A DNA stretch of 54,722 nt from a virus (Duplodnaviria; Caudoviricetes), in IMG/VR virus record IMGVR_UViG_3300017751_000022, positions 1 through 54,722 of that record; one strand, written 5' to 3'. The notes under the pieces were generated by a model. The model did not search any database. It was not told where the DNA came from and saw only the letters and a list, made by a program, of their open reading frames with translations. Below, one piece after another: positions 1 to 54,722 of the stretch; positions within the stretch are counted from its first letter, which is position 1, and each line of letters opens with the position of its first letter. Both the position numbers and the translations under genes were made by a program.

Positions 1-881
1 ACTGCATCTTCTAATTTATTGTCTGTGTTTGTCACGACTGTTCTATAATTTTCGTATAAGTCGTCAACAACTTGTATGCCGGTTGTAAACCTTTCGTTAC
101 TATATTCAAATAATTCACACTTAAGATCATATGTTTGTAATGATCCCATTTGATAGAATATTGCTTCGTGTTCAACATGCATAATTTTAAATATTTTGTT
201 GTTTAAAGGGAAGTAAATCAAATCACCTTCAAGCGGTCTAACTCGTTGATCAGTTACATTAAACGCAATATCTTGCTCCCATGTTCTCATGGCAACAGTG
301 AGTGTCATCGAATCACGAATTTGTAACCCGAACTTAGAAAGGAAATCACCTTCACCTTCGAACCCATCAACATTTTTGACGTACATTTCAATTTCATATG
401 CAGACGTGTAAGCAGGTAAATCATCTTCATTCAATAGATCATCATATCCGCTATCAACAAATTGCAATTGTCCTGTGTTAGTATCTACTACTGATTGAAT
501 TGTTACTACGGGAGGATTATTTTCATCGTAACCTGATCCGCCTTCGGTGATGTTTATTCCTGATACGACACCGTTTGTAAGCGATATTATTCCTTCAGCG
601 GTTGTTCCTGAACCTGGCGCACTAAAAATGACAGTCGGAACACTTAAATATCCGAACCCTCTGTTCAAGAAAGATATTCCCGTTATTGCCCCACCGGTAA
701 TATCGCTAGCATTGACAACAGCGTTTGCTGACTCTCTAGGGGTCGCAATCTTTACTTGTTTTTCTCTAGGTATGTAAAAGCAATCTATTCCGAAGATTTT
801 TATCGACTCGACAACAAGGTCTTCAATGAGAGACTGCTCCATCGAGTTTTCATAGTTTTCGAAATAATAATTTTTAGCCAT
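1..881 (-). CDS. gp14: T4-like neck protein gp14 (3' end runs off the window; absent from the ORF track)
   Basis: Manual translation from ATG at 881: MAKNYYFENYENSMEQSLIEDLVVESIKIFGIDCFYIPRE...AYEIEMYVKNVDGFEGEGDFLSKFGLQIRD...RPLEGDLIYFPLNNKIFKIMHVEHEAIFYQMGSLQTYDLKCELFEYSNERF. These are gp14 motifs, and the gene directly follows gp13. Confidence 0.93.
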   Translation of the reverse strand, partial: MAKNYYFENYENSMEQSLIEDLVVESIKIFGIDCFYIPREKQVKIATPRESANAVVNASDITGGAITGISFLNRGFGYLSVPTVIFSAPGSGTTAEGIISLTNGVVSGINITEGGSGYDENNPPVVTIQSVVDTNTGQLQFVDSGYDDLLNEDDLPAYTSAYEIEMYVKNVDGFEGEGDFLSKFGLQIRDSMTLTVAMRTWEQDIAFNVTDQRVRPLEGDLIYFPLNNKIFKIMHVEHEAIFYQMGSLQTYDLKCELFEYSNERFTTGIQVVDDLYENYRTVVTNTDNKLEDA

Positions 882-885
882 GAAG

Positions 886-1911
886 CTATCCTATCATGTC
901 CATAACGGGCAAAGAGTATGAAGTAATCATATCCTCTTCCAATCGTTGTATTTCCTCTCTAGCATCGTTTAAAATTTGTTCGCCGTTAAACTGCACATTA
1001 CCGGGTAATGACATGCCATTAAATTTAGTGAGGTTTGAACCCCATTGATACTTGATCTTCGCTGATGCATAGTTTTGCAGCCATCGATCTTTCCACACAT
1101 CTTGATATACATCAGGATCAACGATCTTGTATGCTTCAACAACAATATGTTGTCCGACCTGTAATCTATCCCATTTTGTATCTAGCATAATTCGATTTAT
1201 ATGTCGATTATATCTCATAGGCGTCATACCAACAAGCAACTCTTCCATGAACTGCAGATTTTGCATTGACATATAAAAATGTGCCAAATTGTAGTTGACA
1301 ATATCGTGTAAGTTGTTTAGAACAAATTGATATTGAACATTAAACATACCTGAACCAGCAGTGATATTAGATCCTAACTCAAAAACCTTAACTGCGCCAA
1401 TGATGTTTTCCGGCACATCGATATATTGTAATTCTATTGAGTTTTGAAATCTGCTAACAATACTTGCGGCAGGATAATTGCCGCCTGTTGCAAGTTTAGC
1501 TGTGAAAGTATCGCTTGTCACGTATCCGCTTTCGCTAAATGTTCCTTTAGTCGGTTTAGCAAAGAATAACTTTCCTTCAGATGCATCTATTTTAGCAATA
1601 GTTGCAGTTGCACTGCCTTCTTCTTGTCCCGCCAAAGATCCTGATACTTCTCTTAAGACATCGCCGACTTTAAATGCTGGGTCATTAGGATCAGCTAAAT
1701 ACGCTGTGCTGACCTGCACATAAGAATATTGTATCTCATGTTTAAAATATGTTCTTTCTGCACCATCGAAATGATAATCCCAATAATAAGACAATGCCTC
1801 TTCAACACGATCATCAACTTGATCCTGGTCAACATTAATCTCAATGACTGGTTTACCTAGTTTCCTGAGGCACCACTCTTTGAATTCTTTTTTAGTTGTT
1901 GGCTGTGCCAT
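886..1911 (-). CDS. gp13: T4-like neck protein gp13
   Basis: CLRKLGKPVIEINVDQDQVDDRVEEAL..YHFDG at the N-terminus; WLQNYASAKIKYQWGSNLTKFNGMSLPGNVQFNGEQI at the C-terminus; GGAG SD upstream. Confidence 0.95.
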   Translation of the reverse strand: MAQPTTKKEFKEWCLRKLGKPVIEINVDQDQVDDRVEEALSYYWDYHFDGAERTYFKHEIQYSYVQVSTAYLADPNDPAFKVGDVLREVSGSLAGQEEGSATATIAKIDASEGKLFFAKPTKGTFSESGYVTSDTFTAKLATGGNYPAASIVSRFQNSIELQYIDVPENIIGAVKVFELGSNITAGSGMFNVQYQFVLNNLHDIVNYNLAHFYMSMQNLQFMEELLVGMTPMRYNRHINRIMLDTKWDRLQVGQHIVVEAYKIVDPDVYQDVWKDRWLQNYASAKIKYQWGSNLTKFNGMSLPGNVQFNGEQILNDAREEIQRLEEDMITSYSLPVMDMIG

Positions 1912-1926
1912 TATTGTCTCCGATTA

Positions 1927-2481
1927 TTATGACCAAGTGGCCAAATTGAGTTCTACACGCTTCCATGTATTCGCTGCAGTACAAACATAAATGTATGAAT
2001 CGTCAACTCTAATTTCGCCTACTGCTCCAGTAGTTGAATTAGTTGCAGGTGCAGTTGCGTTTAAGTTGATGCTCCCTGTTACAGTACCTGACATAAATGC
2101 ATCTCCGTCAATCCAACAATTGCCAGTTACTTGTAATATGTCAGTTGTCGCATTTGCACCTATATTTGAATACTGTGTTGCGGTAGTAGCTTGATATTTT
2201 CCTATCACTACTTGTCCGTTGTAAGGTGCTAATCTTACTAAACCTAAATCATCAACATCAATATTAGGAATACCAGAAACATCGTTTGCAGAAAATAGTG
2301 TTCCTGTTAAATCATTAGTGATAGAAAACAATGTGCCTGAAGTTCCTTCAAAAGATAAAGAACCGTCATCAAGCGTCCTAATGCGTACAGGTGTGTTCGA
2401 TGACCCAGTAAACTCTAATGTAGGATCTCCTGTGGTACCTTTTGCGCCAGTAACTGTAATATTTTTATCAGAATTTGCCAT
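1927..2481 (-). CDS. Short fibre-like virion protein (184 aa)
   Basis: LSFEGTSGTLFSITNDLTGTLFSANDVSGIP motif and C-terminal GEIRVDDSYIYVCTAANTWKRV motif, both typical of marine T4-like fibre proteins; preceded by a late promoter. Confidence 0.65.
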   Translation of the reverse strand: MANSDKNITVTGAKGTTGDPTLEFTGSSNTPVRIRTLDDGSLSFEGTSGTLFSITNDLTGTLFSANDVSGIPNIDVDDLGLVRLAPYNGQVVIGKYQATTATQYSNIGANATTDILQVTGNCWIDGDAFMSGTVTGSINLNATAPATNSTTGAVGEIRVDDSYIYVCTAANTWKRVELNLATWS

Positions 2482-2509
2482 GTTACGCTCTTAAATTAGT
2501 TTATTTTAG

Positions 2510-2517
2510 TATTTATA
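2510..2517 (-). promoter_or_regulatory. T4-type late promoter TATAAATA
   Basis: Plus strand reads tatttata, i.e. TATAAATA on minus; overlaps the upstream TAA stop and lies ~30 nt before the 184-aa ORF start. Confidence 0.8.
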
Positions 2518-3454
2518 TAATAGGTTTCATCCCGTTATATACATTTTTTATTTCACTATCAGTCAATCTACAATCCCAATGAACTATAGGTCCTATTTGT
2601 CCTTGAAAGGACACTTTAGGGGGATCATTACCTTGGTCTTCTTGAGCACCTATAGAATTTATCATAAAAACTCTTTCATTCAATGGTCTCGGGTTCCCGC
2701 CACTGTCTGTTGTCAAATTTCTTTGATAATCTGATACAATTTTTTCTCCGTTGTACCACACATCATGAGATGTATTTGTTTGCCCTTGTGGTTTATTTCC
2801 TGTTATGATAATTTGAGCCCATTCACCTGGTGCATGTAATTTCTCTCCCGCTTGAGTATTAGCCGATGGTGGGTCATCATATGGATGAAATCGAGGAAGA
2901 GGCCCAGTAGACGTGTCAATATATGAAATTTCAACAGACTTATTAGTAGTTGGCCTGCCTGCAGGATTTGAAGTCGTCGAGCCTGTCACACTTATCATAC
3001 TGTGATACTCGTTATACGGGGCAGCACCAACGCTGTTACTGAATACACCAAAAATGGGCATGCTACCTTGAAGTGCTGATGAATATTCATTAGCCGTAAC
3101 AAAACCTGTTTTTGCTTGGAACCAAAAACTAAATGTGCATCCTATCTCTGTTTGAAAATCTAAATACAAACCATCATCTGAATTTGAAGGATCTTGTTCA
3201 TCAAATTCTGCGTGATATTCACACCCACGAAGCGCCACATCATTAAAATCAGGAATAGGAAAATTTAAATACCCACCCTGCTTCAAAATAGAATTAGTCG
3301 TTACTGTTCCGTGGTTCGAACCAAAAAGGTCGTAAAATCGAGTTCCGCTATACGAGTAGTTGTCGTATTCTGGATTACTTCGATTATTCCTAGGATCGTA
3401 GTAGTGCTTCACTTTATCAAATTGAGGCAATGTAAATCCGACAGAAACGCCCAT
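2513..3454 (-). CDS. LamG/concanavalin A-like lectin-fold protein (313 aa)
   Basis: HYYDPRNNRS..YSGTRFYDLFGSNHGT, CTFSFWF, WAQIIIT, VWYNG, FQGQIGPIVHWDCRLTDSEIKNVYNG match the phage Laminin_G_3 pattern. Confidence 0.7.
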   Translation of the reverse strand: MGVSVGFTLPQFDKVKHYYDPRNNRSNPEYDNYSYSGTRFYDLFGSNHGTVTTNSILKQGGYLNFPIPDFNDVALRGCEYHAEFDEQDPSNSDDGLYLDFQTEIGCTFSFWFQAKTGFVTANEYSSALQGSMPIFGVFSNSVGAAPYNEYHSMISVTGSTTSNPAGRPTTNKSVEISYIDTSTGPLPRFHPYDDPPSANTQAGEKLHAPGEWAQIIITGNKPQGQTNTSHDVWYNGEKIVSDYQRNLTTDSGGNPRPLNERVFMINSIGAQEDQGNDPPKVSFQGQIGPIVHWDCRLTDSEIKNVYNGMKPII

Positions 3455-3455
3455 A

Positions 3456-4724
3456 TTAACTCCCTTGTTGATCGAAATAATATTTAAACGCTTGATATGC
3501 AGCTTGTATTTCGCTACCAGTCAACGCTTTTTGCCAAACTGCAATAGGACCAATTTTTCCTCTAAACCCTGCATAGTTGCTGGAATTCCCGCTCACAGGC
3601 TGACCTATATCAGTAAAGTTTACAGAGTGGGCCAATTGAGCGCCAGAATGATGAACCACTCCATCAATATAAAACGCCATATTCCATCCTCCGCCAGGTC
3701 TGTAATACCCTCTTGTGCGTTCATGAGACCTCTCATCCTCAACTTCAGTTCCATCGTACTGAGAGAAGGATAAAGTAGTAACACCCAAACCGTTGTTCTG
3801 TTCGTTATCAAAATGTTCGAACGCCCCTGAACTGAAAGTCACCCAGTCACCTGAGACATATGTACCATCTGGGGTTGTGTCGTTCCAATATTGCCGATTG
3901 ATCGCACTTCTCGCTCCAGATCTTGCACATCTAACATAAGTTAGACAATACCACTGATTATAATTAAAAGTTGCTTGTGGTTGAAGTGTATCAGCAGGAT
4001 CTCGAGTATTACTCGTATGATACGGTCCTAGGACGTTCACTTGTATTGAACAATCACCTATCAATCTAAATTGATTGTTTCCAATATCTACAAATTTTAG
4101 TGTGCGATGCCCATATTCCGGGTCACCTTGAGAAGAACCCTCAGGAATGCCGCTTGCCACATAAAAGGGTCTTGAAGACCCATTTAACTCGTCTGACACC
4201 CACACCCACATCATAAATGAACTTTCTTTCGGAACCAACCCTACCTGACAATCCTGATTATACTCGGATACGAATTCAGTTTTTGAAAATTGGCAAAGTA
4301 TATCAATATGATCTATATCATGATCATGTGCAACAAACTTGTCATACCCAAATGCAGATCCAGCTATTGTATTAGAAGACGCAACCAATTTATCTTGTCT
4401 TAATTGAGATGTACTGTAATCATTATCAACACTTAAATCATGATATTGTTCAGGTGAAGTAGATGTTAATCCAAAATCAAAATATCCTTCACTTGCTGCC
4501 CTAGAAGTCATTAATGATGTTGCGGCTGCTACGCCGGGCGCAGAATTCCCAGGCTGAATAGTGTATGATTGATTAGATAAAGTAGGATCAACATCAGTAT
4601 TTGCTTTATCAACAAGATTATTTGCAGTAGTAGCAGAAACAGATGCATCAAAACATTTATTGTTTTTGGGGTCAATAAATAACCTTAGTCCTTCTTTTGG
4701 AAAATATTTAAATGTTGATGTCAT
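3456..4724 (-). CDS. LamG/concanavalin A-like lectin-fold protein (422 aa)
   Basis: GLRLFIDPKNNKC, SFMMWVW, NQWYCLTYV, FYIDG, FRGKIGPIAVWQKALTGSEIQAAYQAFK. Confidence 0.72.
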   Translation of the reverse strand: MTSTFKYFPKEGLRLFIDPKNNKCFDASVSATTANNLVDKANTDVDPTLSNQSYTIQPGNSAPGVAAATSLMTSRAASEGYFDFGLTSTSPEQYHDLSVDNDYSTSQLRQDKLVASSNTIAGSAFGYDKFVAHDHDIDHIDILCQFSKTEFVSEYNQDCQVGLVPKESSFMMWVWVSDELNGSSRPFYVASGIPEGSSQGDPEYGHRTLKFVDIGNNQFRLIGDCSIQVNVLGPYHTSNTRDPADTLQPQATFNYNQWYCLTYVRCARSGARSAINRQYWNDTTPDGTYVSGDWVTFSSGAFEHFDNEQNNGLGVTTLSFSQYDGTEVEDERSHERTRGYYRPGGGWNMAFYIDGVVHHSGAQLAHSVNFTDIGQPVSGNSSNYAGFRGKIGPIAVWQKALTGSEIQAAYQAFKYYFDQQGS

Positions 4725-4736
4725 GATTAATTATCC

Positions 4737-7700
4737 TTACACAAAACAATAAAGTCGTATATTTTGATCATTACGGGTTCCCCATCTTTCATCACCGTTC
4801 GTAAAATTACCACCTGGATTATCACTGGCATTAAAGTTTGCAACGCCATACAAGTCATCTTGATCGATATTGCCGTTAGATTGACTTGTCCAGATAGTTT
4901 GACTGTTACCTGCATAAAATCCGTCTAAAATTACACCCCACACTCCATCATCATTCGAAAATTTAGTAGCACTATAATATCCTTTAGAATTTGGTTTAGA
5001 ATTTCCGCTAAAAATCCAACTATTTAATCCAGCGTTTGATTGTGTATACACATTGGGACTTTCAACGGAACTTGTATTTGTATCATGAACCTTTGATATG
5101 ATACCAAATGACCTATTGACAAAGCTAGTGGTGCTACTATATGACCAAATGGTGGAACTATTCAAATTTCCGTTTGCTGTAAACATTTCTGACAAAGTTC
5201 CGGGTTGTTGCAAGCGATCAGGAACATTAGCAGGGAAACATACAAATATTACTCCTAATAAAGTTGTACCTGAATATGCGACATACCCCAAATACGGCAA
5301 CCCATTAAATGTGCCATCAGTAAATCCGCTCAAAGTTTTTAATCCTATTTCATTGTCAAAATATGCTTTCCAGAATCCCGGTGCAGTTAGATGCGTTGAG
5401 CCAACATTATTACTTGTTAAACTCTCCGCTGAATCGCCTCTACCTACAACAGCAAAAACCCTAGGATTATGTGAAATACCTGCCGAATCATCAAAAGTAA
5501 CATCTTCCTGCAAAGCTTGAACAATTGTTGATATATCGTTTGAAGTTCCGTCTAAAGAGTCAGATATGTCGTCAAGTGCATCAACGACAAGTTGATACGG
5601 TTCAGTTACTTCAGGTCCGTCACCCTGTCCACCGCCGCCAGTAACAGCACCCTCACCTGCAACATTTTCAGCACCATCAACAACAACAGTAACAGTTTTT
5701 GTAATATCATCCTCACCCGCCTTTGATGCAACTATGTTCACTGTATATAATCCAATGCGAGGTTCAATTGCTGGCGGATTTTCAATTAAGGTTAATACGC
5801 CTGTACTTGAATTTATATAAAACTTAGATGAATTGTAAATATTTTCTAATGCAAATGATGCATTTGCTAAATTTACTGTAGCGGTGTAAACGGGTCGATG
5901 GGCTCCAGAAAGTGGTTGAATTGTTACTGAATCAGGTGATGTGAATGCAAAACCCTGTACCGTACCTGTACCCTTTCCTACAAGATTATTATCATCAACC
6001 ATAGAATCTATAGGACTTTCATAATTTTGATTTTCGGGTACATATTTAGGTTTTTGTGAACTATATATTTGTTTAATTTCACTGGCAGAAAGCGCCGTAT
6101 ATTTGTACAGCATTGTTGCACCTAAACATGCAGGAAAAACCCTTTCAAATTCTTTTGAATAATCCAATTGCCCGTCTATTTCTCCCCTAAGGCCATTTCC
6201 GCTTAGATTATTTGCCGGTATTCCGCCTTCGGCACCTATAAACCATCTTGTTCTCCTAGTAGTGTAAGCGCCAATAGAGCAGCCTTCACTGGTGTCGCAT
6301 CCGACATTGAAGGAAGTGTTGCTTACATTCGTGAGTCTATTAAATGTGTGCTCAAGATTTCCGTCAATGTATAATTTTACATATGAATCTTCTCGACCAA
6401 AATCAAGAGATACGGCGATATGATGCCACTTATAATCTCCCCCTCTTGATATTTTAGGTCCTTTACACAGCAATACTGGCGACCAGGTTGAACCATCGGT
6501 TCCGCCAGACTGACCAAAATCTGTGTCTGATGCGTACCACCCGTCTCTGAGTTGGATTTTAAAATAAATATAAATTTGACCTGTTCCCCAAATGCCGACC
6601 TCAAAATATTCATTCGATAGGATAGGATTTCTCGCTTCATCTGCATCAGAATATGATGAAGTAATAGGATCCCATAACCCATACCCATTACTGTCAGTAA
6701 ATTTTGCTCCGTTCAAAGCATAGTTCGGTTCCCATGGGCCCGGCGTTGTGGTCCCAGTAAATTGATTAACATTCGATTCATTTAATCTAGGAAAAACAAA
6801 CGGATCAAGTTCTTTAAACCAGGTACTAAAAGTCAACTTGTCATAGCTATAGGGAAACGCAGACTGTGAAGTGCCAGAGCCAACTGCCGCATCAGCTGAA
6901 ACTGTAAAATTGTTCATTGGCAGCATTATTCTTCCAGGAAATGTATGATTTTTTGTTTTTACTGGAGGATATTCAATGTCTAACTCTTTGTAAATTAATA
7001 AAGTAAACTCTTGCGTTGCATCAACATGATCCATATATGTGTATTTAGGGTTTGTGTACAATAAATTCCAACTACTATACACATGCGATCCGTCACCAAG
7101 ATTAGCTCTATCAGAATTGGTCTTTGGAGTCGGGAATTTCTTTCCTAAAACTCCTCGACTAAACATTCTAACCATCTCTCCTTCAGAATCATAAACATAG
7201 ACATAATAACCCGTTGAGGTATCATCAAAACTAAAATCTGATGGGTTTAAGTAAATTGTTTCTTCATTCCAACCTTTACTGTGGGAATATGCCTCAGAGC
7301 TTGTTGTTCCATAATCTATTTCGCCGTCAAACAGTGCTTCTTGATAAGTATTACCTAGAACTGCAAACTTTCCTTGGGTTACTTTTTCACTAATTCCACC
7401 AGATGTCCAGTTTGTGTCTGCATTGTTAGTATATGTTGCTTGACCAAAGAGTCTAGCTGTCCCTCCTGCACCAGCGGGCTGCGCAGCTCTCCATGTTGAT
7501 CTGATTGTTGCAGTTGATTCATATGTCACAGTCAAAACCGTGCAATCTCCTATAGGTTGCAACGGAAGTTCTGGAGAATGGCCCTCACCTAATGAAAACG
7601 GGGAATCATACTCTGCCCCGCCAGCGTAATCTAAGTAAACGGGATCGTTATAAGATGCTTGCTTTAGCGGGCGTATAACTTCTATATTGAACCGGTCAGA

Positions 7701-8921
7701 TGAGTATCGATCATTATCCGGACTTTCAAATAAAACAGGTCCAATTTCTTTGTCATATAAAGGCCAAAAGAATGTGCGTGGGTTATAACCACCAATATTA
7801 GGTTCTTGCCAATGTTTGTACCACCCTTTAGATCTATTATCATAAGTAAATGGAATATTCATACCAGTCATAGGCGATAATGTGAAATGAGTATCATCAG
7901 TATCGTATACCGGATCATCGCCAGATTGCTTTCCGCCCTTCAATCTTTTACTGGTCATACCTTGAAAGATAGAATTATTTTGAAAATTCCGTGTTTCTTG
8001 AAAATAGGCGCTGCCAGTTTCATCAACCTCTTGTGTCTTATCTTCCTCGTTATCGGCAACATTGCCCATGGAATAATTTCTGTTTTCGACTGTGGATGAC
8101 GTAGTACCCCATTCTAATCTTGCTATAGGATTGCTATTCCTTGTACCCCCACATGCGTGATTAGCATAAAATATTTCAAGGGGGTAAATGCCGCCGCCGT
8201 CATTTCCTTTAGGAAGAAATGCCCACTTTTTATCAACTTCCCATAAAGGATGCTCTACAGGAAACCGGGTAATGCCACCAGCACCGGAAGCAGTGTATAG
8301 GGTTTGCGTTTCATAATTATCCCAGATTTGACCGGAAGAATAGTTTGGGTAAAAGCCCCTGCCAGAAACATCTGAGAACCCGGCAGAACCAAATCCGCCA
8401 TTATAAATGCTGTTTACCATACTTGAAATTACGGTTATAACTGAATTTTGAGTTTCAATCATACTTTGCGGTTCGTATTTCAAAGAATATTTTTGTGGGC
8501 CCACAGGGGCAAGAAATGGCGGTGTTTTTTCACGCCTAACAGTTGGCGTGTCATCGTTATGTGAGGTGAAGTCATTAGTCGTGTCAACTGTCTCATCAAT
8601 TGAACCTTGTTCAGTGCCCTCTGCTTGAATATTATAGGTAGTGCGAACCATGTGATGACCGTTAACTGACAAGTCACGCAATCCTGCCTGCTTTTTGACA
8701 TAAGATGATATTGAGGACGTCTTTTCATCGAGTTTTACGATGTACCCTTCATAACCTTTATCGAAATCACTATAAGTAAAATCTTGTGAATAACTAACGC
8801 CAGCATCATTAGTCTTATTATCAAATGTTTTCCAATTGATACATTTGGGATTACAGGGATCAAAATAAAATTCTAAATACTCTAATTTTGGAGGTGTCTT
8901 TGACCTATATATTTGACCCAT
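4737..8921 (-). CDS. Large LamG-like plus cadherin/Ig-like virion protein (1394 aa)
   Basis: LEFYFDPCNPKC..LRDLSVNGHH, then LTFSTWFK, KWHHIAVS, KLYIDG, ALSASEIKQIY. A cadherin-like segment (FTSPDSVTI..FYINSSTGVLTL..YTVNIVAS..KTVTVVV) lies at ~5675-5950. Confidence 0.65.
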   Translation of the reverse strand: MGQIYRSKTPPKLEYLEFYFDPCNPKCINWKTFDNKTNDAGVSYSQDFTYSDFDKGYEGYIVKLDEKTSSISSYVKKQAGLRDLSVNGHHMVRTTYNIQAEGTEQGSIDETVDTTNDFTSHNDDTPTVRREKTPPFLAPVGPQKYSLKYEPQSMIETQNSVITVISSMVNSIYNGGFGSAGFSDVSGRGFYPNYSSGQIWDNYETQTLYTASGAGGITRFPVEHPLWEVDKKWAFLPKGNDGGGIYPLEIFYANHACGGTRNSNPIARLEWGTTSSTVENRNYSMGNVADNEEDKTQEVDETGSAYFQETRNFQNNSIFQGMTSKRLKGGKQSGDDPVYDTDDTHFTLSPMTGMNIPFTYDNRSKGWYKHWQEPNIGGYNPRTFFWPLYDKEIGPVLFESPDNDRYSSDRFNIEVIRPLKQASYNDPVYLDYAGGAEYDSPFSLGEGHSPELPLQPIGDCTVLTVTYESTATIRSTWRAAQPAGAGGTARLFGQATYTNNADTNWTSGGISEKVTQGKFAVLGNTYQEALFDGEIDYGTTSSEAYSHSKGWNEETIYLNPSDFSFDDTSTGYYVYVYDSEGEMVRMFSRGVLGKKFPTPKTNSDRANLGDGSHVYSSWNLLYTNPKYTYMDHVDATQEFTLLIYKELDIEYPPVKTKNHTFPGRIMLPMNNFTVSADAAVGSGTSQSAFPYSYDKLTFSTWFKELDPFVFPRLNESNVNQFTGTTTPGPWEPNYALNGAKFTDSNGYGLWDPITSSYSDADEARNPILSNEYFEVGIWGTGQIYIYFKIQLRDGWYASDTDFGQSGGTDGSTWSPVLLCKGPKISRGGDYKWHHIAVSLDFGREDSYVKLYIDGNLEHTFNRLTNVSNTSFNVGCDTSEGCSIGAYTTRRTRWFIGAEGGIPANNLSGNGLRGEIDGQLDYSKEFERVFPACLGATMLYKYTALSASEIKQIYSSQKPKYVPENQNYESPIDSMVDDNNLVGKGTGTVQGFAFTSPDSVTIQPLSGAHRPVYTATVNLANASFALENIYNSSKFYINSSTGVLTLIENPPAIEPRIGLYTVNIVASKAGEDDITKTVTVVVDGAENVAGEGAVTGGGGQGDGPEVTEPYQLVVDALDDISDSLDGTSNDISTIVQALQEDVTFDDSAGISHNPRVFAVVGRGDSAESLTSNNVGSTHLTAPGFWKAYFDNEIGLKTLSGFTDGTFNGLPYLGYVAYSGTTLLGVIFVCFPANVPDRLQQPGTLSEMFTANGNLNSSTIWSYSSTTSFVNRSFGIISKVHDTNTSSVESPNVYTQSNAGLNSWIFSGNSKPNSKGYYSATKFSNDDGVWGVILDGFYAGNSQTIWTSQSNGNIDQDDLYGVANFNASDNPGGNFTNGDERWGTRNDQNIRLYCFV

Positions 8922-11878
8922 TACGATTCACCATATTCGACAACTAACTTATTTACATCTTTCCGTTCAGCGAATACTGTGTAAAAACATTTAGTGTTTT
9001 GTCCTCCAACAATGACAACATTATCACAAATATCTTCAACGAATAAGTTTTGTGATTGTCCTATGGGCGTTAAATTTACTGTGATTGATTGCTCATCAAC
9101 TAAACCTAACCAATAGTCAGGTAATTCAATTATATTACCGTCTATTAATTTTCCACGAACATATACTCCGTTTTCAGGTCCTTCTAGTGATGCATATTGC
9201 AATTTACAATCAGGTTTAGTCGGGTGATCAATTAAGAATGATTTTGTTGTTGCAGACAAAGTGCCTGATAATGTGACATCTCCTGTTACAGTCAATTCAC
9301 CAGTTGAAGGATTGAACCTTAAATTAGAGTTTGTCAAAGGTCCTTGAGCGACATTGCCTACTGTTGTGCCTTCATCAGCAAACACAATATATTGATCTTC
9401 ATTTGAAGTATCATCAGAAGTTATTATTTGACCAACGCCAATCGAAGATATATCTGATGTAAGTGCAATAGTGCCGCTTGCATTCGGGAATACAATAGTT
9501 CTATCTGCGTCCGGATCAGTGAATTGAACATATGTTTCATAGTTAGTTCCATCATAAATTATTTCAGAATAATTTCTTAGGACTAAACCATCTTCTGTAA
9601 CACTTAATCTTCTTGCAGTAAGATTATCAGGAGTTGATACTGTATCAGACACATCGAAATCAATATTATTATGACCCCAAATCCGTATGCCTGATTTAGT
9701 TGTTTCGCCATCAAAGTTAGTCTCTGATTGTTTTGTCGTTATTTCGCCTTGACGATCTCCTGAAGTGGCATCTCTTGCAGTGCCGGTGTTTAAAAATGAC
9801 ATCCATGCACAATTATTAGGATTGCCGTTTTTGTCTATCTCAATTGTTACGACACCACCATTAACACCCAATGGGTACACATCAGGGGATGTCTGTGCTA
9901 TATCTTTTCTTTTAAAGTATGCAACAGCACCATGTGTACCAGATTCTGCATTAATTGCCAATCGATCTGAAACAATGTCAACATTTTGCGGTGTAGTTCC
10001 CGTACTAGGCGCTAAACGATCAACAATTAATTCAGCACTGGAATCTTGCAAGGTTACGCTATCATTTAAATCTATTGTTACTCTGCCTGTAGCAGCAGGA
10101 ATGCTTGCCTGAACATTGCCGCTATATTCCCACTGTACGATCTGAGGATTATTTTGATCATTACTGGCAGTAAGCGATAAATCTAGTACATTACTTGTAA
10201 AACTTTTATCTATAGTATATGTTATCGGGGTAACACCACTTCCGTCAATAGTTATTGTAGCATTCGTTGCTGTGCCACCTGGGCCGCCTGATGCTGTTGC
10301 AGCAGTTGTTTCCACTCCTATTCCGCCATTGACATTAATGTCAACAATTTGAGCGGATCCGCCTACTGCAGTCAAAAATAGTTGCGACTGTTGCTGAGTA
10401 CTCGCAGTATTTGTGTCTATCACATAAGTGGTATTATTGTCACTTGTACTATATGAAGTACTATCAATTGACCCATCAGATCTCAACAAACCTAACCCTG
10501 CTGCATTATCATCTATGTAATCTTGATGAATAAATCCTGCCGCTGCAATTTTTTTATTAGCTAATAGATACGGATGTGTTGCGTGATGATACCATTTGAT
10601 TGAAGGGGGTAAATTACTGCTGTTCCATTCATAATCGACTGCTGGTGAAGTAGGAGTCCCTACATTGTTACCAAAAATAATACCAGCGGTATCTGTAGTA
10701 ACAGAAGTATCTGCATTTTTAGCAACAACAATGTCTAAATCAGCAACTTCTAAAGTTGTCGAGTTAATTGTTGTCTGCGTACCTAATACTTCTAAGTTAC
10801 CTTTAATTCTAACTAATCCTGTATTGTCACCTAGCCCAGCTGGATCTAATACTAATACGGGATTAGTGTATATATATGATTCAGATGGCGTGCTATAAAC
10901 AGGATCAGTGCCTGTTATTGTTTCGGCGGCATGTACACTACCTAAGAAAATCCTAGAAATTTGTTTACCGGTACTATGATTAACATTTTGATAGATAGAA
11001 AACGCTTTTTGTTGATTAACTGATCCATCAGCCGCACTATACTGCGCACTAGTTGCTGAGATGTCCTCATACCCTATACGGAATTCTGTTCTTGTATTGA
11101 GCCCATCGACATCAAAAATAGAAGTTATTGTATTGTCACTATGGGCGTCCGCACTACCTTTAAATGTTATATTTTCCTGGTCGTCCATGTACAATGTTTT
11201 ACCGACACTTAACCCGCCAGTAACACTAACAGCACCTGTCCCAACATCAGTGGCGTCAGTAGTGTTTGTAAACGATACTGCTACATTACTAGTATTTCCT
11301 GCATTAGTTGTTTCTTGTAAATCTGAAGCATCAATTGTCTCGCTAATGATATTTTGAGTAGCGCCATCTGCGAATTTAATTTTGTACTCGCCATTTACCA
11401 ACTCTAGATCTAAGTCCTCACCTAAACTTACAAGTTTTCGTGAACCCGTTGGTGTTGTTGTTAATAAAGTAGTTTGTCCTATGTAATGCGTACCTGCTCC
11501 ACCTGATCCGCTTAAAGCATGAATTTGACCATTGGTTGCATTGTCTTTTGTTGTTGCTAAGTTAATAACTGTATCGTTTACACGAATTGTATAGTATGTT
11601 GCTCCAGTTGTCAGCGATCCAACATCACTTGCGGCACCAGTTCCGTCATATACAACTTTGTCACCTGTTGTTAATCCGTGATTAGACGCAAAGGTTATTG
11701 TGTTGGCATTAGTATCGACATTTGAATTAGTAAATGATAAAGCATATTGTGAGGCAGAAGTGCCTAAATTAGGTTCTGCTTGATCGAGACCAAGGTAATC
11801 ATATCGGTCACTTGTCGCTTCCGATGGCGGTTTGACCCTTACACGGCCAGAAAGATAATTACTTGCGAACCTACGCAT
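8921..11878 (-). CDS. Tail fibre protein (985 aa)
   Basis: N-terminal YLSGRV..DRYDYLGLDQAEPNLG; fibre repeats (TGAVSVTGGLSVGK, GNLEVLGTQTTINSTT, ADRTIVFPNASGTIAL); C-terminal TKSFLIDHPTK..LQYASLEGPENGVYVRG..LPDYW..AERKDV domain common in marine phage fibres. Confidence 0.8.
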   Translation of the reverse strand: MRRFASNYLSGRVRVKPPSEATSDRYDYLGLDQAEPNLGTSASQYALSFTNSNVDTNANTITFASNHGLTTGDKVVYDGTGAASDVGSLTTGATYYTIRVNDTVINLATTKDNATNGQIHALSGSGGAGTHYIGQTTLLTTTPTGSRKLVSLGEDLDLELVNGEYKIKFADGATQNIISETIDASDLQETTNAGNTSNVAVSFTNTTDATDVGTGAVSVTGGLSVGKTLYMDDQENITFKGSADAHSDNTITSIFDVDGLNTRTEFRIGYEDISATSAQYSAADGSVNQQKAFSIYQNVNHSTGKQISRIFLGSVHAAETITGTDPVYSTPSESYIYTNPVLVLDPAGLGDNTGLVRIKGNLEVLGTQTTINSTTLEVADLDIVVAKNADTSVTTDTAGIIFGNNVGTPTSPAVDYEWNSSNLPPSIKWYHHATHPYLLANKKIAAAGFIHQDYIDDNAAGLGLLRSDGSIDSTSYSTSDNNTTYVIDTNTASTQQQSQLFLTAVGGSAQIVDINVNGGIGVETTAATASGGPGGTATNATITIDGSGVTPITYTIDKSFTSNVLDLSLTASNDQNNPQIVQWEYSGNVQASIPAATGRVTIDLNDSVTLQDSSAELIVDRLAPSTGTTPQNVDIVSDRLAINAESGTHGAVAYFKRKDIAQTSPDVYPLGVNGGVVTIEIDKNGNPNNCAWMSFLNTGTARDATSGDRQGEITTKQSETNFDGETTKSGIRIWGHNNIDFDVSDTVSTPDNLTARRLSVTEDGLVLRNYSEIIYDGTNYETYVQFTDPDADRTIVFPNASGTIALTSDISSIGVGQIITSDDTSNEDQYIVFADEGTTVGNVAQGPLTNSNLRFNPSTGELTVTGDVTLSGTLSATTKSFLIDHPTKPDCKLQYASLEGPENGVYVRGKLIDGNIIELPDYWLGLVDEQSITVNLTPIGQSQNLFVEDICDNVVIVGGQNTKCFYTVFAERKDVNKLVVEYGES

Positions 11879-12212
11879 CTAATGTTTCCAAGAAACTAAG
11901 AGTTAAGTCAAGGGCACTATTGTGTGATGCTATACCTAATATCTTGTCCCCGGGTTGCAATACAAGTTTACCTGTTGCTAAGTTAGCGGCATCATTGATC
12001 GGAATGACTAAATCATCTACCAACACTGAATCTGTATCAGATGGCGTACCAGGTTTCCTTAATTTGAATGATACTGTAACATCTGCTGTATGTTTGTTTG
12101 CACACTGAGCATTCAAAATAATAGCAGTGTATCCGACAGGTGCTGTGTAAATAACTGCTTCACTACTTGTAAATGTGTATTGTAACGATTTAAACGTATT
12201 TAATTGTGCCAT
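11871..12212 (-). CDS. Small conserved virion-associated protein (113 aa)
   Basis: LNTFK..IYTAPVGYTAIILNAQCAN..IPINDA..GKLVLQPGD..LSFLET motif; tightly coupled to its neighbours. Confidence 0.65.
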   Translation of the reverse strand: MAQLNTFKSLQYTFTSSEAVIYTAPVGYTAIILNAQCANKHTADVTVSFKLRKPGTPSDTDSVLVDDLVIPINDAANLATGKLVLQPGDKILGIASHNSALDLTLSFLETLDA

Positions 12213-12214
12213 TT

Positions 12215-15200
12215 TTAGTTGCCTTCAATTGCTAGTATGTAAGGAGTCATAACAGAGAACAATGATCTGTTAAATGCATCTCCTTCAATTCTTCCATCAG
12301 TTCTATTTATATGCAGTTCAGATCCAATTCTAAAATCACCTTTGTGATCCGTTGATGTGAAATAAACTGCACCTAAGTTTGTTGTTGAATCCTGGATTAC
12401 TTCATTTTCTGTTTTTGGGAAATCATCTGTTCTAGGTCTATTATATAAATCATCTGTATTTGCCCCTGAATCAGTCAAACCTCGTATTTCTGTGCCAGTT
12501 CCTACGTATTCAAATGTCATCGAACTTGCTGCGATTAAACTTCTCTTTTTAAATCTTGTCTCTAAGGAACCGGTGTAATCAATTCTGATATCCTCTAGTG
12601 GTGCTACACGATACACATCTATATTAGACGAAACGCTGGTTTGTATAGAAGATTTTGCTGTTAATATTGCATTCCTTGCAGTTATTTGTAAACCTTCCAT
12701 TGCACTACCTGGTGATGGATGAGCACCGGCATCATTTGTAAACTTAAGTCCTGCGAGTTGCGGTAAAGCATGTCCACCAGCATCAATGAAACTAACAATT
12801 TCACCTATTGATCGTGATATTTGCTCTCTAAGGCCACCAACAATTTGATACCCAGAAGAAACGGCGGGATCAGATACAGACAGTGCAATGCCATTTAGTG
12901 CGTTGTAATGAGATGAAGCAAAGTTAATAGTATTATCATCTATACGAATAATATAATATTTTCCTCCATCTACAAGTCCTGTAATATTAGACCCACTAGT
13001 GACAGTATAAACTATAGAATCACCCGTATTGTATAAGTGACCTGTTATTGCTATATCACTATCACCTGATATTTGTGTATTAGTAAAAGATGTGGTAATA
13101 TCAGATGATGCGAGTTGTGCAAGGATTCTCGTTTTAAGGAAATTATTATATGCCTCTTCCGTTTGCTCGCCATTACTACCTAACTGCAAATTTCCGTCAA
13201 CCCTATAACTACTTGCTGCTCTTATGGTTGCAGTATTAGTATTATATAGCACATCATATGTCATTGCATCAACAATAAACCCAATATCTCTTTTACATCT
13301 ATCTTTATCAGCAGCACCATTAGGGCCATAACTAAAATTATACCACAATGTGCCAATGCCTGCACTAGTGACCGCCGCATCGATGTCAGCTATAACATTG
13401 TCAATGATTGTTTGTCTATTTGTTTGCAATGCATTTTTAGCATCTATATATTTTTGAGGGCGAGCAAGGGCAGTTGGAAATGTTAGTGCAGGAACTGTAC
13501 CATCACCTGGCTGCGAGGTGCTTTGAGATCCGTTTATCAAAGTATTACTAATTATTCCAATGTTGTTTGTGACAGCTTGTTTCCAAAGACCATTGTCCGA
13601 ATGAAGGGGTTTAATGCGTCTTGAAATTTCATACATCATTGCAAGAGTAGGATTTTTTTGATAAGTCGTACCGAATCCGCCAGTATATACGCTACCTCTT
13701 TGATACGCTAATCCTGTATATACAGAATTAAAGTTTGTTCCTAATGCATTATCATCTGCAATTGCATCTATTATATATCCCGCATCACGACTACATTTTG
13801 TCGTGTTATAAAAGAATTTCGGAACAATATAATGACTCCCATTGTTAGCAATGGGTTGCACAGGTTCAGGTGCTTCGCCAACAGTTGTAACTAATTGGAA
13901 TTTATTTGTGTTATCAGAGACGCCTGCTAAGTTTACAAAATAAACAGTATTTGCGGTCAATCCACTTATACCTGAATATTCAACATTTCCATCAGAGTCT
14001 ACAGGTATAAAATATTTTACAGGTTGATCTTGCTGGAACCCGTGATTAGGAATTGTTATTGTCTTTGCTGCTGTTGAAACCCCATTAGATGTTGGATCGA
14101 AAGTCGCCAAAGTGTTCCCTGCATATGTTGTACCCGTGAAGTCAATTGAAGATACTACTTTTTCAACAGAGTAATGCTCAAGTGATTCATCGGAAACATT
14201 GTGCCCACCTAAACCACCCGTTTCAGCAACTGAAAATGCATCTCCGTATTTAGGCGGAGTCGAAGTTGCAATCTCAAAATACTCACCAAAAGTTTGTGAC
14301 TGAGCATTTGTTGCACCTGCATATAAATCCTCAGATGAACCTGTTGACTTTAATCCGAAAGTACCAAATGATGCATTTGAATTTGTCAATGAGCATTGCC
14401 CACCTGATTCACATAAAACAGCATGTTCACACGAAACAGTAAAGATAGAAACAAGTTGAGCATACCCACGATTAATGATGTGAACACCTGTACCGCCCGC
14501 ATTGATTTGCGTAAACGAATCAGATACCATTGATCTTAATCCTGCAGTCAAACTTCCGTCAATCAACATGCCTGTTGCAGTTGTATTGAATGCTGTGCAG
14601 TTTTCTACATAAGGACTTGTTTGAATTAGTTGCGGGACATTGCCGGGTTGTAACTGTAATGGAGGAAACGAAACAGCAGCAGGTGCTCTAGGTTCACCTC
14701 TTGCTGTGCCAGTTTTCATACCTATAAATGTTACATTTGTTATGTATGATGCGTTCTGTACATAGAACAAATCATGATATTGATCACTGCCTTTAATTTT
14801 TGTTGTTCTTAAATTGTCGCCAACAATTGATACATTAGGCGGGACAACCAAACCACCCATATCATATTCACCTGACGCAAATTGTCCTCTACCACCAACA
14901 TTTCCTATTATATATGTCCCGCTTTTTACAAAGATTGTTGTTCCTTCAGTTTCTCGTGTAAGTGAGTGAGAAGTGCCGGCGCCGTAAGCAGCGAGTGTAA
15001 TAGGACTTGTATTACTAATAGCGAATGCTTTACTTGCATGTAATGAAACGATACCTGTAGCAGTTTTTCTTACATAGTATTTTTGCCCATCAAGCAAAGA
15101 TGAATATGCGCCATTTTCGCCTTGATTATATACAACCTCATCACCTGTATCAAAGATATTGCCAGGTAATGCTATTGTGTCGTTTGAAATTATTGTATTT

Positions 15201-15508
15201 CCTTGAGAAAGATCAAATGTGACACTCGCAGGTGTTGCCCTCATTAATGCTTGATCAATAGTAAGAAAAGCAGTGCTTAATGTTTTGCCGTCATTATCAT
15301 CATTACCAGATTTAGAAACATAGAACACATTTTCTGCTTCAGAACTTTTGGCCACTTCATGAAGTGAAACATCGCCAAACTCATCCTTTTTGAAATACAT
15401 TTTGCCATCATGGGTATTGATTGCAATTTCGCCAAGTTCGAGTTCGTTGTTCTCTAAATCAGGTAGTAAACCTTGTACAGAACTTCTTTTTACTTTAATA
15501 GTTGACAT
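12215..15508 (-). CDS. Tailspike/fibre-like protein with Mtd_N-like N-terminus, pectin-lyase-like beta-helix and two C-x-R-D helical repeats (1097 aa)
   Basis: IKVKRSSV..LELGEIAINTHDGK; FYVSKSGNDDNDG..AFLTIDQAL; TIFVKSGTY..VSIVGDNLR; SPYVENCT..SMVSDSFTQ..GYAQLVSIFT; KCSRD and RCKRD repeats. Confidence 0.72.
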   Translation of the reverse strand: MSTIKVKRSSVQGLLPDLENNELELGEIAINTHDGKMYFKKDEFGDVSLHEVAKSSEAENVFYVSKSGNDDNDGKTLSTAFLTIDQALMRATPASVTFDLSQGNTIISNDTIALPGNIFDTGDEVVYNQGENGAYSSLLDGQKYYVRKTATGIVSLHASKAFAISNTSPITLAAYGAGTSHSLTRETEGTTIFVKSGTYIIGNVGGRGQFASGEYDMGGLVVPPNVSIVGDNLRTTKIKGSDQYHDLFYVQNASYITNVTFIGMKTGTARGEPRAPAAVSFPPLQLQPGNVPQLIQTSPYVENCTAFNTTATGMLIDGSLTAGLRSMVSDSFTQINAGGTGVHIINRGYAQLVSIFTVSCEHAVLCESGGQCSLTNSNASFGTFGLKSTGSSEDLYAGATNAQSQTFGEYFEIATSTPPKYGDAFSVAETGGLGGHNVSDESLEHYSVEKVVSSIDFTGTTYAGNTLATFDPTSNGVSTAAKTITIPNHGFQQDQPVKYFIPVDSDGNVEYSGISGLTANTVYFVNLAGVSDNTNKFQLVTTVGEAPEPVQPIANNGSHYIVPKFFYNTTKCSRDAGYIIDAIADDNALGTNFNSVYTGLAYQRGSVYTGGFGTTYQKNPTLAMMYEISRRIKPLHSDNGLWKQAVTNNIGIISNTLINGSQSTSQPGDGTVPALTFPTALARPQKYIDAKNALQTNRQTIIDNVIADIDAAVTSAGIGTLWYNFSYGPNGAADKDRCKRDIGFIVDAMTYDVLYNTNTATIRAASSYRVDGNLQLGSNGEQTEEAYNNFLKTRILAQLASSDITTSFTNTQISGDSDIAITGHLYNTGDSIVYTVTSGSNITGLVDGGKYYIIRIDDNTINFASSHYNALNGIALSVSDPAVSSGYQIVGGLREQISRSIGEIVSFIDAGGHALPQLAGLKFTNDAGAHPSPGSAMEGLQITARNAILTAKSSIQTSVSSNIDVYRVAPLEDIRIDYTGSLETRFKKRSLIAASSMTFEYVGTGTEIRGLTDSGANTDDLYNRPRTDDFPKTENEVIQDSTTNLGAVYFTSTDHKGDFRIGSELHINRTDGRIEGDAFNRSLFSVMTPYILAIEGN

Positions 15509-15537
15509 CTATGATCGCCTTGTATATAGTACAATTA

Positions 15538-15545
15538 TATTTATG
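15538..15545 (-). promoter_or_regulatory. Probable late promoter CATAAATA (one mismatch)
   Basis: Plus strand tatttatg, overlapping the TAA of the 637-aa ORF, 30 nt upstream of the next start. Confidence 0.55.
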
Positions 15546-17454
15546 ACCCGTAAGTTCCGCCATCAACAGTATCTATTGATACCCACCCATCTTGAATATT
15601 GAAGTTTTCCGAGCTAAATGATGCAACACCACGATTTGATTTCCATTGTTCCACATAATTATTATCATTAGTGTCTGTGATCGGAGGCGCTGCTTGCGTG
15701 GTCGCAATAGCAACTTCAACTGTCACATGATCACCTTGACCTGTAGCACCTTGACCATTCGCACTACCAATAATAATTGAACTTCCTGCAGGGTCTGCTA
15801 AGAATGTATCATCAGTGCCTGCATCATTATCATGATCGGCGATAGTGCCAGGAACAGTAACATCCAGAACATATTCACCCAGCAAACTATCAACTGTTTG
15901 TGCCAGTGATGTGCTTATCTCCACATCCGCATTACCAAGAAAATCAATATTACCAGTAACAGCACCTGTTAATTCAATGTTAGCAGCGGCCGCCAGTTGA
16001 GTGGCAGTGTCAGCGTTACCTGTAACGGCACCCTCAACATTTGCTACAATAGTTCCTACTGTGCCAGAAAGGCCGTTAGAATCAACATTTTGCGCATCAG
16101 TCAAAAATCTGAATTTACCGCCGGCACTAGCAGTATCATCAACAGCGTTTCTAACATCATACCCGAAGAATCCGACTTTGTTTGAACCTTCCTTATAGTT
16201 AAACTTGATACCACGACCCAATCCGTCATAATCAGTAGTTGTCGTGCCTAATTCAAGAACAGGATCATCAACTTGAACAACAGTAGAATTGACTGTAGTG
16301 CTCGTACCATTTACTGTTAAGTTACCAGCAATTACTGTATTTCCGCCAACTGTCAAATTATCTTTAACAGCAACCGTGCTGTAAACAGTAGAACCTAAAT
16401 TGATAGTATCTGAAGTTGTGAATAAATCAACAGGATTCGAAACTGATCTAATTATATCTTTAGTGCTACCTTGTGTGCCGAAATCAGTGATTGCATTAGC
16501 GCCTGATGTTATTCGTAATTTAAAGGCATCATCACTGACTTTATCGATGAAGTATGTTCCGCCGTCTGTTAAATTGGTGAAAGGAACAACACTTTCATAA
16601 ATAACCTCTTCGTTATTATCAAGACCATGACCTGTGACATTGAATATGTGAGGGCCAGGACTTCCTGTAATAACACCGGCAGTTTCTGTATTGATTTCTA
16701 AATAAATAGCAGGGTTAATTTGTTCTAAGGAATCGCTCGCTATTTTTACTTGTGAACCTAATGCACCTGTTGTTAAAGATGCGAATGCAACCTCAGCATT
16801 ATCACCAATTTCTTGTTGCAATCCAATGCTTAACGTATTGGTTGCATCATCGAATGAAGTTGTTACAGATTGTGTCCCATCAATAATAAAGTGAGCCCCA
16901 TTCTCAATAGTACCCTGGGTTCCGTCTTCATCTTGTATGAGCATTCCACCTGCAACACCATCAACATATGCCTTGGTTGCAGCATCAGAATTTGCTGTAG
17001 GTGCGGCCAATCCTGTAATCTTTTGAGTTGAGAGTGCTATATCACCGCCACTAATTGTGAATCCTGGCGTAGCAGGGTCCTGACCTTGCCCAGAAACATT
17101 TGCGGGCAATGATAATGTGCGATTTGTTAAACTTAAGGTTGCTGTGGTATCAGTCGCTGAGTTTCCGCCTAAAATAATCTGATTTATTTTACTATTATCA
17201 TCAGCTATAAGAGCACTATTAGCAGTCAATGCACCTGCTGTGTGATCAAGCATTCCTGTATAAAACTCACCACCAATAGCAACAATATTAGGTGCTTGTC
17301 CTGGGGTTGTTTCGTCTCCTGACCCGATATATAATTTTTGCCCTTCATTATTTGGTGCGGTCGTATTATACACATATGCCATTTCACCTGTTGCAAGCGT
17401 TGTAGCATCAGGTTTACCTGCACTGCCTGTTCTTTTTATCTTAATGATACTCAT
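15541..17454 (-). CDS. Tail fibre protein with Mtd_N-like N-terminus (637 aa)
   Basis: IIKIKRTG..LATGEMAY..KLYIG; KITGLAAPTANSDAATKAYVD; GNLTVNGTSTTVNSTVVQVDDP; GNADTATQL; C-terminal VDGGTY. Confidence 0.78.
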   Translation of the reverse strand: MSIIKIKRTGSAGKPDATTLATGEMAYVYNTTAPNNEGQKLYIGSGDETTPGQAPNIVAIGGEFYTGMLDHTAGALTANSALIADDNSKINQIILGGNSATDTTATLSLTNRTLSLPANVSGQGQDPATPGFTISGGDIALSTQKITGLAAPTANSDAATKAYVDGVAGGMLIQDEDGTQGTIENGAHFIIDGTQSVTTSFDDATNTLSIGLQQEIGDNAEVAFASLTTGALGSQVKIASDSLEQINPAIYLEINTETAGVITGSPGPHIFNVTGHGLDNNEEVIYESVVPFTNLTDGGTYFIDKVSDDAFKLRITSGANAITDFGTQGSTKDIIRSVSNPVDLFTTSDTINLGSTVYSTVAVKDNLTVGGNTVIAGNLTVNGTSTTVNSTVVQVDDPVLELGTTTTDYDGLGRGIKFNYKEGSNKVGFFGYDVRNAVDDTASAGGKFRFLTDAQNVDSNGLSGTVGTIVANVEGAVTGNADTATQLAAAANIELTGAVTGNIDFLGNADVEISTSLAQTVDSLLGEYVLDVTVPGTIADHDNDAGTDDTFLADPAGSSIIIGSANGQGATGQGDHVTVEVAIATTQAAPPITDTNDNNYVEQWKSNRGVASFSSENFNIQDGWVSIDTVDGGTYGS

Positions 17455-17678
17455 TAGAAAGTGCCTCCTTCAAGCACAGTATTTTCGTTGTCAAGATCAA
17501 CTGACGCCTCCCATCTTTGATTACTCGCATTGTAAATTAAAATAGCGCCATCTCCTAATCCAGAAACATTAACATCAAACAAATCTCCTACTCTTATACT
17601 ACCTGCTGTTTCACCTACAGCATAATTAGTAACTAACAACCTGTTTTGTGGTGTAAGCGTTGCTTTTATGTTCGACAT
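17454..17678 (-). CDS. Small fibre-associated protein (74 aa)
   Basis: VGDLFDVNV..DGAILIYN..RW..LEGGTF motif; AAGGA SD; TAATG coupling to the next gene. Confidence 0.65.
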   Translation of the reverse strand: MSNIKATLTPQNRLLVTNYAVGETAGSIRVGDLFDVNVSGLGDGAILIYNASNQRWEASVDLDNENTVLEGGTF

Positions 17679-17694
17679 TTTAAATCCTTGTTAT

Positions 17695-18069
17695 TCAGGG
17701 TGTTACTGTTGCGGTGCCTTGTACAACTCGTGTTGTTTGTCCGGGCGTTTGACCAACTGCGGGTTCTGTTATTTCAACATCATATAAATACCTTCCTGGT
17801 TCAAGTGATGTTGTTCCAGAATGCGTGATTATCGGGTCAGTGCCTTCAGTGTAATCTGATTTAGGTAAACTAATAGTTATTTGACCGCCCACACTATTAT
17901 GAGAAGTTTGAAATGTGGCGGCAGCAGTTTCAGTGGCGTAATTTTTACGCATTTGTGATTTAATAACATAATCTGTCAAATCTACAGGGCCACCACTTGA
18001 GTTGGTTAAATCTATAGTTGCATCAAAATCAGTACCTTGATCTATTGTTATATTCGCCTTTACAGCCAT
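17695..18069 (-). CDS. Conserved small baseplate/fibre-attachment protein (start moved to ATG at 18069)
   Basis: ANITIDQGTDF..DLTDY..QMRK..GRYLYDVEI..RVVQGTATVTP. A GGAG SD just upstream of ATG 18069 makes it more likely than the TTG at 18081. Confidence 0.72.
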   Translation of the reverse strand: MAVKANITIDQGTDFDATIDLTNSSGGPVDLTDYVIKSQMRKNYATETAAATFQTSHNSVGGQITISLPKSDYTEGTDPIITHSGTTSLEPGRYLYDVEITEPAVGQTPGQTTRVVQGTATVTP

Positions 18070-18095
18070 GATTTTCTCCAATTAATGTTAATTAG

Positions 18096-18107
18096 TATTT
18101 ATAAATA
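18096..18107. promoter_or_regulatory. Bidirectional T4-type late promoter (palindrome TATTTATAAATA)
   Basis: TATAAATA on plus (18100-18107) and on minus (18096-18103), between divergent genes that each have an SD. Confidence 0.85.
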
Positions 18108-18141
18108 ATATAAACACTACCTTCTTAACTCGAGGAAAAAA

Positions 18142-20961
18142 ATGACAGTTTCAAAATACACAAAGTTTGGTTTACGAGCAGATAGAAACCTATCAGATTT
18201 ACCTGATGCAAATACTGCGTTAGGCAATGTATTAGACGATTTCGATATTAACGCAGAATTCGTTCCTGCTGATTTAAATGTTATAGACGGGTTAAGAACA
18301 ACGAATCTATATGTTGAAGATTTTACTGAATTAGAAAACGGTCTACAGCAATATCAACCTATTGTGCAGAATGCTGACGGAATCAATATCGTAGGCATAA
18401 GAGAACCTGTCAATCCTTTAGTGACTGTTAGAGATAATCTTTTAAATAAGAAATCTGTATTAGGTGATCCGCCTTACGGTGTTGGGGGAACTGGTCCTAC
18501 TACAAAAGTCGTAGCTTCTACTATTCTTAGAGACGGTGTACTGGGTGATGGCGATGACGCTATTGATGCAGATCATCTTAAAGTATTGACTGTTACCGCA
18601 ATTGATTCTGGTGCCACTATTACTGTTGATCAAGCATCGTACAATGTTCGTATAGGCGATTTGATTACAATAACAGGTACAATCACTAACGGTGCAATAC
18701 CTGGATACACAACAGGAAAACAATACTTAGTTACTGCTATAAATTCTCTTGCAGGACAAGTTATTGCGTTCGATATTAAAGATGCTGATACTGGAGCAGC
18801 AATCACATCAGCGACAGCAGGAACACTCGCAGGCGCAACATTTACAGTAATTCGAAATTCTGCAAATATCAGCCACGATTTGTCTGCCACACCTGATGAT
18901 ATCTTTGATACGGCAAATGAAACTGTTATTACTAATGACGAGTATTGGGTAAATGGTATTTTTGCATTCAGTAACAGATTGCATCAGACATTTAAAGATG
19001 AATTTGGAGCATTACATTTTGACGGATACATAGGAAATCCTAATCGCCTTGATATATGGATACAAACAAACGGATTTTTGTTATTTGAAAAGTTTGACGA
19101 AGATGGTCAGCGTGTAATAGTGAAACAAGTGACTCAAGAAGAATTTGATGTGACTATGATTGGTGGCGTGTCAACCAATTATTTTTCAGTTAGCGAAAGT
19201 GATATGACACACCTAATGCGAGGAATGACATTTACTGATGATAATGGGACAGAGATAGAAATAACAAACTTATCTTCGACAAGTAGTTCAAATAATTATG
19301 TGACATGTAGCCCCAATCCTGTATTGGCTACTAACTCTATAATCACAATATCGTATGATTATGGCAACACAAACGTAATTACCGAGCGCTATAAACCTGA
19401 TGATTTGCTAAGAGGAGAAAATCAAAGACACAGATTGACACTATGGTGGCCTAATGTTACTAAATTTAGTCCTCAAAAAACAAGAGGGTTTTATTCATCT
19501 GCATATGCAAAAATTGATATTGCGGACGGATCAACATCATTGTATGATGGAATGCCTTACTTCTATTGGTACAAAGAAAAGCAAGGTGCGCCAAAATCAG
19601 TTCCTAAACAATATACGTTTGAGAAATTTAAAAGGGATCGTATAAGTTATACTAACACTCAAACTGAAGAGCATGTTTCAAACGAAAATCCGGTATTCAT
19701 TAGATATACTCCACCTGCACCAACTGAACTTAGTTCAATTTCTCGTAATACTTTTTCAAGTAGTCAATTTTACGTAGAGGGTGGCATCCAATGGAACGGT
19801 CAGTATAAGTTTGCGGTTCCTGGTTCGTTGGGAGTACAGGTTGGTGATTACATGTATATGACTCCCGGTAATGCATCATATACAAATCACTATCTTTTAC
19901 AAGTTGTTGAAATAAAAAATAATATTGCAACAATGAATCCTCACCAAGCAACAGATATTGATACTATAATGAGTTATTATGGTTTGTCTGAGGGTGATGC
20001 AGTTAATTCTTGGTGGATTCGAGGTGATTCAGGTATAGCAGGAATTTACAGTAGTGTAAGTGGAATTTCATTAACCGGGGCATCAGAAGTTGCAACACAT
20101 TCAATTAAACCTGTTTTGAATCATGCTGATTATGGTTTCACTACCGCAGATCCTGTTGTTGGTGATTATGTAGCAGAACTATCGGCATCAGGACATGATC
20201 AAATGAGAAGAATATCAGGATTAAGTATTAACTTAAGCAATCCTGGTGCTGACGGATCATTTACTTCAACACACATAGGAGGTCCTGCAACTTATTCGGT
20301 AGGTGCCGCACCTAGTCCTGTTGTTGTGATTGCACATCGTGGGTTGGTTGACAGATCGATTGCCGAGGTTTGTACTGATGTGTACGGCCTTGAAGTGACT
20401 GCTAATACTGCAGGTGGTGTAGCAACCAGTGACGAAATAACAGTAACTGATACATCAGCAATTCTTGTTGGTGATTATATTCAATTTGAAGGTTTGGGTG
20501 GCGCAAATGATCCGGTAATCCCAACAGGAACAACAGTAGCAAGTGTTGACTCGGCAACTCAAATAACAATTAGTAACGCAATTCCTTCAGGTAAAACTCT
20601 TAATGCTGCTTCAACCGTTGTATTGATTAGGGCAAATGCAGGACCTAATACCGATGCATGGGGAAATAATGGAGGATATTCTAATAAAGAGGCATGTGTT
20701 CTCCCATTAAACACCGCACCGCCCTTTGTTGGGACTAATTTAGGTCTAGCAACAACTAGCACTCACCCTCATATTGTTGTCGGGGGAGAATTTGGTGTGA
20801 CAGGATTGAAAATTGCGCCTCCGCCAGAAACTGGCGATTCTACGACAGTTGATGAAGTTGCTGCTGGAGACGTAAAAGCAACTAAAGGAATGCTAGTCAA
20901 AAACAAACCTAATAATATTGACCCGCTAAATTCATATTGGGTTTTAATGGAAGATGCTTAA
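18142..20961 (+). CDS. Virion structural/fibre-like protein with possible PA14-like domain (939 aa); only plus-strand gene
   Basis: Long ORF with GAGG SD and a late promoter. N-terminal KFGLRADRNLSDL..ALGNVL motif resembles the two neighbouring minus-strand genes; GALHFDGYI..LLRGENQRHRLTLWW is weakly PA14-like. Confidence 0.65.
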   Translation: MTVSKYTKFGLRADRNLSDLPDANTALGNVLDDFDINAEFVPADLNVIDGLRTTNLYVEDFTELENGLQQYQPIVQNADGINIVGIREPVNPLVTVRDNLLNKKSVLGDPPYGVGGTGPTTKVVASTILRDGVLGDGDDAIDADHLKVLTVTAIDSGATITVDQASYNVRIGDLITITGTITNGAIPGYTTGKQYLVTAINSLAGQVIAFDIKDADTGAAITSATAGTLAGATFTVIRNSANISHDLSATPDDIFDTANETVITNDEYWVNGIFAFSNRLHQTFKDEFGALHFDGYIGNPNRLDIWIQTNGFLLFEKFDEDGQRVIVKQVTQEEFDVTMIGGVSTNYFSVSESDMTHLMRGMTFTDDNGTEIEITNLSSTSSSNNYVTCSPNPVLATNSIITISYDYGNTNVITERYKPDDLLRGENQRHRLTLWWPNVTKFSPQKTRGFYSSAYAKIDIADGSTSLYDGMPYFYWYKEKQGAPKSVPKQYTFEKFKRDRISYTNTQTEEHVSNENPVFIRYTPPAPTELSSISRNTFSSSQFYVEGGIQWNGQYKFAVPGSLGVQVGDYMYMTPGNASYTNHYLLQVVEIKNNIATMNPHQATDIDTIMSYYGLSEGDAVNSWWIRGDSGIAGIYSSVSGISLTGASEVATHSIKPVLNHADYGFTTADPVVGDYVAELSASGHDQMRRISGLSINLSNPGADGSFTSTHIGGPATYSVGAAPSPVVVIAHRGLVDRSIAEVCTDVYGLEVTANTAGGVATSDEITVTDTSAILVGDYIQFEGLGGANDPVIPTGTTVASVDSATQITISNAIPSGKTLNAASTVVLIRANAGPNTDAWGNNGGYSNKEACVLPLNTAPPFVGTNLGLATTSTHPHIVVGGEFGVTGLKIAPPPETGDSTTVDEVAAGDVKATKGMLVKNKPNNIDPLNSYWVLMEDA

Positions 20962-22424
20962 GACCACAAATTGTTAGTAGTTGCGACATCATCATCTAGA
21001 AGCAATAGGTAATATGTTTCACCATCTACCTCTATTTCAACTTTGTGTGTCCAATTATCGGCGACAGAAAATCCTGTTCCTGCAGTAGATGTGTTTACTG
21101 CAGTATTATCAACAACTAAAGATGGGTTAGGACCTTCGAATATAAGATTAAACACGTCTGCATTCTGTGAATCACTAACTGACCCATCATCATTAACTGT
21201 ACGCAACACGTTCAAAGACCCATGAGTCCCTACAGTTTCAGTTGCAACCGCCCATGGGTTTTTTAAACTTGAAAATGCTCTTTCTTTTAACCCATCTGCC
21301 ATAATGTACAACCCAGGCATAGTGTCGTCAGTTACTCCGCCGACATTTAATTCCAGCGAATCATCATTAGAGATAACAGTCTTACCTAAAACTTCCAGAG
21401 TTTTCTTTAACACCGTGGGTTTGTAATTAACAACACTTTTTGATTCTTTATTATAAAATATATTAATTGCAATATCTATTTCTGCATCACGACCATTCAA
21501 AGTCTCTCTTTTCAAAAATGTGACCGATTTTGAAGGATCTCTTGGGTCAGTAAATCTTTCAACTTCATCATACGGCGATGATCCATCATCTAATGTTGGG
21601 CGATCTTTTGATAGATTTGTCATAGCTTCAAAAGTGACTGGATCTTCCCGCCTAAATACTTTTTCATTTAAATATTCAAATGCGTGCCAGGTTGCGAGTG
21701 CGCCGTATCCGCCAACAGCAGTAGGATCATATGTGTATAATCTAAACCTATCAACAGAGTTGCTTTCTCTTACTTTATAAAATGTTCTGATGCCAGAGTT
21801 ACTTACTGTATAAACTAATGTTCCATTAGTGAAGGGTTTGTAACCAACTGTTGTTGAAGGTATGACAATATATGTCAATGCATCAGGATCCGATGAAGGT
21901 AAATCAATTGCAGCCAAATCTAACCTGTGCTCTTCACCTGTCGTAGTTGCACCGCCAAATGTTAATGTTGTAGGAACTGCAGCAATTGCATCATTGTAAT
22001 TCGCCGCTAATTTTATAGTATTACTCGTTTGAACAACAACATAAAACACATCACCTTGGGCCCATCGTCCGCCCGATTTACTTACTGCAGTTCCGCCAGC
22101 ATTATCATATACAACTTTTTCACCTGTTTTAAATCTATGGTTCGGTACAGTGAGTATGTTATTAACAATTGCAGTACTAGGGTTAAATGTTACTGCTCTG
22201 AAAACAACTTCATCAGTTGAATAATACGCCTTTGAACTAGCAGTGTAATTTCCATCACCAACAGAAGATCCATACCTAACTAAAGATGTTGTTTTAAGGT
22301 TATTAGAAAATAATAGAATGTCACTAGATATACCCTCTCCGCCAAGGTTATTGAATATGCCTTGTGCAGAAAGTGCATTCTCTGATTCCGCTAAATTTAA
22401 TGATTTTGCAAATCCTAACGCCAT
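20958..22424 (-). CDS. Virion structural protein (488 aa)
   Basis: LGFAKSLNLAE..IFNNLGG N-terminus; one copy of the HG/HxF-TGE-VVY module; C-terminal THKVEIEVDGETYYLLL. Confidence 0.6.
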   Translation of the reverse strand: MALGFAKSLNLAESENALSAQGIFNNLGGEGISSDILLFSNNLKTTSLVRYGSSVGDGNYTASSKAYYSTDEVVFRAVTFNPSTAIVNNILTVPNHRFKTGEKVVYDNAGGTAVSKSGGRWAQGDVFYVVVQTSNTIKLAANYNDAIAAVPTTLTFGGATTTGEEHRLDLAAIDLPSSDPDALTYIVIPSTTVGYKPFTNGTLVYTVSNSGIRTFYKVRESNSVDRFRLYTYDPTAVGGYGALATWHAFEYLNEKVFRREDPVTFEAMTNLSKDRPTLDDGSSPYDEVERFTDPRDPSKSVTFLKRETLNGRDAEIDIAINIFYNKESKSVVNYKPTVLKKTLEVLGKTVISNDDSLELNVGGVTDDTMPGLYIMADGLKERAFSSLKNPWAVATETVGTHGSLNVLRTVNDDGSVSDSQNADVFNLIFEGPNPSLVVDNTAVNTSTAGTGFSVADNWTHKVEIEVDGETYYLLLLDDDVATTNNLWS

Positions 22425-22433
22425 CTTTATTTC

Positions 22434-25400
22434 CTACGCATTGATTGAAAGCTGCCAATTGGCAGTTGTTGTTAATTTTTGTATAATCCCAGCAAGGACT
22501 GGGTTTTCTACCAGTTGTGATAATGAAATTTGCGGATTACCAAGCAAGTTAATATTTACATTGCCTCGCTTTGCGTTTTCATAATTCTGTTCAAGGTCTC
22601 TAAGAAGCCTTTCTGCTGATCCCGCAGACAATTGGTTATTGCTCAAGTTTAATGAATTTAACGATGTGCAATCAGGAAGAGAGCCCAACAAATATTCAAT
22701 TAAATTGTTATCTTGCAAATATATCTCTTGTATATTTAAACAATTGTCAAACCTTGGGACGATACCTGCAATGTTATTGTTGTTCGCTTTAAACTTCCAC
22801 AACTGCGCCGCTTCTAAATTTGCAACTTGAGATAACTGGTTATTGTCTATTGATATTTCATCAACAAAAGCGTTCGATATTGTAAACGCACCTGAGAACT
22901 TGTTATTACTTAGTGTCAAAGTAGATAAACTTCCCGCACCAGAGAAGTCAGGTATTTGGCCAGTCATTTCTGTATTAGTAATTTTAAATGTTGAAATTGA
23001 TGCAAGGAATGTCACATTCGGGAACTTTCCACGAATGTTTTTTGAAGTTGCAGATGCATTCTTTCCTTTGCCTTCAAGTTCGAATGTTGCCAAATTAGCA
23101 CAGTTAGCAAATGTCGCAGATGTACCTTGTATTTCAACAGCAGTTCCCGCTACTAACGGCACTCGTCTTACAGGTCTAACATAATATACATGATTCTTGT
23201 TTTCTAATATTTCTTTGCCGTCTATAAAACTCTTAGCGTATCCGTCAACATTATTATTAGCACTTGTTGATGTCCAGTAGTAACCTGTGCGATTGGTAAT
23301 AGAAACATTATCAATTGTGAAATTGCAGTTGTGTGATTCTACTCTCACATGAATTTGCGTTGATGCATTTACTGCAAATGTTCCTGAAACTGGACCTGAA
23401 CCTGCTGATGCTAAAACTTCACCTGTACCTAAAACATCACCTGCAGTTGGCGAACTTCCTGTAGCAACTGTTAAAACTGCTTTGTCTTGCTCAGCATCTG
23501 TTCCCCCGTCATAAAGCGTAGCTGAAGCGCCATTAATTGCGGCACCATCATTTGCGGCAGTGAATAGGTCGCCTAATGTTGGCGACCCTGAAAGGCCAGC
23601 GGCATTCCAGTCGAAGGCGTGATTAGATGTGAAATCATACCTGTTATTCGATCTTGATACAATAGCAATCAAGCCTCCCATTGCACTGTGGAATTGGCAA
23701 CCATAGTTAATGGCAACAATAGTCCCATCAGTTGCAGTAATTGTTGAAATGCCGTTAGACGTTGAAACAGTGACTCCTGAAGAAGAAGTAAACTGTAGAG
23801 GGTGATTAACACTGCCAATATAATTTGCATTGGAAGGATCCGTTCTGTTGTCAATTATTAAAGTGTCGCCAGTATATAATTTGAGAGAAGGATCATTCGA
23901 TGAACTGTATGAACTTTCAGAATCAGTGCCCGACAATATGTAATTGCTATTGCCGTCTGCACCAGTTATTGTTAAAGTATGCGTTTGCGGAGAATTGTCT
24001 TCAGTAAATTCATGAACTACAGGAGTTGCTGCAGTTGCATTTGCATAACTAGTTGCTAGTTTAAATGTATTAGTGCCTGTTTTAATTGTATAATAATCTG
24101 CATTTGCACTCAAACCTGTAACTGAACCCACTTGTCCCGAATCAAGCGAAAATTCAACTCGACCACCTGTAACAAAAGGATGTCCATTCGATGTGATTTG
24201 ATTGTTGCCAAAATCTAAATTAGCGTACGGAACATTATTAACACTGGCACGCTGAGTTCCAACGGATACAACCTTATACTCTTCACCAGTAACAAAGTTT
24301 CCTCCAGTTACAACATTTTGGTCACACGTAATAGCAGCAGAGAAGTCATATGTCCCCTTAGGTAGAACTATAACTTGATATACACCTGCATCGCCGTCTC
24401 CGTCCTGTGTCACAGATAAGTTTTGTCCTGCCGTGACTGCTGTCGAACCACCAGAGAATGGCGACCAGTTCGCTGATGTGCCTGAGATAAATGTTCCGTT
24501 TAACACTTTTTCATCTGGTGTATCAACATTAAATGCTTGCGCTCCACCTGCTTGGAATGCACTTGATGAGGTTTGCCCTGGATTTCCTTGTGTATAAGTT
24601 GCGTTATATGAGGGAACTGAATTCAAATTATTTCCCTGTGTTATGTCGTTTGCATCTGAACTAGGTTTCAAGTTTCTGTATATTACCTCTAATTCATCTT
24701 GTGACGGCAAATACCAATCAGTAAAATTCTGTCCGCCATTGATAGAACTGTCAGTATTATTGATATCCAATGCATCAGCAAAGGCAGCTGCTTCATAAGA
24801 AACTCCGCCCGCTGCTTCCGGCGTTGTATTAACCCAACCATTTGCACCGTCAACGCCACCTGCTGAGGCATCACCAGCGCCAGAATATCTAGCCAAAAAC
24901 CTTTCGTGTGATTTATCAGCTACAATAAGATAATATGTGTCAGATGCGAGCGTTCCAGAATTATCCTTCATAACTCCGCCGTAATAACCGCCTTGGAAAC
25001 TACTACCATAAGGTCCTGCGGGAGGAACAACAGTTTGCAATTGGAAATCGTTTGCAAAGAAATTGTATTCTGCATCGTCAAGTATGTGATTTACACCGTT
25101 ACTATCAGTGAAGTCATGATTGCCATCTGTCATTTTGAAGTATGACAAACTAGTTGTTCCATTAAATGTGTCGGGAGACAACCTTCCTGTGAACCTAGTG
25201 TTACCCAGACTCAAAGTTGTTAATGATGGCAAATTTTGAAAAGTATTATTGATTCTGCCATTAACATAACTATTTGCTAAATATACTGCTCCTAATGATT
25301 CACATCCGCTAAAGTAACCTTCAATGCCCGTTGACGTGGGCGGATTTGCATATGAATACAACTCAGATAATGTGACACTTTCTAAATACTTTTTACCAGA

Positions 25401-27137
25401 AAAATCAGGAACAGAAATGTTGTTGCCTACTAAAGACACCTTTGTTAAAGGATGTTCACCTGCCTGCCCAGCAGAGTTTGTATTAGGAAATGTCAATACG
25501 CTTTGATTGGTTCCATTTGCAAGCTTTTGACCATCAATGTTGCAGTATGCGACATCTATGTGTGTCAACTTTAATGAAGACATTACACTATAAGATAATT
25601 TCGTGTATCTGTGATTTCTTACATGATAAACTTTGATCGTGTTTGAATTAACTTTAGGTGTCTCGCCGGTATCAAACATTGTTCTAGTGGGAGAACCTGA
25701 ATAATACGCATTCCAATATAAATGAGTCAATGAACTATCAGTTAATTTTGTTATTTTATAATCGAAACCTGATGATGGCGGTGTCAATGTAAGAGAACTT
25801 CCACCAGAACTTCCAGAAAGTTTTACGCTATCACTATCAGCACTTACGACATAATATTGGCCATAGTTTGTCAAATTTGATATTGCTGAATTTGATTCTT
25901 GCTCATACACAACCACATCACCGTTTTGCAACCCGTGTCCCGCTGATACGATTTCATTATTGCTGACACTAGCAACATTAAATGTTATTGATTGTGTTGT
26001 TTTTAATGATGATAAATCAATAAAAGTACTGTCAGAGAATGTCGCATTGATACTCAACTTTGTTACTGATGCAGGACACCTTGTTAAAAGTTGTGTGTGC
26101 GCTGTCAAAGAGTTATCTTTTGTACTGAAACCGTTACCTGACATAGAAATTTCTCTCAAATTCTGAGAATGCCCATTAATGTACCCGCCTGCTATTTTAA
26201 AGAAGTCAGGAAATTCATTAAATAGGTTTGCTGGCGCACTAAATAGATTAAGGTTTTTCAATTCAGCATCTGGAAGATTTCTCAATCCCATGGATGAAAA
26301 TTTTAATTGTATAACACCAGAAGGATTATAGAAAAGTTCTAATTTCTTATCAGCGGGTGATGATTCAAATGATGCTGTCTGTAATGCACTACTATTTGCT
26401 GACCCAAAAACTGCAACCCTTTGCACAGGATCTATGTTTTCGTTGACAAATTCAACCGCAGGAGTAACGCTCGTGGGCGATACTTTATATTCAAGTTTTC
26501 CTAACTGCCAAAAACCTTCGAATGTCAACGGAATGTTTTTCATCGCATATAATTTTCTATTAGTTCCGTTGATGTTCATTGTGATTTGATGCGTTGCAAC
26601 CTCAGCGTCAAATTTCCTAGGTGTAACTTCACCTTTAAAAATTATATTGTCTGTTTTTACGACACTTTTTGTAGAATGTGCGTAGGATGTTGTGCTTGAA
26701 TCATAAGGGTTTATTTTGAGGTCAGCATTATAGAACACAGGACCATCACCAATTTGTGACCAAGATGATATACGACTTGTGGATATATCTGCACTTTTTG
26801 TTGCACCTAAACTGTCAACATAGTTGTATTTTATTGCACCTGCTCTAAGTTGATGATCAATTCTTAAGTCAGATTGTAATCCATCAGTAGTATCTGAAAG
26901 TGCAGTAAGTTCGCCAGTCACATACTCAGATGATTTAAACAAACTAAATTGTTGTTTTTCTTGATCTAGGTCAAGATTTCCCAACAGGTGTAGCATTTGT
27001 TTTGTTAAACCTGCAGAGGCAATACCACGAATATGGTCAAGGTCATCTCTATTTACACCCAAATTCTTCAATGACAGTTCTAAGTCATTGACATCGTTGA
27101 GGTAAAACCCTGTATTTAGACCTATAAATTTTGCCAT
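22434..27137 (-). CDS. Leucine-rich-repeat mosaic protein with DUF1566/Lcl-like, CBM-like and cupredoxin-like inserts (1567 aa)
   Basis: LRRs (LPSLTTLSLGNTRFTG, SLSTLTLSNNKFSG, SLNSLNLSNNQLS); DWYLPSQDEL..YYWTSTS..VRPVRR; NHPL..YGCQFHSAMGG. Confidence 0.75.
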   Translation of the reverse strand: MAKFIGLNTGFYLNDVNDLELSLKNLGVNRDDLDHIRGIASAGLTKQMLHLLGNLDLDQEKQQFSLFKSSEYVTGELTALSDTTDGLQSDLRIDHQLRAGAIKYNYVDSLGATKSADISTSRISSWSQIGDGPVFYNADLKINPYDSSTTSYAHSTKSVVKTDNIIFKGEVTPRKFDAEVATHQITMNINGTNRKLYAMKNIPLTFEGFWQLGKLEYKVSPTSVTPAVEFVNENIDPVQRVAVFGSANSSALQTASFESSPADKKLELFYNPSGVIQLKFSSMGLRNLPDAELKNLNLFSAPANLFNEFPDFFKIAGGYINGHSQNLREISMSGNGFSTKDNSLTAHTQLLTRCPASVTKLSINATFSDSTFIDLSSLKTTQSITFNVASVSNNEIVSAGHGLQNGDVVVYEQESNSAISNLTNYGQYYVVSADSDSVKLSGSSGGSSLTLTPPSSGFDYKITKLTDSSLTHLYWNAYYSGSPTRTMFDTGETPKVNSNTIKVYHVRNHRYTKLSYSVMSSLKLTHIDVAYCNIDGQKLANGTNQSVLTFPNTNSAGQAGEHPLTKVSLVGNNISVPDFSGKKYLESVTLSELYSYANPPTSTGIEGYFSGCESLGAVYLANSYVNGRINNTFQNLPSLTTLSLGNTRFTGRLSPDTFNGTTSLSYFKMTDGNHDFTDSNGVNHILDDAEYNFFANDFQLQTVVPPAGPYGSSFQGGYYGGVMKDNSGTLASDTYYLIVADKSHERFLARYSGAGDASAGGVDGANGWVNTTPEAAGGVSYEAAAFADALDINNTDSSINGGQNFTDWYLPSQDELEVIYRNLKPSSDANDITQGNNLNSVPSYNATYTQGNPGQTSSSAFQAGGAQAFNVDTPDEKVLNGTFISGTSANWSPFSGGSTAVTAGQNLSVTQDGDGDAGVYQVIVLPKGTYDFSAAITCDQNVVTGGNFVTGEEYKVVSVGTQRASVNNVPYANLDFGNNQITSNGHPFVTGGRVEFSLDSGQVGSVTGLSANADYYTIKTGTNTFKLATSYANATAATPVVHEFTEDNSPQTHTLTITGADGNSNYILSGTDSESSYSSSNDPSLKLYTGDTLIIDNRTDPSNANYIGSVNHPLQFTSSSGVTVSTSNGISTITATDGTIVAINYGCQFHSAMGGLIAIVSRSNNRYDFTSNHAFDWNAAGLSGSPTLGDLFTAANDGAAINGASATLYDGGTDAEQDKAVLTVATGSSPTAGDVLGTGEVLASAGSGPVSGTFAVNASTQIHVRVESHNCNFTIDNVSITNRTGYYWTSTSANNNVDGYAKSFIDGKEILENKNHVYYVRPVRRVPLVAGTAVEIQGTSATFANCANLATFELEGKGKNASATSKNIRGKFPNVTFLASISTFKITNTEMTGQIPDFSGAGSLSTLTLSNNKFSGAFTISNAFVDEISIDNNQLSQVANLEAAQLWKFKANNNNIAGIVPRFDNCLNIQEIYLQDNNLIEYLLGSLPDCTSLNSLNLSNNQLSAGSAERLLRDLEQNYENAKRGNVNINLLGNPQISLSQLVENPVLAGIIQKLTTTANWQLSINA

Positions 27138-30100
27138 TATTGTTCCTTAGATGTAATAGTCATTTGCACATCTGCCGAAGCAGTTATATCTCCCGTAGGT
27201 ATTATCGGTTGTGCAGTAAACACATAAGCAGTATTATTATATAACCCTGATGTTAAAAATGCTCGATCATAACCAAAAATATTATCAAGATCAAACTTAA
27301 CAGATTCATTCTCTCCTACATAGAATGAATACAATTTTACTCCGTCAACTAACGGATTAGTTGTTTGTGTATCGTATGTAACTGCTGCTAATGGATCAAT
27401 AGACAAAAAGTTTGATGGCGAATTAGCAGATGATACACCTGGATCTGATCTTAGCGTTATATTTGATGTCGTACTAAAACTAGAATCGAGATCATGCCCT
27501 CTAAAGTTAGGCACATGTGTCGTTGATGATAATGCTCCTATCTCTTCAACAATAATATTATTTATTCGAGCGTTTGATTTCATTGCCACAAACATATATA
27601 ACGGTTGAGCATTAAATCTGAACACCTGTGAATAACTGAAATTCTTTCTATTATCAGTTCCTGTCAATTTATTATCATCTGTTAATGTAACAACTTTGCC
27701 TAATATTTTTCCTGTTCCATTATCAGGTACAGCGTCAATAGCAGCAGTGTTGCCTCCGCCAGAATCTTTCACATATGCGACATTTCTTGTTACGGTTTCT
27801 GATTGTGATTGTCCAGTCAGAATTACCTCTTGATTAGGCAACACTTCACTTGCAAACACATATCCGGTTGCAGTTTCTTGTTCGTTATACATCACGCCGA
27901 CTTCTGCAATATTTAAATATCCCGAAGTGATAGGAGGAACATTACCTGTTCTAAATATTATCCTGCGATCTGCATCAATATCACCCGGAATAACGCTATC
28001 TATTTGCTCAATTTCGTATGATATTGTTCTTACTTCACCTTGTATGCATGACAGCACGCCATTAGTTGCAATTTGCCCGTTAGATAGTCGTCTACTGAAT
28101 GGCAATTCCATTCCTCGAATACGATAATCCTGTTCTAATCGTGTACCATAAGGGGAATCAGATTCTGAGTTATCAGCGCCAGTCATCAAATTTGCAACGT
28201 GAGTAGAATTTGCCCACTCAACATGCAATTGATCGTCAACTTTAAATGGTCGCAACCCTGTTGTTGGTTCGATCGCAGGTTCATTTTCAGGATATACTCT
28301 AAACCCATTCTCATCACCAAAACGCAGATATCCTAAATTTGTACCTGTTGATGAATCAACGTGTGTGCTAGGAGCATCAGAAGTTACGCCAATTGCAAAA
28401 TCAGAAAAATACGATCCTCGTCTTAACGGATTCAAAAAATGAATCTTAAATTTACCTGATGAAATCGGGGTATCAGATGCAACAATACTTCTGTATCCTA
28501 CTGCCTTTGTTTCAAATACGTGTTGCTCTGCTTGCGCAGTTGTAAAATCAACTTCTGTTCCATCAGGTTTAATAACAAGATCATTGAGTTCGTTAATAAA
28601 CGATGAACCTGTAAACACATAACTATTTCTTCTTATTACATCTCCTTGAGCAGTCGATCCTGATGTCGTATCAATATCTTTGATATACATATTGTATAAC
28701 CCGTCACCAATTATTTTTACTTTTTGATCAAGGTATGTTAAAGAATCAGGTGAATCTGCAGTCAATGATATTTTAGTTTTTTCTTGAACAATATTAAATT
28801 TAATATCTTTTTCAAATGCACTACCTGAATATAAATCGACAGATTTAGAACCATGATGCCCATCAGGAGAAACTCTTATCTGTGAAATATCAATTCTAAC
28901 ATCGTTAGAAGAAAACGCATTCAGCGTCAAAGGATAGATCTTCTTATTATTCCTTATCCCATCATATGTCGCATCTAGTTGCTGTGAGTTAGGATCAGAA
29001 TTATTAATGCCGAATGAATTAAATATCTTTTCTTTAGGGTGAATGCCGACAATTGAACCAGTTGCAGGCAAAGTTGTTGATGCTGTAAATGTTTTAGTAT
29101 CACTTGTGACACTATTGATTGTCACAGTTCCTTCATCGCCACCATCAATATAGTAGGACGATCCGTACTTATAAACAAATGTCGGTTCAGTGAGATTTTT
29201 TGTAACTTTATTTTGTAACACATACCTAAATTTAAAATCGGCATTTTTTAAAGCAGGTTCATTTAATTGATTTTCGATAACAAGAGTATGCATTCTAACC
29301 CATCTACATTCACCGCTACCTATGGGAATATATGCATAGAATTTTGCGCCAATAGCACCATACCAAGAGTATTCAATCTTGTACATAGTAACATTTTCAA
29401 CATCAATACTGTATCCAGATTCACCTGTTCCATCCAAAGGATCGCCATTCCACTTTTCTCGAGGAATAGTTAATGTGTACATAGGTTGTGAATTGTCACG
29501 ACTCGGAGGGACTTCAGGTCCTGTTTGGTCGCTTTCTTTCATTCTATATCGCCCAGTAATGACTTCATTAGGAATCGCATTAACTGATCGGCGAACAATG
29601 TTTAACCTTGTACCTGATGCTTGGAACATATATTGATCTGTTTCGTTTGCTGCACCCCATTCAACTTTGTCTGCAGTAGATGCCCTGTTGTTTTTCAATC
29701 TTAATCCAAACGTAAATCCTGAAACACGACCAGGTTGATACCTGAATGATTTTTTACTCTCAAGAACACCTATCGATTCATTCTGATCAGTTCCTCCTGG
29801 TCGACTTACATCAGGACTACACCATGCACGAATATTGCTGTATTGACCTACACCCGGAATCGGGAATGCAGAATACCCTTCATATTTGAAATCATACGAA
29901 GTTCCATTATACAAGTAAGGTGGGTAAGTGTCAATGTCATTTTGTATTCTATAATAAAATAATTGCCATTTTTCAATTTGATCCATTGAAAATTGTGAAC
30001 TATCGTTTGTTTCAGATCCGTAAACAACTGTTCGCCATAACGCTATACTCTTAAATCCGCCGCCGAGTTTTGCACTGTCCCACACATTAAAAGGAGAAGA

Positions 30101-30796
30101 TGAACTCGGCGCAAAGGTAATCGGAATAGGGTTTCTTTGTCGATCTTGAAATGTTAGGCAATCAGAAATGAAATTGTTGTCAGCAAATACACGATCAACA
30201 TCTTTCCATACTTCATACAACCATCTACCCAAAGCAAGAAACTTTAAATATTTTCCGAAATTGTCACTATAATCGGGTTGATTGTCTAGGTTTCTTCTGG
30301 GATGTCCTGGCCACCCATATTGAACAGGAAAGGATTTTAGGTAAAGTGCTTGCTCGTCTGTTCCTTCATAAAATCGAACATCACCTCTGTTGCCGAATAC
30401 AGGGTGCGCTCTATTATACCATTGATACGGATAACCTTGTGATCCAACTATGTAGTAATTCCAATTCGATCTGTCTAACCCATATGTCGATACATCAGAA
30501 AACAAACTTAGTTGTTCTTCTGCACGAGTGACACCTAACAGTGTTGAACTAACTTCTGATTCAGTTGGGAATTGTTCTTCTATCGGAATTGCTTCATTTG
30601 ATTTAGCATTTGCGATAAAACTCGACAACGCTTGATCAGCAGTTACAAACTCTGATAATTGTGCGCCTTCTTCTGTTACAAGTGGTTTACCCGCCTGGTC
30701 AACAAGCGGGGTACCAAATATATCTACTAATTGTTGAAATTGTTTGACTTTAGGTGATGCTACCTTATCAAATCCAATTTTTACCTGTCTTGGCAT
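27137..30796 (-). CDS. Large virion protein, RYQPGR family, paralogue B (1219 aa)
   Basis: Long ORF coupled to its neighbours; shares several motifs with the 1475-aa gene (FRYQPGRVS, SWYGA.GA, YYIDGGD.GTV). Confidence 0.62.
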   Translation of the reverse strand: MPRQVKIGFDKVASPKVKQFQQLVDIFGTPLVDQAGKPLVTEEGAQLSEFVTADQALSSFIANAKSNEAIPIEEQFPTESEVSSTLLGVTRAEEQLSLFSDVSTYGLDRSNWNYYIVGSQGYPYQWYNRAHPVFGNRGDVRFYEGTDEQALYLKSFPVQYGWPGHPRRNLDNQPDYSDNFGKYLKFLALGRWLYEVWKDVDRVFADNNFISDCLTFQDRQRNPIPITFAPSSSSPFNVWDSAKLGGGFKSIALWRTVVYGSETNDSSQFSMDQIEKWQLFYYRIQNDIDTYPPYLYNGTSYDFKYEGYSAFPIPGVGQYSNIRAWCSPDVSRPGGTDQNESIGVLESKKSFRYQPGRVSGFTFGLRLKNNRASTADKVEWGAANETDQYMFQASGTRLNIVRRSVNAIPNEVITGRYRMKESDQTGPEVPPSRDNSQPMYTLTIPREKWNGDPLDGTGESGYSIDVENVTMYKIEYSWYGAIGAKFYAYIPIGSGECRWVRMHTLVIENQLNEPALKNADFKFRYVLQNKVTKNLTEPTFVYKYGSSYYIDGGDEGTVTINSVTSDTKTFTASTTLPATGSIVGIHPKEKIFNSFGINNSDPNSQQLDATYDGIRNNKKIYPLTLNAFSSNDVRIDISQIRVSPDGHHGSKSVDLYSGSAFEKDIKFNIVQEKTKISLTADSPDSLTYLDQKVKIIGDGLYNMYIKDIDTTSGSTAQGDVIRRNSYVFTGSSFINELNDLVIKPDGTEVDFTTAQAEQHVFETKAVGYRSIVASDTPISSGKFKIHFLNPLRRGSYFSDFAIGVTSDAPSTHVDSSTGTNLGYLRFGDENGFRVYPENEPAIEPTTGLRPFKVDDQLHVEWANSTHVANLMTGADNSESDSPYGTRLEQDYRIRGMELPFSRRLSNGQIATNGVLSCIQGEVRTISYEIEQIDSVIPGDIDADRRIIFRTGNVPPITSGYLNIAEVGVMYNEQETATGYVFASEVLPNQEVILTGQSQSETVTRNVAYVKDSGGGNTAAIDAVPDNGTGKILGKVVTLTDDNKLTGTDNRKNFSYSQVFRFNAQPLYMFVAMKSNARINNIIVEEIGALSSTTHVPNFRGHDLDSSFSTTSNITLRSDPGVSSANSPSNFLSIDPLAAVTYDTQTTNPLVDGVKLYSFYVGENESVKFDLDNIFGYDRAFLTSGLYNNTAYVFTAQPIIPTGDITASADVQMTITSKEQ
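29724..29746. repeat. 23-bp exact repeat acacgaccaggttgatacctgaa, copy 1 (copy 2 at 34827-34849)
   Basis: Identical DNA encoding the FRYQPGRV motif in both paralogues. Confidence 0.8.
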
Positions 30797-33700
30797 TTAC
30801 TGTTCTTCCCATGTCAATCCTATTGCTATGTCATTTGTTGTGTCGCCGACTTTTTTATCAGAGTCTATCGCAAAGTATAACGTCTCTGGTACATCAGTTA
30901 ATGGGTAAGATAAATACTCTTTGTTGTAATCAAAATACGTATTCAAATCAACTTGCTCAGTACCTTTATTCATGTACAGTGTTGCAATGTTTGTTCCAGT
31001 ATTCGGAATAGGTGTAACAACATTACTTACAACATTTATAGAAGTTAGTGTATCTGCCAAAGGTTGAATTGCTGCAGTTTCAACGCTTGATTGTGTGACT
31101 GTAGCGTTTCCACCTGTGCCAGCAGTAAAGAATCGCTTATCAGGCAAAAACGCACCGCTTACATTTAACGTAACTGCTTCGTTATATGATTCTAATACTT
31201 CAAAGTAATATAAGCCTGATTTCTTATATAGCCTTCCAAATATTGTTTCATCGTTGACTTCACCGACTTTACCTTGGAACCATCCATAAATAGATTCGCT
31301 ATTTTGAATATATCCAGCATTGCTTATAGACAAAGCATTGTTTGCTGCTGTAACAGCGTATTCTGCTGTCAATGTTAATGTGCCAGTAGGTGTCACGAGA
31401 GTCTGGAAAATTGGCGTTCTTTTCATACGCAACCTAACAGGATCATCGTTTATATTTGATGTTGACATCTTTGTAGGATAAACTTGAACACGGTTACGAA
31501 CGGGATTACCTTCTTCCGTACTGTAAATAACATCTTTCGTTTCAAGACCGTATACTGTATTTGCACGATCAGGAATCAATGTTATGCCTTGACCTTGAGG
31601 TTGTTTGCTTAAAGTTATAACTTTAGTCGTGTTGTCCACCCAAACTACCTTGATACCTGTATCTGATGCAAGAGTTGTCTTAACCTCTGCACCCATAAAG
31701 TATACTAAATCAGGCAATGTCTCGCTATCGGTTGTTGCGGTTATACCTAAAGCAGTAAGATCAATTGTCGTATCAGTATGATTATAAAGAGTTGACAACT
31801 CCCATTTTTTACCATAACTTGTAACAACATCGTTATTGTTGTGGCTGTATAGGCGAACAGTACCACGGTCACCACCATCGATATAGTATGAAGCACCATA
31901 TTTTACAATGTGGTGACTGTTTGTTCCGTATGTTTGATCTTGTTGCTCATTGTCACCTAAAGTAAGATCTGAGCCGCCGCCCCATATGTTGTATGTGATC
32001 GGCAATGTTGCGTTACCAAGAGATGCAATCTTCAACTGATTCGATGCTCTTAGGTGATGTACTCGTACCCATCGTGCTTCACCGTTACCGATTGGAACAT
32101 AAGCAAGGAACAATGCACCTACCGCACCATACCACGAGAACTCAACTTTAAGCATCGTTACTTTTGTAAAATCAAATTCATATTCTGATGTAGCATCAAC
32201 ATTCAATCCGTTTTCGTCTAGCACATCCATACCTGGTCGTACAATTCCTGTAGGACCTGACGCCAAATCACTATAAACTCTTCTAGATGTTTTTCCGTCT
32301 AGTTTATCATGACTGAATCGTGAACGAGGCACACGATACTCGTAAACACCCCAAAATTCTGGTTTAACATTATTTTTAATCCAGTTTATGTATGCTGGTT
32401 CAAATATAACTGTGTCATATTGTTTTCTGATAGTGTCAATTGTACCATCTGATAGCGGGTTTTCACTTGTGTCGATATATCCTATGTACTTTGCAATTGT
32501 ATCATCTAGATCACCTGTTGATGAATAACGTAATGGCCATTGCATACCTGTCGGGAACGTATCGTTACTTGCACTAAATACAGTTTGTTCATCAGATGTT
32601 CCCACATAATTTTGTATTGTTCCAGACGCCCGACCATTCGCACCAGGAGATTGTCTATAATATGCAGGATTATAAACTTGATCACCTATAAATGGAACAA
32701 CTGTTTCAACATAAATTTCATCGCTGACAAGATGATCAGTTATATCAGAAGGTGTAGTAACTCCATCCGTATCTTCGGCATATGCATAAATGTCAACACC
32801 ATCTTCGTCTTGTAGAGAGAACTCTGACCCCGTAGGACCGTAAACTCTGCTTACAGTAAATATTTGACCATACTTTTGTGGTTTTAGTTTAAAGTTAGCA
32901 GGGTTTGTTTGATCAGGGTCTTGATTCAGATTATTTGTTGCGCCAAACGGCTTATATTGAATGCCGTCAGGAACTAAAAATTCTGCAGATGCGTTAGTCA
33001 CAACTTTGACTTTTTGACCAAAAGTCACAGAACCTTTTGTTAATTTGAATACCGTAGGTTGAGTTGTGTCAAATGGTGCTGAGACATGTGTTCTTATTTG
33101 CTCAATATCTTTTAATAAACTCGGGTCATTTACTGCGGCATGAACCATTAATAATCCATCACGGAAAGCAATAATGTTACCTGCAAATCCTCTATCGCCT
33201 AATTCAGCGCCTGCAGTTGTTTCTGTGCTGAAGTTGCCTATGACTATTCTTGCCAAGTCGTCTACTTTGTCTCTAGTTGAAGTTGATCCTACAGAGATAT
33301 TAGCATCTGTTAAGTCATCGTAAATTAACTTGAATAGATGTTTGTGCTTTTTAATTTCTCTTGGAAGCGCAACTAATTCTTGATTAACTGTCGATTCATC
33401 AACCTGAGTAAAGATAGATAATCCATCTGCTTTGTAATACATTGATGCATTATATAAAGTTTCTGAGTTACCTCCACCTGAAACATCATTTCTATACCCT
33501 GTAATAATATACTCAAGATCTCGAGCACATTTGTACTTAATATTTCTATAGAATTCATTTACAGCGAGTGCATCACTAGCGGTAATCAATGTAAATGTAT
33601 TTCCTACGGCACCTACAGTGTCACCTACTGCCCAAGGATAATCTGAGCCATTTAACTCTTTGCCAATCAAATTTGCATTGTAATCTGACGGTAAAAAGTT

Positions 33701-35224
33701 TGCTGCCGCTCTAAATGTGTATGTTTGATAGGTTCCGCCGGCATAAATATTGTCGGTGTCTATAAAATCAGACGCCCCTAATCCTTCATCGATACCTGTT
33801 GGGTTAAACTGAGATACATAGTATGACCAGAAATGTTTTCTGGAATCAAACAACACATCATGTTTTTTCTTAGAACCCCAAGTTATGCCTGAAGTATAAT
33901 TATCAAAAATGCTTTGCGCAACTGTCCAACTCGCACCCGTTAAGTCGTTTGTGCCGCCAGTAGCACCAGCACTATTCTTAATACATGTAAAGAATCCATC
34001 AGTGCCTGGAGTGTTGCCAGTTGTTCCGGCAATCAAAACACTATACAAGTCATTATTTAATTTATTTTTAACGCCAGCAGTTAGCGCAGATAAGTTTGAA
34101 TCTTGTGTGACGCTATGCGCACCAGTTATCAATCCGTTTGCTTGTTTGTGCAAGTCATACTCAAACTGTGCAGGTGCTACAGGATCGCCGCCAGTCGGGA
34201 ATATTTGCGGGAATACGCCTGTATAATAATTTTTAATATTGATTCTTGTATGTGCATCACCGCCCCATTCGAGATCCATTAACATCATTTTAAGAGCAAA
34301 ACCTACGTCACGATGACATTTTCCTTTAAATTCGTATCTCTTGTAATCTGTATTTAAACCTTCATTCTGATCATTGTTACCAGCGTTATTTGAATTGTAA
34401 TAATAATCAGCGAAGTCGTTATTGCCGCCATTGGCACCCAATAGATTATCAAATGCTGTTTTTGCAATATGAATAATATGTTCGCTCAACAATTCTCTGT
34501 CACGAGTATACAGCGTACCCTTTTCTTGTTTACCCTCTTTACCAACAACACGATAATCATCAGTTTGATTGTAAGGTATGGGAGTATCTTCACCTGTCGA
34601 TGAAGGTTTACGTAAATTTTCAACAGTCAAACCAAATGGTGATGACGGAAACTTCAATAACGATTGTGTTCTGCGAATTACGTTAAAGTTATCACCTTCA
34701 CCTGATTGTTTTGTTTCCCAATAATATCCATCGAAGTTGTCGAAGATACCATACTTTCTGATTACGGGATTTTTGGCAAAATCACTTCCTGATACAGTAC
34801 ACTTGATACCAAATGTTGCAGCAGATACACGACCAGGTTGATACCTGAAGAAACGCTTTGATGTTAATACAGCTGATTGATCACGAGGTGCTTCAACAAG
34901 CGCACCCGCTTCATTAGGCAAATGTTTAATGCCAAATCCTGTATTGTAATATTGAGGACTTGATGACCACTCTGATGGGTTCACATCATATGTATTAACG
35001 TCTGCAAAGATACCTAAAGCAACTTCAGAACGTGGTATACCCAGTAATGACAAGGAAACTTCTGATTGCACCTTGTTTTGCTCAACAACCGGAACAGCAG
35101 TTTGGTCGCTTGCAAGTACAACAGGTATCGATTTAGATGCCGGTTGTTGACCTGGAGCAACTGGGGTTGTTCTACCTACATTAACTACCCGAGTGTTATT
35201 GTTAATATTTGTTAAGCTAGACAT
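30797..35224 (-). CDS. Large virion protein, RYQPGR family, paralogue A, with two C-x-R-D helical repeats (1475 aa)
   Basis: SIPVVLASDQ N-terminus, FRYQPGRVS, KCHRD and KCARD repeats, C-terminal LTWEEQ. Confidence 0.62.
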   Translation of the reverse strand: MSSLTNINNNTRVVNVGRTTPVAPGQQPASKSIPVVLASDQTAVPVVEQNKVQSEVSLSLLGIPRSEVALGIFADVNTYDVNPSEWSSSPQYYNTGFGIKHLPNEAGALVEAPRDQSAVLTSKRFFRYQPGRVSAATFGIKCTVSGSDFAKNPVIRKYGIFDNFDGYYWETKQSGEGDNFNVIRRTQSLLKFPSSPFGLTVENLRKPSSTGEDTPIPYNQTDDYRVVGKEGKQEKGTLYTRDRELLSEHIIHIAKTAFDNLLGANGGNNDFADYYYNSNNAGNNDQNEGLNTDYKRYEFKGKCHRDVGFALKMMLMDLEWGGDAHTRINIKNYYTGVFPQIFPTGGDPVAPAQFEYDLHKQANGLITGAHSVTQDSNLSALTAGVKNKLNNDLYSVLIAGTTGNTPGTDGFFTCIKNSAGATGGTNDLTGASWTVAQSIFDNYTSGITWGSKKKHDVLFDSRKHFWSYYVSQFNPTGIDEGLGASDFIDTDNIYAGGTYQTYTFRAAANFLPSDYNANLIGKELNGSDYPWAVGDTVGAVGNTFTLITASDALAVNEFYRNIKYKCARDLEYIITGYRNDVSGGGNSETLYNASMYYKADGLSIFTQVDESTVNQELVALPREIKKHKHLFKLIYDDLTDANISVGSTSTRDKVDDLARIVIGNFSTETTAGAELGDRGFAGNIIAFRDGLLMVHAAVNDPSLLKDIEQIRTHVSAPFDTTQPTVFKLTKGSVTFGQKVKVVTNASAEFLVPDGIQYKPFGATNNLNQDPDQTNPANFKLKPQKYGQIFTVSRVYGPTGSEFSLQDEDGVDIYAYAEDTDGVTTPSDITDHLVSDEIYVETVVPFIGDQVYNPAYYRQSPGANGRASGTIQNYVGTSDEQTVFSASNDTFPTGMQWPLRYSSTGDLDDTIAKYIGYIDTSENPLSDGTIDTIRKQYDTVIFEPAYINWIKNNVKPEFWGVYEYRVPRSRFSHDKLDGKTSRRVYSDLASGPTGIVRPGMDVLDENGLNVDATSEYEFDFTKVTMLKVEFSWYGAVGALFLAYVPIGNGEARWVRVHHLRASNQLKIASLGNATLPITYNIWGGGSDLTLGDNEQQDQTYGTNSHHIVKYGASYYIDGGDRGTVRLYSHNNNDVVTSYGKKWELSTLYNHTDTTIDLTALGITATTDSETLPDLVYFMGAEVKTTLASDTGIKVVWVDNTTKVITLSKQPQGQGITLIPDRANTVYGLETKDVIYSTEEGNPVRNRVQVYPTKMSTSNINDDPVRLRMKRTPIFQTLVTPTGTLTLTAEYAVTAANNALSISNAGYIQNSESIYGWFQGKVGEVNDETIFGRLYKKSGLYYFEVLESYNEAVTLNVSGAFLPDKRFFTAGTGGNATVTQSSVETAAIQPLADTLTSINVVSNVVTPIPNTGTNIATLYMNKGTEQVDLNTYFDYNKEYLSYPLTDVPETLYFAIDSDKKVGDTTNDIAIGLTWEEQ
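34827..34849. repeat. 23-bp exact repeat, copy 2
   Basis: Identical to 29724-29746. Confidence 0.8.
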
Positions 35225-35227
35225 AAG

Positions 35228-38200
35228 TTATTTAATCCTTCCTGTTGCGATTACGAACACATCTTCAACCTCTAATGTTCCGCCCACACCTGGGATCGCT
35301 GTGTTATTGTTCAGATTGGCATCTTGCCATTTAATTACTACTGTAACAGTTGTTGCATCAACTTGTGTTATTGATTTAATGACACCATATGAGGCCGCTA
35401 CGCCGCCTGATGCTACAAATTCTAAGTGAGGAGTGCTACCTGCAGCTGCTGGCCTTACTTTTAATCCTACAGATAAGTATTTATAGTCTTTTACTTTAAC
35501 GGTATAATCAGCATATGTTAAACCATCACCTGGGTCAACATATTGATTAGACCAGGTTGCTTGTTGTCCTGCCGCTGCTGTGTTTTGTATGATACCGGCA
35601 GGTGATAACCATTGTGTTATTGATGCTGACCACCCAAGTCCTACATGATTTTTATTACTTAGTGTCGAAGCAGGCACACCATTTCCGTCTAGGTGATAGA
35701 TAGTGTTTGTTCCTGCGCCTGCCGCATCCGCCGCTTTTAAATAATTATAACTATAAATCCCGCCGACATCTTTTATCTTATCGATACTTGAAGGTGGTAT
35801 TGCAAACTGGAATCCGCCTTCAGTAGAAGGATTATCTGAGCTGTAATATGATCCCATGTTTATATATGCACTTCTTTCAATTTTATGTGTGCCTGCAGTC
35901 GTTGATACTGCTAATGTCACCTTACCGCTTGCCGAATTATTTATTGCGTTTGTCTGTGAAGTATATAACGTAATTTCAGTATCACTATTAGGATATACGA
36001 AATATTGAACAGCAGGATCTAAACTTGAATATGCTGTATCTGTAGTCGTGTATTTGACAGGATCACCTGCTGTGAAACCATGTGATGCAACTGTTGCAGG
36101 CAAATTAAAAGTTATCGTCTTATTACCTGCATCAATTTGTGTTGAATCACCAGGATTAAATGTCATCTTAATATCATCAACAGGAGGATTTGTTGAGTAG
36201 TTTGTATGCGGCGCAATTAAGTCATGTAACCAAATTGACTCTTGCCCCTCTGCATCTTTTTCTACAGCAAATAATCTGTATCTTAATTCTGACCCCGACA
36301 AGTCATATACTTCACCATTCTCTTGATACTTGAACGGTCCTGACTGATATGTTTGTCCAGGTGAAATCGCTGAAGATGAAATTGACGGCCCATACAAATC
36401 AACATTGATTGAATCATATTCTGAATTGTACGCATCAGGATTAGGTAAAAATTCTCCACCAGGTCCTGTCAATACGTTCGGTGAGGTCACCATAAATCGT
36501 GAACCGAAAACTAACAAACCTGATCCGCAACCTGAAATGATATTACCTTCAATGACACCTTTATCTGTTATAGAAACATCAAGCGCATCTGTAAAGTTTT
36601 CAAATCTGTTTGATGCAATAAATGAATTCGTTCCGCCATCAGCGATAAGTGGAGAGAAAACGTGTCGATCTGTTACACCCGAATCAGCAACTTCGCAAGA
36701 AGTGATTCGCAAATTTCCTGCGCCTGTTGCGTACACACCACCGCCTATCGGTGAATGTAATCTTATTTTGTCCATCAATACTTTGTCAGACAATGCGCCA
36801 AAATTAAACGTATAATTCAATCCTGAATCTGCAGCATCATCAAACATAATCTGATTACATGCGTTTCCGTCAATATCAAAACCAACAAAACTTGTATTAC
36901 TTAGTCGTCCGCCAGTGACTGCTATCATGCCGCCTGATGATCCCCCTTGAGCATATCCTGACCAAGGCAGTTTAGTAAGTTTTGTACTATAAGGAAATCC
37001 ATTTACGCTGAAATTACTAGGTACTTCGATTTCACTAATTATATAATTTTTCGGATTTAATTGTATTGCTTTTCGCCCAGTTGATGAGTTAGTGCTAATA
37101 GCATTCCTGATCGATTGCGTATTATCGTGTGAAATCCAAACCCCTGCTTGTGAACCAGTTTTTGCGACAACAGCATTGTCGAGTTTAATTCGAATAAACT
37201 CACTTGTTGCAGGATTAAGAGGATCTTGATAAACAACATCTTCAATCTGTCTATCAACCCAACCTAAACCATAAACAGAAGGTTTGATTTGCGGTTTGAA
37301 GTGAACAGTGTTTGTAGCATTATATGAGTTATCACCTTGTAACTTTTTAGAGTAATCTAAAATATCATCAGTATGATAATCAATGAAACTATTACCTTGA
37401 AGATCTTTGGGTCCTAAAACAGCAATAAGTTTCGCTGCACCTTGCACATCAGGATCCGTGCTGTTAATTTGACCCACACTTCTATACACAAGAATGCCTT
37501 TACCTGGACTAGGACCATTTTCATTGGCACCAGTTACAGAGTTTGTGTGTGTAAAGTTTAACTTAACAAAGTTTTCAACGCCAAAGTCCTTAAGTATTCT
37601 TTCATTATCAATAACCAAATAATTTTTGATCTCTTCATTATCTGTAACAGATGAAGGATGGCTCACATTAACATTAATGCCGCTAGGATTCATAGGTGTA
37701 ATGTGTCCATTTAGCATGTCCCATTCAGCAGTATAGTATGTTATTGGCTGATAAGGTATACTTCCTGTAGGCGCTTTAATAGGTGTTAAGAATTGATCTC
37801 CCGTTCCGCCTGTCCCTAAAGCTATGAATTGATCAGAGTTTGCATTATCAGCATTTGTTGCTAGTTGCAGTTGTGAAGCTTCTCCATCAACAAGTCCTAC
37901 GTAATATGTTGCACCATCAACTAATCCAGGCACAACAGTATTGCTCGAACCGTTTCTGCTATATATTACAGGATCGCCATCTAATAAACCATGTGCAACA
38001 GGAGCCCCATTACCATCTACTATTTCTATAATACTGTTGTCTGCGATTGTAGCACTTACAGCACTGAATGATTTTGATAATTGCGTATTTGTGGCGTCTA
38101 CGAAACCAAACACTTGACCTATAGTGACCAAACTATTTTCAATAGTAATATTATCATCATTTGTTTCAGCATTATAAATTCTAACAACTTGCCCTTTTTG

Positions 38201-38971
38201 ATACGATGGAAATCTTGATGTTTGATCTTTTTGAATTACAGGTGTTGTTCCAGGAACTGCAGCATCCTCGCCATCAATTCGCAACCATTGACCTGATTTA
38301 TATACAGGATCGTTTAACGGCACCCATGCATCTGATCCGTCAATTTCTAATTCAGTTTCTGCGTAAGCAACAGTATCAAAATAACTGTCATTTACATTGC
38401 CTTCATCAAATGTTGTGCCATATGTATTAAAGTATCTAGCAAAGTTTCCATCAAAGAAATCTTCTACTCTATCATCGGTATAGTATAAATTAGATCCTTG
38501 AGGATCTTCTCTAAGAACGCTCGTATCAAGGATAACAGAACCAAGGCTTTGAATAACGCCTTGATTCAAACTTAGTTGATCATATATTAAATCAGTGCCT
38601 TGTCCTTCGGTTGTTCTTGTACTTACATACCCACCGCCGGCGCCGTTGTCATTAGATAAATCAAATAATGATGTAGGCGAATTGTCATTAAAATATTGCT
38701 CTGTATAAGTTTCGAAATACGCCTTATTTGCTCCACCCAATGTTCCTGCATCTAGTGCTAAAGGATCACCTTGTCCGGGAGTGTAAGCATTTAAAGCGGT
38801 TACCATGAGCGCAGTATTATCGTTACCGAATGTATCAGCATCTACGATAATGTCTTTCAGTGTGTCAAATGTGATCTTTAAAGACAGATTTTGATCAACA
38901 TCTGAAACAACAAATACATCACTACCTGCTAATGTGCTTGTGGGATTTAATTGAGTAAATTTTATTGACAT
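35228..38971 (-). CDS. Tailspike-like protein with pectate-lyase-3-type beta-helix (1247 aa)
   Basis: IKFTQL..DVFVVSD N-terminus; GSNLYYTDDRV fibre motif; DNTQSIRNAI..GRKAIQLNPKNYIISEIEVPSNFSVNG beta-helix cap followed by IDGN, IASNRFEN, IEGNIISGCGSG rungs. Confidence 0.7.
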   Translation of the reverse strand: MSIKFTQLNPTSTLAGSDVFVVSDVDQNLSLKITFDTLKDIIVDADTFGNDNTALMVTALNAYTPGQGDPLALDAGTLGGANKAYFETYTEQYFNDNSPTSLFDLSNDNGAGGGYVSTRTTEGQGTDLIYDQLSLNQGVIQSLGSVILDTSVLREDPQGSNLYYTDDRVEDFFDGNFARYFNTYGTTFDEGNVNDSYFDTVAYAETELEIDGSDAWVPLNDPVYKSGQWLRIDGEDAAVPGTTPVIQKDQTSRFPSYQKGQVVRIYNAETNDDNITIENSLVTIGQVFGFVDATNTQLSKSFSAVSATIADNSIIEIVDGNGAPVAHGLLDGDPVIYSRNGSSNTVVPGLVDGATYYVGLVDGEASQLQLATNADNANSDQFIALGTGGTGDQFLTPIKAPTGSIPYQPITYYTAEWDMLNGHITPMNPSGINVNVSHPSSVTDNEEIKNYLVIDNERILKDFGVENFVKLNFTHTNSVTGANENGPSPGKGILVYRSVGQINSTDPDVQGAAKLIAVLGPKDLQGNSFIDYHTDDILDYSKKLQGDNSYNATNTVHFKPQIKPSVYGLGWVDRQIEDVVYQDPLNPATSEFIRIKLDNAVVAKTGSQAGVWISHDNTQSIRNAISTNSSTGRKAIQLNPKNYIISEIEVPSNFSVNGFPYSTKLTKLPWSGYAQGGSSGGMIAVTGGRLSNTSFVGFDIDGNACNQIMFDDAADSGLNYTFNFGALSDKVLMDKIRLHSPIGGGVYATGAGNLRITSCEVADSGVTDRHVFSPLIADGGTNSFIASNRFENFTDALDVSITDKGVIEGNIISGCGSGLLVFGSRFMVTSPNVLTGPGGEFLPNPDAYNSEYDSINVDLYGPSISSSAISPGQTYQSGPFKYQENGEVYDLSGSELRYRLFAVEKDAEGQESIWLHDLIAPHTNYSTNPPVDDIKMTFNPGDSTQIDAGNKTITFNLPATVASHGFTAGDPVKYTTTDTAYSSLDPAVQYFVYPNSDTEITLYTSQTNAINNSASGKVTLAVSTTAGTHKIERSAYINMGSYYSSDNPSTEGGFQFAIPPSSIDKIKDVGGIYSYNYLKAADAAGAGTNTIYHLDGNGVPASTLSNKNHVGLGWSASITQWLSPAGIIQNTAAAGQQATWSNQYVDPGDGLTYADYTVKVKDYKYLSVGLKVRPAAAGSTPHLEFVASGGVAASYGVIKSITQVDATTVTVVIKWQDANLNNNTAIPGVGGTLEVEDVFVIATGRIK

Positions 38972-39003
38972 TTATCCTTGCCTTTTATTTTGTAATATAT
39001 GTT

Positions 39004-39011
39004 TATTTATA
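39004..39011 (-). promoter_or_regulatory. T4-type late promoter TATAAATA
   Basis: Plus strand tatttata in the intergenic gap, ~33 nt upstream of ATG 38971, which has an AAGGA SD. Confidence 0.82.
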
Positions 39012-39031
39012 ATATTTGTGTGAGTTTAGTT

Positions 39032-41173
39032 TCATCGGGATCTGCTTGTATAGTATTGACCATCATTAACGCCATAAACTTTATTTCCATCTTTTTCTAC
39101 CTGAATGCCTCTATCAGTATTAGGTATGGTACCTTTGACGGGATCCACGTATGGCCACTGGTAAAATGGACCATTTGCGGCCACATGAGCAGCGTATGCA
39201 GCTTGATAGTCGTAATTAATAAATAATGCTTTTCCTGGGTTGCCGCCATCGGAATTTTCGTTAGAATTCGCACCTAGACCCCTTCCGCCAGTTCCACCGA
39301 ATCCTCCGCCGCCGCCGCCGGCACCAATGGCTTGACCATTCTCTCCAGATTTGCCTGCAACTTGCCCATCACCACCAAATCTTTTCCCTGAGGAGGTAGC
39401 AGTGCTAAAAAATGTTTGAATACCCTTAACCCAACTTTGAGTACTGAAGCTGTTCCCGCCTGGTGCACCACTTTGCACATATGCCAAGGAAAAGGCAGAT
39501 TGTTCTGTATTAAAAAATCCAGGTATTGCTTTTTCCGTCCACCTAACGCCATGATGCCTTGAATATCGGCCGGCGCTACCACCGGTGCCACCCGTGGCAT
39601 AACTGCCGTAATCTTGCAGTGATGAAGCAGTAATACGCCCATCAGAAGAGGTAACTGTGTATTTCGTCCAACGGCCTTGGTTGTATATTATATTACCTTT
39701 AATTGTGACAGTTGTATAACTTTCAGATAGCTCAGTAACACTTTTCCAACAAGTGAAACAAGAACTGTCATTTCCACGATCTTGTTCACCTAAAACATGT
39801 TGATGATTAGTTCGATACGGACTCTTACCTTGTGAATCCTGACTGAATTCTCTATCTCCTCCCACGTCATAGTCGGTAATCCATCCGCCGCCGCAACCGC
39901 CACTAAGGGATAATACGTTAGTGAAAATTTGTACGTCTTGATAATCAGACCTGTCATTATACGCATCATACTTAAATGAATCTGTTTGATACCATAGTGC
40001 CTTTTCTCTTCCAGAAGGCTTAGCATTTATGCTTTCGATTTTAGCATTAGCGGGTATGTTGTGTGTAGATCCTTTAACATCCCATAAAGAACCGCCTCCA
40101 CGTCCATGTCCAGCACCGCCTCCGCCGCCACAACCCATTCTGACAAGCTGGTTGCCGGAACCAGAGGAGAAAAGCCCAGCACCTCCGCCTCCGCCGCCGC
40201 CGCCAATTTGATTTTCTTTCTGTTTATTGCTCGAAAGATTATCGCCGTCTACGGCTTCTCTAAAATCTATTGCACAATACTCGAACGGATGATCTATGTA
40301 TATAGCATGCCCACCATCACCGCCTCTGCGGGAGGCGGGTGAATAAGCAGTATCTGTTACTGTTCCGCCATCTCCTCCAGCGCCATGGAAATTGCATCCG
40401 ATAAATTGAAAATTCATTTCAATAGTTTGCCATTCAGATCGAGCAGAGTAATTGGAATTTAGTGTAAATGCTGCTACAGCCGTATCAATTGACCAGAAAG
40501 TGACATTGATGAATTTTATACTAACAGCACCGACATCTCCGGTAATCGCTTTAAAGTCTGCATTATTACTTATTGCTCGAATAACGTCAAAATTTTCATA
40601 TTCTTTGTCTTTATATTCGAGCTCAAAAATAGAATATCGTTCTCTTACTGTTAAATTGCCGGACCCATCAACTTTTTTTGCGCCGTAGAAATCAGAAAAT
40701 GATATTCCGTTCGCATCAGATTTATCAGGAATATAAATGTTAGTATCTCTGCGTCTACGTATTCTATAATAAGATGCTCCGCCTGATGTTGTGATAACAA
40801 CAGAGTCAACCTCATATACCCATCCGTTGTGTACGAAAGATCCGCCTGGAGATACTTCAAATTCAGTTGCAGTACTGATCTTAGAACCTAAATCTGATTC
40901 ATTATAAAGGACTTCTAAATGATTTGCAGTTGTCACTGAACGAACTCTTGCCCAGTTCGCAGTGTTTGTTCCCAAATTGCCTTCATACCAAGTGTCTTCA
41001 TAATCTAATTCATATCGACCGACTTTTACACGGCTGCCGCCACGAAAATACTCGCCTAAAGAAGGGTTGGAATCGCCTGTAAATTCTGCTTTGATCTCAG
41101 ACATCTTTAAAGATGAGGTCGGATCAAAGGTTGCAGCATTTCCGTCTGAATCTATATATGACTTAATGGTCAT
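39032..41173 (-). CDS. Glycine-rich fibre-tip adhesin, T2/S16 gp38-like (713 aa)
   Basis: MSEIKAEF..SLGEYFRGG..ISFSDFYG N-terminus; many polyglycine motifs (GAGGDGG, IGGGGGGGGAG, GCGGGGGAG, GAGGGGGGFGG); directly follows an S74-type fibre. Confidence 0.62.
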   Translation of the reverse strand: MTIKSYIDSDGNAATFDPTSSLKMSEIKAEFTGDSNPSLGEYFRGGSRVKVGRYELDYEDTWYEGNLGTNTANWARVRSVTTANHLEVLYNESDLGSKISTATEFEVSPGGSFVHNGWVYEVDSVVITTSGGASYYRIRRRRDTNIYIPDKSDANGISFSDFYGAKKVDGSGNLTVRERYSIFELEYKDKEYENFDVIRAISNNADFKAITGDVGAVSIKFINVTFWSIDTAVAAFTLNSNYSARSEWQTIEMNFQFIGCNFHGAGGDGGTVTDTAYSPASRRGGDGGHAIYIDHPFEYCAIDFREAVDGDNLSSNKQKENQIGGGGGGGGAGLFSSGSGNQLVRMGCGGGGGAGHGRGGGSLWDVKGSTHNIPANAKIESINAKPSGREKALWYQTDSFKYDAYNDRSDYQDVQIFTNVLSLSGGCGGGWITDYDVGGDREFSQDSQGKSPYRTNHQHVLGEQDRGNDSSCFTCWKSVTELSESYTTVTIKGNIIYNQGRWTKYTVTSSDGRITASSLQDYGSYATGGTGGSAGRYSRHHGVRWTEKAIPGFFNTEQSAFSLAYVQSGAPGGNSFSTQSWVKGIQTFFSTATSSGKRFGGDGQVAGKSGENGQAIGAGGGGGGFGGTGGRGLGANSNENSDGGNPGKALFINYDYQAAYAAHVAANGPFYQWPYVDPVKGTIPNTDRGIQVEKDGNKVYGVNDGQYYTSRSR

Positions 41174-41184
41174 TTGTAATAACC

Positions 41185-42714
41185 TTATTTGTTATTTTTT
41201 AAATCTTGCACTTGTTGTTGCAGTTCTTTAATTGCCTCAATAAGTAGTGCAATAGTGTTGTCATACCTAACTGCTTTTTTGCCATCATTTGTTTCATAAA
41301 CTGCTTCAGGTAACACTTGCTCTAACTCCTGAGCAATCACGCCAGGAACTCGACCCTTTTCAGGTGAATCAATATAATTAAACGTGTAACCTGAAATAGA
41401 ACTTACTTTATCGAGAGCATTCTGTATAGGTTCAATATTTTCTTTTAATGATTCATCAGATGCAGTGCCAAATGCAGTAATATCACCTTGACAAATTAAA
41501 TTTCCAGTTGTCGTTTCAAATTCAAACTTAACCGTATCGCCAGTTGCATTATCACCAATTACAACTCTATTTTTTGATTTTAAAATCAGATCTGGGCATG
41601 TTGCAATTATATTGAAGTTGTCATCAGCAGCATTTTGGCCTTTGTCGTACATAATATATGATTCGCCAGATAAATGCTCTCCGGCTGCTGCTACATTACT
41701 TCGACCGAATGATAACTTAATATCATCACCGACTTTAAGGCCGTTACCTGAAATCGTTGACCTTTGTGCATTAGAAGATGGATTTGACAAAACAAATCCG
41801 CCTAAGTCAATCGAACTTGCTGCGGTTACGTGGCCATACGAATCAAATGTTAAATTAGTAACTGCTTGACCCGATGAAGTATCTGATGCTACAGTCGCAG
41901 GAGTATAGTGATCTATAACATTAGTGCTATTAATTGTTGTGAATCCATCAGAGGCCGCAATAACGGTGTTATCACCAGTCGCTACTGTGCCTATAAGACC
42001 TCCACCCAAAAATACTTCAGTTGTATCGCCTCCAACTCCTGCACCCAATGACAATCGTGCTGTTACATCAGCAGAACCATTGATAGAAAATGTCCCTATA
42101 ACATCTGATGCAACATCATCTACCGTCCCAAATGTAATTGTTCGTGTGTTTGCCCAAGCGGTGGCTGTAGCCGCAGCAATATCATCTGGCAAAATTGTGT
42201 TACTTATCTCTATATTAGTGCCCGATACTATACCTTTTGTTCCTGTACCTAAAGGACCTGATGGTTGTGCAATTGTAAGTTCGGTTTCAGGTTGGCTATT
42301 AACAGCATTACGACCAATTATTTGAAATTTAGTATGTGTTGATTCGTGTGGGCCCATGCGCCATGTATCCACATACACATCGTTACCTGCATCACTATCA
42401 CCTTGATCCTCAAAATATTGAAACTGTAAACTTGAATTGTCACCTGCTTTTGGAACACGAATCGTTTGTGTCTTTGTTGTGAATAATGCATCGACAACAA
42501 TATCAGTTCCTGAGTGCGGTTCAATTAAATTAGTTTTAACCCTATCTTCAGTTTCTAAAAATTGATCAACATAAATTGAACTATTATTGTTTTGATCAGC
42601 GCCGCCCATCGTAACAACATTCGACAGAGATGCTCCAATAGAATTTGTCCTATTCAGCCAATCTTGAAATGTTTGATCAGCTGTTATGTTAGTTGTAAAA
42701 GAATTAATCGCCAT
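41185..42714 (-). CDS. Tail fibre with C-terminal intramolecular chaperone (Peptidase_S74) (509 aa)
   Basis: GDITAFGTASDESLKENIEPIQNALDKVSSISGYTFN..GVIAQELEQVLPEAV..AVRY..LLIEAIKEL; N-terminal QTFQDWLNRTN. Confidence 0.88.
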   Translation of the reverse strand: MAINSFTTNITADQTFQDWLNRTNSIGASLSNVVTMGGADQNNNSSIYVDQFLETEDRVKTNLIEPHSGTDIVVDALFTTKTQTIRVPKAGDNSSLQFQYFEDQGDSDAGNDVYVDTWRMGPHESTHTKFQIIGRNAVNSQPETELTIAQPSGPLGTGTKGIVSGTNIEISNTILPDDIAAATATAWANTRTITFGTVDDVASDVIGTFSINGSADVTARLSLGAGVGGDTTEVFLGGGLIGTVATGDNTVIAASDGFTTINSTNVIDHYTPATVASDTSSGQAVTNLTFDSYGHVTAASSIDLGGFVLSNPSSNAQRSTISGNGLKVGDDIKLSFGRSNVAAAGEHLSGESYIMYDKGQNAADDNFNIIATCPDLILKSKNRVVIGDNATGDTVKFEFETTTGNLICQGDITAFGTASDESLKENIEPIQNALDKVSSISGYTFNYIDSPEKGRVPGVIAQELEQVLPEAVYETNDGKKAVRYDNTIALLIEAIKELQQQVQDLKNNK

Positions 42715-42898
42715 TTTTTTCTATCTCTTCTATTCTAAGTTTTAAATTTTCAACGCACAATTCAAGCCTTTCAACTTTCTGTATTAGTTGGCGGTGGTCT
42801 GTTTCCTTTTGCATTCTAATCCGTGCAGCATTATATTGCACATTGTCTGTATTGACTAGAGCCTGGGAATCTGTTCTTGTAAGATTAAGTGATTTCAT
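42704..42898 (-). CDS. Small coiled-coil protein following the DUF4815 gene (64 aa)
   Basis: RTDSQALVNTD..Y..AR followed by a heptad tail; overlaps both neighbours. Confidence 0.6.
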   Translation of the reverse strand: MKSLNLTRTDSQALVNTDNVQYNAARIRMQKETDHRQLIQKVERLELCVENLKLRIEEIEKNGD

Positions 42899-45800
42899 TA
42901 TGTCAACGCTATCGCTCGGTAATCATACACATGTGGGAACAGATTTGTGCCTGATGATGACCCAGAGTGTTTCAATACAATTTTAATCTGGAAGGCATCA
43001 AAGAACTCAAAAGGTAACCCACTGCTATCTGTTGTATCACCTTCCGTTAATGTATATTCAAATTCACGATAATCAGATGTGTTAGCTGACGATGAGAACA
43101 TATCAGTCGAGGCATTCACTAATGACTCCCAATCAGAGTAATTGTCAGGATTATTAGGATACAAGAATCTCGCTTGAACGTCAATTACTGTCCCTGTAGG
43201 TCTGAATGCTGATAACAATACCTTTAACCCATGTGCAGGAACGCCAGGATCTAATACAATTTGTTTTGATACGTATTTAGATGTATTAGATTCTAAATCA
43301 TCAATTGTATAGTTGTATGCTTGTATTGTTGACAGAGCATTATCAATTACAGGAGTAACAAATCGATACCCGCCGTTGTTAAGATCTAATCTTAATCTAA
43401 ATCGATCAACATCACCAGTTGTATCTTCGGTTAATAGATTTTGTCTTGAAGGAATAAATCTTTGTTCAGCGGTTAGATAAGTTGTTGAATGTAGACCAAT
43501 ACCTTGCCCAATTTCTGTATCAGCATCAGCATCAGCAGGAACAGGTCCTTTGAACAGTCCTAATTCTGTAGATGTTCGCAAAGTATTCTGTTGCATAACA
43601 AATGGTTGCATATATGATACAGGTGCATTGAATACACTAGTTACATCTGCAGTCGCACCAGAAATTGATCCGATGAGTTGCTGATTTGCAGAAAACAGAT
43701 TTGTTGCAGTTGTTGTACTTTCTTTAATATGTATTGTTGTTCTTTGTTTATCATTAAAGTATGATACCTTGCCGCCGATTGCTAATTTAATATCAACAAC
43801 AACAGAGTCATCTGTGATTGTACCTCTAACAGGCGCTTCCCTTAACGTGACAACTTGCCCCGATCCGTTAGCATTATCAGATATGTCGGTGATTACGGAT
43901 ACGTGTCGATAAACGCTTCCTGTTGCAAATGAAATCTGTATCATATCACCTTCTGAGAAACTAAGTATCGTTGCATCACTTGTAGCAACAACAATCTTAT
44001 TAACATAGTCAGGATTTGACGGAGCAGAAAAATACAATGTCCCTGAATTAGTAGATCCTTCAAGCGCATACGCATATTCATCGTTCCTAAAGAATTCATT
44101 TGTTGAAGTGCCTGCAGTTGCATTTACGATATTAATAAATTCCATATCATTCGGTACAAGATCAACATGCCCACCGGTTGTAGAGAAAACTGATTTATAC
44201 AAAGTAAACTTAATGTCTTCGTTTTGATATGATTGCCACGCTTTGTTATTTGTTGATGTGAACAACATACCTGAACCCCAGTCAGATGATATTTGCACAC
44301 TTTCATCAGTGATACTGTTTTCACCAACTTTAGCAGTATAGATAAAGTAATCAGGATCTGTTGCATCTGGTTCGATAACAATAGCGTATTCTTTACCCAC
44401 TTCAAGTTTTACCGGATTATCAAATAATACCTTAGTTGCCGTAGACGCATCATCTGAAGTTGTAATTTGACTCCAGTCGACATGCTTTTCACCGAATTGT
44501 AAAACTTTTGCAGTAGGATATCCGTTCTCAACTTCTCTTAATTGAACAACGACACCATTACGTCTGTCAGCAGGTGATTTCTTCTTAAACCATAGATCAA
44601 GTTCATCGATGAATACAAACGAAGCATATTCTGCTTGTGCAGGTTGAATGCTAAATGTTTGCGCTAATGGATCATCATTGAACCACCATCTACGTGTCCA
44701 CGGGAAAAATCTCCTGATCGGTGTTTGAGGAGCAGGTGCCGGAGCAGGCGGCGGTGGCGGTGGCGGAACAAATTCTCGCACTTCACGATCTGTTGTGAAT
44801 GTTGATGAACCTACATCAAAATCAAGCGATCTAACATCGCTACCGATGCTTGTTGTGTTCATAGCAAAACTATATGCTCTGTATGTCTCTTTCGCAATAG
44901 AAGTACCTGCGGATTCAATACTACCAAATTGATCAGAGTCAGAAATAATTAGATCAGCATCACCGACAAAGAATGTTCTTGGTGGCAGTTGGAACACGGC
45001 AAATAATCTGCCGTATTCGTCCGAAGTAACAGCATCGCCACGATCACCAACGGAAAATACATCTGTTGCCTTTATACTTCTTGTGGTCAAATCATTTTCA
45101 TATACACCGCCAGGTGCAACATGAACAGAAACAGGAACATCATCGAAATAGAAATAATGTCTAGTATTTGGTCGCAATCCGCCAACGGCAACTTTTATAA
45201 CCTTAGAATTCATATAAGGTTTCATTGTGAAGTCAGTAAGATACGAACCCAAATCTTGTTGCGTACTAAACGCATTCATTTGCAATGTATCAGTTCTGAA
45301 TGTATCAGTAGTAGTTGTTACACGGAAGTTTCCTTCCATTGCACTGCTTGTTTGAGAGTTTGTTTGTGTTGTAGTTGTTAATGGAACAAACTCTTGAATA
45401 TTATCAACAAGATCAGTTAAAGGTGATTCTAGATCGATATTGATTGTTACATCAGGATTTTCTGTTACATCATACTCAGCATCAAATCTTGGGAACATCG
45501 ATACGTTACCCTTGTATTTGTAGAAGTTAGACGCTAAGTTTCTGAATGTCGTTGCATATTCTTGTGCTAATAATTCTTCTTTTTGTGCTGCTTGTCGCAA
45601 TGTTGTCACATCATCAAACGATGTTATATTATTTGACGAACCTGAATCAACTTTAAGATCAACAGGGAACTGATGCACTTTAGGTGTTAAAACAGTTGCT
45701 CCCTTATCAATAGAAGCGTTGAATGCACTATCAGCCAAATCAGCAACTTTTAAGTTACGGAATTGATCAACCAAGATTCCGTTTTTGAATCTGTTATTTC

Positions 45801-48390
45801 CTGATGCATCAGGAATGAATAAATCATTTGTCTGTTGCTCAAGCATAGAAACAGCAAGTATATCGTATGCCTTATCTACTCTCTTTTCAATGCGTTCAAT
45901 GTCTTTCATCGTGTAATTCTTAACAGTATTTCTCTCAACACGAATAGGATTGGCCGCTGATTTAGATGCGTCCTTACCTGGGATATAAACATCTGCAAGA
46001 CCGAACACACTGCTATTGACAACTTTTTGTGGGTTATCGGCAGGTTGACCCTTTACGAGAACAAATGTCTGTGACTTATCAATCGCAAGCTTATCAATCC
46101 TACCCATATAGTATTCTTGAGATGACAAGATACGTGTTCCTGGCGATACTGCAATAACCTGTGATTCATTCAGTATCAGTGTCCCGTTTGTTTGAATGTC
46201 CGTTGTTGGCGGATTTGCAGAACTTGCTGACGGTGTTGCGCCGCCATCAGCGTAAGGCCTGAAATCAAAACAATTCAATGGGTTATACGTTTGACCATTT
46301 CGACCTGTATATGAACTTATATAATCAGCAACATTTGTAACTGTATCATAACTATTCGGAGAAATATATCCGCCTACAACAGTTCTTCGCAAATATGATA
46401 ATTGTATTTTTAGATTACCTGTTGGCGCTATTTCGCCGTCTTTCTTTTGCATGTATGACACACCAAAATATCCATCCTTCTGGTTATTCTGCAAGACGAA
46501 TCTATTTGTAACATCTACATTATCTGAATCTAAAACCTTGTGTAACCTAACAACATTTGCTACGCCTAACCAAACAGTTCCGTTAGAATTATAAGCACCT
46601 GTAACCCATTTGTTCTCTTCTAAACGTAACTGATCTGGGTGTATACCTGAAACTTCTTCATCGTAATAAACGTAATCGATATTAGTTTGAGAACCAAAGG
46701 TTAAAACAAGGTTTCCGTTAGAGATACTTTCGCCACTAGGGAAAACATATTGATTACTAGCGTTTACAGCAAATGTTTGACCTGTCACGGGAACAGAAGT
46801 AAACCCACCAGTACTACTAGTAGCAGGGACAGTTACACTATTTGTGGATGTGTCAGCATCTCTATAATATCTTGCTCGTCTAATGAACTTGACATCTGAT
46901 ACGGCTTTCATTCCAGATCTACCAGTATCAAAAATTGCTATACCTTCGTTTGCTCTTGCAACTTGAGTTGTTCCCAACACCTGTGTTTTTACGGATGCTC
47001 CACCAAGGCTGATAGCACCGATTTGCATTGCTTTATAAGCATCATACTTTGTGACGCCATATACATAAACTTTTAATTTGCCGTTGCCCATTGCCCGAAT
47101 ATTTCGAATACTGCATTCACCTATTTCCGGATTTGATGCTGATGTTGCGCTACCGTTGACATATAGTTTATATCTTTGTGTGAAATCAAAAGGTTGAATT
47201 GTAGTTGCAATTGAATTATCGTTAACTGCTATTTCAAAGAAACTTCCATAATCAACACCTGTAGATTGTTGTGCTTTCGTATTGGTCGTTTCTGCAGATT
47301 CAATTTTTACACGAGTTTTACCAATGTTGTTTATCTCATATCCAAATGCATATGCTTTACCTGCATCAACAACACAATAAAAATTGCCGTCTGCGTCTTT
47401 TTCAGTAGTAACGTCTAATCCATTAACAACATAGCTGCCTGACTCATCGTCAGTTCTTTTTGCTAATTCTTTTTTGATAGAATTAAATTGAGTATCACCA
47501 CGAACAAAAACTGTTTCGCCACGTTCAATTCTTAACAATGCGAAAAAGTCTTCGGGTCGTTCGGATGTATTATATACTGCGAGTTTCGGTTCAAGTTTTA
47601 ATCTATCTGCGCCAGGGGCGTTTTGATTGTTAAACCCTTGAGCATTGTCAAGTAGAGATGAATCCAATGAAGAATCGATAACACTTTCGACAATATTAAA
47701 TCCTATTGAGATATCGAAAGGTGTAATATCATACTTAGATGCTATGATCAGTTGAGGAGCAACATAATTAAAATGCCCGTGTTGATATATAACACCATCT
47801 GATACACGAACAGCTAGAGATGAACCGACATGTGTGGGATCACCTGTTGTTGCAGTGTCTGTAACAGCAGTAACTGTAACAACGTCTGATTCGACTGTAT
47901 CAGCAGATGCTTTTTTAGAAATCGTTAAAACTTCACCACTAATAAATTGTTTAACATCTGCTAAGCCGCTTTGTGACGTATTCAAATACTTTAAAAAGAA
48001 TGTCTTAAGATTAGGCGCTTCAGTTTCGAAACCATTTGCACCTGCAATGATCTTTGCTTTTAGTCGAGATGTTTCACCAGTAATGAAAAATGATATGTCA
48101 TCAGTTGATGCAAATGCAGTCATATCATCAAGCGAAGTACCTGATTGATCTTTAATTTTAACGAAGTTAACTTCTTTATCAACGGTAGGGTTCACACCCT
48201 CAATGATTGTTCCTTCCTGGAATATATTATTACCAAATCTTTCTATTTGGTTTTGCAGGATTGATTGAAGTTGTGTTAGCTCTCGTGCCTGAACTGCTCG
48301 TGCAGGTTTAAACAGAACACGAATGAACTGTTTAGTTTCATCAAAATCGTCATGATATGGAGCAGTGTTTAAGTTAGTATTAATACCCAT
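42898..48390 (-). CDS. DUF4815/VrlC-like large virion (baseplate) protein (1830 aa)
   Basis: NLNTAPYHDDFD..RVLFKPARAVQARELTQLQSILQNQIERFG, APGADRLK, LAKRTDDESGSY, YTMKDIERIEKR, RFKNGILVDQF, DPLAQTF, terminal DYRAIALT. Confidence 0.88.
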   Translation of the reverse strand: MGINTNLNTAPYHDDFDETKQFIRVLFKPARAVQARELTQLQSILQNQIERFGNNIFQEGTIIEGVNPTVDKEVNFVKIKDQSGTSLDDMTAFASTDDISFFITGETSRLKAKIIAGANGFETEAPNLKTFFLKYLNTSQSGLADVKQFISGEVLTISKKASADTVESDVVTVTAVTDTATTGDPTHVGSSLAVRVSDGVIYQHGHFNYVAPQLIIASKYDITPFDISIGFNIVESVIDSSLDSSLLDNAQGFNNQNAPGADRLKLEPKLAVYNTSERPEDFFALLRIERGETVFVRGDTQFNSIKKELAKRTDDESGSYVVNGLDVTTEKDADGNFYCVVDAGKAYAFGYEINNIGKTRVKIESAETTNTKAQQSTGVDYGSFFEIAVNDNSIATTIQPFDFTQRYKLYVNGSATSASNPEIGECSIRNIRAMGNGKLKVYVYGVTKYDAYKAMQIGAISLGGASVKTQVLGTTQVARANEGIAIFDTGRSGMKAVSDVKFIRRARYYRDADTSTNSVTVPATSSTGGFTSVPVTGQTFAVNASNQYVFPSGESISNGNLVLTFGSQTNIDYVYYDEEVSGIHPDQLRLEENKWVTGAYNSNGTVWLGVANVVRLHKVLDSDNVDVTNRFVLQNNQKDGYFGVSYMQKKDGEIAPTGNLKIQLSYLRRTVVGGYISPNSYDTVTNVADYISSYTGRNGQTYNPLNCFDFRPYADGGATPSASSANPPTTDIQTNGTLILNESQVIAVSPGTRILSSQEYYMGRIDKLAIDKSQTFVLVKGQPADNPQKVVNSSVFGLADVYIPGKDASKSAANPIRVERNTVKNYTMKDIERIEKRVDKAYDILAVSMLEQQTNDLFIPDASGNNRFKNGILVDQFRNLKVADLADSAFNASIDKGATVLTPKVHQFPVDLKVDSGSSNNITSFDDVTTLRQAAQKEELLAQEYATTFRNLASNFYKYKGNVSMFPRFDAEYDVTENPDVTINIDLESPLTDLVDNIQEFVPLTTTTQTNSQTSSAMEGNFRVTTTTDTFRTDTLQMNAFSTQQDLGSYLTDFTMKPYMNSKVIKVAVGGLRPNTRHYFYFDDVPVSVHVAPGGVYENDLTTRSIKATDVFSVGDRGDAVTSDEYGRLFAVFQLPPRTFFVGDADLIISDSDQFGSIESAGTSIAKETYRAYSFAMNTTSIGSDVRSLDFDVGSSTFTTDREVREFVPPPPPPPAPAPAPQTPIRRFFPWTRRWWFNDDPLAQTFSIQPAQAEYASFVFIDELDLWFKKKSPADRRNGVVVQLREVENGYPTAKVLQFGEKHVDWSQITTSDDASTATKVLFDNPVKLEVGKEYAIVIEPDATDPDYFIYTAKVGENSITDESVQISSDWGSGMLFTSTNNKAWQSYQNEDIKFTLYKSVFSTTGGHVDLVPNDMEFINIVNATAGTSTNEFFRNDEYAYALEGSTNSGTLYFSAPSNPDYVNKIVVATSDATILSFSEGDMIQISFATGSVYRHVSVITDISDNANGSGQVVTLREAPVRGTITDDSVVVDIKLAIGGKVSYFNDKQRTTIHIKESTTTATNLFSANQQLIGSISGATADVTSVFNAPVSYMQPFVMQQNTLRTSTELGLFKGPVPADADADTEIGQGIGLHSTTYLTAEQRFIPSRQNLLTEDTTGDVDRFRLRLDLNNGGYRFVTPVIDNALSTIQAYNYTIDDLESNTSKYVSKQIVLDPGVPAHGLKVLLSAFRPTGTVIDVQARFLYPNNPDNYSDWESLVNASTDMFSSSANTSDYREFEYTLTEGDTTDSSGLPFEFFDAFQIKIVLKHSGSSSGTNLFPHVYDYRAIALT

Positions 48391-48406
48391 TTAATTTCTC
48401 GTTCCC

Positions 48407-50269
48407 TTAAAAATCGAAGATCAGTTTGACTTTTTCTTTCGTTGCTTCAGTCCTCGTGATAGGATCAAAATCAACAAAGTGCATCAACTCGCCTGAATAA
48501 GCCTGATATTTATTTTGTACAACTGTATTTATGTTCGCAGATGTTATAGTTATAGGATTTGCTGAATTTAATGTTGGCGTGACAGTAAGAACAGGAGGAT
48601 TTACTACTGTTTCAGATCCTTTGAATTTTACATTATGATTGCCGTCAACATCAACAAGATAAATCTGTGTCGTGTTATCGCCGTAAGTTACTTCATGCAC
48701 AATTCCAGTAACAGTTTGTGTCGAATCAATAACCTGAGTGACAATAAACCCTGCAGCTAAATCAGTAACAGGTATTGTTCCTGTGATATTTATTTTTACT
48801 CTGTTGTCAAAAGTAATGGGCAACATTTCAACTAATCCACCAGCAACAGAAATTGATGGAGAGTCAGCAGTAAATGTGGTTCCTATTTCATAATCTTGCC
48901 CAGTTGTTCCGCCAATTATATTCCATTGTGCAGATGTGCCTGCACCCAAATTCAATACTTTATATTGCACACCAGGAGTAACTTCATTAGTTGCAAATGT
49001 TTTAAAGGTCGGGTTTTTGATTAACCCAACTTTTGAATATACGTTTGTTGCAGGTATTTCGCTATTTGCATCAGAGTAAAAGGTTGATACTGTTGCAATA
49101 CGACTCATAAACAACTCATGAGGTGCATTAGAACCGTGACCACCTTTAGGTGAAGAAATCGCTCTTACGTGAGCTCCCTTTACTTGTTCATCAAACGCTG
49201 GAGGCGTGGATACCGAGGCAGTAACAGAATCGTATTTGGAACCTTTAGTCACAAAATTAATACTCTTTATCGTGCCTTGATAATCTAAAATTGCATATGC
49301 AACTGCTTGTTCGCCGCCGGATCTTGTTGGCGGAGAAATAATAATTTTAGGAACGATTTGACAAGTAGAACTTTGACCCACATCACCTTGAATATCAGCT
49401 GATGTTTTAATGTATATTAATGCTTTATTACTTTGTGCAGAAACAGTGTCATAACCACTATTGATAATATCATACGGTTTTCCGTCTATCAATATATACA
49501 TTCCTTGATATGCATTGTCAGTTGTTTTAACGTCTTGTGTCGATGTGACCTGTAAAGTGAACACAGGATCATCGTCATAATTTGTGTCTCGTGCGACAGA
49601 ATTAATTACACCATTAGTTGGCGTTAGTGAATTTGTTGTCACATCGCCAAATAAATAATCACTAAACGCACCAGTATCAACATTCTCGATAATAATATCT
49701 GATACCCCATCCTTAGCAGCATTAATAACCGATGCATTTCTTAACCAAGGAAGATATTTGCTTGTCCCAAAAAGTATATATTCTGATGCAACAATATCAA
49801 ACATATATTTCCACACATACCCGTCACCAGATATTGTTTCGAATTGTGCATCGGATTGTGTAACTGTTGGAGCAGTTGTCGATACGGCACCGCTATTATT
49901 ACGAATGCATTTAAATACATTGTAATTAGCAGAGTTTAAATCACCAGTTAATACAGTAACATAAAAGTTTTTATTGCTCATATCTTGAGTGTCATCGTAA
50001 GCATCATATACGACACCTTCCGCCCAAGGTTTAATGTCAAACATGTACCTGACATTATCCGAATCTATTTTATTTCCAAATACAACTCTATTTTGGAAAT
50101 CACGTTTCGATTTCTGAGTATTTGTGATTGTATCGTCTTTGGGTGCTGTCGTTTCATTGACAATAGAAGATCCCATGATGTAGTAACAATTTCCCGTGCT
50201 TTGTTGGAACGAATCAAAAAATTCATTCGCAGATTCCAATCTAAAATTTTCAGTTACAACCTTTGCCAT
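48407..50269 (-). CDS. gp8: Baseplate wedge subunit gp8
   Basis: YDAYDD..FYV..NVFKCIRNN..DGYVWKYMF; ISSPKGGHGSN; terminal YSGELMH..PITR..EKVKLIFDF; synteny after gp7. Confidence 0.85.
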   Translation of the reverse strand: MAKVVTENFRLESANEFFDSFQQSTGNCYYIMGSSIVNETTAPKDDTITNTQKSKRDFQNRVVFGNKIDSDNVRYMFDIKPWAEGVVYDAYDDTQDMSNKNFYVTVLTGDLNSANYNVFKCIRNNSGAVSTTAPTVTQSDAQFETISGDGYVWKYMFDIVASEYILFGTSKYLPWLRNASVINAAKDGVSDIIIENVDTGAFSDYLFGDVTTNSLTPTNGVINSVARDTNYDDDPVFTLQVTSTQDVKTTDNAYQGMYILIDGKPYDIINSGYDTVSAQSNKALIYIKTSADIQGDVGQSSTCQIVPKIIISPPTRSGGEQAVAYAILDYQGTIKSINFVTKGSKYDSVTASVSTPPAFDEQVKGAHVRAISSPKGGHGSNAPHELFMSRIATVSTFYSDANSEIPATNVYSKVGLIKNPTFKTFATNEVTPGVQYKVLNLGAGTSAQWNIIGGTTGQDYEIGTTFTADSPSISVAGGLVEMLPITFDNRVKINITGTIPVTDLAAGFIVTQVIDSTQTVTGIVHEVTYGDNTTQIYLVDVDGNHNVKFKGSETVVNPPVLTVTPTLNSANPITITSANINTVVQNKYQAYSGELMHFVDFDPITRTEATKEKVKLIFDF

Positions 50270-50295
50270 TTAAAATATTTCCTAGTATTTGTTTT

Positions 50296-50303
50296 TATTT
50301 ATG
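50296..50303 (-). promoter_or_regulatory. Probable late promoter CATAAATA (one mismatch)
   Basis: Plus strand tatttatg overlapping the gp7 stop, 27 nt upstream of the gp8 start. Confidence 0.55.
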
Positions 50304-53079
50304 TACCTGTGTCATCAAACGCAACTGTTGTCACTTCATTCGATTCAAACAATGTAACAAGTTGTGCCGATATGCCTCTAGTTGCTGAACTCAAACTAGA
50401 CCCATTATTTGTTGCTGTAATTAATGACCCTGCTTGATATGTTTGTGCGGTTGTGCCTGCAAGATCGTTCCATCCTGCACCATCATTTTCAAATTTTACG
50501 ATATAGTATGATTGACCTGTGACGTACCCACCCGGAACAATTAATGCATTAGTCAGACCTTCATATGATTCAGGTTCAGGTGTATTCTCATCTTCTGTTC
50601 CGCCGCCTTGTTCAATTAATAATGCAGCACTTCCACTACCTGATTCTGTTATCACGAGCGCCTGTGAAGTTTCTACCGCTACGATACTGCTATCAATTTG
50701 TGGTTGCACATCATCGATTGTTGATATGAGTGGCGCACCAAACATCTTTGTTCCTGCAACATGGACAGTATCTTTAACTGTTTTTTCATACACTGATGGA
50801 TCTAATATAGAAGATATTTCATATGAATACTCTTGATAATAATCATTGTCACGAATATACCTACCATTATCCGATAAGTGTGATTTTGTCGTTTTCCAAG
50901 ACCCTTCTGTTCTGCCTATACCCCCGACATCAAGTTTTGCTCTTCCTACAAGTTGTTGATATTTAGGATTAGGTATCAATGTAGTCGGTTCTTTATTATT
51001 GACTAGGTTTACAGTTTCGCCTGTCCTATACCTAAATCCTGATTTAGAAACATCAACAGATACAATCCTACCAGTAACAGATCTTGCTTGACCTTCGATA
51101 CTAGCATTTTCACCCATGAAAAGATAATTATCGCTAGTTGTTACTGCTTGAATTTTTAATGTTTCGCCTCTAAACGATATTGTTGAAGCATACGTAGGAT
51201 CACTATCGTTATAAACTCTAAAAGGATTAAACGATAATGGTTTAAAAAAGAACGTATTATCAACACTATCGATAAATTCACCCTTTACTGTAATTATTTT
51301 ATCTAACAATCCGCCAGCATTGTTAATTGATGCATTAGACAAATCCTTAACACGAATAGTTTGTGTCATTATATCACCTGCCGTGATACGTATATTTGAT
51401 TTATCAAACCTTAATCCCAATACACCTTTTTTGAATTTGAGCATCAAAGGATGTTTTACAATTGTTCTTGTATTATTCTTGTAATCAGCACCCGCACTTG
51501 TTACAAGCAATTCTTTAATCGATCCAAATTTTTGATCTGTGATACCTAACCCGTCAACAATTCGTGTTGCTGTCCATGCTAACCCGGAATTTACGTTTGT
51601 TGAATCAGGCGATACATTTACGTAGTCGCTAATCAATGTAGATATAATTCTTACATCTTCTACTTCAGAATATGCACCAATTGAAAAATCTGCAGTGTCA
51701 TTAAATCTTGTCATTGCACTTACTGTGTTAAGTACAGGATTTCCCCCGGAAAAGGTTGTACCTGATCTTGATAATGTAACACTTGTTGTGATTGTTCTGA
51801 TGTCTAAATCTCTTGATTCGAATAAATCTAAAGAAGTTGGTATTGTTGTTTTCGTATTAATCGTATTGCCATCGCCATCAGTTTGATTTGTATCAAGACA
51901 AACAAACGCTGAACTTGCAAGAGCGGCATCGTTCTCGGCAACCGCTTCTACAAAAATATTAGGATGTTCATATGCAATGACAGTCCCTGTACCTAAAAAC
52001 TTAATGTTTTGAATAGTAGTATCAACGTCATAATTACCTGATCCATTATTTGCTTTACCTACTACGTCATTCCCCGCACCAGGTGTTTGCAATGTATCTA
52101 AAGGTTGTATCAGAGGTGTTACTCCATCTGCATCAAATAATTCAGGTCCATCTAATACTAATACTTGAGTTGACTTTCGTATTATGTTGTCAGCATTTCC
52201 TGTAGGAAAATCTACTGGTATATTATATTGATTATTCTCGTCAGGTACGATTCCTTCAGGTACATCATATCCCCACCCACCATCAATCAATTGCCATTCA
52301 ACAACACCTGTCGGAGCAGCATCGATTCCGGTTACGATTCCTTCTCCTTCAACGCCGTCTAAATCACTAACAAATTTAACAGGATCGCCGACTTTATTAT
52401 CTGGCGTAGAAGTATCATTTGTTACTTGTGCTGACGTAATAGAACCATAGATTAATTTGCCTGGGAATGTAACTTGTCCGTTACGTGTAACTTTCAATCC
52501 GTCATCTGAAGTAAACTGTCTGTAAACATTTGATATAAACGCTACAGGAACAATTAATCCGTCAATATTATAGAACACGATTTCATCAACAAATGCTTTT
52601 GCCTTCGAAGTATCACCTTCAATCACATCACCTTTCTGTAGATGATAATTGCTAGTATCAGTAACAGGTATGAGTTCGAGGAATGTTCCAAACGACCACT
52701 TAGAATCTGACAAAGTTAAAATAGAGGACGCCGGATGATAATGTTCAACCTCTACCTTATAGAACATCTTGAATAATAACTCAAGTGCCTCTGGTGTACC
52801 TTTACTTAAATAAAGATCACCAATGTTTTTTACGATGAATGGTATGTCTGCTGTTTCAGGAAGTATTAAATCTTTTAAATATTTTTCTTTATAGTATATC
52901 AGAAACCTTTCTAGTGTCGTATCAATGTCACGTAGTTTAGCAAAGTTCCTTTCATTCGACCCGTCAAGAAAGTCATAATATGATTTTACGAAATCAATAA
53001 ACTCAGGGGCATCGTCACGATAGAAACCAGGAAACTGCGTTTCTATACTAGGCGATACTGTCTTGGGTCGATATTGCAT
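50299..53079 (-). CDS. gp7: Baseplate wedge initiator, gp7-like
   Basis: IETQFPGFYRDD..FIDFVKSYYDFL, DLYLSKGTPEALELLFK, IRDNDYYQEYSYEI..VKDTVHVAGTKMFG; lies between gp6 and gp8. Confidence 0.78.
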   Translation of the reverse strand: MQYRPKTVSPSIETQFPGFYRDDAPEFIDFVKSYYDFLDGSNERNFAKLRDIDTTLERFLIYYKEKYLKDLILPETADIPFIVKNIGDLYLSKGTPEALELLFKMFYKVEVEHYHPASSILTLSDSKWSFGTFLELIPVTDTSNYHLQKGDVIEGDTSKAKAFVDEIVFYNIDGLIVPVAFISNVYRQFTSDDGLKVTRNGQVTFPGKLIYGSITSAQVTNDTSTPDNKVGDPVKFVSDLDGVEGEGIVTGIDAAPTGVVEWQLIDGGWGYDVPEGIVPDENNQYNIPVDFPTGNADNIIRKSTQVLVLDGPELFDADGVTPLIQPLDTLQTPGAGNDVVGKANNGSGNYDVDTTIQNIKFLGTGTVIAYEHPNIFVEAVAENDAALASSAFVCLDTNQTDGDGNTINTKTTIPTSLDLFESRDLDIRTITTSVTLSRSGTTFSGGNPVLNTVSAMTRFNDTADFSIGAYSEVEDVRIISTLISDYVNVSPDSTNVNSGLAWTATRIVDGLGITDQKFGSIKELLVTSAGADYKNNTRTIVKHPLMLKFKKGVLGLRFDKSNIRITAGDIMTQTIRVKDLSNASINNAGGLLDKIITVKGEFIDSVDNTFFFKPLSFNPFRVYNDSDPTYASTISFRGETLKIQAVTTSDNYLFMGENASIEGQARSVTGRIVSVDVSKSGFRYRTGETVNLVNNKEPTTLIPNPKYQQLVGRAKLDVGGIGRTEGSWKTTKSHLSDNGRYIRDNDYYQEYSYEISSILDPSVYEKTVKDTVHVAGTKMFGAPLISTIDDVQPQIDSSIVAVETSQALVITESGSGSAALLIEQGGGTEDENTPEPESYEGLTNALIVPGGYVTGQSYYIVKFENDGAGWNDLAGTTAQTYQAGSLITATNNGSSLSSATRGISAQLVTLFESNEVTTVAFDDTGT

Positions 53080-54722
53080 TATACTGGCCTTGTATTAATT
53101 GTCGTATCGACTGTACGTAATTTGAAGATACGATCCTTAGGTGCCGTGAAGTCACGATTCTTTGTCTTGACACTGATCTTAATTGCATCTCCCTCGAACC
53201 CTGATATAAGCAAATCTTTTAAGATGATGACACCAGTATCATAATTGATAGTACCAAGATCAGTTTTTGCAATAGATCGTAAAGAGTCATTTGCCACAAT
53301 CGCTTGAACAACACCCCTACCATTATCTTGTAATGATACAGTCGTATTATTGATAGTAAACTTAGATGATGTCAAACATGGTTTATAATCAATTGAACCT
53401 TGTGTATCGTTATATGGGTATGGTTTAATTAACTGCTGATTAAATGCGAATGTAGGACTTTCTATCTTATTGACAGCGGGTTGATAATCAATAGTAGGTT
53501 CACACGCAATCGAGATTGATTCAATTGCAGGATTAACGGTTGACAAATCATACGCAAGATCCGATAATGACATTGTTACTCCGAACCTATTTAGATTGAT
53601 TGTATTGTATGCCTCTAGTTGCGCTGAAATCATCGTCTTTAATCCAGCAAGCGATGTCATTATGTTATTACGATTATATGCAACATCGATAGTTGTTTTG
53701 CCGTACATGAATTGTGCGTCTTGGAAAACAGGTTCGATGGTCAAAGGACTTTTTGTTTGAATGTAATCTTTATATAATGCTAGTTCAGTTGCAGCAGCAC
53801 CATCACGACCTTGTACATCAACAGCGATAATTACACGACCGAACGGAGGAGGGGATACTTCGTCACCACCAAACACCGAGATATTTTCTATTTCGGGAAA
53901 CTGCGTCTTAAGCAAAACTTCGTAATCCTTAGCGGTCACCGCACGATTCTGAACCTGAAACGCTTTCGGGGCAAACGATTTCACGCTTTCAACTGATTCC
54001 GCTTCTGCGCCTCCGACAGAGGACGAGGTTGGCGTAATAGTAACAGACGATGCGCCAGGTAAAGAACTCGTGTTAAACGCCTTAATGCCATTCGCTTGAG
54101 TCCCACTTGAAATACGATATTGAACTTCTAATACATCTGAAGCAGTTGGTTGATACCCAAATACAGTTTGTCCAAATTGTATCGAATACTTATCATTCAA
54201 TTCTGGTTGTAAGTAATATACTTTATCATTTTCAGTTACGCCAAACACACCAGATGTAAATCTAAACTCTTGTCCATTTACGAATAAACGAATACTGCGT
54301 GTATCAATAAACGAATTAGATAATGTGGTATTGTTTACATCTAATACTTCGTTAATTGTACGACCTTCGAATATAGCAACATCGTCTACTTCGAATATAT
54401 TAGGGGCAACCTTTGCAGCAATATATGTTTTATTTGTAATGAATGTATATGATGCATTACCACATCTACCTAAGAAGGGAGTCCCACGAGGTATAGTAAA
54501 TGAACCTGCATTTGAAGAACTAGTAATACGTAGTTTACATAACGCCCCTGCTGAACGTCTTGAACGTGGTAAATAATTTAATTCTTTTGCGTGAGATACA
54601 ATACTATTCTTTAACTGCGCTGAATCAAGGAATGTTTCTCCTAGTGTCATATTATAGTATTGCATATTATTATACGCATTATATGCCATAATGTCAACTA
54701 GTACATTTAAGTTTGATCCCGA
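53079..54722 (-). CDS. gp6: Baseplate wedge subunit gp6 (true start lies beyond the window edge)
   Basis: The frame stays open upstream of 54689 (GSNLNVLVDIMAYN); ETFLDSAQLKNSIVSHAKELNYLPRS, GGAEAESVESVKSFAP..QNRAVTAKDY, GTINYDTG. Confidence 0.93.
   Translation of the reverse strand, partial: SGSNLNVLVDIMAYNAYNNMQYYNMTLGETFLDSAQLKNSIVSHAKELNYLPRSRRSAGALCKLRITSSSNAGSFTIPRGTPFLGRCGNASYTFITNKTYIAAKVAPNIFEVDDVAIFEGRTINEVLDVNNTTLSNSFIDTRSIRLFVNGQEFRFTSGVFGVTENDKVYYLQPELNDKYSIQFGQTVFGYQPTASDVLEVQYRISSGTQANGIKAFNTSSLPGASSVTITPTSSSVGGAEAESVESVKSFAPKAFQVQNRAVTAKDYEVLLKTQFPEIENISVFGGDEVSPPPFGRVIIAVDVQGRDGAAATELALYKDYIQTKSPLTIEPVFQDAQFMYGKTTIDVAYNRNNIMTSLAGLKTMISAQLEAYNTINLNRFGVTMSLSDLAYDLSTVNPAIESISIACEPTIDYQPAVNKIESPTFAFNQQLIKPYPYNDTQGSIDYKPCLTSSKFTINNTTVSLQDNGRGVVQAIVANDSLRSIAKTDLGTINYDTGVIILKDLLISGFEGDAIKISVKTKNRDFTAPKDRIFKLRTVDTTINTRPV

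Follow-up and report, generated by a model that had tools for sequence, protein, structure and literature searches.

Why should a structural protein of a phage particle carry the C-X-R-D motif, which PMC10151467 describes as the attachment motif of phycobiliproteins? The question is raised by P0001, a protein of 1475 amino acids encoded on the minus strand at 30797..35224 of the window (the whole analysed stretch of 54,722 nucleotides), which comes from an uncultured marine T4-like phage, amounts to approximately 32% of its genome and holds structural genes throughout. P0001, defined by its ORF and translation, falls into the PHROG phrog_1645 'virion structural protein', and its orthologue gp120 of cyanophage S-TIM5 is annotated as a virion structural protein. 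Our best explanation, to which we give a probability of roughly 0.55 as a whole, is that P0001 is a virion protein of the tail or baseplate module and that two homologous domains inserted into it would be loaded with bilin to form a pigmented appendage. One part of this explanation, the assignment of the two domains to the lineage of bilin-binding globins (phycobiliproteins and their relatives) with C-x-R-D kept, has good support; that they bind a pigment is inferred from the motif, the fold and the co-occurrence of genes.

An earlier note on this DNA had pointed out two C-x-R-D repeats in P0001. Both were found in the translation with the sequences and cysteine codons exactly as claimed: FKGKCHRDVGFALKMMLMDLEWGGD with Cys303 (codon 34316-34318) and KYKCARDLEYIITGYRNDVSGGGN with Cys566 (codon 33527-33529). 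In domain 1, the candidate motif for bilin attachment is K302-C303-H-R305-D306 (34307..34321, minus strand), which is invariant in 28/28 orthologues and aligns to K83-C84-A-R86-D87 of CpcA; in domain 2, it is K565-C566-A-R568-D569 (33518..33532, minus strand), likewise invariant in 28/28 orthologues. The spacing to a following GG, which had been likened to that in phycobiliprotein α subunits, also agrees: GG lies at +18/+19 of Cys303, just like Gly102-Gly103 after Cys84 in C-phycocyanin α according to the HMMER alignment, and GGG lies at +17 to +19 of Cys566. In total, C.RD occurs four times in the 21 large ORFs (17,735 aa, 76 Cys), at C303 and C566 of P0001 and at C572 and C738 of a 1097-aa protein; in 5,000 per-protein shuffles the average was 0.164 and the highest count 3, so that 4 was never reached. 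The 1097-aa protein (12215-15508) is matched by tail-fibre PHROGs. When the four segments were aligned, C, R, D, D(+14) and Y(+30) proved to be invariant. Profiles were needed for this relationship to emerge, as P0001 and the 1097-aa protein did not match significantly by BLASTP alone (best E 0.019).

The motifs of P0001 had been placed in a long segment that a paralogue lacks, and alignment of the boundaries bore this out. P0002 (1219 aa; 27137..30796, minus strand), the orthologue of S-TIM5 gp119, has three conserved blocks in common with P0001 according to BLASTP. On the N-terminal side, NVIRR (P0001 181-185) pairs with NIVRR (P0002 399-403) in BLASTP, and on the C-terminal side VPRSRFSHDKLDG (P0001 965-977) pairs with IPREKWNGDPLDG (P0002 444-456) in MAFFT. 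Between these anchors lie about 779 aa in P0001 versus about 40 aa in P0002, and the insert, absent from P0002, comprises residues 186-963 of P0001 (32336..34669, minus strand). Neither C.RD nor any match to the HMM of the domain family, including its leave-out version, was found in P0002. In S-TIM5, gp120 has 246 aa opposite P0001 residues 199-947, and there is no C-x-R-D domain in either member of the orthologous pair gp120 and gp119. None of P0001, P0002 and the 1097-aa protein falls into an NCBIfam family, and tblastn with the insert as query gave no match among 50,697 isolate phage records. A model of P0002 residues 330-640 adopts a ConA-like lectin/glucanase β-sandwich at low confidence (pLDDT 58, pTM 0.57); among the matches listed for this pLDDT 58 model were lectins, galectins, GH16 glucanases, alginate lyases and similar β-sandwiches (VIA Z 8.4-10.9). 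Judged by this low-confidence model, the conserved core of P0001 looks like a ConA-like lectin β-sandwich. The insert of ~780 aa, which starts with two globin-fold domains, appears to sit in a surface loop of this core.

The domain belongs to a family of repeats of approximately 153 aa (median period), with 1,561 copies in 196 phage proteins, mostly giant ones. An HMM for which only 1,189 domains taken from 78 unrelated giant proteins were used, the window being left out, recovered all four window copies (E 1.5e-19, 4.7e-18, 6.9e-10 and 6.4e-6). The two lowest values belong to the domains of the fibre-like 1097-aa protein: the first (residues 562-665 with Cys572; 13514..13825, minus strand) was found at 1.5e-19 and the second (residues 727-833 with Cys738; 13010..13330, minus strand) at 4.7e-18, or at 7.7e-19 with the HMM of the whole family. 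The cysteine, arginine and aspartate are kept in 95.8%, 94.0% and 97.1% of the 1,561 copies, respectively. Giant fibre-like proteins contain up to about 30 copies in tandem, and such use as a building block with a median period of 153 aa speaks for an alternative in which the domain descends from bilin-binding globins but is now a pigment-free rigid spacer or decoration of fibres and baseplate proteins, its C, R and D serving folding, contacts or assembly. An unliganded spacer has, however, no obvious need for a chromophore triad that is kept in 94-97% of the copies at a mean column identity of only 17%. Cysteine is, moreover, otherwise rare in these proteins: two of the four Cys of P0001 fall in the motif, and several orthologues (~1,400 aa) have only two, both in C.RD.

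The link to phycobiliproteins emerged from profile searches. A 16-sequence profile gave 37 matches in PDB at E≤10 (best 1.4e-3), nearly all of them phycocyanin or phycoerythrin α chains, the two other rows being an antibody chain and TuSp1. With a 124-sequence profile, phycocyanin α accounted for 26 of the 28 matches at E≤1 (best 1.8e-4), the alignment spanning CpcA 36-103. Both profiles set C-x-R-D on Cys84/Arg86/Asp87 of CpcA and GG on Gly102-Gly103. The phycobiliprotein family PF00502 exceeded its curated cut-off of 22.2 bits in 6 of the 26 relatives scanned (P0041 51.5, P0059 50.1, P0058 37.2, P0047 30.4, P0166 25.2 and P0061 22.9 bits), with E values down to 1e-13 over about 100 HMM positions. 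The four domain segments of the window gave no PF00502 match at E≤1, Pfam as a whole produced only noise with them, and a six-frame scan of the window for PF00502 was negative. Of the relatives, P0041 had no phmmer match in PDB at E≤0.1, and P0059 had only a far sub-threshold phycocyanin-α match in NCBIfam. A search of the ESM Atlas by features yielded no usable match.

The fold was predicted by AF2 for P0001 residues 225-725 from an alignment of 28 sequences (pLDDT 75, pTM 0.81). The model contains two globin-fold, phycobiliprotein-like domains: domain 1 at P0001 ~234-436 (33917..34525, minus strand; model residues 10-212), where the family HMM matches 301-405 with E 9e-13, and domain 2 at ~451-668 (33221..33874, minus strand; model residues 227-444), where it matches 560-673 with E 6.7e-18. 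In model numbering, the motif of domain 1 sits in helix 69-96 and that of domain 2 in helix 325-359, the latter Cys-bearing helix being preceded by a non-helical excursion of ~76 aa (residues 473-548 of P0001). A VIA search of 48,161 PDB chains, which is independent of Foldseek, placed phycobiliproteins or the ApcE bilin domain in 7 of the 9 top rows with Z 9.4-11.5, values of 10-11.5 being inside the range which the tool warns may arise for helical folds. Domain 1 aligned with 8or7_A (allophycocyanin, Z 11.5), 8imk_G (Z 10.4) and 1b8d_A (phycoerythrin, Z 10.1), and the best match of domain 2 was 4xxi_A, the ApcE bilin-binding domain (Z 10.9, rmsd 2.7, 112 aligned). Foldseek with the two-domain model gave no PDB row at E≤0.001 and none below E=1, the weak phycobilisome and haemoglobin rows having E 1.7-4.6. 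Because most of the structural alignments begin near residue 34 of the phycobiliprotein chain (two begin at 15-17), the N-terminal X-Y hairpin, which serves α-β assembly in phycobiliproteins, is probably missing from the modelled domains.

It could be argued from the weak signal of the window's own sequences (E 1.4e-3, no Pfam match) and from the lack of a significant Foldseek row that a short K-C-x-R-D...GG happens to lie on an ordinary helical bundle having no ancestry in common with phycobiliproteins. Such a coincidence is hardly credible when PF00502 matches relatives with E values to 1e-13 over ~100 HMM positions, phycobiliproteins top the all-against-PDB structural search, the profile alignments reach CpcA 36-103, well beyond the motif, and four motifs are observed where 0.16 are expected. 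The suggestion that the domains are phycobiliprotein-like is upheld by the model fold, by the profile alignments onto Cys84/Arg86/Asp87 of CpcA and by PF00502 in 6/26 relatives.

A different objection concerns the ligand. Sensor globins, which bind heme, and photocobilins, which bind B12 plus biliverdin, rank next in the VIA search (Z 8-9.8). The invariant Asp(+14) and Tyr(+30), together with a frequent Thr(+46), are specific to the phage family and foreign to phycobiliproteins, and the first two, lacking a CpcA counterpart, could reflect a different ligand. The same fold might then offer a pocket for heme, a corrinoid, a metal or a molecule of the host surface, with the Cys as a ligand, redox or disulphide residue. 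This is improbable in our view: the profile matches consist almost entirely of phycocyanin and phycoerythrin α chains, heme globins being absent from them, PF00502 is the only globin-type Pfam family matched, and PMC10151467 describes this same motif as a bilin motif.

Within the bilin-binding-globin lineage, the nearest relatives by sequence are the phycobiliproteins proper (PF00502), in particular CpcA. The globin-type helical fold, K-C-x-R-D on the equivalent of helix E, GG on G102-G103 and a similar size (~153 aa for the phage domain) are common to both. The phage domains differ in being embedded in virion proteins, as a single pair or in long tandem arrays, in the extra invariant Asp(+14) and Tyr(+30), and in the scores of the window copies, which are below the Pfam cut-off. 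The ApcE bilin domain (4xxi), the best structural match of domain 2, is also a phycobiliprotein-type domain within a large multidomain protein, although ApcE is a cyanobacterial antenna anchor bearing linker repeats. ApcE likewise has a loop inserted inside the domain; its bilin is attached independently of a lyase, at a Cys which is not at the Cys84-equivalent position. Outside photosynthesis, phycobiliprotein paralogues of heterotrophic bacteria have been described under the name BBAGs (bilin biosynthesis-associated globins), whose pigment function is reported as unknown (Rockwell, Martin and Lagarias 2023, PMC10151467). According to the same source, BBAG-1 and BBAG-3 have C-X-R-D, bind bilin without a lyase and show a genomic association with genes for heme oxygenase and bilin reductase (PMC10151467). 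Compared by their description, BBAGs are small stand-alone cellular proteins encoded beside the pathway genes, whereas the phage domains are parts of virion proteins, with the pathway encoded in another part of the phage genome. Photoglobins or photocobilins (8j2y and 8j2w; Z 9.2 and 8.6) also contain a biliverdin-binding globin domain but are cellular photoreceptors with a fused B12-binding domain and, as given in PMC10151467, C-X-Q-D instead of C-X-R-D.

A pigment would have to be supplied, and the window itself has no bilin gene; the pathway was seen only in relatives. Among 37 carrier records (contigs ≥45 kb), six encode both PF05996 and PF01126, adjoining or approximately 0.2-1.7 kb apart. 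Heme oxygenase and bilin reductase genes are present in all five carrier records with a completeness of at least 67% (G001, G025, G031, G036 and G041), a count which, like the other HMM counts of bilin genes, covers carrier records only and includes related records that share ancestry (the scores of G035 and G036 are identical). G001, with both genes, also holds an orthologue of P0001. The same bilin reductase query matches only 11 of the 50,697 isolate phage records. While this co-occurrence in 5/5 near-complete genomes speaks against a pigment-free spacer, other data favour one: two carrier records of 53% and 56% completeness have neither gene, no lyase of the CpeT or CpeS type was found, and Pelagibacter phage Mosig encodes hemO, bilin reductase and ferrochelatase without the domain. 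Weighing these points with the tandem arrays and the kept triad, we regard a pigment-free module as possible but rather unlikely. Mosig was rejected as a cultured carrier, having no C-x-R-D domain and no C.RD in any frame of at least 50 aa; the bilin pathway consequently has, or also has, another client. A light-harvesting role of the cyanophage kind was also rejected as unlikely, since psbA was absent from 12/12 carrier records, two of which are complete. Lyase-dependent attachment as in phycobiliproteins found no support (CpeT in 0/12 and CpeS in 0/5 carrier records, the search covering these two types).

If the domains do bind bilin, each would acquire a linear tetrapyrrole, either biliverdin or a reduced bilin, while the virion assembles, and the phage heme oxygenase and ferredoxin-dependent bilin reductase would be its source. 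Since the searches for CpeT and CpeS turned up no known lyase family, attachment would probably be autocatalytic, as reported for the BBAG globins. The outcome would be a pigmented appendage. A bile pigment may in that case be part of the virus particle, where its role might be to sense light, to prevent photodamage or to make the fold more stable.

Heme oxygenase and bilin reductase genes, the products of which are proven enzymes, have been described in marine and freshwater phages, some of them thought to infect heterotrophic alphaproteobacteria (PMC11480375). The text of this source available to us gives the purpose of the HemO/PcyX cassettes in phages of heterotrophs as unknown and names no client (PMC11480375). 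The virion domain family could be such a client, given its homology to phycobiliproteins, the near-invariant triad and the pathway genes seen in each near-complete carrier genome of this analysis. More specifically, virions of phages on non-photosynthetic marine hosts might bear covalent bilins, made by phage HemO and bilin reductase, on their tail or baseplate proteins as a light-responsive device (e.g. for day/night gating of adsorption or ejection) or a photoprotectant; we consider this unlikely and offer it as speculation. If true, the HemO/PcyX cassettes of oceanic phages, so far without explanation, would gain their first client protein, and a pigment-bearing and possibly photosensory virion would be known for the first time. 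Should the pigment exist, some phages might themselves be directly responsive to light. With these domains, a lineage of bilin-binding globins known from antennae and small bacterial globins is extended to virus particles; in the literature searched (titles and abstract openings), no paper on such domains in phage structural proteins was found.

The earlier note had taken the domain for a mobile insert acquired by different scaffolds, and its distribution is in agreement with this. It occurs with the putative ConA-like core of P0001, in the fibre-like 1097-aa protein and in giant proteins, and is absent from P0002 and S-TIM5 gp120. The two pairs of the window have a pairwise similarity of 26-36% over 39-116 aa and are not recent copies of each other. 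The P0001 pair is old, as all 28 orthologues keep it. The N-terminal modules of the other carriers, which are giant proteins, include Mtd_N, pectate-lyase-like, DUF1565 and FG-GAP.

The 21 large ORFs of the window (17,735 aa) contain four C.RD motifs, two in the virion structural protein P0001 (30797-35224, minus strand; 1475 aa) and two in a fibre-like protein of 1097 aa (12215-15508). The chance expectation is 0.164, and a count of four was reached in none of 5,000 shuffles. The motifs of P0001 hold Cys303 and Cys566, and translation placed the cysteines of the two peptides quoted in the earlier note at exactly the codons given there. The four segments, which the same note had treated as related repeats, were confirmed as one domain family by a leave-out HMM whose 1,189 training domains came from 78 giant proteins, none of them a P0001 orthologue. 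In the window it recognised these four copies and no others, and the adjoining paralogue P0002 (27137-30796, minus strand; 1219 aa) gave no match. Residues K302, C303, R305 and D306 and residues K565, C566, R568 and D569 are invariant across 28 P0001 orthologues, in which the identity of the insert goes down to 27%. Several of these orthologues have just two cysteines per ~1,400 residues, both within C.RD motifs.

A search with P0001 residues 285-720 against 1.84 billion representative proteins (E ≤ 1e-3) matched 145 proteins. Many of these are giant proteins 2,000-6,400 aa long, in which as many as 24 stretches matched. The cysteines of the giant relatives lie mostly in C.RD motifs, as in P0050 (23 of 27) and P0097 (8 of 8). 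An iterated local HMM yielded 1,561 domain copies from a set of 196 proteins; the median repeat period of the domain is 153 aa. The Cys, Arg and Asp of the motif are kept in 95.8, 94.0 and 97.1% of the copies, respectively, an Asp at +14 from the Cys in 96.9% and a Tyr at +30 in 94.6%, values inflated by the seeding of the profile on copies with the motif; a GGN follows at +18 to +20. The Asp at +14 (D317 and D580 in P0001) and the Tyr at +30 (Y333 and Y596) are conserved as strictly as the C-x-R-D triad throughout the family; phycocyanin alpha has no counterpart to either. The N-terminal modules of the relatives vary and include Mtd_N, pectate-lyase-like, DUF1565 and FG-GAP modules. The proposal that the domain is mobile and was acquired by different scaffolds is thus supported: the domain is a transferable unit used in both fibre and virion proteins of phages.

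We conclude, with a probability of about 0.9, that the domains are real, ancient and strongly constrained members of the bilin-binding globin lineage which have been inserted into a virion protein. Kinship with phycobiliproteins is claimed because Pfam, PDB profiles and structure agree. The phycobiliprotein family PF00502 scored above its curated cut-off in 6 of the 26 relatives scanned and below it in four more, the best scores being 51.5 and 50.1 bits (E ~1e-13; ~100 of 155 model positions covered); it did not match the four segments of the window itself. All PDB sequences were searched with two profiles whose members came from the window and from IMG/VR loci. Of the 37 matches that the 16-sequence profile gave at E ≤ 10, nearly all were to alpha chains of phycocyanin or phycoerythrin, with a best E-value of 1.4e-3. 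With the 124-sequence profile, phycocyanin alpha accounted for 26 of the 28 matches with E ≤ 1 (best 1.8e-4, CpcA residues 36-103). The profile alignments place K83-C84-x-R86-D87 of CpcA, the C-phycocyanin alpha subunit, on the phage K-C-x-R-D and its G102-G103 on the phage GG, in agreement with the suggestion that the GG spacing resembles that of phycobiliprotein alpha subunits. The AlphaFold2 model of P0001 residues 225-725 (pLDDT 75, pTM 0.81) consists of two helical domains with each Cys on a long helix. Its top matches among 48,161 PDB chains were far-red allophycocyanin (Z 11.5) and, for domain 2, the ApcE bilin domain (Z 10.9), Z values of 10-11.5 not being decisive by themselves for helical folds; other phycobilisome subunits and phycoerythrins were also among the top matches, followed by sensor globins and photocobilins. 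Foldseek found nothing significant for the two-domain model.

P0001 and P0002 have three conserved blocks in common. The view that the insert is present in only one of the paralogues held, since the stretch from NVIRR/NIVRR to VPR...D.LDG comprises ~779 aa in P0001 vs ~40 aa in P0002. The cyanophage S-TIM5 has the same gene pair in the same order (L105 5956-13554), gp120 (1058 aa) being the P0001 orthologue and gp119 having 1472 aa, and the duplication is therefore older than the split. At the insert site, S-TIM5 gp120 has 246 aa with neither a C.RD motif nor a match to the family HMM. Each paralogue has acquired its own large insertion, in a loop different from that of the other: P0002 and gp119 carry ~230 extra aa between conserved blocks 1 and 2. 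The common core models as a ConA-like lectin/glucanase beta-sandwich with the insert site in a loop between strands, albeit in a low-confidence model (pLDDT 58), and its top viral structural match was a virion structural protein of S-TIM5. The end of the insert (window 32336-33220; P0001 669-963), ~290 aa past the second globin domain, is conserved in orthologues (for example RDGL, VNDP and a beta-rich stretch); it had no family match and was modelled in part, with low pLDDT.

According to one report, C-X-R-D is the phycobiliprotein attachment motif, its Cys bonding to bilin ring A and its Arg and Asp hydrogen-bonding the chromophore, and BBAG-1 and BBAG-3, bilin biosynthesis-associated globins with C-X-R-D, bind bilins without lyases (PMC10151467). 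Carrier phage records were therefore searched for the bilin pathway. Record G001, a 114-kb contig (67% complete), carries orthologues of both proteins: that of P0001 is 52% identical in the insert, and that of the fibre-like protein has four domains. Amid T4-type replication genes, it also encodes a heme oxygenase adjacent to a ferredoxin-dependent bilin reductase. Just upstream of this pair lie genes for CsgF and CsgG curli-secretion homologues, a CHASE2-adenylate/guanylate cyclase and a CbbQ/NirQ-type AAA ATPase (L010 2239-3622, 6106-8175 and 12-800). Four other orthologue-bearing contigs searched, fragments of 24-35% completeness, had neither heme oxygenase nor bilin reductase. The wider test covered 37 of 86 loci, those on contigs of at least 45 kb (of the rest, 43 loci lay on shorter contigs and were dropped, L002-L005 had a separate search, and L006 and L007 were left out). 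Both genes were found, next to or near each other (~0.2-1.7 kb), in 6 of the 37 carrier records, a count to be read with the likelihood that G035 and G036 represent one lineage. Among the domain carriers, the only records scanned, both genes occurred in all five of at least 67% completeness (67, 79, 80, 100 and 100%); the records of 53 and 56% had no heme oxygenase or bilin reductase.

Among 50,697 records of isolate phages, just 11 had homologues of the G001 reductase, and Pelagibacter phage Mosig had the best one (47% identity). In Mosig (L090 1596-6681), heme oxygenase and bilin reductase are grouped with a ferrochelatase and four 2OG-Fe(II) oxygenases, and this block directly adjoins the neck genes. 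No C-x-R-D domain was detected in Mosig by profile, HMMs or motif, and the pathway therefore does not require the domain. Neither psbA nor CpeT was found in the 12 large carrier records, nor CpeS in five. Any attachment would therefore be autocatalytic or mediated by an unknown helper. The carrier phages are probably not cyanophages. A second paper treats the purpose of bilin genes in phages of heterotrophs as an open question and names BBAG-type globins only as a possibility (PMC11480375), and the literature searched gave no account of domains of this kind in structural proteins of phages. Bilin binding by the domains is the mechanism with the best support, which we infer with a slight preference; that the particle has a function related to light is speculative and rather improbable.

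The window, a 54.7-kb IMG/VR virus record with an estimated completeness of 32%, has nearly all of its large ORFs on the minus strand. These ORFs make up a tail and baseplate module of the T4 type. Matches in Pfam and PHROGs include the baseplate wedge proteins gp6, gp7 and gp8, one DUF4815 protein, fibres with the S74 chaperone domain, and beta-helix and LRR proteins, and several families are labelled 'virion structural' and 'tail fiber'. The nearest isolates to the gp6 homologue are Sinorhizobium phages phiN3 and phiM12 (36%) and Caulobacter phage Cr30, not cyanophages. The sole large plus-strand ORF amid the minus-strand structural module (18142-20961, 939 aa) had no match in Pfam or PHROG. 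A possible host-binding protein lies within the fibre cluster (22434-27137, minus strand; 1567 aa); its leucine-rich repeats and its Lcl C-terminal-like domain score below the Pfam cut-offs. A 509-aa fibre (41185-42714, minus strand) carries at its C-terminus a Peptidase_S74 intramolecular chaperone domain (60 bits), as is typically seen in tail fibres and spikes that undergo self-cleavage.
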